Shown here: positions 1 through 64,000 of the stretch, piece by piece
Layout: the number at the start of each line of letters is the position of its first letter
Numbering within the stretch: the first letter of the stretch is position 1
Position numbers and translations under genes: made by a program
Notes under the pieces: model-generated
Told to the model about the DNA's origin: nothing
Database searches by the model: none
The model's input: the letters and a program-made list of their open reading frames with translations, nothing else
NCBI GenBank assembly: GCA_963663165.1
Contig: OY760175.1
Span: 5,568,001-5,632,000, forward strand
Direction of reading: 5' to 3'
Source: an uncultured Desulfospira sp.
GTDB lineage: Bacteria > Desulfobacterota > Desulfobacteria > Desulfobacterales > Desulfobacteraceae
Length of the DNA: 64,000 nucleotides

Positions 1-540
1 TCTGAAGGTACCAAAGGACCTATTGAATATGAATTTACCAAAAGACGAGTGGTACTTTCCAAAGGAAACACGCCTACAAAATCGGTGTGGCTGATCATGA
101 GGCGAACCCTTGGGAAATCCCCGGATTATAAATTTTTCCTTAGCAATGCCGGGGTTAGTGCCAGATTAAAGCTTTTTGTATGGCTTAGTGGTATTCGTTG
201 GGCAATTGAACAGTGTTTTGAGGAAACCAAGACTGAACTCGGCATGGATCATTATGAGGTCCGTAAATACCCAGGCTGGAATCATCATATAATAACGTGC
301 ATGCTTGCACATTTTTTCTTGTGGCACCTGAAAATCAGGATGGGAAAAAAAAGCTCCATCCATTACAGTGTCGCAGCTTAGAATACTAATGGAGGTGGTT
401 TTGCCATTGAGACCTTGTCGTTTTCATACCGTTATGCAATCGGTTTTGTATTACCAAAGGCGCAATCACGCTGCATATCTATCGCATCGAAAAAGGAGGC
501 TTCTTGATAGAAAGAATACGCACTAAGTTACGTTGTAGGG
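1..540 (+). mobile_element. IS701-family element, right part (copy 1, truncated by window edge)
   Basis: Sequence matches 18439-18978; ends in terminal IR GTTACGTTGTAGGG; encodes transposase C-terminus (RWAIEQCFEETKTELGMDHYEVR). Confidence 0.9.
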
Positions 541-645
541 TTATGTAGCGTGTTTGATTATGTTGTGAGTTTTATTCATTTTTATTCAAAAAGATTTTTC
601 AAATCTTTCATTTTATTCGTATAATTCCAAATCATATGCATAGAA

Positions 646-673
646 AAAGCCCGGAGTAGCCCCTCCGGGCTTT
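646..673 (+). promoter_or_regulatory. Conserved stem-loop upstream of the accessory gene pair
   Basis: AAAGCCCGGAG-TAGCCC-CTCCGGGCTTT (11-bp stem); analogous hairpin at 15760-15790 on minus strand. Confidence 0.6.
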
Positions 674-768
674 GATTGTGAACTCCCGTCGATAGCCGGA
701 GAAGCCCACACACACAGTTATATTTCTATATCATTTTCCGGTTATCTGCAATACCGGAAAAATCTAAA

Positions 769-1155
769 ATGCTTTTAATTCCAAATACATGCCGATGGTG
801 CCATTTCGTATTTTTTGTTTGCAGGTTCTGCTGGAGAGGGCAGGCCTATTGTTGCAGGGACTGCCGTAAGGCCGGAATCCTCAGAAACAAAAGAGAAGCA
901 CAGCGACGATACCGCCAGACCGAGAAGGGGAAAAGACGGCATCGGGAAGCCGAGAACCGGCGTCGGCATCGAAAAAAAATTCAAGAGACAAAAAACATGG
1001 ATGATACAGCTTCCACAGTGCTGCCTGCTTGGTGTAGGACAATAATATTGTGGATTTTGTTTCAGATTCAGGGCCTTCCAATCAAACCATATTGTCAGTT
1101 CTGCGGCTCTTCAGGTCAAGTCGTCACACAATTTCCCCGGCGGGGATATGGATAA
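769..1155 (+). CDS. Cys-rich putative Zn-binding protein (RIT accessory gene 1)
   Basis: CxxC..CxxCWRGQxYCCxxC, basic helix, CxFCG..FPRRGYG; homolog at 15221-15691. Confidence 0.8.
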   Translation: MLLIPNTCRWCHFVFFVCRFCWRGQAYCCRDCRKAGILRNKREAQRRYRQTEKGKRRHREAENRRRHRKKIQETKNMDDTASTVLPAWCRTIILWILFQIQGLPIKPYCQFCGSSGQVVTQFPRRGYG

Positions 1156-1177
1156 ACGTAAAAACTGGAGGCGCGGC

Positions 1178-1588
1178 ATGGTAAAAAAAGAAATCCTGAA
1201 CCCTTCAAGGGTGCGTTGTATCAAAGGAGGATTTAGTTTTATCCCCCATCGGTTTCTTACGGGTGGATTTTTGCGAGCATTAAGCCGGGACGAGTTGTTA
1301 TTGTATTTTTTCCTGGTTCTGGCCGGTGACCGCAACGGATTAAGTTTTTACAGTTATGATAAAATATGCACCCTGCTAAAAATGCAACTGGACCAGTACA
1401 TTGAAGCTCGGGATGGATTGATGGAAAATGATCTGATTGCCTTTGACGGCACCATTTACCAGGTGCTTTCCTTACCGGCCAACCTTATACAATCTGCTGT
1501 ACAAAAAAAATCTTCCCTGAACAGCCGTCAACCTGAATCAGTTGGAAAAATTTTGAGCAAACTGGTTATGGAGGCCGATCATGGTTGA
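1178..1588 (+). CDS. Putative winged-helix/HTH protein (RIT accessory gene 2)
   Basis: GGAGG RBS before ATG 1178; homolog at 14836-15258; overlaps the first recombinase start. Fold is inferred. Confidence 0.75.
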   Translation: MVKKEILNPSRVRCIKGGFSFIPHRFLTGGFLRALSRDELLLYFFLVLAGDRNGLSFYSYDKICTLLKMQLDQYIEARDGLMENDLIAFDGTIYQVLSLPANLIQSAVQKKSSLNSRQPESVGKILSKLVMEADHG

Positions 1589-2498
1589 GCAGACACCCAA
1601 AAGTCCGCCCGGTTATGATCTGGATCAGATCCGCCGGGATTATCTGGACCATATGCTTAAAATCAAGGAAAGCTCTCCTTCTCAAACCTGTTGCAGGACC
1701 AAAATTATCAAAGCGTTTGACAGTTATCTGCAAACATCGGGAGTCTCACTGGTCAATATAAACATAGGGCATGTTGATGATTTTCTGGCAAGGTTCAATG
1801 CCCCATATGCAAAGAGTACCCAGGGGGTATACCGTTCCTGTTTTCGAGGCTTTTTGCACTACCTGTATAATGAACGGCATTTGATCCAACAGAATTTAGC
1901 CCCGCTTGTGACCGGTCCGCCAATGTTTGCTCAAGTCAAGCCTCCTAAATTTTTAAGACCCGGTGAAGTCCGTCAGTTATTTGATCATTTGCCCTGTGCA
2001 ACATCCAAAGAGCTTCGTGTCTATGCACAGGTTCACCTGGCTTATTATCTTGGATTGCGCCCCATTGAAATCAGCCGCCTTACTCTGGACGATATCTGTT
2101 TTGCCAAAGGACTGCTAAACCTGGAAAACACAAAAAATGCAAAGCCCCTTCAATTGCCCATTCCCGATGAAGTTATCAAAGCAATCACCGCTTATATCGT
2201 TGGAGGCAGGCCTAAAAGTCAGTCTCGCTCTCTTTTTTTAACCAGCCATTGCCCACCTTACAGAGCTGTAAGTGCCTGGCTCACCAGGCACGATTTAACA
2301 AAGGCGTTGCGGGCTGCCGGTCTTCCCGGTACAGGATATTGGCTGCGCCACACCTTTGCACAAAACATGCTGGAAGCAGGTGCCGGCATTTTTGAAATCA
2401 AAGAAATGATGGGGCATTCCATCATTGATTCCACAAAAGTATATCTAAGTATCCACAAGGAATTGATGCGCCGGGTGTTGTTCGATGAAACCGTTTAA
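1581..2498 (+). CDS. Tyrosine recombinase (RitA-like)
   Basis: GLRP, LRH, GHS and Tyr motifs. Confidence 0.9.
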   Translation: MVEQTPKSPPGYDLDQIRRDYLDHMLKIKESSPSQTCCRTKIIKAFDSYLQTSGVSLVNINIGHVDDFLARFNAPYAKSTQGVYRSCFRGFLHYLYNERHLIQQNLAPLVTGPPMFAQVKPPKFLRPGEVRQLFDHLPCATSKELRVYAQVHLAYYLGLRPIEISRLTLDDICFAKGLLNLENTKNAKPLQLPIPDEVIKAITAYIVGGRPKSQSRSLFLTSHCPPYRAVSAWLTRHDLTKALRAAGLPGTGYWLRHTFAQNMLEAGAGIFEIKEMMGHSIIDSTKVYLSIHKELMRRVLFDETV

Positions 2499-3459
2499 AA
2501 GCTTTTTGGCCACAGAGATGGAAAACTTTATTGTTTACCGGCAAGGACTGGGATACAGTTGCCATATGCTCCGGTGGGCCTTGCTTACCTTTGACGATTT
2601 TTTAATGAGGCAGCCGGATCTCTCAGACATTTGGATGCCCCATTTTTATATCACCTTTAAAAATGAGATTGGCCTTGAGCCCTCCGGCGTAGCCAGCATT
2701 CTAAATGTAGTTCGAGGCTTTTTTGATTATCTGAAACGGCAGCGGATAAATCTTGATAACCCTTTGAAAGATGTGACCGCTCCGGCCCGGCGCACCTTCA
2801 TCCCCTTTATATTCTCACCGGAGCAGGTAGAAATGTTACTGGGGGTGGTATGCGGACGGATCCGGCAAACCCCTATGCGGTTCCTTAAAGATTACAGTGA
2901 ATATCTGGTGATCCTTCTGCTTGCCCGCTGTGGGCTGAGGATGAATGAACCCTTGCGCCTGAGATTGAAAAATTACCGGCCGGATGAAAAGACGATTTAC
3001 ATAGAGAAAACCAAGTTCAAAAAGGACCGTCTTATCCCTATTCCAAAATCAACTGCCATGCAGATTGACAACTATCTTTTAACCAGGGCCGCTTTAATTG
3101 AAAACGATATGAATCCCTACCTGTTCATGGGGATAGGGGAAAACGGCTTGAACGATAACCGTATTCGCTCTGTTTTTCACGATGCTGTGCGTCAAATCGG
3201 GATCCGCCGCCCAAGGAAAATTATCGGCGACACGACCTTTGGGAAGCCCACTCCGCACTGTTTACGGCACTCTTTTGCCATTAACACCTTGAAGGCAGCC
3301 ATTGCCCGGAAACAATCACCCCGGAATGTGCTGCCGGTGCTTGCCGGCTATATGGGTCATGTTGAGTATAAATACACCATGGAATATTTGAAAGCAGTTG
3401 ATGCTGAAAGCCGCGACAGCCTGTTCAAATTTACCACCGGCAGAAGGGATGAATCATGA
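2485..3459 (+). CDS. Tyrosine recombinase (RitB-like)
   Basis: CGLR, HCLRHSFA, YMGH, EYL motifs; overlaps neighbours. Confidence 0.9.
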   Translation: MKPFKSFLATEMENFIVYRQGLGYSCHMLRWALLTFDDFLMRQPDLSDIWMPHFYITFKNEIGLEPSGVASILNVVRGFFDYLKRQRINLDNPLKDVTAPARRTFIPFIFSPEQVEMLLGVVCGRIRQTPMRFLKDYSEYLVILLLARCGLRMNEPLRLRLKNYRPDEKTIYIEKTKFKKDRLIPIPKSTAMQIDNYLLTRAALIENDMNPYLFMGIGENGLNDNRIRSVFHDAVRQIGIRRPRKIIGDTTFGKPTPHCLRHSFAINTLKAAIARKQSPRNVLPVLAGYMGHVEYKYTMEYLKAVDAESRDSLFKFTTGRRDES

Positions 3460-4475
3460 ACCTGACCCGTTGCGTTGTTCAATTTTTTGACCAATACCTG
3501 CCTTATGTCAAAGGGTGCCGCCCCAATACGATCAAAAGTTACCGGGATACCATGCGCTTTTTTTTACCGTTTGCTGCCGAATACCACAGCGTAAAGGTCA
3601 GTTCGCTCAATCTGGAACATATCACGGTAGAATTAATTTTGCAGTTTCTCAATGAGCTTGAATCCAAACGGTCCAACACGGCTAAAACCCGGAACCAGCG
3701 CCTGGCCGTTTTAAAGTCTTTTGCCAAAATGATCCGTTTTATTTATCCCGAGCAACAAAAACTGACCAATGCGATCCTTGATATTCCCCGGAAACGAAGC
3801 CAACACAAGTTGATCGGATTTTTGTATCCCCAGGAGATCAATCAAATCCTTAATGCGGTCCAACTTAAAAGAAAGGACGGGTTCCGAGATTATACCCTTC
3901 TGTATCTATTATATGATACCGGTGCCAGGGCAACGGAAATCGCTACCCTTGAGATGGATTATTTTGATTATGAAAATCAAACTCTGGCGATTCTTGGGAA
4001 GGGTAACCGATATCGACAAGTTCAGTTGCTTGGGAAAACAGTAGAGCTTATGCATCAGTATATTGAAGAACATCGCAATACGCCAATCCATCCGTTTAAA
4101 AAAAGGCTGTTCATCAACCAAAGAGGAACAAGCTTGACCCGCCACGGTATCAACCGGATCTGTAAAAACTACCTTGAACAGGCTTTACCGGCAAAGCGGA
4201 CAGCGACCATGCACCCCGTCCATAGCTTCCGTCATTCGTGTGCCGTTCGAATGCTCTCAGAGGATCGGCCTTTATCTGAAATTAAGAATCGCTTGGGGCA
4301 TTCTAATGTCAAATCCACAATGGTTTACTTAAAGCTTGATCTAGGCCAGAAGCGACATTTACAAGAGAACTTCATCCAGTTCACCAAACAGCACCTGAAA
4401 TCTGATCCGAAAATTGAGGAGTTGATCCAGTGGGAAAACAAGCAAAACGTTCTTGAGTGGCTGGATAGTCTATAG
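3456..4475 (+). CDS. Tyrosine recombinase (RitC-like)
   Basis: TGAR, GKG, HSFRHS, LGH, VYL motifs. Confidence 0.9.
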   Translation: MNLTRCVVQFFDQYLPYVKGCRPNTIKSYRDTMRFFLPFAAEYHSVKVSSLNLEHITVELILQFLNELESKRSNTAKTRNQRLAVLKSFAKMIRFIYPEQQKLTNAILDIPRKRSQHKLIGFLYPQEINQILNAVQLKRKDGFRDYTLLYLLYDTGARATEIATLEMDYFDYENQTLAILGKGNRYRQVQLLGKTVELMHQYIEEHRNTPIHPFKKRLFINQRGTSLTRHGINRICKNYLEQALPAKRTATMHPVHSFRHSCAVRMLSEDRPLSEIKNRLGHSNVKSTMVYLKLDLGQKRHLQENFIQFTKQHLKSDPKIEELIQWENKQNVLEWLDSL

Positions 4476-4658
4476 ATCCTTACAGACTTCATCACCAGCA
4501 CTCCTCAGGGCAAACTGTAGCTGTTTATTATGTTTAGTGATTTGTTGCAAATTTGTCATACCCTTGATAACCAACTGTTTATTTGAACGATTTTGACTTA
4601 CGGCATTACGGCGCCCAAACCACGGTCAATCAAGGCTTCAGGACCGCTCGCAACATAA

Positions 4659-4746
4659 CTCCAATAAAATCAGAATACTGACTGCTTTCATCTTTAAAAC
4701 ACCAAGTCATAACAACAGAATTGTCAACAACAAAATCATTACCCAT
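4659..4746 (-). pseudogene. 5' fragment of PIN-domain (VapC-like) toxin interrupted by RIT copy 1
   Basis: Reads MGNDFVVDNSVVMTWCFKDE.. directly after the antitoxin stop codon; PIN N-terminal VVD motif. Confidence 0.7.
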
Positions 4747-4986
4747 TTATGCTCTTCCTTCGTCTATCATATCTCTAATTGAAAGGCCTTTAAGAGCATG
4801 TTTTTCACGAAATCTACGTAATTCAGCTATTACCTTTTTAGGCTCAGTCTTTTTTGAATGCATTGGTGGTTGTAGAACAGCCACTGGAATCCCGTGTTTT
4901 GTAATAGTAATTCGTTCTCCCTTAGATACTCTATCAAGTAGTTTTGGAAGATGTGTCTTGGCCTCATATGCACCAATTATTTCCAT
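4747..4986 (-). CDS. Phd/YefM-family antitoxin
   Basis: EAKTHLPKLLDRVSKGERITITKHGIPVA signature. Confidence 0.9.
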   Translation of the reverse strand: MEIIGAYEAKTHLPKLLDRVSKGERITITKHGIPVAVLQPPMHSKKTEPKKVIAELRRFREKHALKGLSIRDMIDEGRA

Positions 4987-5100
4987 TATGCTCCTCCTTA
5001 AAAATTTAGACTAGTTTAAAACTAGTCTAAATCAGAGTGGTGAATTTGTCAAGCCGGAGCTCATCTATCAATTTTGCATTATTGGGGATACGGTGCAATG

Positions 5101-7411
5101 ATCGGGTAGGTCGGGGGCTTTACAGCCCCTTTCCCCCCTCAGAACCGTACGTGACAGTTTCCCGTCATACGGCTCAAGCATTTCTAAGGCTGAGCCTTGC
5201 GGGGCCGCCCGGCTGTTTTCTCTTGCCAATGCTGAAATTTACAGTTATTTCATTACATATTTTCTCGGCCGCTGTGACAGGGATCACCTTTGGTTTCACC
5301 CGTCTTGCCCGGAAGTATTGTTGATGTTCCGGGTCAAAAGGATTTGCATCGCTTTTGATTTTGATGTGCCGTTGGATATGTATGCTGTGCGCTTTGATGA
5401 GTTCGGATGTTCTCGGGTTGCCGTTTTTATCTTTGACCACCGTTGAGAACCGCCCCGGTTTTGAGCCCTTTGACCAGTACGTCTTTTTCAACCATTGGAT
5501 GCTTTTATTCCGGTGACGTCGTTTCACCCATTGCCACGCTTCATTCCATATGTACCCGTCAACATAGCTGAAAGTTTTTGCTGAGACAACATGTTTGTGA
5601 TAGTTCGCCCAACCCCTTATTTTCATGTTAAGATCATGAATCAGAGCCTCGGCTTTCGATCCCCGGTGCTTCCTGAACGTCTCGTGGATTTTATCCATGA
5701 AGGCCTGCACATTTTTCCTGGATGGTTTAATGAGCAGTTTGCCGTCATACTTACGAACGTTTTGGCCCAGAAAATCGAATCCCCGGTCAATTCGGGTAAT
5801 CAGGGTCTTTTCTTCAGACAGGGATAGATCCCGTTCCGAGAGAAATCTGATTATGGCCGGTTTGACCTTGTCTTCAAGAAGTTCCCGGGTTGCACCGGTA
5901 ATAATGAAATCATCAGCATACCGGATGACGTTGATTTTGGAACTGATGTCCTTACCGTTGCGTCTGTCCCTGACAGGGGCAACAGATCCGGCAGTCCCTT
6001 CAATGCCGTCCAGAACCATGTTGGCCAGTGTGGGAGAGGCAATGCCGCCTTGCGGTGTTCCCCGGCCTGTTGGAAAGAATTTACCGTCCTCCATAAACCC
6101 GGAAGCCAGCCATTTGGTAAGGATCATCTTATCCATAGGGATATGGTCGATCATCCAGTCATGGCTGATTTCATCAAAGCAGGCTTTAATATCCGCTTCA
6201 AGTATCCAGACCGGCGAGGTTTTCTTGGCCAGTGTATTAAAGCATTGGGATATGGCGTCCGCACATCGCCTGTATGACCTGAATCCGTATGAATTGTGGT
6301 CGGCCAGTGTTTCTGCTATCGGCTCCAATGCCAGTTTATACAATGCCTGAACAGCCCTGTCGATCATTGTGGGAATACTTAACGGACGTTTCTTGCCGTT
6401 CTTTTTGGGAATATAGATCCGCCTGAGCGGTGATGGCTGGTATCCTCTCCGTTTGAGGTTGCCTGCTGCCTGGAATTTCTGCCTGGCGGTTTTCCAGGTG
6501 ACGTTGTCGACACCCGGAGTGCGTTTCCCTTTATTGGAGGTCACGCGTTTTACAGCTAACAGCTTTGCCTGGTAAGAGTGGGTCAGAAGCCACTGGAGGG
6601 CCTTGGCCCGTCTGTATCTTCCTTCTTTCACAGCCTTTGCGATACGCATTTGCAGTCTTTTAACAGCTTCATAAATGGCTTTCCAATGAATGGACTTCCA
6701 ATTCCTGAAACTGCCGATGGGCGCACCAGCTGTTGCCGTCATTTGCCTTCCCATCTTCAAAGATTCTCCAGACTATCTCGCAAAGAAACACCTGCCCGGG
6801 TGTGCCTGTAGTCACACCCGCCGGACGTCAGCTCCCTTTCGGGCCGGATAATGTTGAAGGTCAGTAGATCCATCTCAATCCGTATCCACCTCATTACAAG
6901 ACGGCATTCGCTTCTTCCTGCATCTTATTCCCGCACCCCCATCAGTGTGCCTTGCGGTTTCACCTGCCGAATGTTCCCGGCGAAGATACGGGGTTTCCAC
7001 GTTCCGCATTATTGCCAATTAGTGGATGACTTAGGTCCGCCCTCTGCACCGGCGGCGCAACATCTCACGCGGCAGTTGAGAAACCTGCATCCTGACCGCT
7101 CACCTTTTGGTCCCAGCTTACCAGCCTCTTTAGCTTGTTCTCCCTGACGGTACTTACGGAACATTCAACTACTTTGACCATATCATCCAAACCCTTGCCC
7201 TCACCCGGAATGAGGCTTCCAGGAGGGTATCCGCCTCACGGCTTCCACCCCTTCCGCAGTTGCGGAATTCGGTACGTTGTCGGTTGGGCTTCACACCGTT
7301 GCCGGATGCACCGACCACCGCATGCCACCTAGGGTACCGGCAGGAGAATGCCGGGTTTGGTCAGGACCGACTGGCCCGCCAAACAGCCAATAATGCGACT
7401 TCGTGTCGCAC
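5101..7411 (-). mobile_element. Group II intron, full length (2311 nt)
   Basis: 5' GTGCG at 7411; domain V GAGCCGTATGACGGGAAACTGTCACGTACGGTTC; domain VI ending CCCGAT at 5101; internal RT ORF. Confidence 0.95.
5174..6760 (-). CDS. ltrA: Group II intron reverse transcriptase/maturase, no evident HNH endonuclease domain
   Basis: TPGVD, GTPQGG, RYADD, GFDFLG motifs plus X domain. Confidence 0.93.
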   Translation of the reverse strand: MKMGRQMTATAGAPIGSFRNWKSIHWKAIYEAVKRLQMRIAKAVKEGRYRRAKALQWLLTHSYQAKLLAVKRVTSNKGKRTPGVDNVTWKTARQKFQAAGNLKRRGYQPSPLRRIYIPKKNGKKRPLSIPTMIDRAVQALYKLALEPIAETLADHNSYGFRSYRRCADAISQCFNTLAKKTSPVWILEADIKACFDEISHDWMIDHIPMDKMILTKWLASGFMEDGKFFPTGRGTPQGGIASPTLANMVLDGIEGTAGSVAPVRDRRNGKDISSKINVIRYADDFIITGATRELLEDKVKPAIIRFLSERDLSLSEEKTLITRIDRGFDFLGQNVRKYDGKLLIKPSRKNVQAFMDKIHETFRKHRGSKAEALIHDLNMKIRGWANYHKHVVSAKTFSYVDGYIWNEAWQWVKRRHRNKSIQWLKKTYWSKGSKPGRFSTVVKDKNGNPRTSELIKAHSIHIQRHIKIKSDANPFDPEHQQYFRARRVKPKVIPVTAAEKICNEITVNFSIGKRKQPGGPARLSLRNA

Positions 7412-7539
7412 CCTAACGGGGAGCTCAGCCGCCCGGAGACTATAACCGAGGACTTCCCCAAAATTAAATTCTTTTCAGAAACCGAGGTTTTTCGAAAAGC
7501 CGCTATCTCTCCGGGTCGGCCTGCAGCGTTTTGTTAGCC
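7412..7539 (-). repeat. attC site (intron inserted in R')
   Basis: CCTAAC...GTTAGCC palindrome. Confidence 0.9.
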
Positions 7540-7541
7540 TT

Positions 7542-7856
7542 TTATAAATTAAGTGCAAATTCAATAGCTTTTCCAACCTGCCCCATTTTTCTTTTGGACA
7601 GCGAAGTAATTAATGCGCCAATTTTCCCTTTTGAAACAGTTTGTATATGATCACAGTTTACAGCACAGTCATTTTTCATAAAATTTTCAATTTTAGAAAG
7701 AAATACTTCTGATGGAATGTCTCTTATCGTACTCGTAATAGGGGCTACAGTAACTTCGCCAAGATACTCTATTATTGAGTCACGGGTTAGAATTAAGACA
7801 GGTCTCTTTTTGTCCGGTTTCGCAAATTTATACCAACGTATTTCACCACGCTTCAT
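7542..7856 (-). CDS. MazF/PemK-family toxin
   Basis: MKRGEI..KKRPVLIL..VAPITS motifs. Confidence 0.9.
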   Translation of the reverse strand: MKRGEIRWYKFAKPDKKRPVLILTRDSIIEYLGEVTVAPITSTIRDIPSEVFLSKIENFMKNDCAVNCDHIQTVSKGKIGALITSLSKRKMGQVGKAIEFALNL

Positions 7857-8086
7857 TAGTCGCACCAAGCCTGCTCGTCTTCCCATTCAATGAATTCATC
7901 AGGTGTTACAGGATGACGTAGATATCCCTCTTTATGTTTAAGCTCCAACTGCTCAAGTTTATAATTTTTGATAGCATCGCGTAAGGCCTTTCTTGTAAAA
8001 GCTGAGCGGTTGGTGCTAAGCGCTTTAGATATCTGATCGACAGTTGCAACGAGATCTTCGTCAAGTGTCATTTGTATGGTTTTCAT
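7856..8086 (-). CDS. Ribbon-helix-helix antitoxin
   Basis: MKTIQMTLDEDL..NRSAFTRKAL; coupled to the toxin; the longer ORF call runs through an attC. Confidence 0.85.
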   Translation of the reverse strand: MKTIQMTLDEDLVATVDQISKALSTNRSAFTRKALRDAIKNYKLEQLELKHKEGYLRHPVTPDEFIEWEDEQAWCD

Positions 8087-8175
8087 AATCGCTCCATATT
8101 TTATGTTGATCTTTATAGCTATAATAACCCACACAAGAACAGGCGTCAAGAAATCAGGATGAGTTTGGTTCTGCA

Positions 8176-8306
8176 CGCTAACGGGGAGCTGAGGGGCCAG
8201 GCTTTTTAAACCCAAAAACTCCCGATAAAAAGATAAATTTTCCTGAACCAGGCACTCCCGAAAGGCCGAGTAGTAAGCCTGGTCCCTCTCCAGCGTTTTG
8301 TTCGGC
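8176..8306 (-). repeat. attC site
   Basis: CGCTAAC...GTTCGGC. Confidence 0.9.
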
Positions 8307-8312
8307 CTCGTT

Positions 8313-8756
8313 TCACTCCTCCCATGTAGGGTATTGTTGTGGTGCTGGACCAATACTTTCTATCAGCTGGGGATATTCAATTTCTTTATCTGGTGATTTT
8401 GGCTTTTTTCTTGATTTAGTAATTTTAAAAATCCAATCATCACCAAAATCAAAATGGTAAAATAACTTTAACCCTTTGGGCAAAGGATAGATCTCATTGA
8501 GTGTCATTTGATGATAATTATCAGTTGCTTTTTCGTAATCAAAATCCCAAGCATCTTCTGGAAATAAGGGTTTTCTGTTTCTGAAATGTCTTCCTGTAAA
8601 AAACTCAAATAGGTGATCATTTTCAAATTTGACTGATTTTTGGATAATCAAATGTAAATCATAAAGAGTTGATTCTTCGTCTATTTCAATCATGCGAACA
8701 CAGTCTTCCTCAAGATATCTTCCCCACTCACATTCAATTTTAAGTGTCCAAATCAT
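8313..8756 (-). CDS. pRiA4b ORF-3-like protein
   Basis: TLYDLHLIIQ, HLFEF, YHFDFGDDW motifs. Confidence 0.75.
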   Translation of the reverse strand: MIWTLKIECEWGRYLEEDCVRMIEIDEESTLYDLHLIIQKSVKFENDHLFEFFTGRHFRNRKPLFPEDAWDFDYEKATDNYHQMTLNEIYPLPKGLKLFYHFDFGDDWIFKITKSRKKPKSPDKEIEYPQLIESIGPAPQQYPTWEE

Positions 8757-8788
8757 CTTTTCTGCCTTTAAAGGTATTGTTAAATGGG

Positions 8789-9783
8789 ATCGGGTAGCCG
8801 GGGGTAGTTATCTACCCCAGGCCCCCTCAGAACCGTACGTGACAGTTTCCCGTCATACGGCTCAAGCATTTCTAAGGCTAAGCCTTGCGGGGCCGCCCGG
8901 TTGTTTTAGCAATAATGAAATTTACAGTTATTTCATAGCATATATCCTTGAGCATCTGCCCGGAAAGTATTTTTCTTTTTCCGGGTCAAAAGAGAACATC
9001 CTTTTGAAAGATGCCTCTGGCGTGTATGCTGTGTGCTACTTTAACAACCTTTGCGATACGCATCTACAGTCTTTTAACAGAATAAATCTGCAGATGGGCG
9101 CACCAGCTATTGCCGTCATTTGCTTTCCCATCTTCAAAGATTCTCCAGACTCTCTCGCAAAGAAACACCTGCCCGGGTGTGCCTGTAGCCACACCCGCCG
9201 GAGGTCAGCTCCCTTTCGGGCCGGATAATGTTGGGATGTTCTCCTCAATCCGTATCCACCTCATTACAAGATGGCCTTCGCTTTTTCCTGCATCTTACTC
9301 CCGCACCTCCATCAGTGTGCCTTACGGTTTCACCTGCCGAATACTCCCGGCGAAGATACGGGGTTTCCACGTTCCACACTATTGCCAATTAGTGGATGAC
9401 TTAGGCCTGCCCTCTGCACCGGCGGCGCAACATCTCCGTGCAGGCAGTTAGGAAACCGGCAGCCTGACCGCTCACCTTTTGGTCCAAGCTTACCAGCCTC
9501 TTTAGCTTGTTCTCCCTGACGGTACTTACGGAACATTCAATTAATTTGACCATATCATCCAAACCCTTGCCCTCACCCGGATTGAGGCTTCCAGGAGGGT
9601 ATCTGCCTCACAGCTTCCACCCCTTCCGCAGTTGCGGAATTCGGTACGTTGTCGGTTGGGCTTCACACCGTTGCCGGATGCACCGACAACCGCATGCCAC
9701 CTAGGGTACCGGCAGGAGAATGCCGGGTTTGGTCAGGACCGACTGGCCCGCCAAACAGCCAATAATGCGACTTCGTGTCGCAC
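8789..9783 (-). mobile_element. ORF-less (internally deleted) group II intron, 995 nt
   Basis: Same 5' GTGCGACACG, domain V and CCCGAT 3' end as 5101-7411; only scraps of the RT ORF remain. Confidence 0.9.
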
Positions 9784-9912
9784 CTTAACGGGGAGCTGAG
9801 GGGCCAGGCTTTTAAAACCCTAAAAGCTCCGATAAAAGTTAAAATTTTATGAACCAGGGACGTCCGAAAGGCCGCGCAGTAAGCCTGGTCCCTCTCCAGC
9901 GTTTTGTTCTGC
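9784..9912 (-). repeat. attC site (mini-intron inserted in R')
   Basis: CTTAAC...GTTCTGC. Confidence 0.9.
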
Positions 9913-9916
9913 AATA

Positions 9917-10147
9917 TCATTTACATTTCTTGTAAACAAACTCTGGATCTAAGTCAGCTCCTGACTCCCATTCAATGGTATCAAAAACTACCCGAACACG
10001 ATTGAATGCACTTTGATTTTTAAGGCTTTGAAAAATTCCAAAATCCAAAAGTGGCTTCATATCCAGAATTCCATGCTCTCCGTTATCAAAAATGATTGAA
10101 AGTATATAATTTTCTTTCGGAGTTACTTCTTTGACGGCCGGATACAT
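9917..10147 (-). CDS. DUF2442-like protein (putative TA partner)
   Basis: FDNGE..IEWESGADLDPE; paired with the DUF4160-like gene. Confidence 0.8.
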   Translation of the reverse strand: MYPAVKEVTPKENYILSIIFDNGEHGILDMKPLLDFGIFQSLKNQSAFNRVRVVFDTIEWESGADLDPEFVYKKCK

Positions 10148-10157
10148 ATTTTGCCTC

Positions 10158-10424
10158 CTATTGAAGAGGTTGGATGTTAAACGGCTTTTCACCATTCATA
10201 AGTAGTGTCCAATTAGCCATTAGTTCTTCTTGATGAAGTTCTGCCCACGCAATGACAAGCCTTGATTGCTTTTTGGGCAATTGACCTTGGGTTATTTCGC
10301 AAGTTTGAATATCGACTGTAGCCCTATGTTCCCCATAGTATACATGAAAATGCGGGGGTGGATGTTCACTTGGGGCATAATACATTCGTATGATGATGCC
10401 GTAGAACATTGAAATTGTGGGCAT
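10158..10424 (-). CDS. DUF4160-like protein
   Basis: MPTISMFYGIIIRMY..EHPPPHFH..WAELHQEEL. Confidence 0.85.
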   Translation of the reverse strand: MPTISMFYGIIIRMYYAPSEHPPPHFHVYYGEHRATVDIQTCEITQGQLPKKQSRLVIAWAELHQEELMANWTLLMNGEKPFNIQPLQ

Positions 10425-10542
10425 AAATTCTCCTCGGTAATCAGGGGTATTTCATGTTTTTGGCGCTTTCATTTTTTCAGCATAGCCATAATATATGTAT
10501 ATCATCATTGTACCCGTTTACCAATTCGGTTTTGTTTTGAAA

Positions 10543-10672
10543 GCAGAACGGGGAGCTGAGGGGCCAGGCTTTTAAACTACAAAAGCTCCCATAAAAGTTT
10601 AAATTTTCCTGAACCAGGGACACCCAAAAGGCCGCTCTGTAAGCCTGGTCCCTCTCCAGCGTTTTGTTGTGC
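10543..10672 (-). repeat. attC site
   Basis: GCAGAAC...GTTGTGC. Confidence 0.9.
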
Positions 10673-10824
10673 AATATTTTTTGCTACTATTTTGGAAATA
10701 ATGCTTAGGGCCTCAGAAAAATTAATATCCACAATTCCATAGTCTGAATTCTGATTTCTATAGACAACATGGAATCGATAGTTTATGGTCAACATGGAAG
10801 ATTACATAAAAATACAGGAGGACC

Positions 10825-11430
10825 ATGTTTGATCATTCTAAGCACAATTTACCCAAAACTATATCGGAATTAACGCCACCACTAAAGGATTTTCTGAATA
10901 CCACTCGAAGCAAATTAAAAGGCCATGAACGGCGCCAATTCATGGCACGCGTTGTCTCCCTTATGGGGCACGGCGGACAACTAAAGGCTGAAAGAGAACT
11001 GGGTTGGGATCGGAAAACAATAATCAAAGGGCGACGGGAAATAGAAAGCGGAGTTACCTGTGTTGATAATTTTTCCGGACGAGGCCGGAAATCGTGTTTA
11101 GAACATTTTCCGAATTTAAAAGAGGACATAACTCGTATTGTAAACCCTATATGTCAGACTGATCCTACATTCCGTACCCAGAATTTATATTCCCCAATAT
11201 CTGCGAATGAAGTATTCCGTCGATTAGTTGACGACATGGGATATGACCCTGAGAATATGCCAACAGTACGGACTCTATCCACCATAATGAATAAATTGGG
11301 TTTTAAACTGAAGAAGGTCGCCAAAGCCAAGGTAAAAAAAAATTCCTGAAACAGACATCATTTTTGAATATGTGCATAGGACAAACCAACTAGCCGATGA
11401 AACAGATGGCGTTTTACGTATCTCAATGGA
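10825..11430 (+). pseudogene. ISAzo13 transposase 5' part
   Basis: Same as the 31334.. copy up to the insertion point. Confidence 0.85.
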
Positions 11431-11699
11431 TGTTATCGCCGGTGATCAAGGTCACCACCTTTGCCGGCAACGAACCGTCCCCACCTGTGATATATTGACT
11501 TGTCAGGGCTTTTCGCAGGTGTAATATTTGAGGGAAGATACCATTCTCATTTGTATCGATAATTTGCAACACAATCAGCTAAAACAAGATATATTAATGG
11601 AATAGCGCCATAGCAATCAATTTGGTTGCAGTAAAGCACCTGCGGTTGGAAGAACACGCTCACCAACAGGCGTCAATCCCGATTTTGGAAGTAAAAAAG

Positions 11700-11733
11700 C
11701 CGGGTTTTATACGAGGACGTATAAAACCCGGCA
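11700..11733 (-). terminator. Probable terminator hairpin after istB
   Basis: GCCGGGTTTTATACG..CGTATAAAACCCGGC followed by a T-run on the minus strand. Confidence 0.6.
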
Positions 11734-11748
11734 GATGTGAAGAGATGG

Positions 11749-12537
11749 TTATTGGGGTATGGACTGGGGATTAGTAGTGTTCGTTGTGTTGGGACCTTCC
11801 GTTCGATAACTGAGTCCGTCCCGGATATTAATGATGTGAACATTGTGCATCAATCGATCGATAATGGCATGAGTTACAACCGGATCTCCCAGAGTCGTCC
11901 CCCAATCCTCAAGACTGATTGAAGATGTGGCAATAAAGGCGGTATCGTCCTGGCAGACGCTGATCAAATCCAGCAGCAGGCTGGGATATTCCGGCTTTGT
12001 GCGGATACCGCCCACATTATCTATGATCAGAAGATCAAAACGGCTTAAGCCGGCGACCACCTCATCGGTGGATTCGTCAGCCAATGACGTATACAGCATG
12101 GCCAGAAGTTTTTGCAGGGAAAAAAATCGAACCTTATAACCCGCACGGCAGGCCTGGTCGCCAAGGGCTGAGGCAATATGAGTTTTGCCCGTGCCGGTTT
12201 TCCCAAAAATAAGCAGCGGCTGCTTTCGATCCACAAAGGATAGCTCCATCAGATCTTTGAGGTGCTCTACATTCAGGCTTGGCTGGAAGTTAAAATCAAA
12301 GTTATCAAAGGTCATGTTTCTGGGGAAATCCGCTGTTTTTAGCCGCTTTTCAAGGGATCGGTGCTTTCTTGCCTTCATCTGTACGTCCACGATGTCGGCC
12401 AGGAACGCCAAATGACCGGATTGATTTTTCTGCGCCTTGGCAAGGGCCTGCTCCAGATATTGGGCCATATCCTTGAGATAAAGCTTGCGCAGTTTCTTTT
12501 TAACCTGGTCGCTTAAGTTTTCATTCATCCTTGCCAT
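11749..12537 (-). CDS. istB: IS21 helper ATPase IstB
   Basis: FDFNFQP, GKTGTGKT Walker A, LLIID, AIIDRLMH. Confidence 0.92.
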   Translation of the reverse strand: MARMNENLSDQVKKKLRKLYLKDMAQYLEQALAKAQKNQSGHLAFLADIVDVQMKARKHRSLEKRLKTADFPRNMTFDNFDFNFQPSLNVEHLKDLMELSFVDRKQPLLIFGKTGTGKTHIASALGDQACRAGYKVRFFSLQKLLAMLYTSLADESTDEVVAGLSRFDLLIIDNVGGIRTKPEYPSLLLDLISVCQDDTAFIATSSISLEDWGTTLGDPVVTHAIIDRLMHNVHIINIRDGLSYRTEGPNTTNTTNPQSIPQ

Positions 12538-14023
12538 CCATTGTTTTTCTGTTAATCAGGTGGTCATACCTTTGTGGGTTATCCTGCTCCACTGAACAGG
12601 ATTTCAAATAGCTCCGGGTGTTGTTGGGCAGACCTTTTCCGGCTTTTGTTTTGTTTGAAGCTTTAATGTTTTTCCCCTGGATGATACGCAGGACGGCATC
12701 AGCACTAAATGAGTCAAACCGCGTGGCATGAGCTAATGCCCCTGAGACCACATCCGCACCATAGCGGTCGGCATATTTGAGGATACGGCCCATATGGTAC
12801 CCGGCAGCGCTTTTCCGGGTTTCTTTCAATCCGTTATAATAGACCTGCGCCACCTCACCCAATCTCAAAAAGGCATCTTTGAGCAATTGACTCTGGCCTG
12901 TCATCTTCCTGTACAGGGCTTCATGTTCAGGCAACACCTGCCTGTCTTCTTGAGTGTAAACATGCCGGCAATCCATCGTTTCATCACACCATATTTCAAT
13001 GTGATCACGGAACAAACGGACCTGGACATAACGGCCTATCAGTTCAGGATTGGCAGAGTATCGTTTTTTGTCGATGGTGACACAAAAATCAACGTTAACA
13101 AGTCGACGTACTTCCTTAAAAAATTGATCCGTTTTATTCCATGGCACAGGCTTTAACAGACTTTTTTCCCTTGCCAGGCGATCCACAGGCCTTTCCCGGG
13201 TGGTACCGTGGATACGGACATTGGCTGTGTTCGCCCGCCAGGCATCGGCCTTGTTATTGAGATCCTCAAGATCAATAAATTCTTTGCCTCTAAGGAAATT
13301 GTCTTCAATATACCGGAACGGCCGCTCTACCTTGCCGTGTCGTTCCTTTTTGCCGGGTAGAAGGATGACGATCTCAAAGTCATACTCCTGGGCAAACCGT
13401 TTAAATACCGGATTGATCCAAACGGTTCCGGGGCCCGTGTGCCTGCCCACCGTGGTCATATTGTCATAGGTGATTTTGTGGGGAACCGCCCCGATCTCGT
13501 CAAACGCCTCTTCATGCAACCGGATCACTGATTCTATAGTTTCATCAAAAAAGTGACGTATAAATATCCAACGACTGAAGCACAATACAAAAGATCCGGT
13601 ATGCACCACCACGCGTTGTCCACCCATGTACACACTATGAGGACTCCAGTCCATCTGCCCCTCATCTCCAGGGGCATGATCAATTGGAGGCCTGGGCACC
13701 TTCAAGCCTTTGGGCCGGATTATTCTGATATACTCCTTGAGGATGGAGTATCCGCCCGTGTACCCCAACAACGTGATCTCTTCCAACACCCGAACCCCGC
13801 TGAGATGTTTTTCTTTTACAAGGTAACCGATTTTGGCCTTGTAAGGATCAAGTTTGCTTTTGCGGGGACTGGTTTGAGGCGCATTAATAACATTGTTGCA
13901 GCCCAATGCCCTGCGCACTGCCTTGCGGCTGTGCCCGGTCTGTTTTGCTGTCTGACGGATGGATGCTGTGCGCCCAAAGACTTTACGAATACGTTCCTGT
14001 TCCTTTTCACTCAACCGGCTCAT
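12521..14023 (-). CDS. istA: IS21 transposase IstA
   Basis: N-terminal HTH, SKLDPYK, QMDW, YDN, GKVER, HGTT motifs. Confidence 0.92.
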   Translation of the reverse strand: MSRLSEKEQERIRKVFGRTASIRQTAKQTGHSRKAVRRALGCNNVINAPQTSPRKSKLDPYKAKIGYLVKEKHLSGVRVLEEITLLGYTGGYSILKEYIRIIRPKGLKVPRPPIDHAPGDEGQMDWSPHSVYMGGQRVVVHTGSFVLCFSRWIFIRHFFDETIESVIRLHEEAFDEIGAVPHKITYDNMTTVGRHTGPGTVWINPVFKRFAQEYDFEIVILLPGKKERHGKVERPFRYIEDNFLRGKEFIDLEDLNNKADAWRANTANVRIHGTTRERPVDRLAREKSLLKPVPWNKTDQFFKEVRRLVNVDFCVTIDKKRYSANPELIGRYVQVRLFRDHIEIWCDETMDCRHVYTQEDRQVLPEHEALYRKMTGQSQLLKDAFLRLGEVAQVYYNGLKETRKSAAGYHMGRILKYADRYGADVVSGALAHATRFDSFSADAVLRIIQGKNIKASNKTKAGKGLPNNTRSYLKSCSVEQDNPQRYDHLINRKTMDGKDE

Positions 14024-14843
14024 GGTGCCCTCCTATCAACTCATTGAGCCGTTTCATCCGGGCACCGGCCCGCCCTATAAAGTCTTTAAGGGCGCAGACC
14101 TTGGAACCATTGATCGTGCCGCTGCCAATGCAGTTGTTCAGCTTGGACATTTTTGAAAGAATGGCATCAATAATCAAATAATAATTTTCCTTGTCCCGGC
14201 TTACGGACTCCAGCGCTTGCCTGGGAGATTCAAGCAGGTGGCGCCTGGCTCCGGGATCACTGGTCTTGCACCACAGGTCCACCAGACGGTTCACCTCCCG
14301 GGTTTTAAGGTTGTGTTTTTGAATACAAAGAGAAAAATCGGCCTGGGTTGCAGGCTGCAACCGCGCCAGTGACGGACCGACCCCGGCAGGGAGCAGCCCA
14401 AGTTTGATATCGTGGACAATTTCCGGGGTCAGGCTGCGGATCATGGAAAGCCGTCGGCAAACCCAGCTTTTATGCCGCTCAAGGAGTATCGCCGCTTCAA
14501 CCTGATTGAGCCCTTCTATTTCTACAAGTTCCCAGACCACCAGGGCCTCCATGATCGTGGAAAACCCATCCGGGCGGTTCAGAAGGTAGAGCAATGCCTT
14601 GGCTTCTGCAGCACTTTTTTTCAACACAGCCACTTTAAGCGTCTTCATGCCAAGAAGGCCTGCACAGCGATGCCGCTTGAAACCGTCTATTAAAATATGG
14701 CAACCTCCTTGCTCAACCGCAACAACAGCCGTTAATTGGCCATGCTTGACTAATGAAGCCGCCATCTTTTCCTGGGCACCGGCGTGGACCGGCCGCAGGA
14801 ATCCCAGACGTAAATCCAATTGGTCCGGACGCAGGTTAATCAT
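14007..14843 (-). CDS. ParB/Srx N-terminal domain + HTH protein
   Basis: SL..HGQL..V, LIDGFKR motif, HTH (LNQVEAAILLERHKSWVCRRL). Confidence 0.8.
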   Translation of the reverse strand: MINLRPDQLDLRLGFLRPVHAGAQEKMAASLVKHGQLTAVVAVEQGGCHILIDGFKRHRCAGLLGMKTLKVAVLKKSAAEAKALLYLLNRPDGFSTIMEALVVWELVEIEGLNQVEAAILLERHKSWVCRRLSMIRSLTPEIVHDIKLGLLPAGVGPSLARLQPATQADFSLCIQKHNLKTREVNRLVDLWCKTSDPGARRHLLESPRQALESVSRDKENYYLIIDAILSKMSKLNNCIGSGTINGSKVCALKDFIGRAGARMKRLNELIGGHHEPVE

Positions 14844-15258
14844 TTGGACCTCCGGCTATATTGAGGCTTTTTTGAAAAATCTCCCCGATTGAGATAAGGC
14901 CACTGCCGCCGGTGGGTTGCTTAGGCGCCTTGGACGTCGGTGCTGCAACATTTTTTTTGGGAAGGGAAAGCACTTGAAACAGTCGGCCGTCAAAGGCTAT
15001 GAGATCTTTATCAATGAGCCCGTTCCTGGCCTGGATATATTCGTCCAGGCGGATGGCCGTCAATGAACAGATTTTATCATAGCCGTAATAAGACATTCCC
15101 TGACGATCTGCCACCATCACCAGAAAAAGGTACAGCACAAGCTCCTGGTGGTTCAGGCTGCCCCAATACCCCTGGCGGATAAACCGGTGGCTTATCCATG
15201 CGAAACTGCCGTTAATTTTTCTAATTCGATGGTCCTTCAACGGTTCCTTGGTAATCAT
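14836..15258 (-). CDS. Putative winged-helix/HTH protein, homolog of RIT accessory gene 2
   Basis: I.G.F..I.HRF, EL.LY.FLV...DR.G.S.Y.YDKIC, YI.AR.GL...DLIAFDG...QVLSLP shared. Confidence 0.8.
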   Translation of the reverse strand: MITKEPLKDHRIRKINGSFAWISHRFIRQGYWGSLNHQELVLYLFLVMVADRQGMSYYGYDKICSLTAIRLDEYIQARNGLIDKDLIAFDGRLFQVLSLPKKNVAAPTSKAPKQPTGGSGLISIGEIFQKSLNIAGGPND

Positions 15259-15691
15259 TTTTACCCTCCTTGGAAATATAATGATGAAAATTGTCGCCTG
15301 AATACCGTCTGCCATATCCCCGCCGGGGGAATTGATCTACAATCAGACCTTTTCTTCCGCAAAAACAGCAGCATGGATGGGAAGACGGAGGCGTTACCCG
15401 AAGACTATCATTGGATTTGGAGGGTGTTGAAGTGTCATCATCCACGGTTTTTTGAGAATTTCTTAATCTCCGCTCTTTTTCCTGCCGACGATGGGCTAAC
15501 TTACCTTTTTCAGTTTGTCGATATTTCTTCTGGGCGTTACGGTGAGCTTCTCTTTGAGCAGTTTCCCGACAGGATTCACAGCAATAAATCTGTCCACGCC
15601 AGCAACTGTGGCAGATATAAAAAATGCTGCCGCATCGTTTACACTGGATTTCTTTTAATAAAACGATCTCCACATTTTCCGTTCTTGCCAT
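15221..15691 (-). CDS. Cys-rich putative Zn-binding protein, homolog of RIT accessory gene 1
   Basis: CWRGQ.YCC..C, YRQTEKGK, C.FCG, QFPRRGYG shared. Confidence 0.8.
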   Translation of the reverse strand: MARTENVEIVLLKEIQCKRCGSIFYICHSCWRGQIYCCESCRETAQREAHRNAQKKYRQTEKGKLAHRRQEKERRLRNSQKTVDDDTSTPSKSNDSLRVTPPSSHPCCCFCGRKGLIVDQFPRRGYGRRYSGDNFHHYISKEGKNDYQGTVEGPSN

Positions 15692-15759
15692 AAAACGGAA
15701 GCCGTGATTATATGAAGATGTTGGGTAGCTTCCGTATTTTATATGGATGTCTGCTTTTT

Positions 15760-15790
15760 GAAGGCTCGAAGCGGCCTACTTCGAGCCTTC
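15760..15790 (-). promoter_or_regulatory. Conserved stem-loop upstream of the accessory gene pair
   Basis: GAAGGCTCGAAG-TAGGCCG-CTTCGAGCCTTC on the minus strand. Confidence 0.6.
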
Positions 15791-15970
15791 CTTATTTTTC
15801 AAATCCATCCAAGAAACAAAACCAAATTCAAAGAAAAAAAGGAAGAAAATATATTTTTAAAATATGGGATGAAGAAGAGACAAAGTAAAAAGGATGGAGG
15901 CTTTGTTACCGGCTAAAGGGGTGGCCTGCTTCATCGCCATAGGTGGGGACGGTTACGACCGGCGGTAACA

Positions 15971-16605
15971 CAATGGACGCAAAAGCCACTATTAAAATAG
16001 GGCCTTATTCCCGAGGCGGATATAGTCGTTGCAATCTTAAAGCGGCGGACCATGATTTTAAACCCGATTCCCTTTTGAAACTTTTCGGTATCAACATACC
16101 TGCTCTGGATGAAAATTATATGTACTTCACTGAAAGCAACATCACCTCTGATTTCATGATTGATGCGCTGGAATCACTCTGGCCTTCTTTGAACGCAAGA
16201 TTCGCCCCACATACACTGGTGATCAATCTTGATAATGGGCCGGAAAATAGTAGCCGAAGGAGCCAATTCATTAGTCGCCTCGTGGACTTTGCCAAATCAG
16301 CATTTGTAAATATTAGTTTGGTGTACTATCCCCCGTACCACAGTAAATACAACCCAATAGAGCGAGTTTGGGGTGTTTTGGAAAATCATTGGAAAGGCGA
16401 ATTGCTGAACAAAATTGAAAAGGTTCTCGGTCTATGTCGAACAATGACATGGAAAGGAGAAAATCCTGTCGTCAAATTAATCAAAGGTGTTTACCCGACA
16501 GGGGTACGTTTGGTCAAGTCCGCCGTGAATAATATAGAAAACAAAATTATTCGGATTCCAGGGATTGAAAAATGGGCTGTTGATATTCCATGCTATGAGG
16601 AATGA
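15971..16605 (+). pseudogene. ISAzo13 transposase 3' part
   Basis: DNGPENS, YYPPYHSKYNPIER motifs. Confidence 0.85.
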
Positions 16606-17439
16606 ATTGTGGGTTTTAATTTTACCACATCCCTTAAAATATAATTAGTTCTTACTAATATTCTTAATTTCCAAAATTTACGGCAAACTCTTTCAAGTCT
16701 TTTCCATCAACTACACCATCTAAATCCAAGTCTCCTTTTTTCCCAATAGCACCTACAACCAACTCATCTGTACCAGCTTTCCCATCATTATCTTTTACTG
16801 TTAAAAGTACATCATAGAACCCTGGAGCCAAATCACTTACAGTTGGAGATATGTCTGTAGCTATTCTGTCATAGGACGAATCAGCTCTGTGTTTCAATTC
16901 CCATTCGTAAGAAACAATCACTCCGTCTTCATCCTGTGACAAAGATGCATCAAGAAAGACTTCATCGAAAACAATCTGATCATCTCCTGCATTTGCTAAA
17001 GGAGGATTTGTATCTGCGGATTCAAATTCGATTTCATGAATAATCATACCATCGTAAGAAGTTGAATAATTGTAGTGAGTTCCACCAGTTATGATGATTG
17101 TAATTTTATCTGTTATTCCTTCATCAAGTTCCATTCTAATCCAGGGAGGTTGCGGCGTTGTAAACCCCCATGTTACCGTTTTGGAATTTAAAGAAAGAGA
17201 ATGAGTGGCTCTGTATCCTTCAAAACCCGGATAATATACTCCGCCAAAAGCCTCATAGACACCTGTATCAGAATCATAATAGTAATCATCGACCTCGAAG
17301 TAACCATTATAGTGCACATTGGTACTTATCAGGTTGCCGGCTAAATATTTTTCTATCTTAATTTCAATAGCAGTATAATTGTCATTGCCTAACCTGGATG
17401 ATAGAACATTAGCAGAAACAATATCCTGAGGTGAATTAA

Positions 17440-18978
17440 CCCTACAACGTGACTTATATTTAATATTATTGTTTTAGGTAACATAATCTGCTACACTCCG
17501 CAATATAACTTTTATATAGGAGGTAGAGTATGTTGCCTGAAATCCGAAAAGATGAGTACCTTTATCCTATCCCCAAATTTGATATCTGTGAAGGGGATGT
17601 AAAAAATTTTTTCAATGAACTTAAAGGGTTTCATGAAATTTTCCACGACTGTTTTCATCGTTCTGAGTCAAGGGAACATTTTTTCAGGTATATGGCTGGG
17701 CAATTTAGTGACCTGGAAAGAAAATCAATTGAACCCATTGCTCTGGCCGTTGAAGATGGCAATGTTAGGGCAATGCAGCGTTTTATTAGCGATGCTGAAT
17801 GGAATGACGCCAATATTATGGCCAAGTATCGTAATCTCATAAATGAAGATATGGGGACACCTGATGGCGTTCTTATTTTTGATGAAAGCGGTTTTGTTAA
17901 AAAAGGCAATGAATCCATCGGTGTTGCCAGACAATATTGCGGGAATGTCGGCAAGGTTGAAAACAGCCAAGTGGGTGTTTTTGCAGCCTATGCTTCCCCA
18001 AAGGGCTACGGATTGATTGATAAACGACTGTTTATACCTGAACTATGGTTTAAAGACGATCACAAACAGGGAAGAAAAAAGTGCAAACTGCCTGAGTCTG
18101 TTTCGTTTAAGACAAAACCGCAATTGGCTTCCGAAATGTTGAACGAACTCGCAGAAGAAGCCATCGTGCCGTTTAAGTATGTTACCGCGGATTCATTGTA
18201 TGGCAACAGTGATGATTTTATTGAAGCTGTTGAGCAACATCCGGATTTGACCTATTTTGTAGAAGTTCCTTGTAATACTCAATGCTGGTTTAACAGACCT
18301 ATTACCGTTGAAAAAACTTACAAATACAAAGGAGAGCAGCGTACAAAAATAGTTGTTGAAAAATCCTCCAAAAAGCCGGTCGATGTCAAAACTATCGCAA
18401 AAAATATAAATGATTTTTTCTGGTACCGCCGGAAAGTATCTGAAGGTACCAAAGGACCTATTGAATATGAATTTACCAAAAGACGAGTGGTACTTTCCAA
18501 AGGAAACACGCCTACAAAATCGGTGTGGCTGATCATGAGGCGAACCCTTGGGAAATCCCCGGATTATAAATTTTTCCTTAGCAATGCCGGGGTTAGTGCC
18601 AGATTAAAGCTTTTTGTATGGCTTAGTGGTATTCGTTGGGCAATTGAACAGTGTTTTGAGGAAACCAAGACTGAACTCGGCATGGATCATTATGAGGTCC
18701 GTAAATACCCAGGCTGGAATCATCATATAATAACGTGCATGCTTGCACATTTTTTCTTGTGGCACCTGAAAATCAGGATGGGAAAAAAAAGCTCCATCCA
18801 TTACAGTGTCGCAGCTTAGAATACTAATGGAGGTGGTTTTGCCATTGAGACCTTGTCGTTTTCATACCGTTATGCAATCGGTTTTGTATTACCAAAGGCG
18901 CAATCACGCTGCATATCTATCGCATCGAAAAAGGAGGCTTCTTGATAGAAAGAATACGCACTAAGTTACGTTGTAGGG
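17440..18978 (+). mobile_element. IS701-family element copy 2, 1539 bp
   Basis: IRs CCCTACAACGT / ACGTTGTAGGG; TTAA duplication. Confidence 0.92.
17530..18819 (+). CDS. IS701-family transposase (probably extended by a frameshift to 18964)
   Basis: FDESGFVKKG..GVARQYCG..GKVENSQ, ADSLYG, RWAIEQCF motifs. Confidence 0.92.
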   Translation: MLPEIRKDEYLYPIPKFDICEGDVKNFFNELKGFHEIFHDCFHRSESREHFFRYMAGQFSDLERKSIEPIALAVEDGNVRAMQRFISDAEWNDANIMAKYRNLINEDMGTPDGVLIFDESGFVKKGNESIGVARQYCGNVGKVENSQVGVFAAYASPKGYGLIDKRLFIPELWFKDDHKQGRKKCKLPESVSFKTKPQLASEMLNELAEEAIVPFKYVTADSLYGNSDDFIEAVEQHPDLTYFVEVPCNTQCWFNRPITVEKTYKYKGEQRTKIVVEKSSKKPVDVKTIAKNINDFFWYRRKVSEGTKGPIEYEFTKRRVVLSKGNTPTKSVWLIMRRTLGKSPDYKFFLSNAGVSARLKLFVWLSGIRWAIEQCFEETKTELGMDHYEVRKYPGWNHHIITCMLAHFFLWHLKIRMGKKSSIHYSVAA

Positions 18979-19385
18979 TTAAATTCAATAACGATGCTTT
19001 GTTCTTTTGAATCAGTCGCAATCCCATTATAATTTATTTCTCCACCTCCGGAACTGAACTCATAACCATCTTTCATGAGGCCATCGACAGTATCCAAATG
19101 AACAGTATTGTTCAATTCATCTGAGTAGGAGTATCCATGATTATAATCAGTTTCTGCCCAGTTAAAATCACCATTTAACTCAGTTAGAGCCCACAAATCC
19201 GTGGAAACTATCTCTGCTCTAACTGTTAGGCTGGATACAAGCAAAAATAACAATCCGATAAAAGCGTTCTTACAAAATCTAAACATAGCTCCTGTTCTCC
19301 TTTCCCTTTAAACTATAACATAAGCAGAATTTTGTAATTTGCCTGGTGGTCTGCTTTATTAGAGATTATTCATCCCCGTTTTAAA

Positions 19386-19512
19386 GCACAACGACAAGCT
19401 CAGCCGACCGGGGCAAATTGCCGAGCGCGTTGTAAAAGCCAAATCCTTTCAAAAATCAAGGTCTTTCAAAAGTCGCTAGGCCCCCCGGGTCGGCTGGAGC
19501 GGCTTGTTAGGT
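19386..19512 (-). repeat. attC site
   Basis: GCACAAC...GTTAGGT. Confidence 0.9.
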
Positions 19513-20319
19513 GTTTTTATTTTGACTGGCCTTTGTGTTTCTTTTTTCAATTCCATCTAATTTATTTTGAGGCAGTGTTCCATATAAGCTTTCAACCTGT
19601 TTAGGATGAGATATCATTTGCTCTGCTATTAAATTAACCAATCCAAATAATTTTAAAGCGATTTCTTTATTGTCATTCAAGTCAATTTCCCCTGGATGAA
19701 CAGATTCGTTGCCAATAACTCTTACGATATCCAAAGATTTTTGCACAAGGGGATTTAGACCTTTGCTAACTAAACTTGCGATGTCTTTGTCAATATTTTT
19801 GCCGCTTTCCCCCAATTCTTTACACAAGTATTGAATGCTAAGCCTGAGTAACGCTGCCGCTCCTTTTGGTGAAGATTCAACAATTTCTCTTGCTTCATCA
19901 AATAGTTGTTGAATATGTTCTGGAAGATCTCCATTGGGCTTTATATCTATTTTTGAAGTTGGATATACAATTCGATCATAAACCCAAATAGAGATTTCTT
20001 TGCAATTATAACATCTTGCCAAATTACAGTTTTGAAGAATTGGTGCTGTGTAAGGTGTCTTGTCGGAATTTTCAAAAAAAGGCTTCCCTAACATCATTTT
20101 TTCGCACCATTGAACAAGATTATCCCTTAAATCTTTTTCCATATCTGGTTTGGTTTTAAAAAATTCAAGAGACTCTTCATTGGGGATACTTGGAGTCCGA
20201 TGGTCTTGTCCGTATGGTTTAACAAAGATGCTGTACCAGGTTTGGGTTGTGTAAGCACCACAATGTGGGCATGAAAAAGCAGTTTTTGAAATTACGGGGG
20301 TTGTATCTTCATTTGACAT
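19507..20319 (-). CDS. DUF4145-domain protein with N-terminal CxxC pairs
   Basis: SPKGAAALLRL..VRVIGNESVHPG (HEPN-like R..GN..VH); stop overlaps attC R''. Confidence 0.8.
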   Translation of the reverse strand: MSNEDTTPVISKTAFSCPHCGAYTTQTWYSIFVKPYGQDHRTPSIPNEESLEFFKTKPDMEKDLRDNLVQWCEKMMLGKPFFENSDKTPYTAPILQNCNLARCYNCKEISIWVYDRIVYPTSKIDIKPNGDLPEHIQQLFDEAREIVESSPKGAAALLRLSIQYLCKELGESGKNIDKDIASLVSKGLNPLVQKSLDIVRVIGNESVHPGEIDLNDNKEIALKLFGLVNLIAEQMISHPKQVESLYGTLPQNKLDGIEKRNTKASQNKNT

Positions 20320-20616
20320 CCTTACATTCCTTTTTTACCACCTAACGGGGAGCTGAGGGGCCGGGCTTTAAAACCACAAAAACTCCAATTATGTAGCGTG
20401 TTTGATTATGTTGTGAGTTTTATTCATTTTTATTCAAAAAGATTTTTCAAATCTTTCATTTTATTCGTATAATTCCAAATCATATGCATAGAAAAAGCCC
20501 GGAGTAGCCCCTCCGGGCTTTGATTGTGAACTCCCGTCGATAGCCGGAGAAGCCCACACACACAGTTATATTTCTATATCATTTTCCGGTTATCTGCAAT
20601 ACCGGAAAAATCTAAA

Positions 20617-21003
20617 ATGCTTTTAATTCCAAATACATGCCGATGGTGCCATTTCGTATTTTTTGTTTGCAGGTTCTGCTGGAGAGGGCAGGCCTATTGT
20701 TGCAGGGACTGCCGTAAGGCCGGAATCCTCAGAAACAAAAGAGAAGCACAGCGACGATACCGCCAGACCGAGAAGGGGAAAAGACGGCATCGGGAAGCCG
20801 AGAACCGGCGTCGGCATCGAAAAAAAATTCAAGAGACAAAAAACATGGATGATACAGCTTCCACAGTGCTGCCTGCTTGGTGTAGGACAATAATATTGTG
20901 GATTTTGTTTCAGATTCAGGGCCTTCCAATCAAACCATATTGTCAGTTCTGCGGCTCTTCAGGTCAAGTCGTCACACAATTTCCCCGGCGGGGATATGGA
21001 TAA
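20617..21003 (+). CDS. Cys-rich accessory protein (copy 2)
   Basis: Identical protein to 769-1155. Confidence 0.8.
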   Translation: MLLIPNTCRWCHFVFFVCRFCWRGQAYCCRDCRKAGILRNKREAQRRYRQTEKGKRRHREAENRRRHRKKIQETKNMDDTASTVLPAWCRTIILWILFQIQGLPIKPYCQFCGSSGQVVTQFPRRGYG

Positions 21004-21025
21004 ACGTAAAAACTGGAGGCGCGGC

Positions 21026-21436
21026 ATGGTAAAAAAAGAAATCCTGAACCCTTCAAGGGTGCGTTGTATCAAAGGAGGATTTAGTTTTATCCCCCATCGG
21101 TTTCTTACGGGTGGATTTTTGCGAGCATTAAGCCGGGACGAGTTGTTATTGTATTTTTTCCTGGTTCTGGCCGGTGACCGCAACGGATTAAGTTTTTACA
21201 GTTATGATAAAATATGCACCCTGCTAAAAATGCAACTGGACCAGTACATTGAAGCTCGGGATGGATTGATGGAAAATGATCTGATTGCCTTTGACGGCAC
21301 CATTTACCAGGTGCTTTCCTTACCGGCCAACCTTATACAATCTGCTGTACAAAAAAAATCTTCCCTGAACAGCCGTCAACCTGAATCAGTTGGAAAAATT
21401 TTGAGCAAACTGGTTATGGAGGCCGATCATGGTTGA
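21026..21436 (+). CDS. Putative winged-helix accessory protein (copy 2)
   Basis: Identical protein to 1178-1588. Confidence 0.75.
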   Translation: MVKKEILNPSRVRCIKGGFSFIPHRFLTGGFLRALSRDELLLYFFLVLAGDRNGLSFYSYDKICTLLKMQLDQYIEARDGLMENDLIAFDGTIYQVLSLPANLIQSAVQKKSSLNSRQPESVGKILSKLVMEADHG

Positions 21437-22346
21437 GCAGACACCCAAAAGTCCGCCCGGTTATGATCTGGATCAGATCCGCCGGGATTATCTGGACCAT
21501 ATGCTTAAAATCAAGGAAAGCTCTCCTTCTCAAACCTGTTGCAGGACCAAAATTATCAAAGCGTTTGACAGTTATCTGCAAACATCGGGAGTCTCACTGG
21601 TCAATATAAACATAGGGCATGTTGATGATTTTCTGGCAAGGTTCAATGCCCCATATGCAAAGAGTACCCAGGGGGTATACCGTTCCTGTTTTCGAGGCTT
21701 TTTGCACTACCTGTATAATGAACGGCATTTGATCCAACAGAATTTAGCCCCGCTTGTGACCGGTCCGCCAATGTTTGCTCAAGTCAAGCCTCCTAAATTT
21801 TTAAGACCCGGTGAAGTCCGTCAGTTATTTGATCATTTGCCCTGTGCAACATCCAAAGAGCTTCGTGTCTATGCACAGGTTCACCTGGCTTATTATCTTG
21901 GATTGCGCCCCATTGAAATCAGCCGCCTTACTCTGGACGATATCTGTTTTGCCAAAGGACTGCTAAACCTGGAAAACACAAAAAATGCAAAGCCCCTTCA
22001 ATTGCCCATTCCCGATGAAGTTATCAAAGCAATCACCGCTTATATCGTTGGAGGCAGGCCTAAAAGTCAGTCTCGCTCTCTTTTTTTAACCAGCCATTGC
22101 CCACCTTACAGAGCTGTAAGTGCCTGGCTCACCAGGCACGATTTAACAAAGGCGTTGCGGGCTGCCGGTCTTCCCGGTACAGGATATTGGCTGCGCCACA
22201 CCTTTGCACAAAACATGCTGGAAGCAGGTGCCGGCATTTTTGAAATCAAAGAAATGATGGGGCATTCCATCATTGATTCCACAAAAGTATATCTAAGTAT
22301 CCACAAGGAATTGATGCGCCGGGTGTTGTTCGATGAAACCGTTTAA
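21429..22346 (+). CDS. Tyrosine recombinase (RitA-like)
   Basis: Identical protein to copy 1. Confidence 0.9.
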   Translation: MVEQTPKSPPGYDLDQIRRDYLDHMLKIKESSPSQTCCRTKIIKAFDSYLQTSGVSLVNINIGHVDDFLARFNAPYAKSTQGVYRSCFRGFLHYLYNERHLIQQNLAPLVTGPPMFAQVKPPKFLRPGEVRQLFDHLPCATSKELRVYAQVHLAYYLGLRPIEISRLTLDDICFAKGLLNLENTKNAKPLQLPIPDEVIKAITAYIVGGRPKSQSRSLFLTSHCPPYRAVSAWLTRHDLTKALRAAGLPGTGYWLRHTFAQNMLEAGAGIFEIKEMMGHSIIDSTKVYLSIHKELMRRVLFDETV

Positions 22347-23307
22347 AAGCTTTTTGGCCACAGAGATGGAAAACTTTATTGTTTACCGGCAAGGACTGGG
22401 ATACAGTTGCCATATGCTCCGGTGGGCCTTGCTTACCTTTGACGATTTTTTAATGAGGCAGCCGGATCTCTCAGACATTTGGATGCCCCATTTTTATATC
22501 ACCTTTAAAAATGAGATTGGCCTTGAGCCCTCCGGCGTAGCCAGCATTCTAAATGTAGTTCGAGGCTTTTTTGATTATCTGAAACGGCAGCGGATAAATC
22601 TTGATAACCCTTTGAAAGATGTGACCGCTCCGGCCCGGCGCACCTTCATCCCCTTTATATTCTCACCGGAGCAGGTAGAAATGTTACTGGGGGTGGTATG
22701 CGGACGGATCCGGCAAACCCCTATGCGGTTCCTTAAAGATTACAGTGAATATCTGGTGATCCTTCTGCTTGCCCGCTGTGGGCTGAGGATGAATGAACCC
22801 TTGCGCCTGAGATTGAAAAATTACCGGCCGGATGAAAAGACGATTTACATAGAGAAAACCAAGTTCAAAAAGGACCGTCTTATCCCTATTCCAAAATCAA
22901 CTGCCATGCAGATTGACAACTATCTTTCAACCAGGGCCGCTTTAATTGAAAACGATATGAATCCCTACCTGTTCATGGGGATAGGGGAAAACGGCTTGAA
23001 CGATAACCGTATTCGCTCTGTTTTTCACGATGCTGTGCGTCAAATCGGGATCCGCCGCCCAAGGAAAATTATCGGCGACACGACCTTTGGGAAGCCCACT
23101 CCGCACTGTTTACGGCACTCTTTTGCCATTAACACCTTGAAGGCAGCCATTGCCCGGAAACAATCACCCCGGAATGTGCTGCCGGTGCTTGCCGGCTATA
23201 TGGGTCATGTTGAGTATAAATACACCATGGAATATTTGAAAGCAGTTGATGCTGAAAGCCGCGACAGCCTGTTCAAATTTACCACCGGCAGAAGGGATGA
23301 ATCATGA
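22333..23307 (+). CDS. Tyrosine recombinase (RitB-like)
   Basis: One L/S difference from copy 1. Confidence 0.9.
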   Translation: MKPFKSFLATEMENFIVYRQGLGYSCHMLRWALLTFDDFLMRQPDLSDIWMPHFYITFKNEIGLEPSGVASILNVVRGFFDYLKRQRINLDNPLKDVTAPARRTFIPFIFSPEQVEMLLGVVCGRIRQTPMRFLKDYSEYLVILLLARCGLRMNEPLRLRLKNYRPDEKTIYIEKTKFKKDRLIPIPKSTAMQIDNYLSTRAALIENDMNPYLFMGIGENGLNDNRIRSVFHDAVRQIGIRRPRKIIGDTTFGKPTPHCLRHSFAINTLKAAIARKQSPRNVLPVLAGYMGHVEYKYTMEYLKAVDAESRDSLFKFTTGRRDES

Positions 23308-24323
23308 ACCTGACCCGTTGCGTTGTTCAATTTTTTGACCAATACCTGCCTTATGTCAAAGGGTGCCGCCCCAATACGATCAAAAGTTACCGGGATACCA
23401 TGCGCTTTTTTTTACCGTTTGCTGCCGAATACCACAGCGTAAAGGTCAGTTCGCTCAATCTGGAACATATCACGGTAGAATTAATTTTGCAGTTTCTCAA
23501 TGAGCTTGAATCCAAACGGTCCAACACGGCTAAAACCCGGAACCAGCGCCTGGCCGTTTTAAAGTCTTTTGCCAAAATGATCCGTTTTATTTATCCCGAG
23601 CAACAAAAACTGACCAATGCGATCCTTGATATTCCCCGGAAACGAAGCCAACACAAGTTGATCGGATTTTTGTATCCCCAGGAGATCAATCAAATCCTTA
23701 ATGCGGTCCAACTTAAAAGAAAGGACGGGTTCCGAGATTATACCCTTCTGTATCTATTATATGATACCGGTGCCAGGGCAACGGAAATCGCTACCCTTGA
23801 GATGGATTATTTTGATTATGAAAATCAAACTCTGGCGATTCTTGGGAAGGGTAACCGATATCGACAAGTTCAGTTGCTTGGGAAAACAGTAGAGCTTATG
23901 CATCAGTATATTGAAGAACATCGCAATACGCCAATCCATCCGTTTAAAAAAAGGCTGTTCATCAACCAAAGAGGAACAAGCTTGACCCGCCACGGTATCA
24001 ACCGGATCTGTAAAAACTACCTTGAACAGGCTTTACCGGCAAAGCGGACAGCGACCATGCACCCCGTCCATAGCTTCCGTCATTCGTGTGCCGTTCGAAT
24101 GCTCTCAGAGGATCGGCCTTTATCTGAAATTAAGAATCGCTTGGGGCATTCTAATGTCAAATCCACAATGGTTTACTTAAAGCTTGATCTAGGCCAGAAG
24201 CGACATTTACAAGAGAACTTCATCCAGTTCACCAAACAGCACCTGAAATCTGATCCGAAAATTGAGGAGTTGATCCAGTGGGAAAACAAGCAAAACGTTC
24301 TTGAGTGGCTGGATAGTCTATAG
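23304..24323 (+). CDS. Tyrosine recombinase (RitC-like)
   Basis: Identical protein to copy 1. Confidence 0.9.
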   Translation: MNLTRCVVQFFDQYLPYVKGCRPNTIKSYRDTMRFFLPFAAEYHSVKVSSLNLEHITVELILQFLNELESKRSNTAKTRNQRLAVLKSFAKMIRFIYPEQQKLTNAILDIPRKRSQHKLIGFLYPQEINQILNAVQLKRKDGFRDYTLLYLLYDTGARATEIATLEMDYFDYENQTLAILGKGNRYRQVQLLGKTVELMHQYIEEHRNTPIHPFKKRLFINQRGTSLTRHGINRICKNYLEQALPAKRTATMHPVHSFRHSCAVRMLSEDRPLSEIKNRLGHSNVKSTMVYLKLDLGQKRHLQENFIQFTKQHLKSDPKIEELIQWENKQNVLEWLDSL

Positions 24324-24629
24324 ATCCTTACAGACTTCATCACCAGCACTCCTCAGGGCAAACTGTAGCTGTTTATTATGTTTAGTGATTTGTTGCAAAT
24401 TTGTCATACCCTTGATAACCAACTGTTTATTTGAACGATTTTGACTTACGGCATTACGGCGCCCAAACCACGGTCAATCAAGGCTTCAGGACCGCTCGCA
24501 ACATAACTCCAATAAAAAGTTAATTTTTCATGCACCAAGAGCTTTCAAAAAGACGGCGCAGGTAGCCCGGTCGCCTCGAGCGTTTTGTTGGGCTTTTATT
24601 TGATGGGCTTTTATTTGAATCAAATCAGA

Positions 24630-25181
24630 TTAAAGCCCTTCACCTAATGGCGCAGATGATATGTTCAAATGGATATTTTCATTATCTAATTTGAGATCGT
24701 GTGCCATGATATATTTTCGAATATCGGGAAAGAAATCCTTTTGCCTGTTTTGTAAATTCTCAAAAAGATGAAGCATTGCAGCAACATCATGGGCATCATA
24801 ATCGCCTGGCAGCATAGCCTCTACCCATTGTTCTTGGATTTCATTTTGTTTTTCCTTAGGCAAATAAGCCATATTCCATATCATCATAGATAAATCTATT
24901 ATTCCACGAACCCTAATTTCATTTCCCCAATACATTTTAATATATGGTTCCGCTATTTTCAAAATCACTGCTGACATTTTGATTTGATCAGGATTATCAA
25001 TAATACTCATCTTTGTTGGATCCAAATCTAATCCTTTAAGCAAATCATGTACCTTCTTATTTAAATTCTGGTACTTTGTTTGGGTTGTTTTATGCTTTTT
25101 AATATTTTGAGTTTTAAACCCCAAAGCTTTTCTCTTGTTTTTTCTGGATTGGTTTTTACGTACTTGTTTTCCCATTACCAT
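24630..25181 (-). CDS. Hypothetical cassette protein with basic N-terminus
   Basis: ORF fills the cassette; start trimmed to the first ATG inside the cassette. Confidence 0.7.
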   Translation of the reverse strand: MVMGKQVRKNQSRKNKRKALGFKTQNIKKHKTTQTKYQNLNKKVHDLLKGLDLDPTKMSIIDNPDQIKMSAVILKIAEPYIKMYWGNEIRVRGIIDLSMMIWNMAYLPKEKQNEIQEQWVEAMLPGDYDAHDVAAMLHLFENLQNRQKDFFPDIRKYIMAHDLKLDNENIHLNISSAPLGEGL

Positions 25182-25205
25182 ACTTTCTTTTCGGTATTTT
25201 GTGGA

Positions 25206-25333
25206 GCCCAACGACAAGCTCAGCCGACCGGGGGCAAGTTGCCGAGTTCGTTGTAAAAGCCAAGTCCTTTCATAAATCAAGGTCTTTCAAAAGTCGCTAA
25301 GCCCCCCGGGTCGGCTGGAGCGGCTTGTTCGCC
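25206..25333 (-). repeat. attC site
   Basis: GCCCAAC...GTTCGCC. Confidence 0.9.
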
Positions 25334-25340
25334 AATTAAC

Positions 25341-25799
25341 TTAGTGATTATCAAAGTCATTATATTTTGCTTTCAGCCGTATAGCAGCACAAATTTCAAG
25401 CAAGGCTTGCCGAGTAGGATCGGGCTCTTCAATAAATTGGACATCCATATTTTTGATCCTCTGTCTCGCCTTATCGAATGCCTGTTTGAAATCTGGCTGT
25501 GTTAGTAAGTCTTTTCGTGAACCTTTTTTTTGATAAGATGCTTTTATGTTACCAGTCTGCTCACGGGCTAAAAGAAAAGCAAATGTAGCTTGGTTATGGT
25601 TATTTCGAGTGTGATACTGAAGTCTTTTACGCAATTTGTTTGATCTGCCAACGTATAGAGCGGTTTCATTTTCCGAAAAAAGATATATTCCAGACGCGGG
25701 CATATCTTTCGGCAAAGCCTTCATGCAGCATTTAGGGGCGTCGCATAACATCGAATATTTATTTTCAACATCCTTAATTGCTTCGGAAAATTCATTCAT
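25341..25799 (-). CDS. GIY-YIG nuclease-like protein
   Basis: SGIYLF..LYVGRS..LRKRL..H, later E and N residues. Confidence 0.75.
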   Translation of the reverse strand: MNEFSEAIKDVENKYSMLCDAPKCCMKALPKDMPASGIYLFSENETALYVGRSNKLRKRLQYHTRNNHNQATFAFLLAREQTGNIKASYQKKGSRKDLLTQPDFKQAFDKARQRIKNMDVQFIEEPDPTRQALLEICAAIRLKAKYNDFDNH

Positions 25800-25813
25800 T
25801 CAACATTTTCTCC

Positions 25814-25940
25814 GGCGAACGGGGAGCTCAGCCGACCGGGGCATATAACCGAGCAGGTTGTCGAAGCCAAGTTCTTTCGAAAACCAAGAGCTTTCGAAAA
25901 GCCGCTAGCCCCCCGGGTCGGCTGCAGCGTTTTGTTATCA
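25814..25940 (-). repeat. attC site
   Basis: GGCGAAC...GTTATCA. Confidence 0.9.
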
Positions 25941-25950
25941 TAATTTTTGA

Positions 25951-26241
25951 TCAAACATGAAGGGCTTCAAGTACCGCTTTAGGGTTTTTGGAGGCGATAC
26001 GTAACAAGGCTTTTGCAGGGCCTTCTGGTTTCCTCCTCCCTTGTTCCCAATTTTGAAGAGTTCTTACGCTTACTCCTATCATCATGGCAAATTCAGACTG
26101 TGAAACGCTTAAAGTCTTCCGAACCATTTTAATTTCAGGAGCTTCAATCTCAAAAACTCGGCTTGGTTTCTTTTTTCCGGTTTTTATATCGCCAGCTTCT
26201 TTTATGCTTGAAAGCAACATATCAAAATCTTCTTTTTTCAT
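25951..26241 (-). CDS. HigA-like HTH antitoxin
   Basis: SQSEFA..GVSVRTLQNWEQGRR. Confidence 0.9.
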   Translation of the reverse strand: MKKEDFDMLLSSIKEAGDIKTGKKKPSRVFEIEAPEIKMVRKTLSVSQSEFAMMIGVSVRTLQNWEQGRRKPEGPAKALLRIASKNPKAVLEALHV

Positions 26242-26570
26242 AATAAATTCTCCTTTAATGCTTTTTTCAAGATTTTGACTTGTTCGAGGGTTAAATCTTC
26301 TTGTTCGTTTTTCTTGTACATGAACAGCATGTAGATCGTTTCGGGTTGATCAAAATAGTAAATAACCCGTAAAGCCCCTCTTTTGCCTGCACCAGGTAAT
26401 TTCCAACGAATTTTACGAATTCCTCCACTTCCTTTAATAATTGCCCCTGCACCTGGATTTAACATTAAAGCAGATTGCAATACTCGATAACTCGAGTCGG
26501 GTAGAAGCTTCAGAACTTGCTTGGTAAATATTGATGTTTCAATGAATTCCATAACACAACAATACGCCAT
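26238..26570 (-). CDS. RelE/HigB-family toxin
   Basis: FIETSIF, GSGGIRKIRW, GKRGALRVIYY. Confidence 0.9.
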   Translation of the reverse strand: MAYCCVMEFIETSIFTKQVLKLLPDSSYRVLQSALMLNPGAGAIIKGSGGIRKIRWKLPGAGKRGALRVIYYFDQPETIYMLFMYKKNEQEDLTLEQVKILKKALKENLL

Positions 26571-26605
26571 TGACGTATTTAAGTCAAGATGGAGATGGTT
26601 TTAAA

Positions 26606-26732
26606 TGATAACGACAAGCTCAGCCGACCGGGGCAAATTGCCGAGCGCGTTGTAAAAGCCCAATCCTTTCAAAAATCAAGGTCTTTCAAAAGTCGCTAGG
26701 CCCCCCGGGTCGGCTGGAGCGGCTTGTTAGCT
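26606..26732 (-). repeat. attC site
   Basis: TGATAAC...GTTAGCT. Confidence 0.9.
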
Positions 26733-26735
26733 GAA

Positions 26736-27107
26736 TCATAGCTTTTTTACGTTTATGGTTTTATCGCATATCACTCCAATTAGTGATGTTATTAATCCCA
26801 GAACAAGACTACCGCCAATTGCGTATAGCGGAATAAAAATAAATATAAGGCCAGCTGTAGATGAACCAGTTTTAGTTGCCCACCAATCAAAAAACCATGC
26901 GAAATGACTAAAAAAGACTATGATGGTCGCACCTGTAGCGAATCCAATACCCCCCAATTTATTGGCATAGCTTTTGCTTTTAAAGCTACTCTTCAATACT
27001 ATATATCCAAGAACAAGAGGGACCATATTCCAAAAAGCAAAAGGGTTAATTGGTATTCCCTCCAAAATATATACAGAAACACAAAGAATGATGAAAACTA
27101 TTGTCAA
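26736..27107 (-). CDS. Membrane protein (about 4 TM)
   Basis: Hydrophobic ORF, SSTAGLIFIFIP; duplicate at 35055. Confidence 0.75.
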   Translation of the reverse strand: MTIVFIILCVSVYILEGIPINPFAFWNMVPLVLGYIVLKSSFKSKSYANKLGGIGFATGATIIVFFSHFAWFFDWWATKTGSSTAGLIFIFIPLYAIGGSLVLGLITSLIGVICDKTINVKKL

Positions 27108-27162
27108 TAAATTTCCTTTTTTCCCATTGTATGTTTAATGATATCCATGGTCGATTTTAACA

Positions 27163-27292
27163 CGCTAACGGGGAGCTCAGCCGCCCGGGGACGAAAACCG
27201 AGAAATTCCCAAAAATTAAATTCATTTCATAAACCAGACACTTTTCAAAAGCCGCTAGCACCCCCGGGTCGGCCTGAAGCGTTTTGTTGGGT
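27163..27292 (-). repeat. attC site
   Basis: CGCTAAC...GTTGGGT. Confidence 0.9.
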
Positions 27293-27619
27293 GATATCTG
27301 TTGCCGTTCTTTGAAGCGCATCAGTTACCCATGTATTAAGGCTTTTACCATTCTTTCGTGCTTGAATAACAAGGGTCTTATGTAGTTCTGGGCCAACTCG
27401 AACTAAAAATTTCCCAGAATATGGCTTTTCAGGAGCCTCGCCCCGCTCAGCACAAAATTCCAAGTAGTCTTCTACTGAATCTGTAAATGCTTTTCTAAGC
27501 TCCTCAACAGATTCTCCTTCAAAGGTAATTACATCTCTCAAATTGATGATTTCTCCATGAAAAATGTTGGCTTCATCATCAAACTCAACCTTTGCAAAAT
27601 ATCCTTTATATTCCATCAT
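27245..27619 (-). CDS. hicB: HicB antitoxin
   Basis: MEYKGY..SVEDYLEFC..KPYSGKFLVR; reads into the attC. Confidence 0.9.
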   Translation of the reverse strand: MMEYKGYFAKVEFDDEANIFHGEIINLRDVITFEGESVEELRKAFTDSVEDYLEFCAERGEAPEKPYSGKFLVRVGPELHKTLVIQARKNGKSLNTWVTDALQRTATDITQQNASGRPGGASGF

Positions 27620-27876
27620 GGTCTTACTCCTGCCTCTTGAAGAAATCTTCGTACAGATTTGACTGCCCCTTTCCCAGTGACTCTTTCCGGGTGAGGTCTG
27701 TGAAAAACGGCACGGACATCATTTAGCGCAATTCTAACTCGTGAACCCCTACCTTCAGAAATATCAGCACCGAGTGCGGAGAATAGCGATTCAATATTTG
27801 ACCACGCTATATCTGATCTTTCTGGTTTTTCGAATATTCTTTCAAGAGTTTGTTGTTGCTTTTTATTCATGCTCAA
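27616..27876 (-). CDS. hicA: HicA toxin
   Basis: EGRGSRVR..FHRPHP. Confidence 0.9.
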   Translation of the reverse strand: MSMNKKQQQTLERIFEKPERSDIAWSNIESLFSALGADISEGRGSRVRIALNDVRAVFHRPHPERVTGKGAVKSVRRFLQEAGVRP

Positions 27877-27942
27877 ATGATATTACACTTTGATACTATT
27901 TTAAAGGCTTTAAATGAATATTTTGAGGATGGATGTTACGAC

Positions 27943-28071
27943 ACCCAACGATAAGCTCAGCCGACCGGGGGTAAGTTGCCGAGCGCGTTGTAAAAGTCAA
28001 ATCCTTTCATTAATCAAGGACTTTCGAAAAGTCGCTAAGCCCCCCGGGTCGGCTGGAGCGGCTTGTTCTTT
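27943..28071 (-). repeat. attC site
   Basis: ACCCAAC...GTTCTTT. Confidence 0.9.
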
Positions 28072-28133
28072 TCCATTACGTTGGGGAACATAGGAGCCTT
28101 GCCCCTTTTTCTCCGACATTGCCCAATGAGGTC

Positions 28134-29426
28134 TTAGTAGGCCTCAAGGGGCAAATCCAAATAGAGAATTTTGTTATTAGAGGCGTTGCATTTCATGCTC
28201 CAATGATACTGAAATCCATCCTCCGTTGTCATTCGGTCTATCTCTATAGTGTCGGAACTTGCATAGTCATCGGTCATGATGATCTCATCAGGCCATAACC
28301 AAACGGTCACATCTGCGACTGTGGTTGTTTCCTCTAAATCCGAATCGTCGAATTTAAATTTATATATCAACTTGCGCACCCACTTCTCCTGCAGGTCTTC
28401 CCCTTCTTCCGTTAAAATTTTATTGTAAACTATCTGGATTTCTTTTTCGGCAATATTGCCGTTTAGGTCTGTTACGACCACATTTAATAAATTGGTTCCC
28501 AGGTCGAGGGTAATTTCATCAATTTTCCATTCCCATCCCCATTCTTCTGTTGCAACTCCCTGAAGACCATTAGAATTAGCCCAGATTACTTGGTCGATTC
28601 CTATGGCTGTAGGGGTCATTTCTTGTGTTAAGGGATCGACTTCGTCTTCTAGTGAATCAACCGCTTCAGTGGTTGATGCTGTTGTGACTGAATAATCGCT
28701 CTGTGACAATCCCAGGCTATTCGAAGATGTGGATTCCAGAGTGTCTAAACTATCCGTTGTAACCACAGAAACGGTTTGCTGTAAAACTTCAGCAGGCTCA
28801 ACATAGGACGAGCAATCAGTGATTCCAAAATTGCCTGTAAAGGTAATCAAATCATTATCCGACAGCTCCCCGTTATCAAATTTTGTTATAAAGGCGGACA
28901 AATCCAGTCCGTCAATATCTCCGTCAGAATCGAAATCACCGGCACAAAATCCCCAAAAGGCTTTAACCCCGTATGTATCAGAATTGTTGTAATCAAAAAC
29001 GATCCACCCTGTATTTTCACTCCAGGCTTTGCCGGAAAGGATACCCGAATTCGGATCAACGGTCACACCATAATCCACCGACTCACAATCGTCTGTATTC
29101 TCACAGGAGAAGCTTATCCATCCAATGTTTTCACCCCAGGCGTATCCTGATAAAGTTCCGTTTCCGTTATGGACAACGCCGCCATAAGCAGGATTCATTC
29201 TTATCCATCCGACATTCTCCCCCCAGGCATCCCCTGTTAAGTTTGTGGCGGAGAGGGTTATTCCTTCTCCGTAAGACGGATTAAAGTCAATCCACCCGAC
29301 ATTTTCGCCCCAGGCGTATCGATGCCCGTTATCATTAACATCAATATTCCTTGCTGTTCCGGGGGAAACAAACGAAATCAACAGCATAGCGGACAGGAGA
29401 ATTATATGAATTTTCATTTGGCTCAT
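28134..29426 (-). CDS. Secreted protein with AWGEN(V/I)GWI repeats and a dockerin-like motif
   Basis: Signal peptide after MSQMKI; four AW.EN.GWI repeats; GDFDSDGDIDGLDL. Confidence 0.8.
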   Translation of the reverse strand: MSQMKIHIILLSAMLLISFVSPGTARNIDVNDNGHRYAWGENVGWIDFNPSYGEGITLSATNLTGDAWGENVGWIRMNPAYGGVVHNGNGTLSGYAWGENIGWISFSCENTDDCESVDYGVTVDPNSGILSGKAWSENTGWIVFDYNNSDTYGVKAFWGFCAGDFDSDGDIDGLDLSAFITKFDNGELSDNDLITFTGNFGITDCSSYVEPAEVLQQTVSVVTTDSLDTLESTSSNSLGLSQSDYSVTTASTTEAVDSLEDEVDPLTQEMTPTAIGIDQVIWANSNGLQGVATEEWGWEWKIDEITLDLGTNLLNVVVTDLNGNIAEKEIQIVYNKILTEEGEDLQEKWVRKLIYKFKFDDSDLEETTTVADVTVWLWPDEIIMTDDYASSDTIEIDRMTTEDGFQYHWSMKCNASNNKILYLDLPLEAY

Positions 29427-29469
29427 GGGTTTTCTCCGATTTTTGTTAATGGTCAAAGTGTTGCTGTTA

Positions 29470-30189
29470 TCAGCTATTATTTTTCCTTTTAATTCCGACA
29501 AGGCTTATAAGACCTGCGCAAAGTAGGCAAAATCCCCCAGGCAGTGGGGTCGAAAGATAGCCTGAACATACGGCGATTCCATAGAAATAAACATCAGTTT
29601 GAACATATCCCTGGTATCCCACTCCAAAAGCAAAGGTCCAGGCCGAATCGGTTACATAACCAGACGGTGTCCCCGACCAATATTGATGGCTCGTTAAGTT
29701 TATGAAAGATCCTTTATTTATTAATCCTGATCCATCTTGAGGCGTTGCGTCAGGCCCCATATAAGACAAGTTCCCAAGGGCCGTATGAAACAAGTATCCC
29801 ATCTCACTTGAGGTGATATTGTATCCGCAGGTTGTTGTCCCGTCATAACCATTTTCAAAGGGACCGTCCACGGTTTCGGGCAGTCGCCACTCCCCGGTCC
29901 AGGTCATGGAGAAACCCTGAAAAAACATAATGTTAAGTTCACCGGGTTCGTTTAAACTTTCGGCCCAACTGACCTGGTCCTCATAATTGGTTCGTTCATG
30001 GGTATAATCCAGCCAAGTAATCTGCTGGACATCATCATAAATTAAATTATATGCGCCGGTATTTGAACTTCCATCATTGTAATAGGCCATGCCGATCTGG
30101 ATCAAACTTGCCTGACACAGGCCAACGGCACCTGTAAGGATTAAAACAATCATGACCCCTGTTAGGATATTTTTTTTCATTTTGATCAT
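29470..30189 (-). CDS. Secreted Lcl/DUF1566-like protein with PEP-CTERM/VPLPA-like sorting tail
   Basis: WRLP, YWSGT motifs; C-terminal TPLPGG-hydrophobic-KRK. Confidence 0.75.
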   Translation of the reverse strand: MIKMKKNILTGVMIVLILTGAVGLCQASLIQIGMAYYNDGSSNTGAYNLIYDDVQQITWLDYTHERTNYEDQVSWAESLNEPGELNIMFFQGFSMTWTGEWRLPETVDGPFENGYDGTTTCGYNITSSEMGYLFHTALGNLSYMGPDATPQDGSGLINKGSFINLTSHQYWSGTPSGYVTDSAWTFAFGVGYQGYVQTDVYFYGIAVCSGYLSTPLPGGFCLLCAGLISLVGIKRKNNS

Positions 30190-30216
30190 GCTCCCGAATT
30201 AAAGGTGAAACTGATT

Positions 30217-30936
30217 TTAATTGCGCACCGGCCAGATGTTCCTGGTTAATGTCTTGGCATTATAAACCTCTTGGCCGTTTCCCAAATTTATAGACCATGC
30301 GTTTTGATCGCTACCTGCTTTTGTTGTACTCGACCAGTAAGAAGAAGACTGAATTTGATTAAATGGTCCTCTTACTTCACTCCATTGTGAAGTCCCTCCA
30401 GTGTCCGGAATACAGGGATTGATATAAGCAATACAAATCAGACTCCCTAGTTCCGTCAGATTGGGAAGACGCCAGGAACCGGCTGCCGATCCGTCCGTCA
30501 GGGTTGTGCCGTTTTCTGAAAGGTCGTTGCATAAAGCCAGGGCTTCAGACCATGTTTTGGCTTCGCTGAAATGGAAGGCATTTTTTAGCCAAATCAATCC
30601 GGTCAAATTATCGGTTACAGTTCCATCGTTGTTATCTGTAAATCGAGGGACTGGCCATGATTTTCCTCTTTGTAAATGCCCGTCATCGTATCTGTCAGCA
30701 AACATTTGAAATTGCCCAGTCTTGGGGACAGGTGCTCCGGCGCAGTTTGACAGGTAAAGCTCATTTGCAAGAGATCCTACATTATTTTTTATCAGTTCAT
30801 TTTGAGTATATATATCACTTAGTGTTCTCATGGTTGAATTCGGTGACTCTGAGGGATTTAAATCGCCAGCAAAGAGTGGCCCAGGTAAAATAAAAACCAA
30901 CAGCAAGAAGCATAAAAATGTTTTGGAGTGTATCAT
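30217..30936 (-). CDS. Secreted DUF1566 (Lcl C-terminal domain) protein
   Basis: RFTDNNDGTVTDNLTGLIW, WRLPN..EL, YWSST. Confidence 0.85.
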   Translation of the reverse strand: MIHSKTFLCFLLLVFILPGPLFAGDLNPSESPNSTMRTLSDIYTQNELIKNNVGSLANELYLSNCAGAPVPKTGQFQMFADRYDDGHLQRGKSWPVPRFTDNNDGTVTDNLTGLIWLKNAFHFSEAKTWSEALALCNDLSENGTTLTDGSAAGSWRLPNLTELGSLICIAYINPCIPDTGGTSQWSEVRGPFNQIQSSSYWSSTTKAGSDQNAWSINLGNGQEVYNAKTLTRNIWPVRN

Positions 30937-31216
30937 GACATCTCCTTTATGATGAATGAGTTGAAGCATTATTGGTGCCCTCCCCGAACAGGCCAGACAT
31001 AGGCACCGTCATTGGTAGGAACTTTTCTGAAACCATTTATACTCCCTTCAGCCATTTCTACGGCCCAGGCCATATCCGTATTGTTTATGTATGTTGAGTT
31101 TGTCCAATACCAGTCGGATTGAACATTATTGAAGATATTGCCTTCAGCCCATTGCCCGGCCCCGGATTGGTTCGAAATGCACGGGTTTGAGTAATTTAGG
31201 TTTAGAAGGCTTTTTA

Positions 31217-32595
31217 GGGCCTCAGAAAAATTAATATCCACAATTCCATAGTCTGAATTCTGATTTCTATAGACAACATGGAATCGATAGTTTATGGTCA
31301 ACATGGAAGATTACATAAAAATACAGGAGGACCATGTTTGATCATTCTAAGCACAATTTACCCAAAACTATATCGGAATTAACGCCACCACTAAAGGATT
31401 TTCTGAATACCACTCGAAGCAAATTAAAAGGCCATGAACGGCGCCAATTCATGGCACGCGTTGTCTCCCTTATGGGGCACGGCGGACAACTAAAGGCTGA
31501 AAGAGAACTGGGTTGGGATCGGAAAACAATAATCAAAGGGCGACGGGAAATAGAAAGCGGAGTTACCTGTGTTGATAATTTTTCCGGACGAGGCCGGAAA
31601 TCGTGTTTAGAACATTTTCCGAATTTAAAAGAGGACATAACTCGTATTGTAAACCCTATATGTCAGACTGATCCTACATTCCGTACCCAGAATTTATATT
31701 CCCCAATATCTGCGAATGAAGTATTCCGTCGATTAGTTGACGACATGGGATATGACCCTGAGAATATGCCAACAGTACGGACTCTATCCACCATAATGAA
31801 TAAATTGGGTTTTAAACTGAAGAAGGTCGCCAAAGCCAAGGTAAAAAAAAATTCCTGAAACAGACATCATTTTTGAATATGTGCATAGGACAAACCAACT
31901 AGCCGATGAAACAGATGGCGTTTTACGTATCTCAATGGACGCAAAAGCCACTATTAAAATAGGGCCTTATTCCCGAGGCGGATATAGTCGTTGCAATCTT
32001 AAAGCGGCGGACCATGATTTTAAACCCGATTCCCTTTTGAAACTTTTCGGTATCAACATACCTGCTCTGGATGAAAATTATATGTACATCACTGAAAGCA
32101 ACATCACCTCTGATTTCATGATTGATGCGCTGGAATCACTCTGGCCTTCTTTGAACGCAAGATTCGCCCCACATACACTGGTGATCAATCTTGATAATGG
32201 GCCGGAAAATAGTAGCCGAAGGAGCCAATTCATTAGTCGCCTCGTGGACTTTGCCAAATCAGCATTTGTAAATATTAGTTTGGTGTACTATCCCCCGTAC
32301 CACAGTAAATACAACCCAATAGAGCGAGTTTGGGGTGTTTTGGAAAATCATTGGAAAGGCGAATTGCTGAACAAAATTGAAAAGGTTCTCGGTCTATGTC
32401 GAACAATGACATGGAAAGGAGAAAATCCTGTCGTCAAATTAATCAAAGGTGTTTACCCGACAGGGGTACGTTTGGTCAAGTCCGCCGTGAATAATATAGA
32501 AAACAAAATTATTCGGATTCCAGGGATTGAAAAATGGGCTGTTGATATTCCATGCTATGAGGAATGAATTGTGGGTTTTGATTTTACCACATCCC
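31217..32595 (+). mobile_element. ISAzo13-family IS copy 2 (intact, 1379 bp)
   Basis: Terminal IRs and TTA duplication. Confidence 0.9.
31334..32567 (+). CDS. ISAzo13 transposase, two frames joined at an A9 run
   Basis: ORFs 31334-31858 and about 31851-32567; same A9 junction in both copies. Confidence 0.85.
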
Positions 32596-33089
32596 TTAAC
32601 TCTGATCTATTGGGAAGGCGCCAGTCTCCGGCCAGAGATCCGTCTGTTAAATCAGCATTGCTGGCGGCGGAAAGGCTGCTGCAAAAATCTATTGCCCCTT
32701 GCCAGGTCGATTCAAGTTGATTGGCATTTCTCATCCACACAAGATTGGTAAGGTTATCCGTGATTGTTCCATCACCATTGTCTGTGAATCTTACGGATTC
32801 GGGCTGAACCCCTATGCGAAGCTCACCATCGTCCCTGTCGCCATATGATGTAGACTGGCCTGTCGCAGGGACAGGTGCTTCAGGGCAGTCCAATGCGGTG
32901 TTGAGGGTATCTAATATTTCTTCATTTTGGTTAAATATGTCCTCCAGACTATTCATGGTTGAACCGGGCGGTCCAGATGGATCTAAATCTCCTGCTGTAA
33001 TGGTTGACGATAGTGCCGTGATTAAAAGAATAACGGCCATCTTAATTTTGAGATGCTTCATAATCGTTCTCCTTAACCTATGAAATTTA

Positions 33090-34781
33090 GTAACTACTCA
33101 CCCCGGTCAAAATCGACACCGGGGATTTCACCTGCCAAAGCAAGCTGAATGGCAACAAGAGGATTCACGCCTTTGTTTGCCATGGTTTGCAGGTAGCTTG
33201 AAATTCGACAATAAGCATGAGCATATTGCTGACATCGAAAACAACCTGATATTTTCTGTTTTACCTTTGCCATCCGAAGATCGCGTTCTGCCCGATTATT
33301 AGTGAATGGAACATATGGGTCCTTGGCAAACAGCAAAACGGCCGCTTCATTATTTTTAAGCCTTTCCCACAAATTATGGGCATCTGATTTGGCCATTTTA
33401 CCGCGTTTGCCTTTTGGTTTTGGCGGGATTTCCGGCAGCTCTTTATCACCTCGTGTAAGAATGTTACGGAATCGTTTTTGCAAATTAGCGTATTCTTTAT
33501 CTGCCAAACACTTTTCTTCCCGCTTTGCTACTTTATGACAAGTTTCCTGTAAAAGCTTTTTCATATTAGCAGCCCACCTGTACTGATTGGATTCAACAAT
33601 AAATGTCAGTTCCCTCAATAGATGGGAACCACAAAGTCCATGTCCACAATGATCGTACGACAGGTATGATGCCCAGCAATCGTGGATTATTACCCCGCCA
33701 TAGCGGGGAATAATATTCAAATCGACTATCGCCTCCTTGCCTCGCTTTCGGTGAAGTAGCTTCAAGGTGGTGCCTCCGGAGGAATACACATGTATCCAGT
33801 GATTTTTTCGATCCACCCGAAAGGATGTCTCGTCAACATGAATTGATGGGGCCTGAAGAATGTCTTCTATCGATTTGACCTCCCACCTTTCAAGTGCTTG
33901 ATAAAGTCGCCAGACAAACTTTAGAAGGGTTGCTTCTGAAATTACCACACCGATCATTGCAGAAATCTGCTTTTGAACTCGGTTGAGTGCAACCATTTGG
34001 CTGATGATCAAGTGAATGACAAATGCTTTGAGTCCATTCCCATATTGCAGAGGGCCTGGCATATCCTCTGGAAATTGTCCTTTGACCGTCGTGTTACAGT
34101 TGGGGCACTCTTTGATTTCGGCATCAACATGATCCACGACTTTTTCAAAAATGATATCTATTTTGGTACGCCGCTCATATCCCTGGCAGGGTGCTTGATC
34201 AAGCGGCTGACCACATACATTACATGTTACAGCTTGCGCAACGGTGACGGTTGATTTTGTGCGGGCACTGCTAAGCTTACCGCTGACCTCTTTGCCCTTT
34301 CCTTTATTTCCAGGATCTGATTTGGAGGTCTCATCCTTAGATGTTTGTGAAGACGGTAGACTTGAGTTTTTGTTATCTTTGCGGGTCTTTTTCTCAAGGA
34401 AGATAGATAGTATCAATTCAACAATAAGGAGCATGCTGTTCATCAGAGCCCGCATCTCAGGAGATACTTTGCCCTCAGCACAAAGATTTTCAAAATCCTT
34501 TTTTAGACGGGCTATTTCTTCCCGAACACTATTTTTATCTACCGTTGCCATGTCAGCATTATAACACGGGTTTTTGGCGGCTCGAGATTTGCTCTATAGC
34601 GGATTTTCTATGTATTCGGCATCATCTGTCATGATTTTACGGTAAATTTCTGGATAAATAAGCGCCAGCATGCTTTAATAAAGGATTTGGTGACCATTTA
34701 AAAAATTTTAAAATTGACCTCAAAAAACCTGTCAAGTCTTTTTTTTAAATTTTTACATTTTTTTATGGGGTGAGTAGTTAC
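33090..34781 (-). mobile_element. IS66-family element (single-ORF type)
   Basis: GTAACTACTCACCCC IRs; 8-bp duplication GAAATTTA. Confidence 0.92.
33094..34551 (-). CDS. IS66-family transposase
   Basis: NSSLPSS, Zn ribbon, HVDET, C..HLLREL, TNNRAERDLR. Confidence 0.92.
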   Translation of the reverse strand: MATVDKNSVREEIARLKKDFENLCAEGKVSPEMRALMNSMLLIVELILSIFLEKKTRKDNKNSSLPSSQTSKDETSKSDPGNKGKGKEVSGKLSSARTKSTVTVAQAVTCNVCGQPLDQAPCQGYERRTKIDIIFEKVVDHVDAEIKECPNCNTTVKGQFPEDMPGPLQYGNGLKAFVIHLIISQMVALNRVQKQISAMIGVVISEATLLKFVWRLYQALERWEVKSIEDILQAPSIHVDETSFRVDRKNHWIHVYSSGGTTLKLLHRKRGKEAIVDLNIIPRYGGVIIHDCWASYLSYDHCGHGLCGSHLLRELTFIVESNQYRWAANMKKLLQETCHKVAKREEKCLADKEYANLQKRFRNILTRGDKELPEIPPKPKGKRGKMAKSDAHNLWERLKNNEAAVLLFAKDPYVPFTNNRAERDLRMAKVKQKISGCFRCQQYAHAYCRISSYLQTMANKGVNPLVAIQLALAGEIPGVDFDRGE

Positions 34782-34924
34782 GAAATTTAAATGGTTTTGC
34801 CATGAAATCCGTTAAGCTTTAACTGTTTGTAATCCTAAATTTGTAATGCACTATTTTTAAATCTTTTCCTTTCAATTGGTGGCTGCCATCAAATCCCGTA
34901 TCTTTTTCTGTCGTTTCATTCAAA

Positions 34925-35051
34925 AAAGAACGACAAGCTCAGCCGACCGGGGCAAATTGCCGAGCGCGTTGTAAAAGCCCAATCCTTTCAAAAATCAAGG
35001 TCTTTCAAAAGTCGCTAGGCCCCCCGGGTCGGCTGGAGCGGCTTGTTAGCT
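34925..35051 (-). repeat. attC site
   Basis: AAAGAAC...GTTAGCT. Confidence 0.9.
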
Positions 35052-35054
35052 GAA

Positions 35055-35426
35055 TCATAGCTTTTTTACGTTTATGGTTTTATCGCATATCACTCCAATT
35101 AGTGATGTTATTAATCCCAGAACAAGACTACCGCCAATTGCGTATAGCGGAATAAAAATAAATATAAGGCCAGCTGTAGATGAACCAGTTTTAGTTGCCC
35201 ACCAATCAAAAAACCATGCGAAATGACTAAAAAAGACTATGATGGTCGCACCTGTAGCGAATCCAATACCCCCCAATTTATTGGCATAGCTTTTGCTTTT
35301 AAAGCTACTCTTCAATACTATATATCCAAGAACAAGAGGGACCATATTCCAAAAAGCAAAAGGGTTAATTGGTATTCCCTCCAAAATATATACAGAAACA
35401 CAAAGAATGATGAAAACTATTGTCAA
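35055..35426 (-). CDS. Membrane protein (duplicate cassette)
   Basis: Identical protein to 26736-27107. Confidence 0.75.
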   Translation of the reverse strand: MTIVFIILCVSVYILEGIPINPFAFWNMVPLVLGYIVLKSSFKSKSYANKLGGIGFATGATIIVFFSHFAWFFDWWATKTGSSTAGLIFIFIPLYAIGGSLVLGLITSLIGVICDKTINVKKL

Positions 35427-35481
35427 TAAATTTCCTTTTTTCCCATTGTATGTTTAATGATATCCATGGTCGATTTTAACA

Positions 35482-35612
35482 TGCTAACGGGGAGCTCAGC
35501 CGCCCGGGGAACGAAAACCAAGCACTTGCCTGAAGTTAAATTTGTTTCAAAAACCGCGGGCTTTTGAAAAGCCGCTAACCTCCCCGGGGCGGGCTGCAGC
35601 GTTTTGTTCTGA
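35482..35612 (-). repeat. attC site
   Basis: TGCTAAC...GTTCTGA. Confidence 0.9.
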
Positions 35613-35758
35613 TCTATTTTTGAGAATGGTCACAAAAAATCATGGAAAAATTGAAGATAATTTGCAAGATATGTCAGGTTTGAGGCAGAAGTTCCCCTGT
35701 TTATCTCGCAAATAATCGTGAAACTCCTGCCTCCCCACCCAATAACAGGGCAGGAGAT

Positions 35759-36346
35759 ATGCTATCAGAAGTTCTGAAAAACGAAAGTTTTTTTTGGGAT
35801 CTATACAAAATAGATCTGGCAACAGCCGAACGTTATAGACAGATGAAGTGCCCCCACTGCCAGGGACCGTTGTATTATGCCAATTATCCGCGCAAACCCA
35901 GGGGGGAGCCTGAAGGGTTGTCTGAAGAATGTTTTTTACAATTCAGTTTATGTTGCGGAAGGGAAGGCTGTCGACGTCGTTTGATCCCGCCAACCTGCCG
36001 TTTCCTTGGTAAAAACATTTACTGGTATGCGGCCATTCTGACGATTGTGTCCGACTGGCAGAACCAATCTGTAGGTATCACGATGTCCAGGTTTGCTGAA
36101 ACAATCGGTATCTCCCGCAACACCCTTAGCCGCTGGGTCAGCTTATTCAAAGAAATATTTCCAACAAGCTCTCAATGGAAGAAAATCCGGGGCCGAGTAC
36201 CTGCAAGCGTAAAAAATGATCGTCTTCCAGCAAGTTTGGTCAACTTCTATCTGCATCAACAGGCGTCCATCAAAAAAACGTTGATCTCCTGTTTGTCATT
36301 CTTGTCTCAAGGCAGTGAAATATCACAAAAAATAAGGGCCGGGTAA
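35759..36346 (+). CDS. Zn-ribbon + HTH protein
   Basis: CPHC, CC...GCRRR; GISRNTLSRW HTH-like segment. Confidence 0.7.
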   Translation: MLSEVLKNESFFWDLYKIDLATAERYRQMKCPHCQGPLYYANYPRKPRGEPEGLSEECFLQFSLCCGREGCRRRLIPPTCRFLGKNIYWYAAILTIVSDWQNQSVGITMSRFAETIGISRNTLSRWVSLFKEIFPTSSQWKKIRGRVPASVKNDRLPASLVNFYLHQQASIKKTLISCLSFLSQGSEISQKIRAG

Positions 36347-36461
36347 TCTCACGCAGAAGATGGGCGTGGCCTTGGGCGCTCAACTGTTCTATCAAAGGGG
36401 CCGGGATTTTTATCAGCATTTCGCTGAAAATTTTAACTCAAAATTGAAAGGACCCCGGCCT

Positions 36462-37907
36462 ATGAACAGTAAAAACCAAAGTCCGGTTGATAACTGGGCT
36501 TTGTTTCGCTTCTCAGTCGTTGGCGGTTTGCTGGCAAATCCGCCGGCCAAAGGTGAGCTGCGCAAGGAACTGGAAAAGCTTTCCTATCAGATTTACACCC
36601 ATCCCATCACGAACGAATCAACGGTATTTCATTTTTCAACTATTGAAAGCTGGTATTACAAGGCAAAAAATGCCCAGGACCCCATTATTGCTTTAGGGCG
36701 GAAAGTTCGTTCTGACTATGGCGGTTCAATTGTATTCACACCTGAACTGATCCGGATGCTGGGCAGACAATACCGGACTTATCCGAACTGGAGCTACAAA
36801 CTGCACGCAGATAATTTCGCAGCAGAACTCCAGGAAAAGGAGGCTTCAGTATCGGTACCATCCTATGCCAGTGTCCGGCGGCGGATGATCGAAAGGGGGT
36901 GGACCAGGAAGCCCTCAGCAAAGAAAAAACAGACAGCGGGTATGAAAATTGCCGCAAAGCGGTTCGAAAGCCATGAAATCCGAGGATACGAAGCAGAATA
37001 TGTTCACAGCCTGTGGCATCTGGATTTTCATGAAGGCAGTCTGCGGGTGGTGGATAACAACGGTAACTGGTATACGCCCAAAGCCTTATGTATTCTTGAC
37101 GACCATTCCCGCCTGTGCTGCCACATCCAATGGTATTCAGGAGAAACCACCCAGGATTTGATTCATGGATTGACCCAGGCATTTTTCAAAAGGGGGCTTC
37201 CCAGGGCACTGATGACGGACAACGGATCTGCCATGACCTCCCATGAGTTTTGCAACGGTCTTAAAAAAACAGGGATACTTCATGAAACGACACTGCCCTA
37301 CAGCCCTTATCAAAACGGTAAGCAGGAAGCCTTTTGGGGAACCCTTGAAGGCAGATTGATGGCCATGCTGACCCGGGTGGACCCTCTGACACTGGAATAT
37401 CTCAATCACAGCAGTCAGGCCTGGGTCGAGATGGAATATAACAAAACCAGGCATAGTGACATCGGCACATCTCCTGTTCAACGCATGCTTGAAGGCAAAG
37501 ATGTTTCCCGGCCGGCACCGGATGAAGAGCAACTGAGGTTCGCCTTTACAGTCTGCGAATCCAGAAATCAGCGAAAATCTGACGGTACCGTGTCCATCAA
37601 CGGGGTAAGATTTGAGATCCCTTCCCGGTTTCACCATATCCCTCGGTTACATGTCTGCTTTGCCAATTGGGATAAATCCATGGCCTGGCTCATGGACCAG
37701 AGAACCGGCAAACAGATTGCGCAGATCTACCCCCAGGACAAAATCAAAAATGCTTCAGGAAAACGAAAGATCAAGTCGAGACCTGAGCATACCATTCTAC
37801 CGGATGAAACATTGAAAGAATCCGAGCCTGCATTATTAAGAAAACTGATGGCCGAGTATGCCCAAAGCGGCATGCCTCCAGCCTATCTTCCCAAAGGAGA
37901 ATCATGA
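36462..37907 (+). CDS. DDE integrase/transposase (rve core, Mu-like C-terminus)
   Basis: WHLDF, LDDHSR, TDNG, PYQNGKQE, YN..H; start chosen after AAAGGA RBS. Confidence 0.88.
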   Translation: MNSKNQSPVDNWALFRFSVVGGLLANPPAKGELRKELEKLSYQIYTHPITNESTVFHFSTIESWYYKAKNAQDPIIALGRKVRSDYGGSIVFTPELIRMLGRQYRTYPNWSYKLHADNFAAELQEKEASVSVPSYASVRRRMIERGWTRKPSAKKKQTAGMKIAAKRFESHEIRGYEAEYVHSLWHLDFHEGSLRVVDNNGNWYTPKALCILDDHSRLCCHIQWYSGETTQDLIHGLTQAFFKRGLPRALMTDNGSAMTSHEFCNGLKKTGILHETTLPYSPYQNGKQEAFWGTLEGRLMAMLTRVDPLTLEYLNHSSQAWVEMEYNKTRHSDIGTSPVQRMLEGKDVSRPAPDEEQLRFAFTVCESRNQRKSDGTVSINGVRFEIPSRFHHIPRLHVCFANWDKSMAWLMDQRTGKQIAQIYPQDKIKNASGKRKIKSRPEHTILPDETLKESEPALLRKLMAEYAQSGMPPAYLPKGES

Positions 37908-38731
37908 ACAACAAACAGCTTCTGGCTTATTACGGCCTTAAATGGAACCCTTTTTTTCCTAATATCCCCGTGGAAGCCTTATGGCATCCGCCATTGATGA
38001 ACAGTTTTATTTTTCGTCTTGAGAATATGACCCTGAACGGGGGCTTTGCTTTGATCAGCGGGGACCCCGGCCTTGGCAAATCCAAGGCGTTGCAGATGAT
38101 TGCCCAAAAGTTCGGTAAACTTGACGAGGTAGTTGTCGGGGTAATGGAACGTCCCCAAAGCAGTGTCGGAGACTTTTACCGGGAAATGGGAGTTTTGTTT
38201 GGTGTCAATTTGAGCCCTGCCAACCGGTACGGCGGGTTCAAGGATCTTCGGGAGCGCTGGAAAAGTCATGTAAAAACCACCTTGTTCCGGCCCATCCTGC
38301 TCATAGATGAGGCCCAGGAGATGCTGACCGGATGCTTAAATGAACTGCGTTTGTTGAACAGCGCGGACTTTGACTCCCAAAACCTGTTGACCACCGTGAT
38401 TTGCGGCGATGACCGGCTCCCGGAACGGTTCAGATCAAGATCCCTGGTATCGCTGGGAAGCCGGATGCAGTTCCGGCTGACGCTGCTTCCCTATGTCCGG
38501 GATGACCTGCTGGATTACATGGATCACAGCCTGAACCAGGCCGGCGCCCCGCACTTAATGACGAAAACTCTGATCAGGACCCTTGCAGACCATTGCGCCG
38601 GCAACCTGCGGGTTCTTAACAATATGGCCGCAGACCTGCTGACTGCGGGGATTGAAAAAGAACTCAATCAATTGGACGAAAAGCTTTTTATGGAAGTCTA
38701 TTCCAGACAGCCGCCCAATAAAAAATCATAG
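37904..38731 (+). CDS. ExeA-like AAA ATPase
   Basis: YYGLKWNPF, GDPGLGKS, LLIDEAQ, GNLRVLNN. Confidence 0.88.
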   Translation: MNNKQLLAYYGLKWNPFFPNIPVEALWHPPLMNSFIFRLENMTLNGGFALISGDPGLGKSKALQMIAQKFGKLDEVVVGVMERPQSSVGDFYREMGVLFGVNLSPANRYGGFKDLRERWKSHVKTTLFRPILLIDEAQEMLTGCLNELRLLNSADFDSQNLLTTVICGDDRLPERFRSRSLVSLGSRMQFRLTLLPYVRDDLLDYMDHSLNQAGAPHLMTKTLIRTLADHCAGNLRVLNNMAADLLTAGIEKELNQLDEKLFMEVYSRQPPNKKS

Positions 38732-38740
38732 GAGAACAAT

Positions 38741-38923
38741 ATGGGTATTTATGATGATCCGGACATGAAACTGGAAGAAATCACACAGGAATTGGAACAT
38801 TTTATCCTGGATATGGTCCTTGCCGGACTTGAAAGCTTGAATATGGAATATCGGGCCTTCAGGCGATTCCAGAAACAAAGGCTCACGGAAAAGAACCGTC
38901 ATAAAGAACACGAGCCGTTTTGA
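38741..38923 (+). CDS. Small hypothetical protein
   Basis: AGGAG RBS, operonic position. Confidence 0.6.
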   Translation: MGIYDDPDMKLEEITQELEHFILDMVLAGLESLNMEYRAFRRFQKQRLTEKNRHKEHEPF

Positions 38924-38960
38924 ACGTACGCCCGGACTCCAAAGGTCCGGGCCTGCCTCA

Positions 38961-39749
38961 ATGGAAAAAATACTTTGGAAAATCGGCAATTATTTTAAGC
39001 ACCGCTTCAGCCTGGCAGTTCTTGATGAAATTAAGGGCCGGTGGCCCGTTCTCCCCTCTTGTAAAAACATCCCTTATCTTAAAGCTGAAAATGCCGGAGG
39101 AAGGCACATCCTGATCAGACCTGATCCTGTTATTCAGCCTTATTATTTTCTTGCCGACGATTTAAACATTGACCTGCTTATCCGGCATCATCAATCCATA
39201 TCAAACCGCTTTAAACCAGGCAGGATGGTTATAGAAACATCTCCCGGCAATTATCAAATTTGGATTCACAGTGACCGTCCGTTAAGCCTTCCCGAAAAAA
39301 AGTATTGGTTGGAAAACATGCACAGTGATCCCGGCGCCGACCCGAAAAACAGGTGGGGCAGATGCCCCGGGTTCAGGAACAGAAAAGCAAAACACAGAAC
39401 GCCTTCAGGACAATACCCTTTGGCAAAGCTATTATGGGTGGACTGGAAATGCCAGGCTATTGTCCCTGAAATAGAATTATCCTCCCAACCTCAAGAAGTC
39501 TTTTCCCATCAACCCCGGGGGGGAGTGTGCCATAACGGTAATATTTCCCGCTCCCTCTATGATAAGGGTGACGAATCTGCCACTGATTTTGCATATGCTC
39601 TGGCCCTCTATAGAAGAGGTTTCTCACGAATGGAAATTTACAATCGCATTATCAATGAAAGGCAGGATTGGATTAATCATGCGGGTGAACGAAAAAAAAC
39701 ACAGTATCTGATCAGGACATTACAGAAAGCTGAAAAAATTATCAGTTAA
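38961..39749 (+). CDS. RepB-type DNA primase domain protein
   Basis: LADDL, IETSPGNYQIW, GRCPGFRN.K and C-terminal DES..DFAYA helical domain. Confidence 0.78.
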   Translation: MEKILWKIGNYFKHRFSLAVLDEIKGRWPVLPSCKNIPYLKAENAGGRHILIRPDPVIQPYYFLADDLNIDLLIRHHQSISNRFKPGRMVIETSPGNYQIWIHSDRPLSLPEKKYWLENMHSDPGADPKNRWGRCPGFRNRKAKHRTPSGQYPLAKLLWVDWKCQAIVPEIELSSQPQEVFSHQPRGGVCHNGNISRSLYDKGDESATDFAYALALYRRGFSRMEIYNRIINERQDWINHAGERKKTQYLIRTLQKAEKIIS

Positions 39750-39948
39750 AATCGGGCTCTCTTGGCCTCCGGGAAAGCCCTTATTTACCATGAAACGTTG
39801 TCCATGAATTATCGTGATTGCTCTCATTTTCACCTGGGATGCTTAACAGGATTTACCCTGAGTAGGAGGTCTCGGCTCATAAAGCCGAAACCTCCGACAG
39901 CACCTCGCCCCCCACCTTAAAAGATAGGGTCCAGGGAGTTGCCTCTGA

Positions 39949-40773
39949 TTATTCCCTCCTTAAGAAATCTGGTTGGGATTGTGCGTTCATCATCTTTCTC
40001 ATTGTTTTCCCTTCACAGATTTCAAATAAATCATTTCTCCATTCTATACATTTTAAATCCACATTATTATCAAGTTGTGTTCCAAGGTAATATCGGATTT
40101 TATCTATAATTATACCAAATGTAATAGCCGACGAACCCGGCTTACGATAAACGCCAACTAATTGAGGTGCCCCTCCACAAGCTATGTCTTTGATATTAAA
40201 CAAAGTGTCACAAAAACAATGAAATACGCTACGGCTCGTCCCTTTATCTGGCCCCTCATTATAACGCTTATAATTATCGCGAAATTCATTAGCACCTGAA
40301 CCAAGAACAAAAAGTATATCAGAGTTCTCTGGCATTTTTATCTCTTTTCCTGACCATCCTTTTGATCGGGACCATTCTATAAGCCGACATTCAAATTTTA
40401 AATTATCTTCCAGATCTCTTGAAATGTGGATAATCTGAAATACATCTGAGACTATACCTCTCACCATTTTAGGATATTTATCAAATTGATGGACTAACTT
40501 TTCTTTGATTAATTCGAATCGTTCTTTACACGATGCATTTTCAGGAAAAAATAAACCTCGATCAGTCATTTCCGTGACTTGTGAAAGTACCATCATAGGA
40601 AAAAGTACATCCCCACAATATCCGAGAATATCTGGAGAATGTTGTAAGGCAAATACTTTTCTTCCATGATCATAATTTGCAGCATGGCCCCAACTTACAC
40701 GACTATCTGCAGCAATATATGCGGATGCTGTCCCGTGTGTATCAACTCCTATCCAAGAAACAAGTAGTGTCAT
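39949..40773 (-). CDS. Hypothetical protein, possible Ntn-hydrolase (proteasome beta/HslV-like)
   Basis: Met-Thr start, IAADSR..RK, LGSGA, CGG motifs. Confidence 0.6.
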   Translation of the reverse strand: MTLLVSWIGVDTHGTASAYIAADSRVSWGHAANYDHGRKVFALQHSPDILGYCGDVLFPMMVLSQVTEMTDRGLFFPENASCKERFELIKEKLVHQFDKYPKMVRGIVSDVFQIIHISRDLEDNLKFECRLIEWSRSKGWSGKEIKMPENSDILFVLGSGANEFRDNYKRYNEGPDKGTSRSVFHCFCDTLFNIKDIACGGAPQLVGVYRKPGSSAITFGIIIDKIRYYLGTQLDNNVDLKCIEWRNDLFEICEGKTMRKMMNAQSQPDFLRRE

Positions 40774-40779
40774 TTTAAA

Positions 40780-40905
40780 TCAGAACGGGGAGATCAGCCG
40801 CCCGGGGCATATTGCCGGGAAGCTTGTCGAAGCCAAGTTTTTCGAAAACCAAGCACTTTAAAAAAGCCGATAGCTCCCCGGGTCGGCTGCATCGTTTTGT
40901 TCTGT
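40780..40905 (-). repeat. attC site
   Basis: TCAGAAC...GTTCTGT. Confidence 0.9.
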
Positions 40906-40927
40906 GCTATTTTAAATTCGTCCGAAG

Positions 40928-41278
40928 TTAACTCCCATCTAATATCGATAATATGATTCCACAACAAGCTATAAAAAAGAAATAGATTGGGATATGCCAT
41001 CCTGACCATCGAATCTGTTTTTTATACGTTTCAATAGTTGGATCATTGTAATTGTCTAAAGATCTCCAAATAAAATTATAGACTGATTGTGAATAATAAG
41101 GATGCGTCCACGTTGCAGTCCACGAGCTATCATTTTTCATAGCTTCCCATTCAAAAGGATATTTTTTTGACATGTATTTTTGAAAAGGAAATCGAATCAA
41201 ATAACAGTGCCGGGCTAAAACAAAAATCCATCCAGCCACAAATGACAATACAATTATTAAAATTACAGATTCATTCAT
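40928..41278 (-). CDS. Two-TM hypothetical protein
   Basis: ORF fills the cassette. Confidence 0.7.
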   Translation of the reverse strand: MNESVILIIVLSFVAGWIFVLARHCYLIRFPFQKYMSKKYPFEWEAMKNDSSWTATWTHPYYSQSVYNFIWRSLDNYNDPTIETYKKQIRWSGWHIPIYFFFIACCGIILSILDGS

Positions 41279-41305
41279 CTTTATTAATCAGCTGCGTTTT
41301 ATTAC

Positions 41306-41435
41306 ACAGAACGGGGAGCTGAGGGGCCAGGCTTTTAAACCCAAAAAGCTCCGATAAAAAGATAAATTTTCCTGAACCAGGCACTTCCGAAAGGCCGCTC
41401 TGTAAGCCTGGTCCCTCTCCAGCGTTTTGTTGTGC
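41306..41435 (-). repeat. attC site
   Basis: ACAGAAC...GTTGTGC. Confidence 0.9.
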
Positions 41436-41442
41436 ATATTTT

Positions 41443-41901
41443 TTACCCAATATATTGCACGTCTTTTGGGGATTCTGCGTGTTCTCTTGTACCGAAAATC
41501 ACATCCCGCAAAACTCCTATTTCGATAGAATCTGACTTTGTTAAATCTTTTCGCATTGCTGATATCAACATGCTGAAAGCCAAAAAGGATTCGTCTGTTA
41601 TTAGAAAATTAGTACCGCTAAAAAATTTACGCATTTCCAATACAACTTCTGCACTACCAATTAAGGCAATTCTGGATTTCGCCTGTGTCAATTTTTGTAG
41701 CTGTTCAAGAGTCCGTTTATCACGATGCTTTGCTGAGCTTGCTATTTCAGAAATGATGTTTATAAAATCGAGATATGCTTGTGTACGGATTTCTAAAATT
41801 TTTTTGCTTTTTTCTGCCCGGCGTCCCAGAAAAAATTGGATCAAAGCGCTTGCCCCGACACCAATCAGTCCAATTATTGCTACAATGAGTTTAATATCCA
41901 T
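41443..41901 (-). CDS. Hypothetical protein with N-terminal TM
   Basis: ORF fills the cassette. Confidence 0.7.
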   Translation of the reverse strand: MDIKLIVAIIGLIGVGASALIQFFLGRRAEKSKKILEIRTQAYLDFINIISEIASSAKHRDKRTLEQLQKLTQAKSRIALIGSAEVVLEMRKFFSGTNFLITDESFLAFSMLISAMRKDLTKSDSIEIGVLRDVIFGTREHAESPKDVQYIG

Positions 41902-41937
41902 AAATCATCTCATTAGAGATATCCGTCCCGTTTCAAA

Positions 41938-42065
41938 GCACAACGGGGAGCTCAGCCGACCGGGGGCATACAGCCAAGCAGGTTGTCGAAGCCAAATTTT
42001 TTCAAAAACCAAAAGCTTTTAAAAAGCCGCTATCCCCCCGGGTCGGCTGCAGCGTTTTGTTATCT
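41938..42065 (-). repeat. attC site
   Basis: GCACAAC...GTTATCT. Confidence 0.9.
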
Positions 42066-42066
42066 T

Positions 42067-42378
42067 TTATTTTAAAATGGGATTCATAAAACTACGTTCA
42101 TGACTTATGATACACCGTGTTTTTTCAGAATGTTCAAATGCCTTTATACATTCAGGATCTTTCCTCATTTTATCCCGATAGGTTTCATACTCCGCAAGAG
42201 AAGGGAAACTGAATAATGCCACTGCAATATTATTGGCGCCTTCATGTGGTAAAAAATATCCATGATGAGTTCCGCCAAACTTGTTGACCAGGGGAATCCA
42301 CATCTTTGCATAAACTTCGAAATCTTTTATTTTATAAGGATCGATAACATATCTCAGATAGCAAGTAATCATAGTCAC
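42067..42378 (-). CDS. NIPSNAP-family protein
   Basis: ITCYLRY.IDP..GGTHHGYFLP.EG..FPSLA.YE. Confidence 0.85.
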   Translation of the reverse strand: MTMITCYLRYVIDPYKIKDFEVYAKMWIPLVNKFGGTHHGYFLPHEGANNIAVALFSFPSLAEYETYRDKMRKDPECIKAFEHSEKTRCIISHERSFMNPILK

Positions 42379-42608
42379 TCCGTTTCAGAAATTTTGTACA
42401 ACTTGTCAAGCACCCGACACCGCATCCTTAACCAACCAAGTATCAGTTAGAACATGATTTTTTATTGGTCGATCGAGTCACCTAAATCTGTCAAAGTTTG
42501 CCATGTCTGATGGTACTACTTTAAGCATATTTTAAATTTGGAATCAAAGTCCTTTTTTCTTTTATAATCCGATTTAGTTTGGGCGATATTCTTCCGTTTG
42601 TTTTTTGA

Positions 42609-42738
42609 AGATAACGGGGAGCTGAGGGGCCAGGCTTTTAAACCCAAAAAGCTCCGATAAAAGTTTAAATTTTCCTGAACCAGGCACTTCCGAAAAGCCG
42701 CTCTGTAAGCCTGGTCCCTCTCCAGCGTTTTGTTGTGC
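42609..42738 (-). repeat. attC site
   Basis: AGATAAC...GTTGTGC. Confidence 0.9.
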
Positions 42739-42745
42739 AATATTT

Positions 42746-43408
42746 TTAAAAAGTTATAGACCCAGATGTATCGTTCTCCTTTGTCAACTCAGTAATTAAC
42801 AATCTAATATTTTCCCCTTTTTTTGTATGAGGTGGGAACAACTCCTTAAGGAAATATAATGCATCATAGCCATCTGGGATTGTTGCGTAATAAAATTCTT
42901 GAGCTATTTCGCTAAAATTTAATAAATTATTTTCCTTATTACATGCGATGGTAAACCGTGAAATAAGCTCCTTGAGAATATTTTCAAATTCATGATAATA
43001 GGCTAAATCATATAAGAGCTGAACGTGTGTAGGTCGTTGATCAAGGCCATACAAAAGAAGGGCTTTAAGATTTTTATTTGCTTTCTTGAAATATTTTCTA
43101 ATCAATGGATGATTGGGATGTTGAGCATCTCGTTCAGCGTCAAATATTTGTAATGTCTTTTCAGATAATTCTTTCTTGCCGTCAAAATATGAAACTAAAT
43201 ATTTTTGGTTGGAATTTTGAGGAACAGCATTATTTTCTTCTTTTTCTTCAAAATCTTCTTCCTCGTAATATTCAAAACCAATTTCTTCTAAAGTTTCACG
43301 GAAATTGCCTGGCTGATCTTTTAGGATATTATCAACTTTCTCAAAAACCATTTCGTTTTTTATTTTCTGATAATCATTGAGAAACGAATCCTCTTTTTTC
43401 TTTCCCAT
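42746..43408 (-). CDS. Hypothetical protein
   Basis: 220-aa ORF with GAGG RBS inside a cassette. Confidence 0.7.
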   Translation of the reverse strand: MGKKKEDSFLNDYQKIKNEMVFEKVDNILKDQPGNFRETLEEIGFEYYEEEDFEEKEENNAVPQNSNQKYLVSYFDGKKELSEKTLQIFDAERDAQHPNHPLIRKYFKKANKNLKALLLYGLDQRPTHVQLLYDLAYYHEFENILKELISRFTIACNKENNLLNFSEIAQEFYYATIPDGYDALYFLKELFPPHTKKGENIRLLITELTKENDTSGSITF

Positions 43409-43594
43409 GTTGTAGTGAATTCCTCTTTTTTTATCCTCCGTCTAAGCGATGAAATGAAGTTTCCAAAACCAACTTCTCTGATCAACCGACTCGTTTTGGT
43501 CATCACTATCTGAAATTATCCAGCCCCAATATATTATGTTTGTTTTGAAAAGCCAAAATCCTTTTCATTGGAGACTATCCGTTCCCGTTTTGAA

Positions 43595-43725
43595 GCACAA
43601 CGGGGAGCTGAGGGGCCAGGCTTCTTAAACCCCAAAAGCTCCGATAAAAAGATAAATTTTCCTGAACCAGGGACTCCCGAAAGGCCGCGCAGTAAGCCTG
43701 GTCCCTCTCCAGCGTTTTGTTGTGC
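43595..43725 (-). repeat. attC site
   Basis: GCACAAC...GTTGTGC. Confidence 0.9.
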
Positions 43726-43830
43726 AATATTCTTAAGAAAGCAGACCCTCTCTCAAAGTCGATAATTAATTTATTGTTTTATTAAATTGATTATAGCTGT
43801 CTTTGGCTGTAGCGTTTTGTTCAGTTTCTT

Positions 43831-44352
43831 TCAATTTTTTTTCATCCACTTTTTTTTAAAGTCTTCTTTTGATGTGATGAATTTACGTTCCAATATAATT
43901 GCAGTAAAACCGTGTTTTGTGGCTTTGTCTGCAAAGGAATCTAAGTGGTCGGCACCGCACACAAACAACATAGGGTCCACAAACGCAGAACTGAGTTTCT
44001 CTATCCACGCATCTTCGATCATGTTGAAGTAACGTTGCGTTTCCTGCTCAACTTTGCTTTGTGACCAATCATACTGAAACTTCTGAATATCAATGTCTTG
44101 TAAGCCAAGGATTCCTCTTTGCGCCCTTTCCTCTCGGGTAATGCCACAATACTTGTGTGGAATATGCATTCTATCCGCAAAGCACTTGAGGATAGTTTTG
44201 CTTTCCCCCACATCAGAGAGACCATCTAAGCTCATCTCCTCCCCAAGTGAACGAATATCATGACTGCTAAATATCTCTTTTATGTAAGCCTCGAATTCAG
44301 GTGATGGGTCCGTCTGCTGGTCATGAGTAACACCAAGTATGTATATTTGCAT
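43831..44352 (-). CDS. Hypothetical protein (G..H, EE, GADH motifs)
   Basis: 173-aa cassette ORF. Confidence 0.65.
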   Translation of the reverse strand: MQIYILGVTHDQQTDPSPEFEAYIKEIFSSHDIRSLGEEMSLDGLSDVGESKTILKCFADRMHIPHKYCGITREERAQRGILGLQDIDIQKFQYDWSQSKVEQETQRYFNMIEDAWIEKLSSAFVDPMLFVCGADHLDSFADKATKHGFTAIILERKFITSKEDFKKKWMKKN

Positions 44353-44510
44353 ATGTTACCCCCCCCCCCCCCCTCCTATTCTGATTCAATCTGTCCTATT
44401 AAATTGAATTTTGAAGGGTTCTTGAAGAATAAGGAGTTTATAAAATTAGCCTTCAATAATTCCGACAAGCCAAACTTGTTATTAGTTAACCATCCCCGCT
44501 CCGTATCAAA

Positions 44511-44640
44511 GCACAACGGGGAGCTGAGGGGCCAGGCTTTTAAACCCAAAAAGCTCCGATAAAAGTTTAAATTTTCCTGAACCAGGGACTCAGAAAAGGC
44601 CGCTCTGTAAGCCTGGTCCCTCTCCAGCGTTTTGTTGTGC
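44511..44640 (-). repeat. attC site
   Basis: GCACAAC...GTTGTGC. Confidence 0.9.
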
Positions 44641-44905
44641 ATATTTTTCCGTAACAATTATGAAAATAATATAAAAAATGTATTTTTAAAAAAATGGTCT
44701 GGAATCCTTCGTCCCAATGGTCTTTATCTAAAACATATTCATCTATTGAGAAGCCATTAGGGCGATCTTTAAAGCCAGAAACATCTTTTAGTCTATCCAC
44801 AGCCTTTTGGGCTATGAATAACGAACTATAAATTCCAATGATTTTTAAATCTTCTGTCTCATCGTCGAACTGGTGAACGTGTTGAACTAAAAATACCTTA
44901 ACCAT
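44567..44905 (-). CDS. Small hypothetical protein (IGIYSS..W.EGF), reading through into attC
   Basis: Second ORF of a two-gene cassette; tail after WDEGF looks like read-through. Confidence 0.6.
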   Translation of the reverse strand: MVKVFLVQHVHQFDDETEDLKIIGIYSSLFIAQKAVDRLKDVSGFKDRPNGFSIDEYVLDKDHWDEGFQTIFLKIHFLYYFHNCYGKICTTKRWRGTRLTERPFLSPWFRKI

Positions 44906-45029
44906 GATTGTTTACCATCACGTTTGAATAATCTTTTTATATGAAAGAGTTCAATAAGCCATTGAGTTCTTTCTACTTTCGTTGTGGGCTGCACCTCAGT
45001 GCTGATATGTCAAGTCGGCCCGTGGCTGT

Positions 45030-45422
45030 TTATATGAAATTTTCTTTTTCCAGGTTATTTTCTTCAAATAGGGTTTTATATAGGTCCAAGGAACTGCCTG
45101 TTTTTAAATATCTTGTGATTTCCTTGTTGACTTCACTTCGGAGTCCCATCTGTTGCATACATAAAACAAGACATATTGAAGCAGTTTCAGATTTTGGCGA
45201 CAATTCCACGGATTTTTGTGCCCACGGTAAAGCTTTTTTGGGATCATTCAACTCTGAATAAAGCAGGGAAGCTATCATGCCAACAACGGGACCATAGGCT
45301 CCATTGTTTTCGATGATTTCTCTACACTTCTCAACGGCTTCTGTATATTTGCCAGAATTCTTTAATTCAACAGCTTTTTTGAACTCAGTTTCGTAAATTT
45401 TTTCCATATTTGACAATATCAA
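45030..45422 (-). CDS. TPR-like protein
   Basis: G.Y.EA, KAL..AQKSVELSP.S repeats. Confidence 0.65.
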   Translation of the reverse strand: MILSNMEKIYETEFKKAVELKNSGKYTEAVEKCREIIENNGAYGPVVGMIASLLYSELNDPKKALPWAQKSVELSPKSETASICLVLCMQQMGLRSEVNKEITRYLKTGSSLDLYKTLFEENNLEKENFI

Positions 45423-45484
45423 AAGAAGTTTTTCTTGGATTCAATAGTCAAGTTTAATTGGAGATTATCCGTCCCCGTTTTGAA

Positions 45485-45611
45485 GCACAACGGGGAGCTC
45501 AGCCGACCGGGGCATATAACCGAGCAGGTTGTCGAAGCCAAGTTCTTTCGAAAACCAAGAGTTTTCGAAAAGCCGCTAGCCCCCCGGGTCGGCTGCAGCG
45601 TTTTGTTATCA
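45485..45611 (-). repeat. attC site
   Basis: GCACAAC...GTTATCA. Confidence 0.9.
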
Positions 45612-45621
45612 TAATTTTTGA

Positions 45622-45912
45622 TCAAGCATGAAGGGCTTCAAGTACCGCTTTAGGGTTTTTGGAGGCGATACGTAACAAGGCTTTTGCAGGGCCTTCTGGT
45701 TTCCTCCTCCCTTGTTCCCAATTTTGAAGAGTTCTTACGCTTACTCCTATCATCATGGCAAATTCAGACTGTGAAACGCTTAAAGTCTTCCGAACCATTT
45801 TAATTTCAGGAGCTTCAATCTCAAAAACTCGGCTTGGTTTCTTTTTTTCGGTTTTTATATCGCCAGCTTCTTTTATGCTTGAAAGCAACATATCAAAAGC
45901 TTCTTTTTTCAT
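45622..45912 (-). CDS. HigA-like HTH antitoxin (duplicate cassette)
   Basis: Three aa differences from 25951-26241. Confidence 0.9.
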   Translation of the reverse strand: MKKEAFDMLLSSIKEAGDIKTEKKKPSRVFEIEAPEIKMVRKTLSVSQSEFAMMIGVSVRTLQNWEQGRRKPEGPAKALLRIASKNPKAVLEALHA

Positions 45913-46241
45913 AATAAATTCTCCGTTAATGCTTTTTTCAAGATTTTGACTTGTTCGAGGGTTAAATCTTCTTGTTCGTTTTTCTTGTACATGAACAGCA
46001 TGTAGATCGTTTCGGGTTGATCAAAATAGTAAATAACCCGTAAAGCCCCTCTTTTGCCTGCACCAGGTAATTTCCAACGAATTTTACGAATTCCTCCACT
46101 TCCTTTAATAATTGCCCCTGCACCTGGATTTAACATTAAAGCAGATTGCAATACTCGATAACTCGAGTCGGGTAGAAGCTTCAGAACTTGCTTGGTAAAT
46201 ATTGATGTTTCAATGAATTCCATAACACAACAATACGCCAT
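45909..46241 (-). CDS. RelE/HigB-family toxin (duplicate cassette)
   Basis: One aa difference from 26238-26570. Confidence 0.9.
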   Translation of the reverse strand: MAYCCVMEFIETSIFTKQVLKLLPDSSYRVLQSALMLNPGAGAIIKGSGGIRKIRWKLPGAGKRGALRVIYYFDQPETIYMLFMYKKNEQEDLTLEQVKILKKALTENLL

Positions 46242-46276
46242 TGACGTATTTAAGTCAAGATGGAGATGGTTTTAAA

Positions 46277-46334
46277 TGATAACAGTGAAATAGGCAGAAT
46301 GGGCCAATAGTATAATAGGCAGATTCTGTCTATT
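46277..46334 (-). other. Putative attI site
   Basis: Identity with the duplicate cassette stops exactly at TGATAAC; not followed by attC; AATAGGCAGA direct repeats at 46289 and 46314 plus an inverted near-copy. Confidence 0.65.
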
Positions 46335-47074
46335 GTCTAAAAATATTCCGTTTTCCTTTTAATTTGTCTGTATATACATCCTATGGAACCTTAATATACA
46401 GATTTCAGATTCAAAGGACACAATTAACATGTGAAATCGGTTAAGTGAGCATCCACTTTAATTTTATGTGTATGGTGCTACTTTTAAATACCCCTTCCTT
46501 ATATATTATTTGCACCCTGCAAAGAATACTGCAAGTCAGACATTTTGAAATTTGGCTCATCAAACAATACGCAACGCCGAATCTCCTTTTGATCATCATG
46601 GCACCAAGGGAACTCCGGCCATTCCCTGGGTATGTCTTGACGCAAATTCGAAATCCGGCCCATGCATTGAAAATTATATTCAAAGCATGGGCTTTTACTC
46701 TAAAAACAAATTGAACAAACGCTGGTCTCGTCTTAAATTATATGCAAGTTCTATGCAAAGTGAACCGATTGCGAATGGTGTAGGAAAAAAAATAAAAGAA
46801 AATTCGGAATCCTTTTCCAGTTCGGCATGTTGGCTGAATAATAAATTAAAATTATAATATGAATCTAATTTAATTGATTGTAACCCTTCATATTTAGTCC
46901 ATATGTCAGGGTTGGTGTGTAAAATCGGTAATAGTTTTAGGAAATAAATGTAACAGTGGTATGTAAAATTTTTCCTACCTAAGAGAGAGGCATTGATCCT
47001 TGAGGCCAGGGATAGGATATTGGGTTATTTTGATAGGGGGTGTTACCTTAGATACTCCCCCGGATTTTCGAAAG

Positions 47075-49264
47075 TTACCCCTGCATCAGCATGTCTTTGA
47101 GGCCTGACCGGCGAAGCCGGGTCTGGTTGTTTTCAAAGGCGATTTCAAAGGCCCGGGATGATCCCACAATGATGGTCAGCTCCCGGCCCCGTGTGATGGC
47201 CGTGTAAAGCAGGTTGCGCTGTAGAAGGGGGAAATGGGCCCGGGTCAGGGCGATGATCACGGCCGGGTATTCCGAACCCTGGGATTTGTGGATGGAGACC
47301 GCATAGGCCAGGGTCAGCTCATCTAACTCCGGCACGTCGTATGCCACGGTACGGCCTTCGAAATCCACGGCTACCCGCCCCTCTTTTTTGTCCACAGAAA
47401 GGATGGTGCCGATGTCCCCGTTGAACACGTCTTTTTCATAGTTGTTTTTCAGGTGCATGACCTTGTCCCCTTCTCGAAACACCATGCCCCGGCTGGGGAT
47501 ACCGTCTTTGTCCGGGTTCAGGACGGCCTGGAGCTGCTGGTTCAAGTTAATGGTGCCGGCGTCTCCCCGGTGCATGGGGGTGAGCACCTGGACTTCGTCG
47601 ATATGGGGAAAGGCTTTGGGAATCCGGTTTGAACACAGCTCCTGGATGGTTTCCACCACCCGGGCAGGATTATGGGTTTCGATAAAATAAAATTCAGACA
47701 GGCTGTCCTTGTCCGGCTTTTGTTTCAGATCGGGGAGTTTACCGTTCCTGATGCTGTGGGCATGGGCGATGATGGGGCTTTGTTCGGCCTGGCGGAAAAT
47801 TCGGGTCAATGAAAATACCTTGACCTGGTCTGATTCAATGATGTCGGACAGCACGTTACCCGGGCCTACCGAGGGCAGCTGAAAGGTGTCACCCACCAGG
47901 ATCAGAAAGGCCCTTGCCGGCATGGCCTCCATCAGGTGGTACATGAGGAGGGTGTCCACCATAGACGCCTCATCCACCACAAAGACGTCCAGGTTAAGGG
48001 GGTTGGTAAAGCCGTATTCAAACTGTCCCGTGTCCTGGTTGTACCCCAAAAGCTTGTGAAGGGTGAACGCCTTTTTACCGGTCACCTCGGACAGGCGGCG
48101 GGCCGCCCTGCCCGTGGGCGCCCCTAAAACCACCGAGAGGCGAAGCTTTCTGAACACCGCGCACAGTGCCCGGATGAGGGTGGTTTTGCCGGTGCCGGGC
48201 CCGCCGCTAATCACGGATATTTTTCGGGCAATCACCTGGGACACCACATGGAGCTGTTCTTCGGAGAGCTTCACAGCCAGGGTGGAAAGGACCTGTTCTA
48301 AAATGTCATCGTCACTGACGTGGTATTCGGGGACAGGCATGGACAGCAGTGCCTTGATTCTTGATGCGATCAGGTTCTCAGCCTTAAACATGTGGCTTAG
48401 GTAAACCCGCTCCTGGAGACTGCCGGTATCCTGATCTCCATTGGCGTCGGGCAGGTCCGGGGTAAAGATGGTGATTTCTCCGTCCCTTTCCAGGTCCCTT
48501 AAACAGTCCTCAATGATGCCTGAACTGACCCCGGCGGTTCTTGCGCAGTCGGCAATGAGTTCCTGCTTTGGGGCATAGACATGGCCGTCCTGCTCAAAGG
48601 CGGCCAGCCGGCAGAGCAGGCAGGCAGACAGGCGGCCAGCGTCCTCTTTTTCAAATCCCAAGGACCGGGCCAGCCGGTCGGCAGCCTTGAAATCCAGGGC
48701 CGGAATATCCCGGGCCAGCCGGTAGGGCTCGGTTTCAAGAACGTCTAATGCATTGGCACCATAGGTTTTTAAAATAGGGCCGGCATGGGACAGGCCCAAA
48801 CCCTTGTCCTGGAGGAATCCCATGACCCGCCGCACGGAATGGTGGCGGTTCCATGCCCTTTCAATGGCCTGTCTTTTGGCCTTGCCGATGCCGTGAACTT
48901 CCAGGAGTTTGTGCGGCTGGTTTTCAATGATCTCAAGGGTCTGTTCGCCAAACCGGTCCACGATCCGGTCGCAAAGGGAATGGCTTAAGCCCTTGATCAG
49001 CCCGGACCCTAAGTATTTCCGGATTCCGGATATGGTGGCCGGGAGGGTGACCTTAAACGACTGGACGCTGAACTGGTCCCCGTATTTGGGGTGGGCCGTC
49101 CATTTTCCTTCAAGGCTTAAGGTTTCTCCTTCAGATACCCCGGGCAGGCAGCCGGTTACGGTAATGGGATCGGCAACCCCCGGCACCCGGAGTCTGCAGA
49201 CCGTATAATGGTTGTCGGGGTTCTGGAAGGTGATTCCGGTGAGAACGCCTTTAATGGTGATCAT
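47075..49264 (-). CDS. recD2: RecD2-like ATP-dependent helicase
   Basis: HPKYGDQF, GGPGTGKT, DEASM, AYAVSIHKSQGSEY. Confidence 0.92.
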   Translation of the reverse strand: MITIKGVLTGITFQNPDNHYTVCRLRVPGVADPITVTGCLPGVSEGETLSLEGKWTAHPKYGDQFSVQSFKVTLPATISGIRKYLGSGLIKGLSHSLCDRIVDRFGEQTLEIIENQPHKLLEVHGIGKAKRQAIERAWNRHHSVRRVMGFLQDKGLGLSHAGPILKTYGANALDVLETEPYRLARDIPALDFKAADRLARSLGFEKEDAGRLSACLLCRLAAFEQDGHVYAPKQELIADCARTAGVSSGIIEDCLRDLERDGEITIFTPDLPDANGDQDTGSLQERVYLSHMFKAENLIASRIKALLSMPVPEYHVSDDDILEQVLSTLAVKLSEEQLHVVSQVIARKISVISGGPGTGKTTLIRALCAVFRKLRLSVVLGAPTGRAARRLSEVTGKKAFTLHKLLGYNQDTGQFEYGFTNPLNLDVFVVDEASMVDTLLMYHLMEAMPARAFLILVGDTFQLPSVGPGNVLSDIIESDQVKVFSLTRIFRQAEQSPIIAHAHSIRNGKLPDLKQKPDKDSLSEFYFIETHNPARVVETIQELCSNRIPKAFPHIDEVQVLTPMHRGDAGTINLNQQLQAVLNPDKDGIPSRGMVFREGDKVMHLKNNYEKDVFNGDIGTILSVDKKEGRVAVDFEGRTVAYDVPELDELTLAYAVSIHKSQGSEYPAVIIALTRAHFPLLQRNLLYTAITRGRELTIIVGSSRAFEIAFENNQTRLRRSGLKDMLMQG

Positions 49265-49311
49265 GGCATTCTGAAAGGATGAGGGATGAAGGATGAAAAG
49301 GGCGCATCGTG

Positions 49312-49875
49312 CTAAGACCGGCCGTCGATGATCCAGCGGGCGGCCTGGTACAGGTTGTCGGCAAAATGGTCCGGGGTGATGCCCTTTTGCTTTAAGGCCT
49401 TGCGGGCCGAAGGGCCTCTGCCAGTGGCCACCAGACAGGTGGCGCCGCATCCCCCATTTATGCCGCATTCTATGTCCCTGGCTGAGTCTCCTATCATGAC
49501 GGTGGTGCCAAGGTCTATGGCGTATTTTTTTTGGGCCTGATGGATCAGGCCGGGCAGGGGCTTTCTACAGGAACAGCCCTGGTCCGGCGCATGGGGACAA
49601 TAAAAAACGTCTTTTATCCGGCCCCCGGCGGCTGCAATGCCCTTTGTCATTTTTTCAAAAATGGCTTCAAGAGCGTCAAGGCCTACCATTTCACGGCCGA
49701 TCATGGACTGGTTGGTGATGATAATCACCTCAAACCCGTTTTGGTTGAGCAGGGCCACGGCTTCCGGGCTCTGGGGAATAAAGAAAAATTCCTCCGGGGA
49801 CTTGATATAGGCGTCAGAATCTTCATTAATGACCCCGTCCCGGTCCAGAAAAATTATTTTTTCACTGTGGCCCAT
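49312..49875 (-). CDS. gmhB: D-glycero-D-manno-heptose 1,7-bisphosphate phosphatase
   Basis: FLDRDGVIN, TNQS, CPH..C.CRKP, IGD. Confidence 0.9.
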   Translation of the reverse strand: MGHSEKIIFLDRDGVINEDSDAYIKSPEEFFFIPQSPEAVALLNQNGFEVIIITNQSMIGREMVGLDALEAIFEKMTKGIAAAGGRIKDVFYCPHAPDQGCSCRKPLPGLIHQAQKKYAIDLGTTVMIGDSARDIECGINGGCGATCLVATGRGPSARKALKQKGITPDHFADNLYQAARWIIDGRS

Positions 49876-50070
49876 AATATCTTTATTAGGTAAATAGGCT
49901 GAAGGCTGAAGGCGTTTAGGTTTGGTATCTGGCGGGAAACCAGTGTTTGGGCGCAAAGTTGCCCAGATGCAAGGCGCAGAAAAATTTGCAACCGGAGCAA
50001 CCATGGGGTTGTGAGGATTGCAGATTTTTCTGCAACGCAGCAGATGGGTGGCTTTGCGTTCAAACACCAT

Positions 50071-50868
50071 TTATTCTCCTACGGGGAAGGCGCTCTTAAA
50101 CAATCCCCTCTCCACAATCCGGTCGCTGAACTGCATGGCATCGTTAGCATTGGAAAAATGCCCGATCCTTACCCTGTAAAACCTTCCCCGGTAATCCTCA
50201 TAGGTGACCATGTGGGCGTTCTGATAGGATCTGGCCAGCATGTCCCGGTAGCTCTGGGCATTGGCAAAGCTTTTAAACGCCCCCACCTGTACCGAGAAAT
50301 TCCCCTTCCAGTAATCCATGGGTTTGAATTTAATGGGCGTGTGGCTGTTTTTGGCATAGGAAACCGCGCTGCCTAGGGCGGTGACCCTGACCTTTGCCGT
50401 GCCCTTGTCCGCAATGCCGATTTTTTTGGCCCCGGTATAAGACAGGTCTATGATCCGTCCTCGCACAAACGGTCCCCTGTCATTGATTCTTACCCTGATT
50501 TTTTGGCCGTTTTCAAGGTTATGAACCTCTACCCAGGTTTCCATGGGAAGGGTTTTATGGGCCGCGGTCATGGCATACATGTTATAGGTTTCGCCGTTGG
50601 AGGTTTTCCGGCCATGGAATTTTTTGCCGTACCAGGACGCAATCCCGGTCTGGGAAAATCCATTGGCGTCAGGAATGGGGTAGTATTTTTTCCCTTTTAT
50701 CCGGTAGGGTTTCTGGGTGGCCGGGGCAGTGTTTGAGTCATAGTCCCGGGAGGAATAACTGCCGTAGTAATCGGCTTCCACCTGTTTGGAACAGCCGGCC
50801 AGAAAAAAAATGATCAGGATCAAGAAACCGATCAGGGCAGGCAATGAGTTCAATAATTGGGGTTTCAT
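50071..50868 (-). CDS. rlpA: RlpA-family lipoprotein with SPOR domain
   Basis: LAGC lipobox, ASWYG, TAAHKTLP, INDRGPF, VQVGAF. Confidence 0.92.
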   Translation of the reverse strand: MKPQLLNSLPALIGFLILIIFFLAGCSKQVEADYYGSYSSRDYDSNTAPATQKPYRIKGKKYYPIPDANGFSQTGIASWYGKKFHGRKTSNGETYNMYAMTAAHKTLPMETWVEVHNLENGQKIRVRINDRGPFVRGRIIDLSYTGAKKIGIADKGTAKVRVTALGSAVSYAKNSHTPIKFKPMDYWKGNFSVQVGAFKSFANAQSYRDMLARSYQNAHMVTYEDYRGRFYRVRIGHFSNANDAMQFSDRIVERGLFKSAFPVGE

Positions 50869-53219
50869 AGGCTGAATGCGTTTTTCAGGACATCCTCCAT
50901 TTGATCCGTAAAATAAAAATCCATATGGGTTTTAATGTGGTCCGGCACTTCCTCCATGTCTTTTTCATTCCACAAGGGCAGGATAAGTGACCGGATGCCG
51001 GCCCTGTGCGCGGCAATGACTTTTTCTTTAATGCCGCCCACGGGCAGCAGGTCTCCGCGTAAGGTGATTTCACCGGTCATGGCCAGGCGGGGCTTGACCC
51101 TCTGCCCGCAGACCAGAGAGGACAGGGCGGTCAGGATGGTTACCCCGGCAGAGGGACCGTCCTTAGGGATAGCGCCTTCAGGGACATGGACATGGATGTC
51201 ATGGGTTTTAAAAAAAGATTCATCCACCTTGAGTTTTTCCGCATTGGCCCGGATATAGCTTAAGGCTGTTCTGGCCGACTCTTTCATGACATCCCCTAAC
51301 TGGCCGGTCAGGGTCAGTCTGCCGTTGCCTTTCATGGCGGCAGCCTCCACAAAGAGGATCTCACCGCCCACCGGGGTCCAGGCAAGTCCCACCACCACCC
51401 CGGGCTTTTTAACACTCAAGGCAAGGTCCGGCATATTTCTGACCGGGCCTAAATATTCGGGGATGTCCTTTTGGCCGATCACCAGGCTTTGGGCCTTGTC
51501 TTCGGCCACTTTGGCGGCGACCCCCCGGCAGACCGTGCCGATTTCCCGCTCCAGGTTGCGAAGTCCGGATTCCCGGGTATACCCGGATATGATCCGTTTG
51601 ACGGCCCCCGGGGTGATTTTGATCTGGCCGGCAGTAAGGCCGTTGGCTTCCCGCTGCCGGGGGATCAGGTACCGGGTGGCGATTTTAAGCTTTTCGTCCT
51701 CGGTGTAGCCGTTCAGCTCCAAGACTTCCATGCGGTCCCGCAGGGGGGCCGGAATGGTATGAAGCACATTGGCCGTGGTTAAGAACATGACATCGGACAG
51801 GTCAAAGGGCACGTCCAGGTAATGGTCGGAAAAGGAAAAATTCTGTTCCGGGTCCAGAACCTCAAGCAGGGCAGAGGACGGATCCCCATGGTAGGAGGAA
51901 TCTACTTTGTCTATTTCATCCAGCATAAAAACCGGGTTCTTTTTCCCGGCCTTTCGCAGGTGCTGGATAATTCTTCCGGGAAGCGCCCCCACATAAGTTC
52001 GCCGGTGTCCCCTGATCTCCGCCTCGTCCCTTACCCCGCCCAGGGCGATTCTGACAAATTTTCTGCCCAGAGCCCTGGCAATGGACCGGCCCAGGGAGGT
52101 TTTGCCGGTTCCCGGAGGCCCCACAAAACAGAGGATGGGGCCTTTGGAATCCTTTTTGAGTTTTCTGACGGCCAGGTATTCCAGAATCCGCTTTTTGGGC
52201 TTTTCAAGGCCGAAATGATCCTGGTTCAGCACCTGCCGGGCCTTGGGGATATCCAACCGGTCTTTGGATGCCTCATTCCACGGAAGGGATGTCAGCCAGT
52301 CCAGGTATGTGGATGCCACCACATATTCCGAAGACGAGGGATGCATCCTGGAAAGGCGCAAAAGCTCCCGGTCCGCCTCTTTCGCAGCCTCTTCCGGCAG
52401 CTGTTTCTTCTTGATCAACGCCTTGTATTCAAGGATTTCGACCCCCTGGTCCTCATTTTCTCCAAGCTCTTCCTTGATGGCCTTGAGTTGCTGGCGCAGA
52501 TAATATTCACGCTGGCGCTTGTCCATGTCCTCCTTGACCTGGCTCTGGATTTTGGAACCCATTTCAAGGATTTCAAGCTGGTCATTGACCATCCGGGTGA
52601 CTTTTTTCAACCGGCGGGTTACATCGAGAAGCTCAATGACTTTCTGCTTTTCCAGCACCGGGGCATTGATGGTGGAGGCCACCATATCGGCCAGGACGTT
52701 GGGTTCCTGAATGGACTTGATCATCTGGCTTAACTCAGAGGGCAGGCCCGGGGACAGATCCACTATTTTTTCATACTGCTCAACGATATTGGCCATCAAG
52801 GCCCGGTTTTCCACACTGGCCTGACTGTTTTTGCTTTCCATAACTTCAATGCGGGCCTGCATATAGGGCTTTCCATGAAGAAATTCAAGGACCTTGAACC
52901 GGTTTAGTCCCTGGATCATCAGCTGGGCTTTGTCATCTTCCATTTTGGACATTTTCAGGATCATGGCCACGGCCCCGATTTTGAAAAGGTCCTCTGCCGT
53001 ATGCTTTGTGTTGATGTCCGACCGCCGGGACAACAGCAGTCCGAGCATCCGGTTGCCGGCCATGGCTTCGTCTATCAGGTCCACCGCCTCCTTCTGGACC
53101 AGAACCAGGGGCAGCACCATTTTGGGAAACAGATTGGTATCCACAATGGGAAGAATGGGAATGGTTTGGGGGATATGGGCGCTGGAGATTTGTGCTGAAT
53201 GGGGGCTGATATCATCCAT
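50865..53219 (-). CDS. lon: Lon protease
   Basis: GPPGTGKT, HRRTYVGALPG, PKDGPSAG. Confidence 0.97.
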   Translation of the reverse strand: MDDISPHSAQISSAHIPQTIPILPIVDTNLFPKMVLPLVLVQKEAVDLIDEAMAGNRMLGLLLSRRSDINTKHTAEDLFKIGAVAMILKMSKMEDDKAQLMIQGLNRFKVLEFLHGKPYMQARIEVMESKNSQASVENRALMANIVEQYEKIVDLSPGLPSELSQMIKSIQEPNVLADMVASTINAPVLEKQKVIELLDVTRRLKKVTRMVNDQLEILEMGSKIQSQVKEDMDKRQREYYLRQQLKAIKEELGENEDQGVEILEYKALIKKKQLPEEAAKEADRELLRLSRMHPSSSEYVVASTYLDWLTSLPWNEASKDRLDIPKARQVLNQDHFGLEKPKKRILEYLAVRKLKKDSKGPILCFVGPPGTGKTSLGRSIARALGRKFVRIALGGVRDEAEIRGHRRTYVGALPGRIIQHLRKAGKKNPVFMLDEIDKVDSSYHGDPSSALLEVLDPEQNFSFSDHYLDVPFDLSDVMFLTTANVLHTIPAPLRDRMEVLELNGYTEDEKLKIATRYLIPRQREANGLTAGQIKITPGAVKRIISGYTRESGLRNLEREIGTVCRGVAAKVAEDKAQSLVIGQKDIPEYLGPVRNMPDLALSVKKPGVVVGLAWTPVGGEILFVEAAAMKGNGRLTLTGQLGDVMKESARTALSYIRANAEKLKVDESFFKTHDIHVHVPEGAIPKDGPSAGVTILTALSSLVCGQRVKPRLAMTGEITLRGDLLPVGGIKEKVIAAHRAGIRSLILPLWNEKDMEEVPDHIKTHMDFYFTDQMEDVLKNAFSL

Positions 53220-53361
53220 GAACTGTCCTCGTAACGGGCTTGAATCCTTCGTTGATGCGGTGCTGCCGGGATTTATGTAAAACTGCGCTCATATGTGATG
53301 CGTAACCTCAATGTTTTTTTGTAAATAAACCCGGGAAGGATTCCGGGTTGCCCGGGGGGCG

Positions 53362-53814
53362 TCAGGCAAAATCTATGGATATATTCCTTTTATGGTCCAT
53401 GTTCTGGGGCCGGGCTTTTCCTAAACTTAACTTGAGAAATCCATTGGTAAACGTTGCGGATACTTTTTCCACATCAATGGCAGTGGGCAGGTACAACACC
53501 CTCTCAAACTGGCCAAATTGAATTTCGGCCAGCCGGTAAGTGGCCGTGGGATGGGGCTGGTTGTTTTTCCGGGTTCCGGTGATTTTTACGGCCTTGCCTG
53601 AAACTTCGATAATGATATCTTCTTTTTTTACACCGGCAATCTCAGCCTGGATAATGATCTCCTCCCGGGTTTCGAACATATCCATCTGGGGCTTGAAGAT
53701 TGGTTTTGAAAAACAGAACATGGGGCTGACCGACTGAAACATATTTTCAAAAGATTTCTCCTGTCCCGAATGTGTTTCTATGCTGTCTCCGAACCTGATC
53801 TCAATATGTTTCAT
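53362..53814 (-). CDS. Hsp20/alpha-crystallin protein
   Basis: P.MDMFE, GQFER..LP, ATFTNGFL. Confidence 0.9.
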   Translation of the reverse strand: MKHIEIRFGDSIETHSGQEKSFENMFQSVSPMFCFSKPIFKPQMDMFETREEIIIQAEIAGVKKEDIIIEVSGKAVKITGTRKNNQPHPTATYRLAEIQFGQFERVLYLPTAIDVEKVSATFTNGFLKLSLGKARPQNMDHKRNISIDFA

Positions 53815-54190
53815 ATGTCCGCCGCAGGCTGCCGGATATATCCGGATCAGCCCAAATTAAAAATTGAAACGAAACCCCCTGATTTGTTTTACGCCTTTGC
53901 TGTAAGAATGATGCCATAAAACAGCAGGTTAACTTAGCAAAGATACCATTTGAAGGCGCCCTTGTAAAGCGCAATCGAAAAACGGGTTGCAAATTTTGGC
54001 CGTTTTTCTAGGGCCGGCCCCGCCCTTTTCTCGTCCCTGTTTGGTGCTCCGGCTTTTGATGGTTAATTTTTGCTGACCAAATGTTCATTTTATATGAAAG
54101 TCTCACTAACATCTTGAGAAGACTTTCATTATTTGTTGTGGGCGGTTCTTGGTTGGATAACCAAGACGGCCCGTGGCCGTTAGTCCTGAT

Positions 54191-55792
54191 TTATTTATCC
54201 AGGGTCTGCCTTAATGCCCGGGAAAATTCGAACATGGAATAGGGTTTTCGGATCAGCCCGTGGTATTCCCTTTCAGGAATTTTCTGCTCCTCCCGGGAAT
54301 GGCCCGCCGCCAGAAGGATTTTCACATCTTCTCGCATTTTCTTGATTTCAGCGATAAGCTTTATGAGATCCATCTTTACCATAGGCACATCCAGGGCCAC
54401 CAGTAGAATTTCATCCCCGTACATGGAGAATATTTTCAAGGCCTCCATACCGTCTCTGGCCGTGATGACGTTATACCCATGTTCCACAAGAAATTTTTTG
54501 CCCTGAATGAAGCCATTTTCCTTTTCATCCACCACCAGAATGGTTTCCGTTCCCTTGATTCCGGGGTCGATTTCACGGCTCTTGAGAAGCTCGCCAGGCC
54601 CGGCGCCGGGCAGTGCCGGAAGGCAGACATGAAAGATGGACCCCCTGCCAAGCTCACTGTCCACCGTAATAAACCCGCCATGGTTTTTGATGATTCCAAA
54701 TACCGTGGACAACCCCAGGCCCCGGCCTTTTTTATCGCCCACTTCTTTGGTGGAGAAAAACGGGTCAAATATTTTCTTTTGAATTTCCCTGCCCATGCCC
54801 ACGCCGGTATCTTTGATGCTGATTCGAATATAATCGCCGGGCTCAACGGTAAAGGGATAGTCATGGTTTTCGGGTACCGTGAAGTTCCGGGTGGATACAA
54901 AGATTTTGCCGTGGTCGGCAATGGCTTCTGATGCGTTTAACATTAGGTTAAGGCAGACCTGTTCCAACTGGGCCTGATCGCCTTCAATGGTGGCCAGGTC
55001 CTTTTCAAGGGATTTGCTCAGGTCCATATCCTTTCGGGTGGAACTGAAAATATCCAGGGCAATGGATACCACATTGTTTACATCCAGGGGAATGATCTGG
55101 TATTTTCCGCCCCTGGCAAAGCCTAAGAGCCGGTTGGTCAGTTCCGCGGCGGTTCCCACCAGTTCTTTGATCTGGTGGATGTGTGAGGTAATTTTTTCCG
55201 TGGCGGTTAAATCGATCCGCATCAGGGACAGGTGGCCCTGGATGCCCATCAGGATGTTATTGAAATCATGGGAAATTCCTCCGGCAAGGACCCCGATGGC
55301 CTCCATTTTCTGGGCCTGCTGGAGCTGGATCTGGAGGCTTTTGATCTCAGAGATGTCCGTGACAATCACGACGGTTCCCTTTTCCGGGCTTCGGGGATCC
55401 AGTAAAGACGCCCTGACCCGGCAGTCCAGAACGGTTCCGTCTTTTCGGGCCAGGCAGGTTTCGATCAGGGCGACACCGAATTTTTCCATCCCGGAAGACA
55501 ACTGTCTGCCGGCCCGGTAAAAATCGCTCTTTGAGGCAAAAAATGCCCGAAGGTCAATCCCCTTGAGGGTTCCGAACTCATAGCCGAACATGGCATATAA
55601 ATTTTCATTGGCCCAGACAAGGGTCCCGCTGGAGACAATCCCGATTCCGGCAGGCAAGGTTGCCAGAATGTTTTTCATCTGGTTCAGTGTCAGACAGTCC
55701 TGGTCTGAAATTTCACTGCAATCGCAGGGTCCGATCTCGTCAATGAGATTTTCCATCTCCATGCGGCCGTCCTTTTGCCTTTGAGTTGTCAT
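54191..55792 (-). CDS. PAS hybrid histidine kinase/receiver
   Basis: QAQKMEAIGVLAGGISHDFNN, DTGVG, GRGLGL, C-terminal REC domain. Confidence 0.92.
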   Translation of the reverse strand: MTTQRQKDGRMEMENLIDEIGPCDCSEISDQDCLTLNQMKNILATLPAGIGIVSSGTLVWANENLYAMFGYEFGTLKGIDLRAFFASKSDFYRAGRQLSSGMEKFGVALIETCLARKDGTVLDCRVRASLLDPRSPEKGTVVIVTDISEIKSLQIQLQQAQKMEAIGVLAGGISHDFNNILMGIQGHLSLMRIDLTATEKITSHIHQIKELVGTAAELTNRLLGFARGGKYQIIPLDVNNVVSIALDIFSSTRKDMDLSKSLEKDLATIEGDQAQLEQVCLNLMLNASEAIADHGKIFVSTRNFTVPENHDYPFTVEPGDYIRISIKDTGVGMGREIQKKIFDPFFSTKEVGDKKGRGLGLSTVFGIIKNHGGFITVDSELGRGSIFHVCLPALPGAGPGELLKSREIDPGIKGTETILVVDEKENGFIQGKKFLVEHGYNVITARDGMEALKIFSMYGDEILLVALDVPMVKMDLIKLIAEIKKMREDVKILLAAGHSREEQKIPEREYHGLIRKPYSMFEFSRALRQTLDK

Positions 55793-55882
55793 GGTAGCAT
55801 CTCCATTTGAATAAATTGACTACCAATTAATTAATTGATACTTAATATCATAATCTTTTACAGAATTTAAGGCCAATTAAAA

Positions 55883-57478
55883 TTGTTTGAAAAAAAAACC
55901 GTTCCTGGTATGCCCGACTTGGTTTATTTCCCATCCATTCTCAGCGGTTTGATGCTCACGGCCGGGTTCCCTTCCCTTAACGTGAATGTGTTGATGTTCG
56001 CGGCCCTGGCCCCTTTTCTGGTATCCCTTGAGGCCCTGGACCCGCGACAGGCGTTCTATGCAGGGGGGATCATGGGGCTTTGCCATTATATCACCCTGAT
56101 TTACTGGATTGTTCCCACCCTGTCCACCTATGGCGGTCTTCACCCGGTGTTGTCCCTGTCCGCCCTGATTCTGCTGTCAATTTACCTGTCCCTTTTTTTC
56201 GGCCTGTTTGCCTTTGGCATAAAAAAACTGGACCCGCCCCCGGTTATGCTTCCCCTGGCAGGGGGGTGCCTCTGGGCCGGCCTTGAGTGGATCAGGACCT
56301 ATGCGCTGACCGGGTTTGCCTGGGGGGCCTTGGGGTACAGCCAGTATACCCACCTGTTCCTGATTCAGGCCGCAGATCTTGCCGGGGTTCTGGGGATTTC
56401 ATTTCTGATTCTGGTGAGCAACCATGCCATCGCGTTATGCTGGCAGGTTTTTGCCCCTTCTTTCGCCGGTAAACGGCCTGCTAAAAAACAGGTTCTGGCC
56501 TGCCTGGCTTATGGAATGATTCTGTTTGGAGCTGTTTTGGGGTACGGCCGGCATAGAATCCAAACCATGGATCAGATCATGGCATCCTGTCCCGGTCCAA
56601 CGGTTTCCGTTATCCAGGGCAATATCCGCCAGGAGCTTAAATGGAGCCAGGAATTTAAAACATCGACCATGGAAAAATACGGGGCACTGTCCCTTGAAGC
56701 GGCCCGATCCAACCCGGATCTTCTGGTGTGGCCTGAAACCGCCCTGCCGTTTTATTATGGCTATGATATGGATTATACCCCGGTGATGGATCAGATTGTT
56801 CAAAGGGCCGGGACCAGTTTTTTAATCGGCAGTCCGGCCTTTGAAAGAACCCGGGAAAGCATTTTATTTTTTAACCGGGCCACCATGCTCAATCCCCTGG
56901 GTCTTGAGGCAGGCCATTATGACAAAACCCATTTGGTTCCCTTTGGGGAGTATGTTCCCTTTGGAGAAATTCTTCAATTTTTGGGAAAGCTTACCGAGCA
57001 GGCCGGTGATTTTACCCCGGGGCATACCGGGTTTGTCCCCTTAACCTTTGCCGCCAAGGATAACCAGAAATTTCAAACCGGGGTCCTGATTTGTTTTGAA
57101 ATTCTTTTTCCTTCCATTTCCGCGAAGTTTACCCGGGCCGGGGCTGATTTTTTGACCACCACCACCAATGATGCCTGGTTCGGCAGAACATCTGCCCCTT
57201 TTCAGCATTTTTCCATCGCTGTTTTAAGGGCCGTTGAGAACCGGCGCAGCATTGTCCGCGCCGCCAACACCGGAATATCCGGGTTTATCGATCCGGTCGG
57301 GCGGATGGTGGCACAGACCGCCTTGTTCCAGGATGCCGTTGTTACCCGAAAGGTGCCGGTGGTGACGGACATCACCGTTTATTCCCGGCACCCGGATTTG
57401 TTTGGTTTAACCGCACTGGTTGCATTCCTGGCAGCCTTTGTGGTAAAAGCTTCAAAAAAAACCTTGAGGAGATCTTAA
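55883..57478 (+). CDS. lnt: Apolipoprotein N-acyltransferase
   Basis: QGN, WPE, YDK.HLVPFGEY, LICFE, NDAWFG, RAANTGIS. Confidence 0.95.
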   Translation: MFEKKTVPGMPDLVYFPSILSGLMLTAGFPSLNVNVLMFAALAPFLVSLEALDPRQAFYAGGIMGLCHYITLIYWIVPTLSTYGGLHPVLSLSALILLSIYLSLFFGLFAFGIKKLDPPPVMLPLAGGCLWAGLEWIRTYALTGFAWGALGYSQYTHLFLIQAADLAGVLGISFLILVSNHAIALCWQVFAPSFAGKRPAKKQVLACLAYGMILFGAVLGYGRHRIQTMDQIMASCPGPTVSVIQGNIRQELKWSQEFKTSTMEKYGALSLEAARSNPDLLVWPETALPFYYGYDMDYTPVMDQIVQRAGTSFLIGSPAFERTRESILFFNRATMLNPLGLEAGHYDKTHLVPFGEYVPFGEILQFLGKLTEQAGDFTPGHTGFVPLTFAAKDNQKFQTGVLICFEILFPSISAKFTRAGADFLTTTTNDAWFGRTSAPFQHFSIAVLRAVENRRSIVRAANTGISGFIDPVGRMVAQTALFQDAVVTRKVPVVTDITVYSRHPDLFGLTALVAFLAAFVVKASKKTLRRS

Positions 57479-57481
57479 GTC

Positions 57482-58571
57482 ATGAGTGCAGAATTAAAAC
57501 AAGCCCTGTTAAATCTTACCGCCAAAGCTGAAAAGCTCAAGGAGTATCTTTGACCTGCCGGTCAAACTCAAACGCCTCCGGGAAATAGAACATTTCAGTG
57601 CCAGAGAGGATTTCTGGAACGACGCAGACAAGGCCACAGACCTGTTAAGGGAGCAGAATATCCTTTCAAATCTCGTGGACACCTGTGAATCCATTTTCAG
57701 CGAAATTGATGATGCCAATGTCCTTTTGGAACTGGCCAGGGAAGAAGAAGACCGGGAAAGCGAGCAGGAAGTGGCCGGCCTGGTCAAAACCCTTGAAAAA
57801 AAGATTAAAAAATTCTCCCTGGACATTACCCTGGACAGCGAGGACGACGCCAGGAATGCCCTGGTGTCCATCAATGCCGGGGCCGGGGGCACAGACTCCC
57901 AGGACTGGGCCGAGATGCTGTTTCGCATGTATACCCGCTGGATCGATAAAAAAGGGTATAAAATGAAGGTGATTGACTATCAGCCCGGGGACGAGGCCGG
58001 GATCAAAGGCGTCACCCTCCAGGTTTCAGGAGAAAACTGCTATGGGTTCATGAAGGTGGAATCCGGGGTTCACCGCCTGGTCCGGATTTCCCCCTTCAAT
58101 GCCAGCGGAAAACGGCACACCTCCTTTGCCTCGGTGTTTGTCTATCCTGAAATCAAAGATGAAATTAAAATTGATATTGATGAAGGGGACCTGCGCATTG
58201 ACGTCTACCGGGCCAGCGGTTCCGGGGGGCAGCATGTCAACAAGACCAGTTCGGCTGTGCGCATCACCCATCTGCCCACCGGCGTGGTGGTCCAGTGCCA
58301 GCAGGAGCCGTCCCAGCACCGGAACAAGGAAATTGCCATGAAGGTTCTCAAGTCCCGGCTTTACCGGCTTGAGCAGGAAAAACAGGACCAGAAAATGCAA
58401 AGCCTCTATGAGGGCAAAGACGACATTGCCTTTGGCAACCAGATCCGCTCCTATGTCCTTCACCCCTACCGGCTCGTAAAAGACCACCGGACCGGCCAGG
58501 AAATCGGTGATGTGGACCGGGTCCTGAACGGTGACCTTGATCCGTTTATTGAAGGGGTGCTGCTGTCTTGA
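57482..58571 (+). CDS. prfB: Peptide chain release factor 2 with programmed +1 frameshift
   Basis: AGGAG-TAT-CTT-TGA-C at 57540-57554; SPF and GGQ motifs. Confidence 0.96.
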
Positions 58572-58574
58572 ATA

Positions 58575-58646
58575 GCTTTTAGCTGTTAGCCATCAGCTTT
58601 CAGATCCCCGTCGGCTAACAGCTAACAGCTAAAGGCTAACAGCTAA
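58575..58646. repeat. Inverted arrays of 7-nt repeats (GCTAACA-like)
   Basis: GCTTTTA GCTGTTA GCCATCA ... GCTAACA GCTAACA GCTAAAG GCTAACA. Confidence 0.7.
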
Positions 58647-58652
58647 TAAACA

Positions 58653-59213
58653 ATGAATCCAGACAAAATTATCGATAAATATTACCCGCCGGGCTCCCGT
58701 CTCAATGCCCTGCTCAAGGACCACGGACACAAGGTGGCCCAAAAAAGCCTTGAAATTGCCAAGAACCTTCCCAAAGACCAGCAGGTGCTTCTGGACCTGA
58801 AGTTTTTGGAAAATGCCGCCATTCTCCACGACATCGGCATATTTAAGACCAGTTCCCCATCCATTGGATGCCAGGGAGACCTGCCCTATGTCTGTCACGG
58901 ATATCTGGGCCGGGAAATTCTGGATAACGAAGGGCTTGACCCGGCCTATGGCCTGGTGGCCGAACGGCATACCGGTGCCGGCATCACCCTTGAAAACATT
59001 ATCACCAACAACCTTCCCCTTCCCCACCGGGACCTGGTTCCCGTGACCCTGGAAGAAAAAATTATCTGCTGCGCGGACAAATATTTTTCAAAAAATTCCA
59101 AAAAAGCAGACCGGGAAATGACAGCTAAGAAAATTCTGAAAAAGCTGAACAAAATTAGCCCGGATCACGGGCAGCGGTTTGCCCTCTGGGTTAAAGAGTT
59201 TAAGCTTAAATAG
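58653..59213 (+). CDS. HD-domain protein
   Basis: H..V, LHDIG, HG..G, RH, ADK motifs. Confidence 0.88.
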   Translation: MNPDKIIDKYYPPGSRLNALLKDHGHKVAQKSLEIAKNLPKDQQVLLDLKFLENAAILHDIGIFKTSSPSIGCQGDLPYVCHGYLGREILDNEGLDPAYGLVAERHTGAGITLENIITNNLPLPHRDLVPVTLEEKIICCADKYFSKNSKKADREMTAKKILKKLNKISPDHGQRFALWVKEFKLK

Positions 59214-59224
59214 TGTTTGAACGA

Positions 59225-60109
59225 TTAAGAACTGGGAAAATCCTCATATATGTCGGGGAAATGCACTTTGTCAAAAAACGTATGAAGAAGAATTTTTTCA
59301 ACCGTCTCTTTGTGTTCTCCATCGGATAAAAAGTGGACATAGACCGGATATTGATGCCGGGCAGATCCCTGGACAATAAAAACGCGCTTTTCCTCAAGGA
59401 GGCGGGACACAAAACGCCTGGGCAGAAAAATCGTGCCGCCGTTTTCCAGGAAAAAATTTAAGGCCAGTTTGGCCGAGTTGGTGCGCAGGGCAGGGCGGGG
59501 CAGCAAATCCATTGACTGGGCATAGGCCACGGAAGGGTTTTTCCCCCAGTCAACCATGATATGATCCAGTTTCAAAGCTTCATTCAGGTCCATATCCGGG
59601 CTCAGGCAAAGCATGACCAGTTCGATTTCCCCCATCTTCCGGGAAACAAGGTTGGGCATGGGCAGGGCATCATAGGAAAAACAGATATCAATTCGCCGTT
59701 CCAGCACTTCTCTTATCAGGGTGTCATGGGGTTCTACTGAAACGGCAAAGGTCATTTCGGGCAGGGTGTGATGAAGATGGCTTACCAGGGGCAGCAGCAT
59801 ATTCTCCCACAGGCTTGAGACCCCGCCAATCCGTAAAGAAGGCCTTGGTTCTTCTTCCAGGGAAAGGGTTATGCAGGCTTTATCCCAGGCCTGGAGGACC
59901 TCTTTTGCGTGACGGACCAGTTTTTCACCATAATGGGTCAACTGGATATTATTTCGTTGCCGGTTAAACAACGGCCGTCCCACTTCCTGCTCAAGGAGCC
60001 GAACCCTCGCGCTGACAGCCGATTGGGTGACGTTCAGCCTGTTGGCGGCCTTGCCGAAATGGCGGGTTTGAACCAGTTCCATAAAAGTCTTGAGCAGTTC
60101 CGTATCCAT
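59225..60109 (-). CDS. LysR-family regulator (HdfR-like)
   Basis: MDTELLKTF.E...RHFG.AA..L..TQSAVS.R. Confidence 0.9.
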   Translation of the reverse strand: MDTELLKTFMELVQTRHFGKAANRLNVTQSAVSARVRLLEQEVGRPLFNRQRNNIQLTHYGEKLVRHAKEVLQAWDKACITLSLEEEPRPSLRIGGVSSLWENMLLPLVSHLHHTLPEMTFAVSVEPHDTLIREVLERRIDICFSYDALPMPNLVSRKMGEIELVMLCLSPDMDLNEALKLDHIMVDWGKNPSVAYAQSMDLLPRPALRTNSAKLALNFFLENGGTIFLPRRFVSRLLEEKRVFIVQGSARHQYPVYVHFLSDGEHKETVEKILLHTFFDKVHFPDIYEDFPSS

Positions 60110-60244
60110 AATTCGGTAATCAACGACAATTTTTTTTTATCAATTCAATCATTTTATTTTGTTTTACCAGGAAATAGAAAGAAGATAAATAAGTATGCGC
60201 CTGAAGGCAGTTTAATTAACGCATATTTTTCAAAGGAGAAAATA

Positions 60245-60472
60245 ATGAAAAAAAAATTGATTACCCTTGCCGCTGCCCTTACCATAATGTTAACGGCACC
60301 GGCCATATGGGCAGCGGAACAGGAAGGGCCGACCGAAGATGATTGCCGGGCAATGGCCATCGAACAGAATATTCCGGAAGACGAGGTCGAGCAGTTCGTT
60401 GCGGATTGCCTGGCTGACCTGGCAAAGTCTGAATCCGGTGAGCAGAATGAGGAAGCCCCGGTAAAAGAATAA
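60245..60472 (+). CDS. Small secreted acidic protein with two Cys
   Basis: AAGGAG RBS, signal peptide; divergent from the LysR gene. Confidence 0.75.
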   Translation: MKKKLITLAAALTIMLTAPAIWAAEQEGPTEDDCRAMAIEQNIPEDEVEQFVADCLADLAKSESGEQNEEAPVKE

Positions 60473-60587
60473 GACATATGTCCTGAAAAATGGTTCCCGG
60501 CCAATGCCGGGAACCATTTTGAACTTAAATCCGATGTGTTCCGGCAAAGGGGCACAGGGATAAAAAAAATAGTAACTTACGGGTCTG

Positions 60588-61697
60588 TCAGACCTCATTC
60601 AGTGCTTGCCGTTCTTCTTCGTGGTCTGCAAATTCCAGGGCAACCAGGCGGAAAGCCTCTTGCTGGTCCATAAAGGCATTGACCACATCCGGGTCAAAAT
60701 GGCTGCCGCTGTCGTTGAGCATGATTTCTTTGGCCTTGGCATGGGTAAAGGGCGGCTTGTATATCCTTTGGCTGATCAGGGCATCGTAAACATCGGCCAC
60801 GGCCATGATGCGGCCGGACAAGGGGATATCATAAGATTTGATTCCCAAAGGGTAGCCGGAGCCATCCCATTTTTCATGATGGCTGTATCCGATCTCCCGG
60901 GCGATCTGTAAAAAAGCACTGACCTGGCGTTCTTCCATGGCCGCTTCCGCTTTAAGAATGGTTTCTTTGCTGTAGTCGGTATGCTTTTTCATAATGGTAA
61001 ATTCCTGGTCGGTGAGCTTTCCCGGTTTAAGCAGGATGGCGTCGGGCACACCGACTTTCCCGATGTCATGCAGGGGCGCCGACTTATACAGAAGCCTGAC
61101 CGTATTCTCGTTGAGAACAGCGGCAAATTTGGGGTTTTTCTGCAAGGTCCGGGCCAGGATTTCTACATATTTCTGGGTCCGGATAATATGGCCGCCGGTT
61201 TCATTATCCCGGGTTTCAGCTAAGGCCGCAAGACTGTATATGGTGACCTCCCGGGTAAGCTCCAGTTCCCTTGTCCGCTCCAGGATCAAGTCTTCAAGGC
61301 GGTCCCGGTGCATTTTTAACTCCACATGGTTGCGGACCCGGGCTTTGACCAGGGGCGGGCTGACCGGTTTGATCAGGTAGTCCACAGCCCCGAGTTCCAG
61401 CCCTTTTTTTTCATCTTCCAGTTCATTCATGGCCGTGACAAAAATAATGGGGATATTGCGGGTGTCCGGGTCACTTTTCAGGGTTTCGGCAACCTGATAC
61501 CCGTTCATTTCCGGCATCATGATGTCTAAAAGGATGAGATCCGGCGGATGGTCTGACTGGGCGATCTTGATGGCGACATTTCCGTTAAGTGCTGCCTTAA
61601 CCTTATATTCGGCTTTTAAGATGCCCACCAGCACGTCAATGTTTTCCGGAGTATCGTCAACCACCAGAATGGTCCTTTTTTCCGACTCTATGATCAT
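60588..61697 (-). CDS. Response regulator with HD-GYP phosphodiesterase domain
   Basis: REC domain; LHDIGK, HHEKWDGSGYP. Confidence 0.93.
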   Translation of the reverse strand: MIIESEKRTILVVDDTPENIDVLVGILKAEYKVKAALNGNVAIKIAQSDHPPDLILLDIMMPEMNGYQVAETLKSDPDTRNIPIIFVTAMNELEDEKKGLELGAVDYLIKPVSPPLVKARVRNHVELKMHRDRLEDLILERTRELELTREVTIYSLAALAETRDNETGGHIIRTQKYVEILARTLQKNPKFAAVLNENTVRLLYKSAPLHDIGKVGVPDAILLKPGKLTDQEFTIMKKHTDYSKETILKAEAAMEERQVSAFLQIAREIGYSHHEKWDGSGYPLGIKSYDIPLSGRIMAVADVYDALISQRIYKPPFTHAKAKEIMLNDSGSHFDPDVVNAFMDQQEAFRLVALEFADHEEERQALNEV

Positions 61698-61997
61698 GGT
61701 CTATCCCTCCCGGTTGATATTTGATCACAAATTATTCAGGGAAGTTATATTGTTTGTAAATGAATATGAGTTGGCTTCCCATCACAAGCTTGGCCAATGG
61801 TACGCAGGATATCTTGAATACGCTGTTTGAATTAAAAGATTCAAACGGCGATATTCGCAAATTTTTTCGGCTTGAAATTCAACTTTAAGTGCGGCCTGCA
61901 ATTTCAACATGTCATTTATGTAATATTCAAATGTACCAGTCGGGCCGCTCGAATACAAGTCTAAAATTAACGGAGACCGGGGGCCGGAGACCGGAAC

Positions 61998-64000
61998 CTA
62001 TGGGGCTTCGGAGTGGGCGCCCGCGCCCTGGGCCTGAATCGCGGTGATCGCCACGGTATTGACGATATCCGCCACCAGGCACCCCCGGCTCAAATCATTG
62101 ACTGGCTTGTTCAGCCCCTGGAGAACGGGCCCGACCGCCACAGCTCCCGAAGACCGCTGAACCGCCTTGTAGGTGTTGTTCCCCGTGTTCAGGTCCGGGA
62201 AGATGAGGACCGTGGCCTTTCCGGCCACCGGGGAGTCCGGCAATTTGGTCCGGGCCACGTCAGGCTCCACCGCCGCATCGTACTGGATGGGGCCTTCCAC
62301 TAACAGATCCGGCCGTTTTTCTTTGACCAGGCTGGTGGCCAGGCGGACCTTATCCACATCCTTGCCTTTGCCGGAACTTCCCGTGGAATAGGACAGCAGG
62401 GCAACCCGAGGCGTAATCCCGAACATCCGGGAGGTTTCAGCGGATATGATGGCGATTTCCGCCAGGGTTTCGGCATCGGGGTCCGGGTTGATGGCACAGT
62501 CCCCATAGGCCAGGACTTTATCGGCTAAGCACATGAAAAACAGGCTGGAAACCGAATTCATGCCCGGCCGGGTCTTGATGATCTCAAAGGCCGGCTTGAT
62601 GGTGGCGGCGGTGCTGTGGACCGACCCTGAGACCATGCCGTCCACCAATTCATGGTAAACCATCATGGTGCCGAAATAATTTAAATCCATTACCCGGTCC
62701 GCCGCCACTTCCCGGGGAAGCCCTTTATGTTTGCGCATTTCGTAATAGGTCTGGGTGAACAGATCTATGTACGGGGAGGTGTGGGGGTCTATAATGTCTA
62801 TGCCCCCCATACGGAATCCCATCTGGCCGATCTTTTTTAAAATTTTTTCCCGGTTGCCCAGAAGGGTAATGTCCACAATTTCCCTTCTGTACAAAATTTC
62901 AGCGGCATGGAGGATCCGTTCTTCCTCCCCTTCGGGCAGGACAATCCGTTTTTTATCGGCCTTGGCTTTCTGGATCAGCTCGAATTCAAACATCTTCGGG
63001 GTCACCGTGGTACTCTTGGTGGTAATGACCTTTTCCGACAGCAGGCCCGTGTCAACGCTCCGGTCAAAAAGGGCCAGGGCCCGGGTGATTTTCCGGTGGT
63101 CACTGGGGGAAATTACGGAACGGATTTTTTCCACTTCCACGGCGGTCTGAAAGGTGTCTGTCTGGACACTGAGGACCGGAACCATGCTTTTAAAGCCCTT
63201 GATCACCTCGGCCACAGCCCCTTCGGGAACAAGGCCTCCGGTCAACAGGATGCCGGAAATTTGTTCCATGGATGTGGAAGATATGGCCGCAAGACATGCC
63301 ACAATGATATCGGCCCGGTCCCCCGGGGTGATGATCAGGGTGCCGTGCTGGATCCTTGGAAGAAAATTTTTCAGCTGCATGGCGGCCACGGCAAATCCCC
63401 TGACATGGCGGTACAGCTGTTTTTCCCCGAACAGCACCTCGGCGTTCAAGGCTTTGGCCACTTCTGCCACGCTGGGCTTGCCGATGACGGCTTCGTCGGG
63501 AATGGCAAAAACCAGCTGCCCGCCGCTTTGTTTTCCTTGCTTGACCTGGTCCACCACCCGCTGTGACTGGCCGTCCTGAACCCGGTTGATGATAATGCCG
63601 ATAATCTGGCACCCCCGCTGCTCTAGAGATTCCATGGTCAGGTTAATGGGCAGAATGGTATCTTCCAGGGTTTTTTCAGCGGCATTGGCCACCAGAAGAA
63701 CCGGGCAGGCCAGATCTTTGATGATGATGGCATTGATATCAAATTCAAGGCCTGTGGTAGATGTCTTGAAATCGGTCCCTTCACAGAGAATAAAGTCCGA
63801 ATACTTTTTAGCTTCATTGTATTTTTCAATAATCTGCTCAAAGACTTCTTCTTTTTTTCCCTGGGACAGCAGGGCGTCCGCATCTTTCTGGGTGATCCCG
63901 TACATGGCCTCATAAGGGATGCTGAGGCTGAACTGGGTTTTCATCAGCCCGATGTCGTGGTCCATGCCGTCTTCACAGGATTCCGGGTTGATGATGGGCC
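61998..64000 (-). CDS. pta: Phosphate acetyltransferase (long form; 5' end beyond window)
   Basis: DRTGG-like domain, IVLPEG, QYDAA, FPDLNTGNNTYK, VNDLSRG. Confidence 0.95.
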   Translation of the reverse strand, partial: PIINPESCEDGMDHDIGLMKTQFSLSIPYEAMYGITQKDADALLSQGKKEEVFEQIIEKYNEAKKYSDFILCEGTDFKTSTTGLEFDINAIIIKDLACPVLLVANAAEKTLEDTILPINLTMESLEQRGCQIIGIIINRVQDGQSQRVVDQVKQGKQSGGQLVFAIPDEAVIGKPSVAEVAKALNAEVLFGEKQLYRHVRGFAVAAMQLKNFLPRIQHGTLIITPGDRADIIVACLAAISSTSMEQISGILLTGGLVPEGAVAEVIKGFKSMVPVLSVQTDTFQTAVEVEKIRSVISPSDHRKITRALALFDRSVDTGLLSEKVITTKSTTVTPKMFEFELIQKAKADKKRIVLPEGEEERILHAAEILYRREIVDITLLGNREKILKKIGQMGFRMGGIDIIDPHTSPYIDLFTQTYYEMRKHKGLPREVAADRVMDLNYFGTMMVYHELVDGMVSGSVHSTAATIKPAFEIIKTRPGMNSVSSLFFMCLADKVLAYGDCAINPDPDAETLAEIAIISAETSRMFGITPRVALLSYSTGSSGKGKDVDKVRLATSLVKEKRPDLLVEGPIQYDAAVEPDVARTKLPDSPVAGKATVLIFPDLNTGNNTYKAVQRSSGAVAVGPVLQGLNKPVNDLSRGCLVADIVNTVAITAIQAQGAGAHSEAP

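Follow-up and report, generated by a model that had tools for sequence, protein, structure and literature searches.

RIT elements, in the passages devoted to them in three reports, consist of ritA-ritB-ritC only and span about 3.5 kb (PMC3414803, Van Houdt et al. 2012; PMC2864759, Janssen et al. 2010; PMC10214605), and the titles and abstracts of papers on IS21 elements name IstA and IstB alone. InsA of IS1, in the part of the source that treats it, is encoded by the first ORF, combines zinc-finger and helix-turn-helix motifs, and acts as a promoter repressor and as a competitor at the ends (PMC12428005). In the 64,000-nucleotide stretch of Desulfospira sp. DNA analysed here (the window), two transposons resemble the first two of these systems but open with additional genes, among them one for a winged-helix (wH) protein (Table 1). 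Like described RITs, one carries a trio of overlapping tyrosine recombinase genes between terminal inverted repeats and is present in multiple identical copies, but it is 4.1 kb long and opens with a leader followed by zinc-ribbon and wH genes. Like IS21 elements, the other encodes IstA and IstB above NCBIfam cut-offs and has TG..CA ends, 7-bp duplications and five identical copies, but it places zinc-ribbon, wH and ParB-like genes before istA. Collectively, our results reveal that transposition operons can begin, at their 5′ end, with a modular leader cassette of two slots that is exchanged among unrelated transposon classes, with the mobility genes that follow the slots (RitABC, IstAB with or without a preceding ParB-like gene, or a TG..CA transposase and AAA ATPase) being translationally coupled.

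Table 1. Features of the RIT-type and IS21-family elements in the window, and slot combinations in the genome
Feature	Position	Strand	Details
RIT-type element copy 1, five genes	541-4664	+	8 genome copies aligned
RIT left-end repeats, two TTATGT(A/T)G(C/T)G	541-552, 558-569
Promoter candidate, sigma-70-like	-35 596-603, -10 TATAAT 620-625	+	consensus match alone, 10/12
Structured leader, RIT gene 1A	644-768	+	27-sequence alignment
Hairpin 1, RIT leader	644-673; stem arms 649-656 and 663-670	+
RIT leader segments X, Y, Z	X 696-704, Y 736-741, Z 754-759	+	Z = ribosome-binding region
Gene 1A, RIT, 128-aa Cys-rich protein	769-1155	+
Gene 2, wH, RIT	1148-1588	+	ORF 146 aa
ritA	1581-2498	+	PF00589 E 1.4e-23
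ritB	2485-3459	+	PF00589 E 5.3e-17
ritC	3456-4475	+	PF00589 E 7.5e-30
RIT right-end repeat CTCGCAACATAA	4647-4658		matched to left end by reverse-complement alignment
RIT right-end 6-bp core CTCCAA	4659-4664
RIT-type element copy 2, same genes at +19848	20389-24512	+	541-840 = 20389-20688
Five-gene IS21-family element	11431-15970	-	ends TGTTACC...GATAACA; 5 copies aligned
IS21 target duplication TCCATTG, 7-bp	11424-11430 and 15971-15977
istB	11749-12537	-	NF038214 225.4 vs 200; PF01695 196.4 vs 24.1
istA	12521-14023	-	NF033546 216.8 bits vs cut-off 160
ParB-like accessory gene, third extra IS21 gene, 278 aa	14007-14843	-
wH gene, IS21 element	14836-15315	-	PF13730 19.2 bits, below cut-off
Gene 1A, IS21 element	15221-15691	-	ORF from ATG 15691
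Leader, IS21 gene 1A	15674-15790	-	hairpin 1 15760-15790, then X, Y, Z; model R1 82.1 bits
A+wH+RIT			8 copies in this genome
A+wH+ParB+IS21			5 copies in this genome
D+wH+RIT			4 copies in this genome
A+CHC2+TG..CA			6 copies in this genome
C+CHC2+TG..CA			5 copies in this genome
B/C-like+CHC2+RIT			4 copies in this genome

Multi-copy comparison placed the start of the RIT left end at TTATGTAGCG and the right end at CGCAACATAA plus CTCCAA, and positions 541 and 4664 are also where contigs from public runs are interrupted. At 4124 bp and five genes, the element exceeds the three-gene, ~3.5-kb RIT plan, on which Ricker et al. 2013 is reportedly a further source. Its adjacent tyrosine recombinase genes ritA, ritB and ritC overlap by 14 nt and 4 nt, the wH gene overlaps ritA by 8 nt, and the gene pair of copy 2 (20617-21436) is identical to that of copy 1. 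The IS21 element (~4.5 kb) likewise exceeds the istA/istB-only plan, with three coupled extra genes 5′ of istA and an 8-nt overlap between its wH and parB-like genes; 7-bp duplications were seen at five of five copies, each its own, and read out for three. The initial annotation had placed the pair inside the terminal repeats and at the head of the operon in both elements, and the ends at 541-4664 and 11431-15970 do enclose both genes. The limits it gave for the module, 646 and 15790, correspond to the gene 1A leader hairpins (644-673; 15760-15790) and not to element ends, and its account of the extra IS21 content was right about the pair but overlooked the ParB-like gene. We call this third gene only “ParB-like” because its ParB/Noc scores fall under curated cut-offs (TIGR04285, 29.6 versus 315 bits, E 4e-7; TIGR00180, 17.6 versus 58.45); PHROG ParB-like families matched it at E 6e-5, and a Pfam search with it gave no match.

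The two gene pairs are diverged homologs in the same order, as had been proposed: between the RIT and IS21 versions, gene 1 shows 42% identity over 128 aa (E 1e-30) and gene 2 shows 46% over 137 aa (E 1e-42), and the motifs quoted earlier appear in the alignments. Gene 1A of the IS21 element shares 60% identity with its counterpart in a TG..CA transposon, compared with only 42% with that of the RIT. Because relatives align there, GTG 15673 is the more likely start of IS21 gene 1A than ATG 15691; similarly, Met11 at 1178 is the likely start of the RIT wH protein because most homologs are 136 aa long.

We tabulated gene neighbourhoods in 80 genome loci centred on wH. RitABC followed wH in 59 loci and IstA/IstB in 18, with a ParB-like gene between in 4 of those 18, and a wH tree (83 rows) required at least five changes of RIT/IS21 label, at least two of them forced by well-supported branches, which supports portability of the genes between unrelated recombination chemistries. 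Elements often nest in these loci (L217, for example, has a RIT within an IS21 element), and the shared DNA begins sharply at hairpin 1, as would be expected had an independent small mobile unit landed by chance in a RIT and in an IS21 element. We consider such an event extremely improbable: 77 of the 80 loci share one position and orientation, the wH stop overlaps the start of the next gene, the supposed unit has neither a recombinase nor ends of its own, and whole elements, pair included, move as one piece with target duplications.

What varies is the composition of the slots. Slot 1 is filled by at least three families of small zinc-ribbon/basic proteins: A (the type present in the window), B/C and D. 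Upstream of wH, 34 of the 80 loci have A, 28 have B and 14 have C; the models for B and C were derived from the very loci they sort. Comparison of A with B/C gave an hhalign probability of 3.6% for homology, and a second comparison found no match. Families and mobility genes occur in several combinations (A-RIT 29, A-IS21 4, B-RIT 14, B-IS21 13, C-RIT 13), the wH tree shows 17 changes of upstream family, and this genome alone holds about 32 element copies in six combinations. One of these is a TG..CA element of 4277 bp that is flanked by 6-bp duplications and encodes an AAA_22 ATPase along with two small zinc proteins (one CHC2). Its first gene and leader belong to family A, like those of the RIT and IS21 elements; its 582-aa protein had no match in a plasmid collection or the PDB. 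This transposon, present in six copies, carries gene 1A without wH, as do metagenome loci L137 and L138. Other RIT and TG..CA elements of this genome have a CHC2 zinc-finger gene in place of wH; this gene, from outside the window, matches PF01807 (29.2 bits versus a cut-off of 24.9, E 8.4e-7), TIGR01391 dnaG and PHROG DNA primase (E 3e-6), and its RIT and TG..CA versions are 70% identical. The description of “one two-gene module” therefore holds for the shared homologous pair but not for its indivisibility: because the upstream family varies, gene 1A occurs without wH and CHC2 replaces wH, the slots are separable.

Insertion sequences with passenger genes exist, and the slot proteins match no transposition family, so we considered whether they are cargo unrelated to transposition, such as host-directed regulators or anti-defence or anti-silencing factors that benefit the element or its host after insertion. 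This seems very unlikely to us, given that the genes always come first, co-oriented with and overlapping the mobility genes, that they persist in three element classes and in thousands of relatives, and that family A has a dedicated leader over its own ribosome site; a PADLOC search, moreover, matched nothing but one weak WH (E 0.003).

In the predicted model of gene 1A (pLDDT 80.1), a zinc ribbon lies at the N-terminus and a CxxC knuckle at the C-terminus, alongside a basic helical hairpin; cysteines C8, C11, C18, C21, C28, C32, C109 and C112 are invariant. No Pfam or NCBIfam family matched the protein, whose profile gathers 3017 cluster representatives; its basic helix is weakly like that of rRNA-binding bL35 (E 0.02), and the model suggests a nucleic-acid-binding character. 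Family A is always accompanied by its own structured 5′ leader. The 19 strong genome matches of a leader covariance model, R1, are the 19 gene-1A copies, and among the 80 wH loci R1 matched 31 (24 of which were used in building it), all of family A, and 0 of 46 non-A loci, the remaining 3 of the 34 family-A loci having no upstream sequence. Across 27 sequences, 98.6% of hairpin 1 is paired and 5 of its 11 pairs show compensatory changes, and minimum-free-energy folds have z-scores of -3.5 to -5.1. Downstream, segment Y is predicted to pair either with X (81% paired) or with Z (87.5% paired, with a U-G wobble in 19 of the 27 sequences); the two helices are mutually exclusive, and Y:Z covers the ribosome-binding site. 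A search of positions 1-27000 with 4227 Rfam covariance models, at E up to 1, matched only group II intron parts. Because the T-run of hairpin 1 is longer on the antisense strand, this hairpin may act as an insulator or terminator instead of binding a protein. Regions upstream of other families differ in kind, with at least two WAATTCY repeats in 13 of 17 B and 4 of 7 C regions versus 3 of 25 A regions; the motif is missing from the IS21 and TG..CA elements of this genome.

By analogy with IS1, the reading we prefer, with a probability of roughly 45%, is that slot 1 autoregulates the operon and slot 2 supplies a DNA-binding helper independent of recombination chemistry. The slot-1 protein would act on its own upstream region to set operon output. 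In family A, gene 1A protein would bind the structured leader and pick between its two helices, X:Y leaving the ribosome site free and Y:Z covering it. Because a transcript from the predicted promoter makes X before Y, the leader would be “on” by default, and a trans factor must therefore be assumed. Such control would resemble InsA holding IS1 in check: in both cases zinc-binding and helix-turn-helix-type modules come first in the transposition transcript, with negative feedback proposed here. The differences are that two separate proteins are involved here, with no sequence relation to InsA and no domains shared with the transposase, that these are exchanged among unrelated transposon classes, and that family A has an RNA leader. 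The slot-2 protein, produced in step with the transposase, would serve a step independent of cutting chemistry, either at element DNA or through a host factor.

The slot-2 protein wH has a confident predicted core (residues 40-110 at pLDDT 80-93) and 7342 relatives, distributed patchily (present in 26 of the 400 genomes sampled from the phylum); on Caballeronia plasmids it occurs in the order hypothetical, hypothetical, istA, istB. Database homologs are all labelled “hypothetical protein”, and literature searches, in agreement with the initial annotation, found no description of the system. Scores against PF13730 HTH_36 were 16.6 (RIT) and 19.2 bits (IS21), below the cut-off of 25 (E 0.001-0.007), but a distant relationship is likely because many listed homologs carry precomputed PF13730 marks. 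The best Foldseek match was a Crp/Fnr regulator (E 0.011), RepA_N initiators 4pt7, 5kbj, 4pql and 4pta followed at E 0.03-0.18, and phrog_19658 “replication initiation protein” matched at E 0.006. No DNA motif was found to follow wH across loci; because of this, and because upstream regions differ between A and B/C, wH is not obviously a promoter-specific repressor.

These likenesses raise the possibility of a replication or priming adaptor, in which slot-2 proteins, possibly assisted by the ParB-like protein and a 184-aa protein, would bring in host replication proteins or modulate them at an intermediate that needs DNA synthesis (a nicked circle or strand-transfer product), whether cut by a tyrosine recombinase or a DDE enzyme. 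Replication initiators (RepA_N, PF13730, phrog_19658) are the best, though weak, matches of wH, its alternative is a CHC2 primase zinc finger, IstB is DnaC-like, and SE-type tyrosine-recombinase transposons, in the relevant part of one account, use nicked circles, a copy-out-like route and a small accessory protein (PMC10214605). We nonetheless find it rather unlikely: the wH likenesses all lie under family cut-offs, the fold is a generic winged helix with a Crp/Fnr regulator as best structural match, searches of these elements turned up no catalytic domain of a primase or helicase, the slot-1 gene and leader are left unexplained, and the mechanism of RIT movement is listed as experimentally unexplored (PMC10214605, Table 1). 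As for the CHC2 primase-type finger as an alternative to wH, it would be odd for a transcription regulator and suits a replication role better.

Alternatively, the proteins may be architectural or recombination subunits that, like Xis, bind element DNA and build a synaptic complex or set directionality. Tn554 TnpC, SE Srap and GInt GinD offer a possible parallel, each being a small extra protein that accompanies several tyrosine recombinases and, in the sections that describe them, is needed for recombination, with Srap and Tn554 TnpC required by other multi-tyrosine-recombinase transposons (PMC10214605, PMC3414803). Each is confined to one element class, however, whereas wH and gene 1 also occur on DDE elements. 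Translational coupling to recombinase genes would fit a subunit role, as would rare wH fusions to the IstA N-terminus (P0400), tyrosine recombinases (P0407, P0410) and an IS110-type transposase (P0405), but the 15 fused forms are mostly single sequences that frameshift or assembly error in overlapping genes could produce. RIT and IS21 ends are also unrelated in sequence, no motif beyond each element's terminal repeats was found in common between left and right ends, and IstA retains its own N-terminal helix-turn-helix with a full NF033546 match, leading us to regard a subunit role as quite unlikely.

Beyond autoregulation with a chemistry-independent helper, a bolder and rather unlikely version casts the cassette as a plug-in part, traded like a standard component, that joins a self-regulating zinc-ribbon/RNA-leader unit to a swappable adaptor (an initiator-type wH or free primase zinc domain) and would link tyrosine-recombinase, IS21, TG..CA DDE and perhaps IS110 transposition to host replication or priming.

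RITs and IS21 elements have so far been viewed as minimal three- and two-gene machines. Large natural subfamilies of both, together with a third transposon class, open with the same exchangeable small genes, and some step of transposition or its control must therefore be common to unrelated chemistries and served by uncharacterised proteins. The leader, with its alternative helices, is in addition a new candidate for a cis-regulatory RNA, and two small proteins and a 125-nt leader are now at hand as reagents for asking what limits or enables movement. Laboratory movement of a RIT has never been achieved, according to a tabulated overview (PMC10214605, Table 1), and the cassette may bear on why RIT transposition has not been reconstituted.

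Two mobile elements in the window open with the same pair of genes: a recombinase-in-trio (RIT) element, present in eight identical copies in the genome, and an IS21-type element, present in five. The first genes, both Cys-rich, are 42% identical (E 1e-30) and the second, both winged-helix-like, 46% (E 1e-42), in the same order, and the motifs quoted in the initial annotation recur in both alignments. We call the first gene 1A and the second wH. Behind wH the RIT carries three tyrosine recombinases, and the IS21 element carries ParB-like, IstA and IstB genes, the last two exceeding NCBIfam cut-offs. Element ends were derived by aligning the genome copies together with their flanks (Table); positions 646 and 15790, the limits given in the initial annotation, mark leader hairpins and not element ends. 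Every IS21 copy is flanked by its own 7-bp duplication, and contigs from four public runs, covering window positions 200-5000, break at 541 and 4664. Because of the copy-alignment ends and these breaks, both gene pairs can be placed inside their elements, where, as first described, they head overlapping operons (wH overlaps ritA, or the parB-like gene, by 8 nt; later genes overlap by 4-17 nt). The same contigs over 200-5000 contained no circle or empty-site joints of the RIT, and, terminal repeats aside, its left and right ends had no motif in common. In the copy alignment, one repeated target (..ATCTCCAA, then the RIT, then AA(A/T)A(A/T)TGGACTTGGGA..) is shared by five of the eight RIT copies, so insertion of the RIT into another repeat is site-specific; the flanks of the two window copies (535-540, 4665-4700) differ from that target.

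Coordinates and composition of the elements, introns and repeats (window positions unless a contig is named; the window is G000:C1:5568001-5632000, + strand)
Feature	Location	Strand	Details
RIT, five genes, two identical copies in window	ORFs 769-4475 and 20617-24323		
RIT limits	541-4664		left end TTATGTAGCG..., right end ...CGCAACATAA then CTCCAA core
IS21 element, five genes	ORFs 15691-11749	-	
IS21 element limits	11431-15970		TGTTACC...GATAACA
TG..CA transposon genes			gene 1A, CHC2 zinc finger (PF01807, 29.2 bits), 184-aa protein, 582-aa putative transposase, AAA_22 ATPase
RIT with B/C-like zinc-ribbon first gene and CHC2 in the wH position			4 copies (tblastn), one inspected
Second TG..CA type, family C first gene and CHC2			5 copies (tblastn); transposase frame split in the one inspected
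The B/C-headed RIT and second TG..CA type of the two rows above, outside window	G000:C1:7985-11724 and 1372326-1376151		
Two group II intron copies	5101-7355 and 8789-9727	-	first with 528-aa ORF (5174-6760), second without long ORF
Group II intron Rfam D1-D4 and D5 parts	7197-7355/5101-5177 and 9569-9727/8789-8865	-	
~136-nt repeats	7415-7535, 8180-8316, 9787-9922, 10547-10682, 19378-19513, 20344-20389, 25199-25334, 25806-25941, 26598-26733		begin AACGGGGAGCT(C/G)AG, end ..CAGCGTTTTGTT
Identical repeat	1-300 and 18439-18738		
ORF in the full copy of the element in which the window begins	17530-18819		429 aa

The window begins inside another multi-copy element and holds two group II introns and a ~136-nt repeat family, one copy of which abuts the second RIT copy.

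To define how widely wH is distributed, we surveyed one genome per species and obtained 356 loci encoding a relative, of which the best 80 were kept. In these 80, wH is followed by RitA in 59 cases, directly by IstA in 14 and by a ParB-like gene and then IstA in 4 (18 of the 80 thus being IstA-type); the remaining three, including one at a contig end, have none of these next. wH has been exchanged among element classes: on a rapid maximum-likelihood tree covering these 80 proteins plus three from the window's genome (145 columns, many forks unresolved), the RIT/IS21 label changes at least five times, with at least two changes forced by branches with support of at least 95, and every one of 500 label shuffles required more changes. 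Its occurrence is patchy, in 26 of 400 sampled genomes of the phylum. Sixteen wH-bearing regions from that sample were fetched and annotated; on the strand of wH, 12 carry fragments of IstA or IstB, several of these broken or nested, with a family-B-like gene (see below) preceding wH in 8 of the 12. In a further region the sole match near wH is an IstA/IstB pair on the other strand, in another it is a weak RitA-like match on the other strand, and a third showed nothing adjoining. In one more (L217, G384:C16), a RIT is inserted directly after wH inside an IS21-type element, with IstA/IstB beyond; at two other loci (L066, L222) RITs adjoin or lie inside other RITs. Caballeronia plasmids encode, in nine places on six records, a hypothetical protein (167 aa), a hypothetical protein that is the wH (133 aa), istA and istB; gene 1A had no match in plasmids. 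A genome of the same family (G206) holds seven near-identical wH copies (for example C1:51778-52113), each with one in-frame TAG within the match, which could represent a decayed family or read-through.

The gene preceding wH is itself variable. Among the 80 loci it belongs to family A (gene 1A) in 34, B in 28 and C in 14, with the B and C models built from the same 80 loci they classify; one further locus carries family D, two lie at contig edges and one is unclear. Families combine with mobility genes as A-RIT (29), A-IS21 (4), B-RIT (14), B-IS21 (13) and C-RIT (13), and the upstream family changes 17 times on the wH tree. An N-terminal zinc ribbon is common to B and C (hhalign probability 96%, E 2.5e-9); kinship of family A to either was considered, and profile comparisons gave no demonstrable relation. 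Gene 1A also occurs without wH. A third class of element in the window's genome, a 4277-bp TG..CA transposon with an AAA ATPase (six copies, 6-bp duplications), has a gene 1A sharing 60% identity with its IS21 counterpart, followed by a CHC2 zinc finger; its 582-aa putative transposase had no match in the PDB or the plasmid collection. Eleven TG..CA copies (6+5) were confirmed in this genome, as was the CHC2 gene, and the CHC2 proteins of the B/C-headed RIT and the 4277-bp transposon are 70% identical. The second TG..CA type (Table), with a family C gene at its head, also occurs in a related genome (locus L223). Just upstream of one TG..CA copy lies a DruA-like gene (PF14236, E 3e-40) coupled to a DDE_Tnp_1-type transposase (L019:961-3242, G000:C1:1871961-1874242). 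Of 80 metagenome loci taken around gene 1A, 72 have wH next (itself followed by RitA in 51, IstA in 2 and a contig end in 19) and 2 have a ParB-like gene directly behind gene 1A; the other six lack a following wH, five of them with nothing after gene 1A, some at contig ends, and one (L167) whose sole match, RitA-like, lies upstream of it. From these combinations, there are therefore two slots, each with alternatives, placed before three kinds of mobility genes. The portable module of the initial annotation thus stands as regards its portability, but the pair is separable; that reading was right in spirit but too simple.

Family A is linked to a particular leader. A conserved non-coding stretch lies upstream of every gene 1A, beginning with hairpin 1 (GCCCGAAG...CTTCGGGC, with A and T runs at its flanks), in which 98.6% of cells are paired and 5 of 11 pairs show compensatory changes. 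Downstream, segment Y can pair with segment X (81% paired) or with segment Z (87.5%), which contains the ribosome-binding GGAGG; sliding the partners lowered pairing to 26-61%. At one Y:Z pair, 19 of the 27 sequences have a U-G wobble, suggesting that the paired molecule is sense-strand RNA. Minimum-free-energy folds of four members recovered hairpin 1 in all four, Y:Z in two and X:Y in the other two (z-scores -3.5 to -5.1). In the genome, a covariance model of the leader scored strongly at 19 sites, which coincide exactly with the gene-1A copies (8+6+5); applied to the 80 loci it matched 31, all of family A and 24 of them used in building the model, and none of 46 other loci. No Rfam family matches the leader. 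A candidate sigma-70-like promoter of the RIT lies just upstream of it (TATAAT at 620-625); a consensus scan revealed no antisense promoter of the kind that would drive an RNA-OUT-like transcript with its end at hairpin 1. B and C loci have WAATTCY repeats in place of the leader. We considered these repeats (WAATTCY/TAATTCC) as a wH binding site and rejected them, as they follow slot-1 families B/C and are absent from the IS21 and TG..CA elements of the window's genome.

Structures of both proteins were predicted, as the initial annotation had suggested. The gene 1A protein has eight invariant cysteines, and its model (pLDDT 80.1) comprises a zinc ribbon, a basic helical hairpin and a C-terminal knuckle. 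Foldseek gave no match with E up to 0.001, and a wide VIA-align search reached a best Z of 4.8 over the helical hairpin only, yielding no structural relative. Profile comparison with PDB sequences detected a weak likeness of the basic helix to ribosomal protein bL35 (E 0.02). An ESM Atlas search yielded unnamed clusters only, the nearest named being NinG (12% of members, score 0.87), at most a lead. For wH, the core of the model is a confidently predicted winged helix with generic Foldseek matches; these are weak and fall partly to Crp/Fnr regulators (best E 0.011), partly to plasmid RepA_N initiators (E 0.03-0.18). Against PF13730, wH stayed under the cut-off, its profile found nothing among PDB sequences, that of family B found nothing meaningful there, and PADLOC and PHROGs offered no informative family. 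Longer wH forms are rare (15 found, mostly single sequences) and include fusions to the IstA N-terminus, tyrosine recombinases and an IS110-type transposase; because overlapping genes could yield errors, these fusions may be artefacts and are kept as leads. One of them (P0405, 515 aa, three member sequences) joins a full wH in frame with an IS110-type transposase (PF01548/PF02371), possibly a fourth mobility class with wH or an insertion artefact.

What slot 2 does is the harder of the two functions to read. Upstream regions and end sequences vary between the elements that keep wH, and among those compared no DNA motif was found to follow wH. The main rival explanation casts slot 2 as a replication or priming adaptor. 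Its alternative occupant is a primase-type zinc domain, which keeps such a role in play, and SE elements, which need a small accessory protein, move in a copy-out-like fashion as nicked circles (PMC10214605); against it, no primase catalytic domain was found in the TG..CA elements of the window's genome. A second rival would make it an architectural protein comparable to TnpC or Srap.

For slot 1, we infer a protein that autoregulates through its own upstream region, since each slot-1 family has its own kind of cis region, the family A leader is able to cover its own ribosome site, and the gene 1A protein looks nucleic-acid-binding. The nearest working precedent is InsA of IS1, described in the available text as a zinc-finger and HTH first ORF that represses its own promoter (PMC12428005).

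RITs have been described, in the parts of the literature available, as three genes of ~3.5 kb whose movement has not been reproduced in the laboratory (PMC3414803, PMC8138268, PMC2864759, PMC10214605). Consistent with the initial annotation, the available portions of the literature on RITs, tyrosine-recombinase trios and IS21 and passenger genes contain no description of the extra slot genes or of the pair. The feature is real, widespread and unnamed, and in it the slot-1 protein would set the expression of the operon it heads through its own upstream region.

Follow-up and report, generated by a model that had tools for sequence, protein, structure and literature searches.

The leader and its host elements

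Two transposons of different types lie in the window, the whole 64,000-nucleotide stretch of an uncultured Desulfospira sp. analysed here, and both carry the same kind of leader in front of a gene for a Cys-rich protein (Table 1). The forward-strand element has three adjacent, overlapping tyrosine recombinase genes, the arrangement by which PMC3414803 characterizes RIT elements. The reverse-strand element has istA and istB as well as TG...CA ends with a target duplication, which places it in the IS21 family. A third element of the genome, referred to as C (4278 bp, six copies), has the same leader and Cys-rich gene and lacks the HTH gene. Element C (G000:C1 near 1874471; also L033 and L038) has TG...CA ends, with 6-bp target duplications in most copies, and its genes encode the Cys-rich protein, a CHC2 zinc finger, an unknown protein of 187 aa, a protein of 560-580 aa and an AAA_22 ATPase. 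The 560-580-aa protein has no match in either Pfam or PHROGs, and element C looks like an unclassified transposon type. RIT element D (four copies; G000:C1 near 6735262) has the HTH gene with a different first gene, and neither the Cys-rich gene nor the leader.

Table 1 Features of the leader and its host elements (window positions)
Feature	Position	Strand	Remarks
RIT element	541..4669	+	4129 bp; 8 genome copies, the second at 20389-24517
Sense promoter-like site for operon mRNA, RIT copy	596/598-625	+	-35, 16-18 nt, TATAAT
Predicted antisense RNA, RIT copy	639..716	-	about 75-78 nt; made up of a G/U-rich 5' tail, SL1 and the terminator; promoter geometry gives the estimate of its ends
Hairpin h1, probable intrinsic terminator of the predicted antisense RNA	646..673	-	6-nt loop that varies; U-tract complementary to 644-648
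SL1 of the predicted antisense RNA	677..708	-	complementary to a' (677-688) and a; stabilised by G·U on the minus strand, weak on the mRNA
Segment a of mRNA leader	691..703	+	pairs with b; covered by the predicted antisense RNA
Antisense promoter-like site, RIT copy	723..751	-	-35 at 751-746, 17-nt spacer, -10 at 728-723, which has TA but lacks T at -7
Segment b, switch strand	734..746	+	partner is a or c
Segment c, ribosome-binding-site position	753..761	+	poor GGAAA in this RIT copy
Cys-rich gene, RIT copy	769..1155	+	always 3' of the leader; 8 conserved Cys positions, basic helix, C-terminal CxxC
HTH_36-like gene, RIT copy	1148..1588	+	below Pfam cut-off; overlaps the Cys-rich gene and ritA
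RIT trio (three overlapping tyrosine recombinase genes)	1581..4475	+	
IS21 element	11431..15970	-	4540 bp; Cys, HTH, ParB-like, istA, istB; 5 genome copies
IS21 leader switch	15675..15740	-	a 15740-15728, b 15702-15692, c 15684-15675
Antisense promoter-like site, IS21 copy	15685..15714	+	-35 at 15685-15690, TA after 18 nt
Predicted antisense RNA, IS21 copy	15720..15796	+	terminator 15760-15790
Predicted antisense RNA gene, second RIT copy	20487..20564	-	identical

The Cys-rich protein matches no Pfam family at cut-off, and the Atlas assigns it to unnamed clusters; its family comprises 863 clusters at E up to 1e-10. The HTH protein falls in Atlas clusters in which a minority of members have HTH_36. 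Neither a profile search of the PDB nor PHROGs yields a relative of it, and a Rep family is absent from the Pfam and PHROGs matches. The genes downstream of the leader all overlap at their stop and start codons, which suggests translational coupling. In one protein, P0176, the Cys-rich domain is apparently fused to a product resembling that of the CHC2 zinc-finger gene, which fits a tight link between genes one and two.

The surroundings are rich in other mobile DNA. A 6-bp direct repeat flanks the ends of the RIT copies (541 and 4669 in the window); the window copy adjoins the end of a DDE_5-type IS at 541-543, and there the left direct repeat is missing. Six of the eight RIT copies stand immediately ahead of a short tandem-like repeat tract, the same each time, suggesting a preferred target. 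The IS21 element sits inside an ISAzo13-type element (10705-16637), an intact copy of which lies at 31214-32599. At 5101-7355 and 8789-9727 the window also has a group II intron, which contains an ORF of 528 aa, and another, shortened copy of it that lacks the ORF.

Relatives of the leader

Leaders were compared in two sets. From 53 GTDB loci we excluded five without an N-terminal match, three that were too short (L005, L009 and L022) and L043, a partial gene without a leader, which counts as a miss; the final set has 44 distinct leaders, with the three elements of the genome itself (RIT, IS21 and C) added in. The metagenomes gave 80 loci, six of them too short, and 68 distinct usable leaders, among which L133 lacks the 5' arm. 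The sets overlap slightly, and together they hold 110 distinct leaders. Desulfogranum marinum (L026) is among the carriers.

The leader is tied to the Cys-rich gene. A covariance model trained on close relatives, two of the 19 genome copies among them, gives 19 strong matches in the genome, which are exactly the 19 copies of the Cys-rich gene, and no strong match to a free-standing RNA copy. Among 150 other genomes of the phylum, 21 have a match at E up to 0.01. The three strongest precede Cys-rich genes; the remaining 18, all weak and with no Cys-rich gene nearby, were treated as chance terminators. Since leader and Cys-rich gene occur together on RIT, IS21 and C but not on D, the leader travels with the Cys-rich gene and not with the HTH gene or the recombinase. 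A tree of 37 Cys-rich proteins, among them L038 with a probable frame error, requires four changes for the RIT label and four for the IS21 label, at least two of them forced in each case by well-supported branches. None of 200 bootstrap trees allows a single label change. These repeated changes imply that the module has moved between transposon backbones.

A hairpin that probably folds on the antisense strand

A preliminary description of this DNA pointed out a hairpin in each of the two elements, at 646-673 and 15790-15760, ending 95 nt before the aligned codon of the Cys-rich gene. Both hairpins are present, with folding energies far better than those of shuffled sequences (z -3.9 and -6.7), and the distance is 95 nt in both copies. 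Over 43 leaders it ranges from 84 to 107 nt, with 95 as the commonest value. The hairpin, here h1, is a general feature of homologous leaders: a pattern search finds it in 43 of 44 GTDB-set leaders, the exception being L036, in which the loop is longer, and in 67 of 68 usable metagenome leaders. The stem is conserved in sequence and the loop hypervariable, with 28 different loops among 67 leaders. The motif AGTAG, which had been singled out as shared by the two hairpins, is not conserved: it occurs in six of 43 GTDB-set and in none of 67 metagenome leaders, and we rejected it.

Two kinds of evidence indicate the strand on which h1 folds. Stem cells other than Watson-Crick pairs comprise 21 A·C on the mRNA, equivalent to G·U on the antisense strand, versus two G·U on the mRNA (43 leaders); the 21 cells involve five positions of the stem, a single one of which accounts for 11, probably through one lineage, and as the leaders are kin such counts overstate the number of independent events. 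The 67 metagenome leaders likewise favour antisense G·U, by six to zero. The U-tract lies on the same side. The 10 nt after the stem contain on average 6.2 U on the antisense strand versus 3.8 on the sense strand in the GTDB set (antisense richer in 38 of 42), and 7.3 versus 3.3 in the metagenomes (65 of 67). The A-run directly 5' of the h1 stem is the U-tract of an opposite-strand terminator. When aligned as antisense RNA, the outer helix of h1 is 98.9% paired and has compensatory changes, and the structure contains six pairs with double changes. A simple terminator scan of the window calls the IS21 hairpin (15760-15790) on the antisense (+) strand; it does not call the minus-strand RIT terminator. 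The G·U bias and the side of the U-tract together argue that h1 is the intrinsic terminator of an antisense transcript, and on that strand it most likely folds to terminate a small RNA that acts in trans. A sense-strand attenuator terminator, either at h1 or at the downstream helix b:c, was rejected because of the U-tracts.

The T-rich tract noted earlier upstream of the hairpin is present, and in the RIT copy it contains the sense promoter-like site. A sense promoter pattern of similar kind occurs in only 38 of 108 leaders. A small minus-strand ORF in the tract shows no conservation among ten leaders examined.

A predicted small antisense RNA

Between h1 and the Cys-rich gene, the antisense strand of 43 of the 44 leaders has TTG, and in 42 TA follows 17 or 18 nt past the hexamer. 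The pattern TTG-N3-N17/18-TA is found on this strand in 108 of 110 leaders, compared to 357 of 4033 upstream control regions of the host. A strict consensus promoter scan finds it in neither the RIT nor the IS21 copy, because T at -7 (TAnnnT) is present in only 11 of 44 leaders. The missing T appears normal in this host, as only 43 of 132 TTGAC sites of the host have it; at such sites TA occurs at spacer 17 in 24% of cases versus 6-8% at spacers 15, 16 and 20. The predicted antisense RNA would be 71-82 nt long over the leaders.

Between the promoter pattern and h1 lies a further stem-loop, SL1, which is more stable on the antisense strand in all 44 leaders. After correction for composition its z is -2.44 on the antisense strand versus -1.27 on the sense strand, and lower on the antisense strand in 40 of 44. 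The G·U pairs would stabilise SL1 in the small RNA, whereas in the mRNA the stem would be weak and segment a left free. Each of the three predicted RNAs of the genome (RIT, IS21 and C) has 75-78 nt of perfect complementarity to its cognate leader versus 6-14 nt to the non-cognate ones. By sequence, the leader thus contains the parts of a small antisense RNA gene with its own promoter and terminator, and we consider it highly probable that this real and conserved element is such a gene.

The mRNA leader can fold in two ways

Downstream of h1, three segments of the mRNA leader can form two mutually exclusive helices, a:b and b:c, and c occupies the position of the ribosome-binding site. Of 107 leaders, 68 have GGAGG there and a further 26 have GGAAG or GGAGA. 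An in-frame start follows c by 4-13 nt in only 57 of 107; in 33 it is closer, and 17 have none. The preliminary description had also reported a second inverted repeat near the start of the gene in each element. Both exist, and they are not equivalent: the one at 734-761 is helix b:c, while that at 15695-15735 is the competing a:b. The RIT and IS21 copies are each able to form both. The antisense -35 falls within the loop of b:c.

Both helices are conserved. Pairing over 37 leaders reaches 81.9% in a:b and 94.8% in b:c, compared to at most 58% in slid controls. Both a:b and b:c covary, with scores as high in none of 500 shuffles; the counts of double-change pairs in a:b and b:c are not above shuffles (297 and 274 of 500). 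Wobble pairs favour the mRNA strand, by 29 to 15 in a:b and by 37 to 7 in b:c. In the distant GC-rich locus L137 all three segments have new letters and the pairings are kept, as judged by eye and by the b:c fold.

Equilibrium folding of the free leader gives a:b as the dominant helix in 18 of 44 leaders and b:c in 17, so the ON state is not dominant everywhere. When the antisense-covered part is blocked, b:c dominates in 37 of 44, an outcome that is partly built in. For the genome copies, the probability of a:b in the free leader is 0.90 (RIT), 0.50 (IS21) and 0.98 (C); that of b:c with the covered part blocked is 1.00, 0.56 and 1.00, again partly built in. The 10 nt after c contain on average 3.8 U, with at least six in only 10 of 107 leaders. 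Without a U-tract behind b:c, termination of transcription there is unlikely.

We also considered whether the leader is coding. In 24 of 110 leaders the Cys frame stays open over 135 nt, and in 50 of 110 it is the best frame; a suitable uORF is found in only 14 of 107 leaders. Both a coding leader and a conserved leader peptide were rejected.

Relatives in Pseudomonadota

Distant homologs of the Cys-rich gene (about 30% identical) are found on IS21 elements of Pseudomonadota plasmids, where they are mostly unannotated. Fifteen of 38 plasmid records were examined, giving 14 distinct loci; Cupriavidus taiwanensis (L164) is one of the carriers. In loci L164-L178 the unannotated Cys-rich gene precedes istA, and there is an antisense hairpin with a UUGGCG-type loop. 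In twelve of the 14 distinct loci there is an antisense promoter, its -10 conserved, and 73-115 nt downstream of it a long hairpin; L172 and L174 have neither. The mismatches in these long hairpins are 16 A·C versus one G·U on the mRNA (11 distinct). The loops are often UUGGCG, which we take to resemble the antisense loop motif of IncF/IncI plasmids. Folding does not reproduce a switch in SD accessibility in the leaders of the 14 distinct loci. The antisense gene of these leaders appears analogous to that of Desulfobacterota, and homology of the leader sequences is not implied.

A model for control by the leader

The preliminary description had taken the hairpin for a cis-acting element of the module, such as an attenuator, protein-binding site or origin-like site. 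The comparison bears out that the module has a conserved nucleic-acid element of its own, and it supports an attenuator-like role; a binding or origin site centred on AGTAG, whether on the sense strand or on ssDNA, does not stand up. The cis-acting part of the leader is most likely the a/b/c switch downstream of h1, with h1 itself belonging to the trans-acting small RNA. Folding strand, U-tract, promoter pattern, both helices and linkage to the Cys-rich gene can be read from the sequences, and we think it likely, on these grounds, that a small antisense RNA gene in the leader drives a translational switch, and that this switch governs a portable control module of transposons.

For transcription, the pairing pathway, SD occlusion, coupling and copy control we infer the following scheme. 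A sigma-70-type promoter straddling helix b:c would fire backwards and yield an RNA of about 75 nt, made up of a 5' tail, SL1 and terminator h1. In the ON state the mRNA would fold into a:b, leaving the ribosome-binding site c free; in the OFF state b:c would form and hide c. The antisense RNA would pair with the region from h1 to a, probably starting loop-to-loop or at the C/A-rich linker, and by removing a it would force b:c. This would stop translation of the Cys-rich gene and then, via the overlapping stop and start codons, that of the HTH and recombinase or transposase genes. Since such an RNA could act in trans, more copies of an element should mean stronger repression, and the variable loops should keep co-resident elements independent.

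The antisense RNA gene may be real and yet act otherwise: RNase III might degrade the duplex, for instance, transcription from the convergent promoters might interfere, or the RNA might have a trans-acting or guide role. The a/b/c pairings would then count during transcription or be irrelevant. The Pseudomonadota leaders, 12 of 14 of which keep the antisense promoter without a detectable SD switch, are in keeping with such a role, as are the mixed free-state folds and the irregular spacing between SD and start. We nevertheless consider it rather unlikely, as both helices are retained with compensatory changes and with G·U pairs that favour the mRNA strand. A guide role in particular finds no echo in the target-site duplications of the IS21 and C copies, which are unrelated to one another and give no sign of guided targeting.

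Explanations that dispense with a regulatory RNA fare worse. Were h1 a mere insulating terminator against outward antisense transcription and the helices a cis-only damper of translation, the strand asymmetry and U-tract would look just the same, as they suit any terminator; a promoter pattern that keeps a short, constant distance on the same strand, a further stem-loop specific to the antisense strand between that pattern and h1, and a hypervariable loop on an invariant stem would be out of place, and we regard this explanation as very improbable. The probability is smallest for h1 as a palindromic DNA operator or an ssDNA or origin-like hairpin bound by the HTH or Cys-rich protein. Such a site would not be expected to show a one-sided bias of A·C versus G·T mismatches if double-stranded, and the leader persists where the HTH gene has been replaced (element C, L137), is absent from the HTH-only RIT element D and does not conserve AGTAG, even though the stem sequence is conserved beyond structural need and lies upstream of putative DNA-binding genes.

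Comparison with known antisense systems

An antisense RNA gene coupled to a translational switch, the reading that we prefer, has parallels on plasmids and transposons. In the accounts of it in PMC6090056 and PMC10194956, the repABC ctRNA (RepE/incA) is an upstream counter-transcribed RNA of 50-59 nt with a terminator stem-loop, which leaves the SD uncovered, refolds the repB-repC mRNA from an SD-free to a repressed state and sets incompatibility. The predicted leader RNA resembles it as a small antisense RNA with a terminator just upstream of the regulated gene, and the proposed refolding of the mRNA follows the same logic. As to two alternative folds, one freeing and one repressing the SD, both helices are conserved in the leader, with the mixed free-state preference given above. 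The RNA differs in its length of about 75 nt and its two stem-loops, in its place before a Cys-rich gene on multi-copy transposons instead of repC on a replicon, and in a repressed helix without U-tract or induced terminator. The leader RNA of the window has no Rfam match at the gathering score; below threshold only unrelated families appear (E up to 10), as they do in eight related loci (E up to 1). With no Rfam match, no repC and no induced terminator, it is not a member of the repABC ctRNAs.

According to PMC4513863, RNA-OUT of IS10 pairs at the 5' end of the transposase mRNA and blocks 30S binding, and IS10 repression scales with copy number. With RNA-OUT and art200 of IS200, also treated there, the predicted RNA would share a cis-encoded antisense origin at the 5' end of a transposable element and repression of translation. 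Unlike RNA-OUT, which overlaps the transposase ribosome-binding site, the RIT-copy RNA would end about 35 nt before the SD (predicted 5' end 716; c 753-761) and work by switching the fold of the mRNA. In place of a transposase gene, the first gene is an accessory Cys-rich one, presumably coupled to several unrelated recombinases.

Antisense-driven refolding, a first gene coupled to the effector and kissing-loop specificity are also hallmarks of the pT181-type attenuators and of the leader-coupled control of IncFII and IncI plasmids. The module described here would be similar in refolding, in the coupled first gene and in loop-based specificity. It lacks a leader peptide, its first gene encodes a conserved Cys-rich protein, and the scarcity of U after c speaks against an RNA-induced terminator of stem and U-tract, as in pT181 or RepE.

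Significance

The RIT passages of PMC3414803 are silent on regulation. In the openly searchable literature, outside which subscription journals and ISfinder lie, we found neither a mode of regulation for RIT and many IS21 elements nor a published description of the leader RNA. The predicted leader RNA offers a concrete and directly testable control mechanism and an RNA family without an Rfam match, and the mostly unannotated Cys-rich gene is a marker for locating it. A bolder reading, tentative and a little short of an even chance, is that antisense RNA, RNA switch and Cys-rich gene form a portable plasmid-style copy-number controller that has been swapped repeatedly among RIT, IS21 and an unclassified third type, from Desulfobacterota to Pseudomonadota, with the hypervariable loops acting as transposon 'incompatibility groups' that let elements coexist and count their own copies. 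The natural loop variants, dozens of them on a single scaffold, could also be a starting point for building orthogonal RNA regulators in anaerobes. If the proposed mechanism is true, antisense control of the plasmid type can exist on transposons as a module open to exchange.
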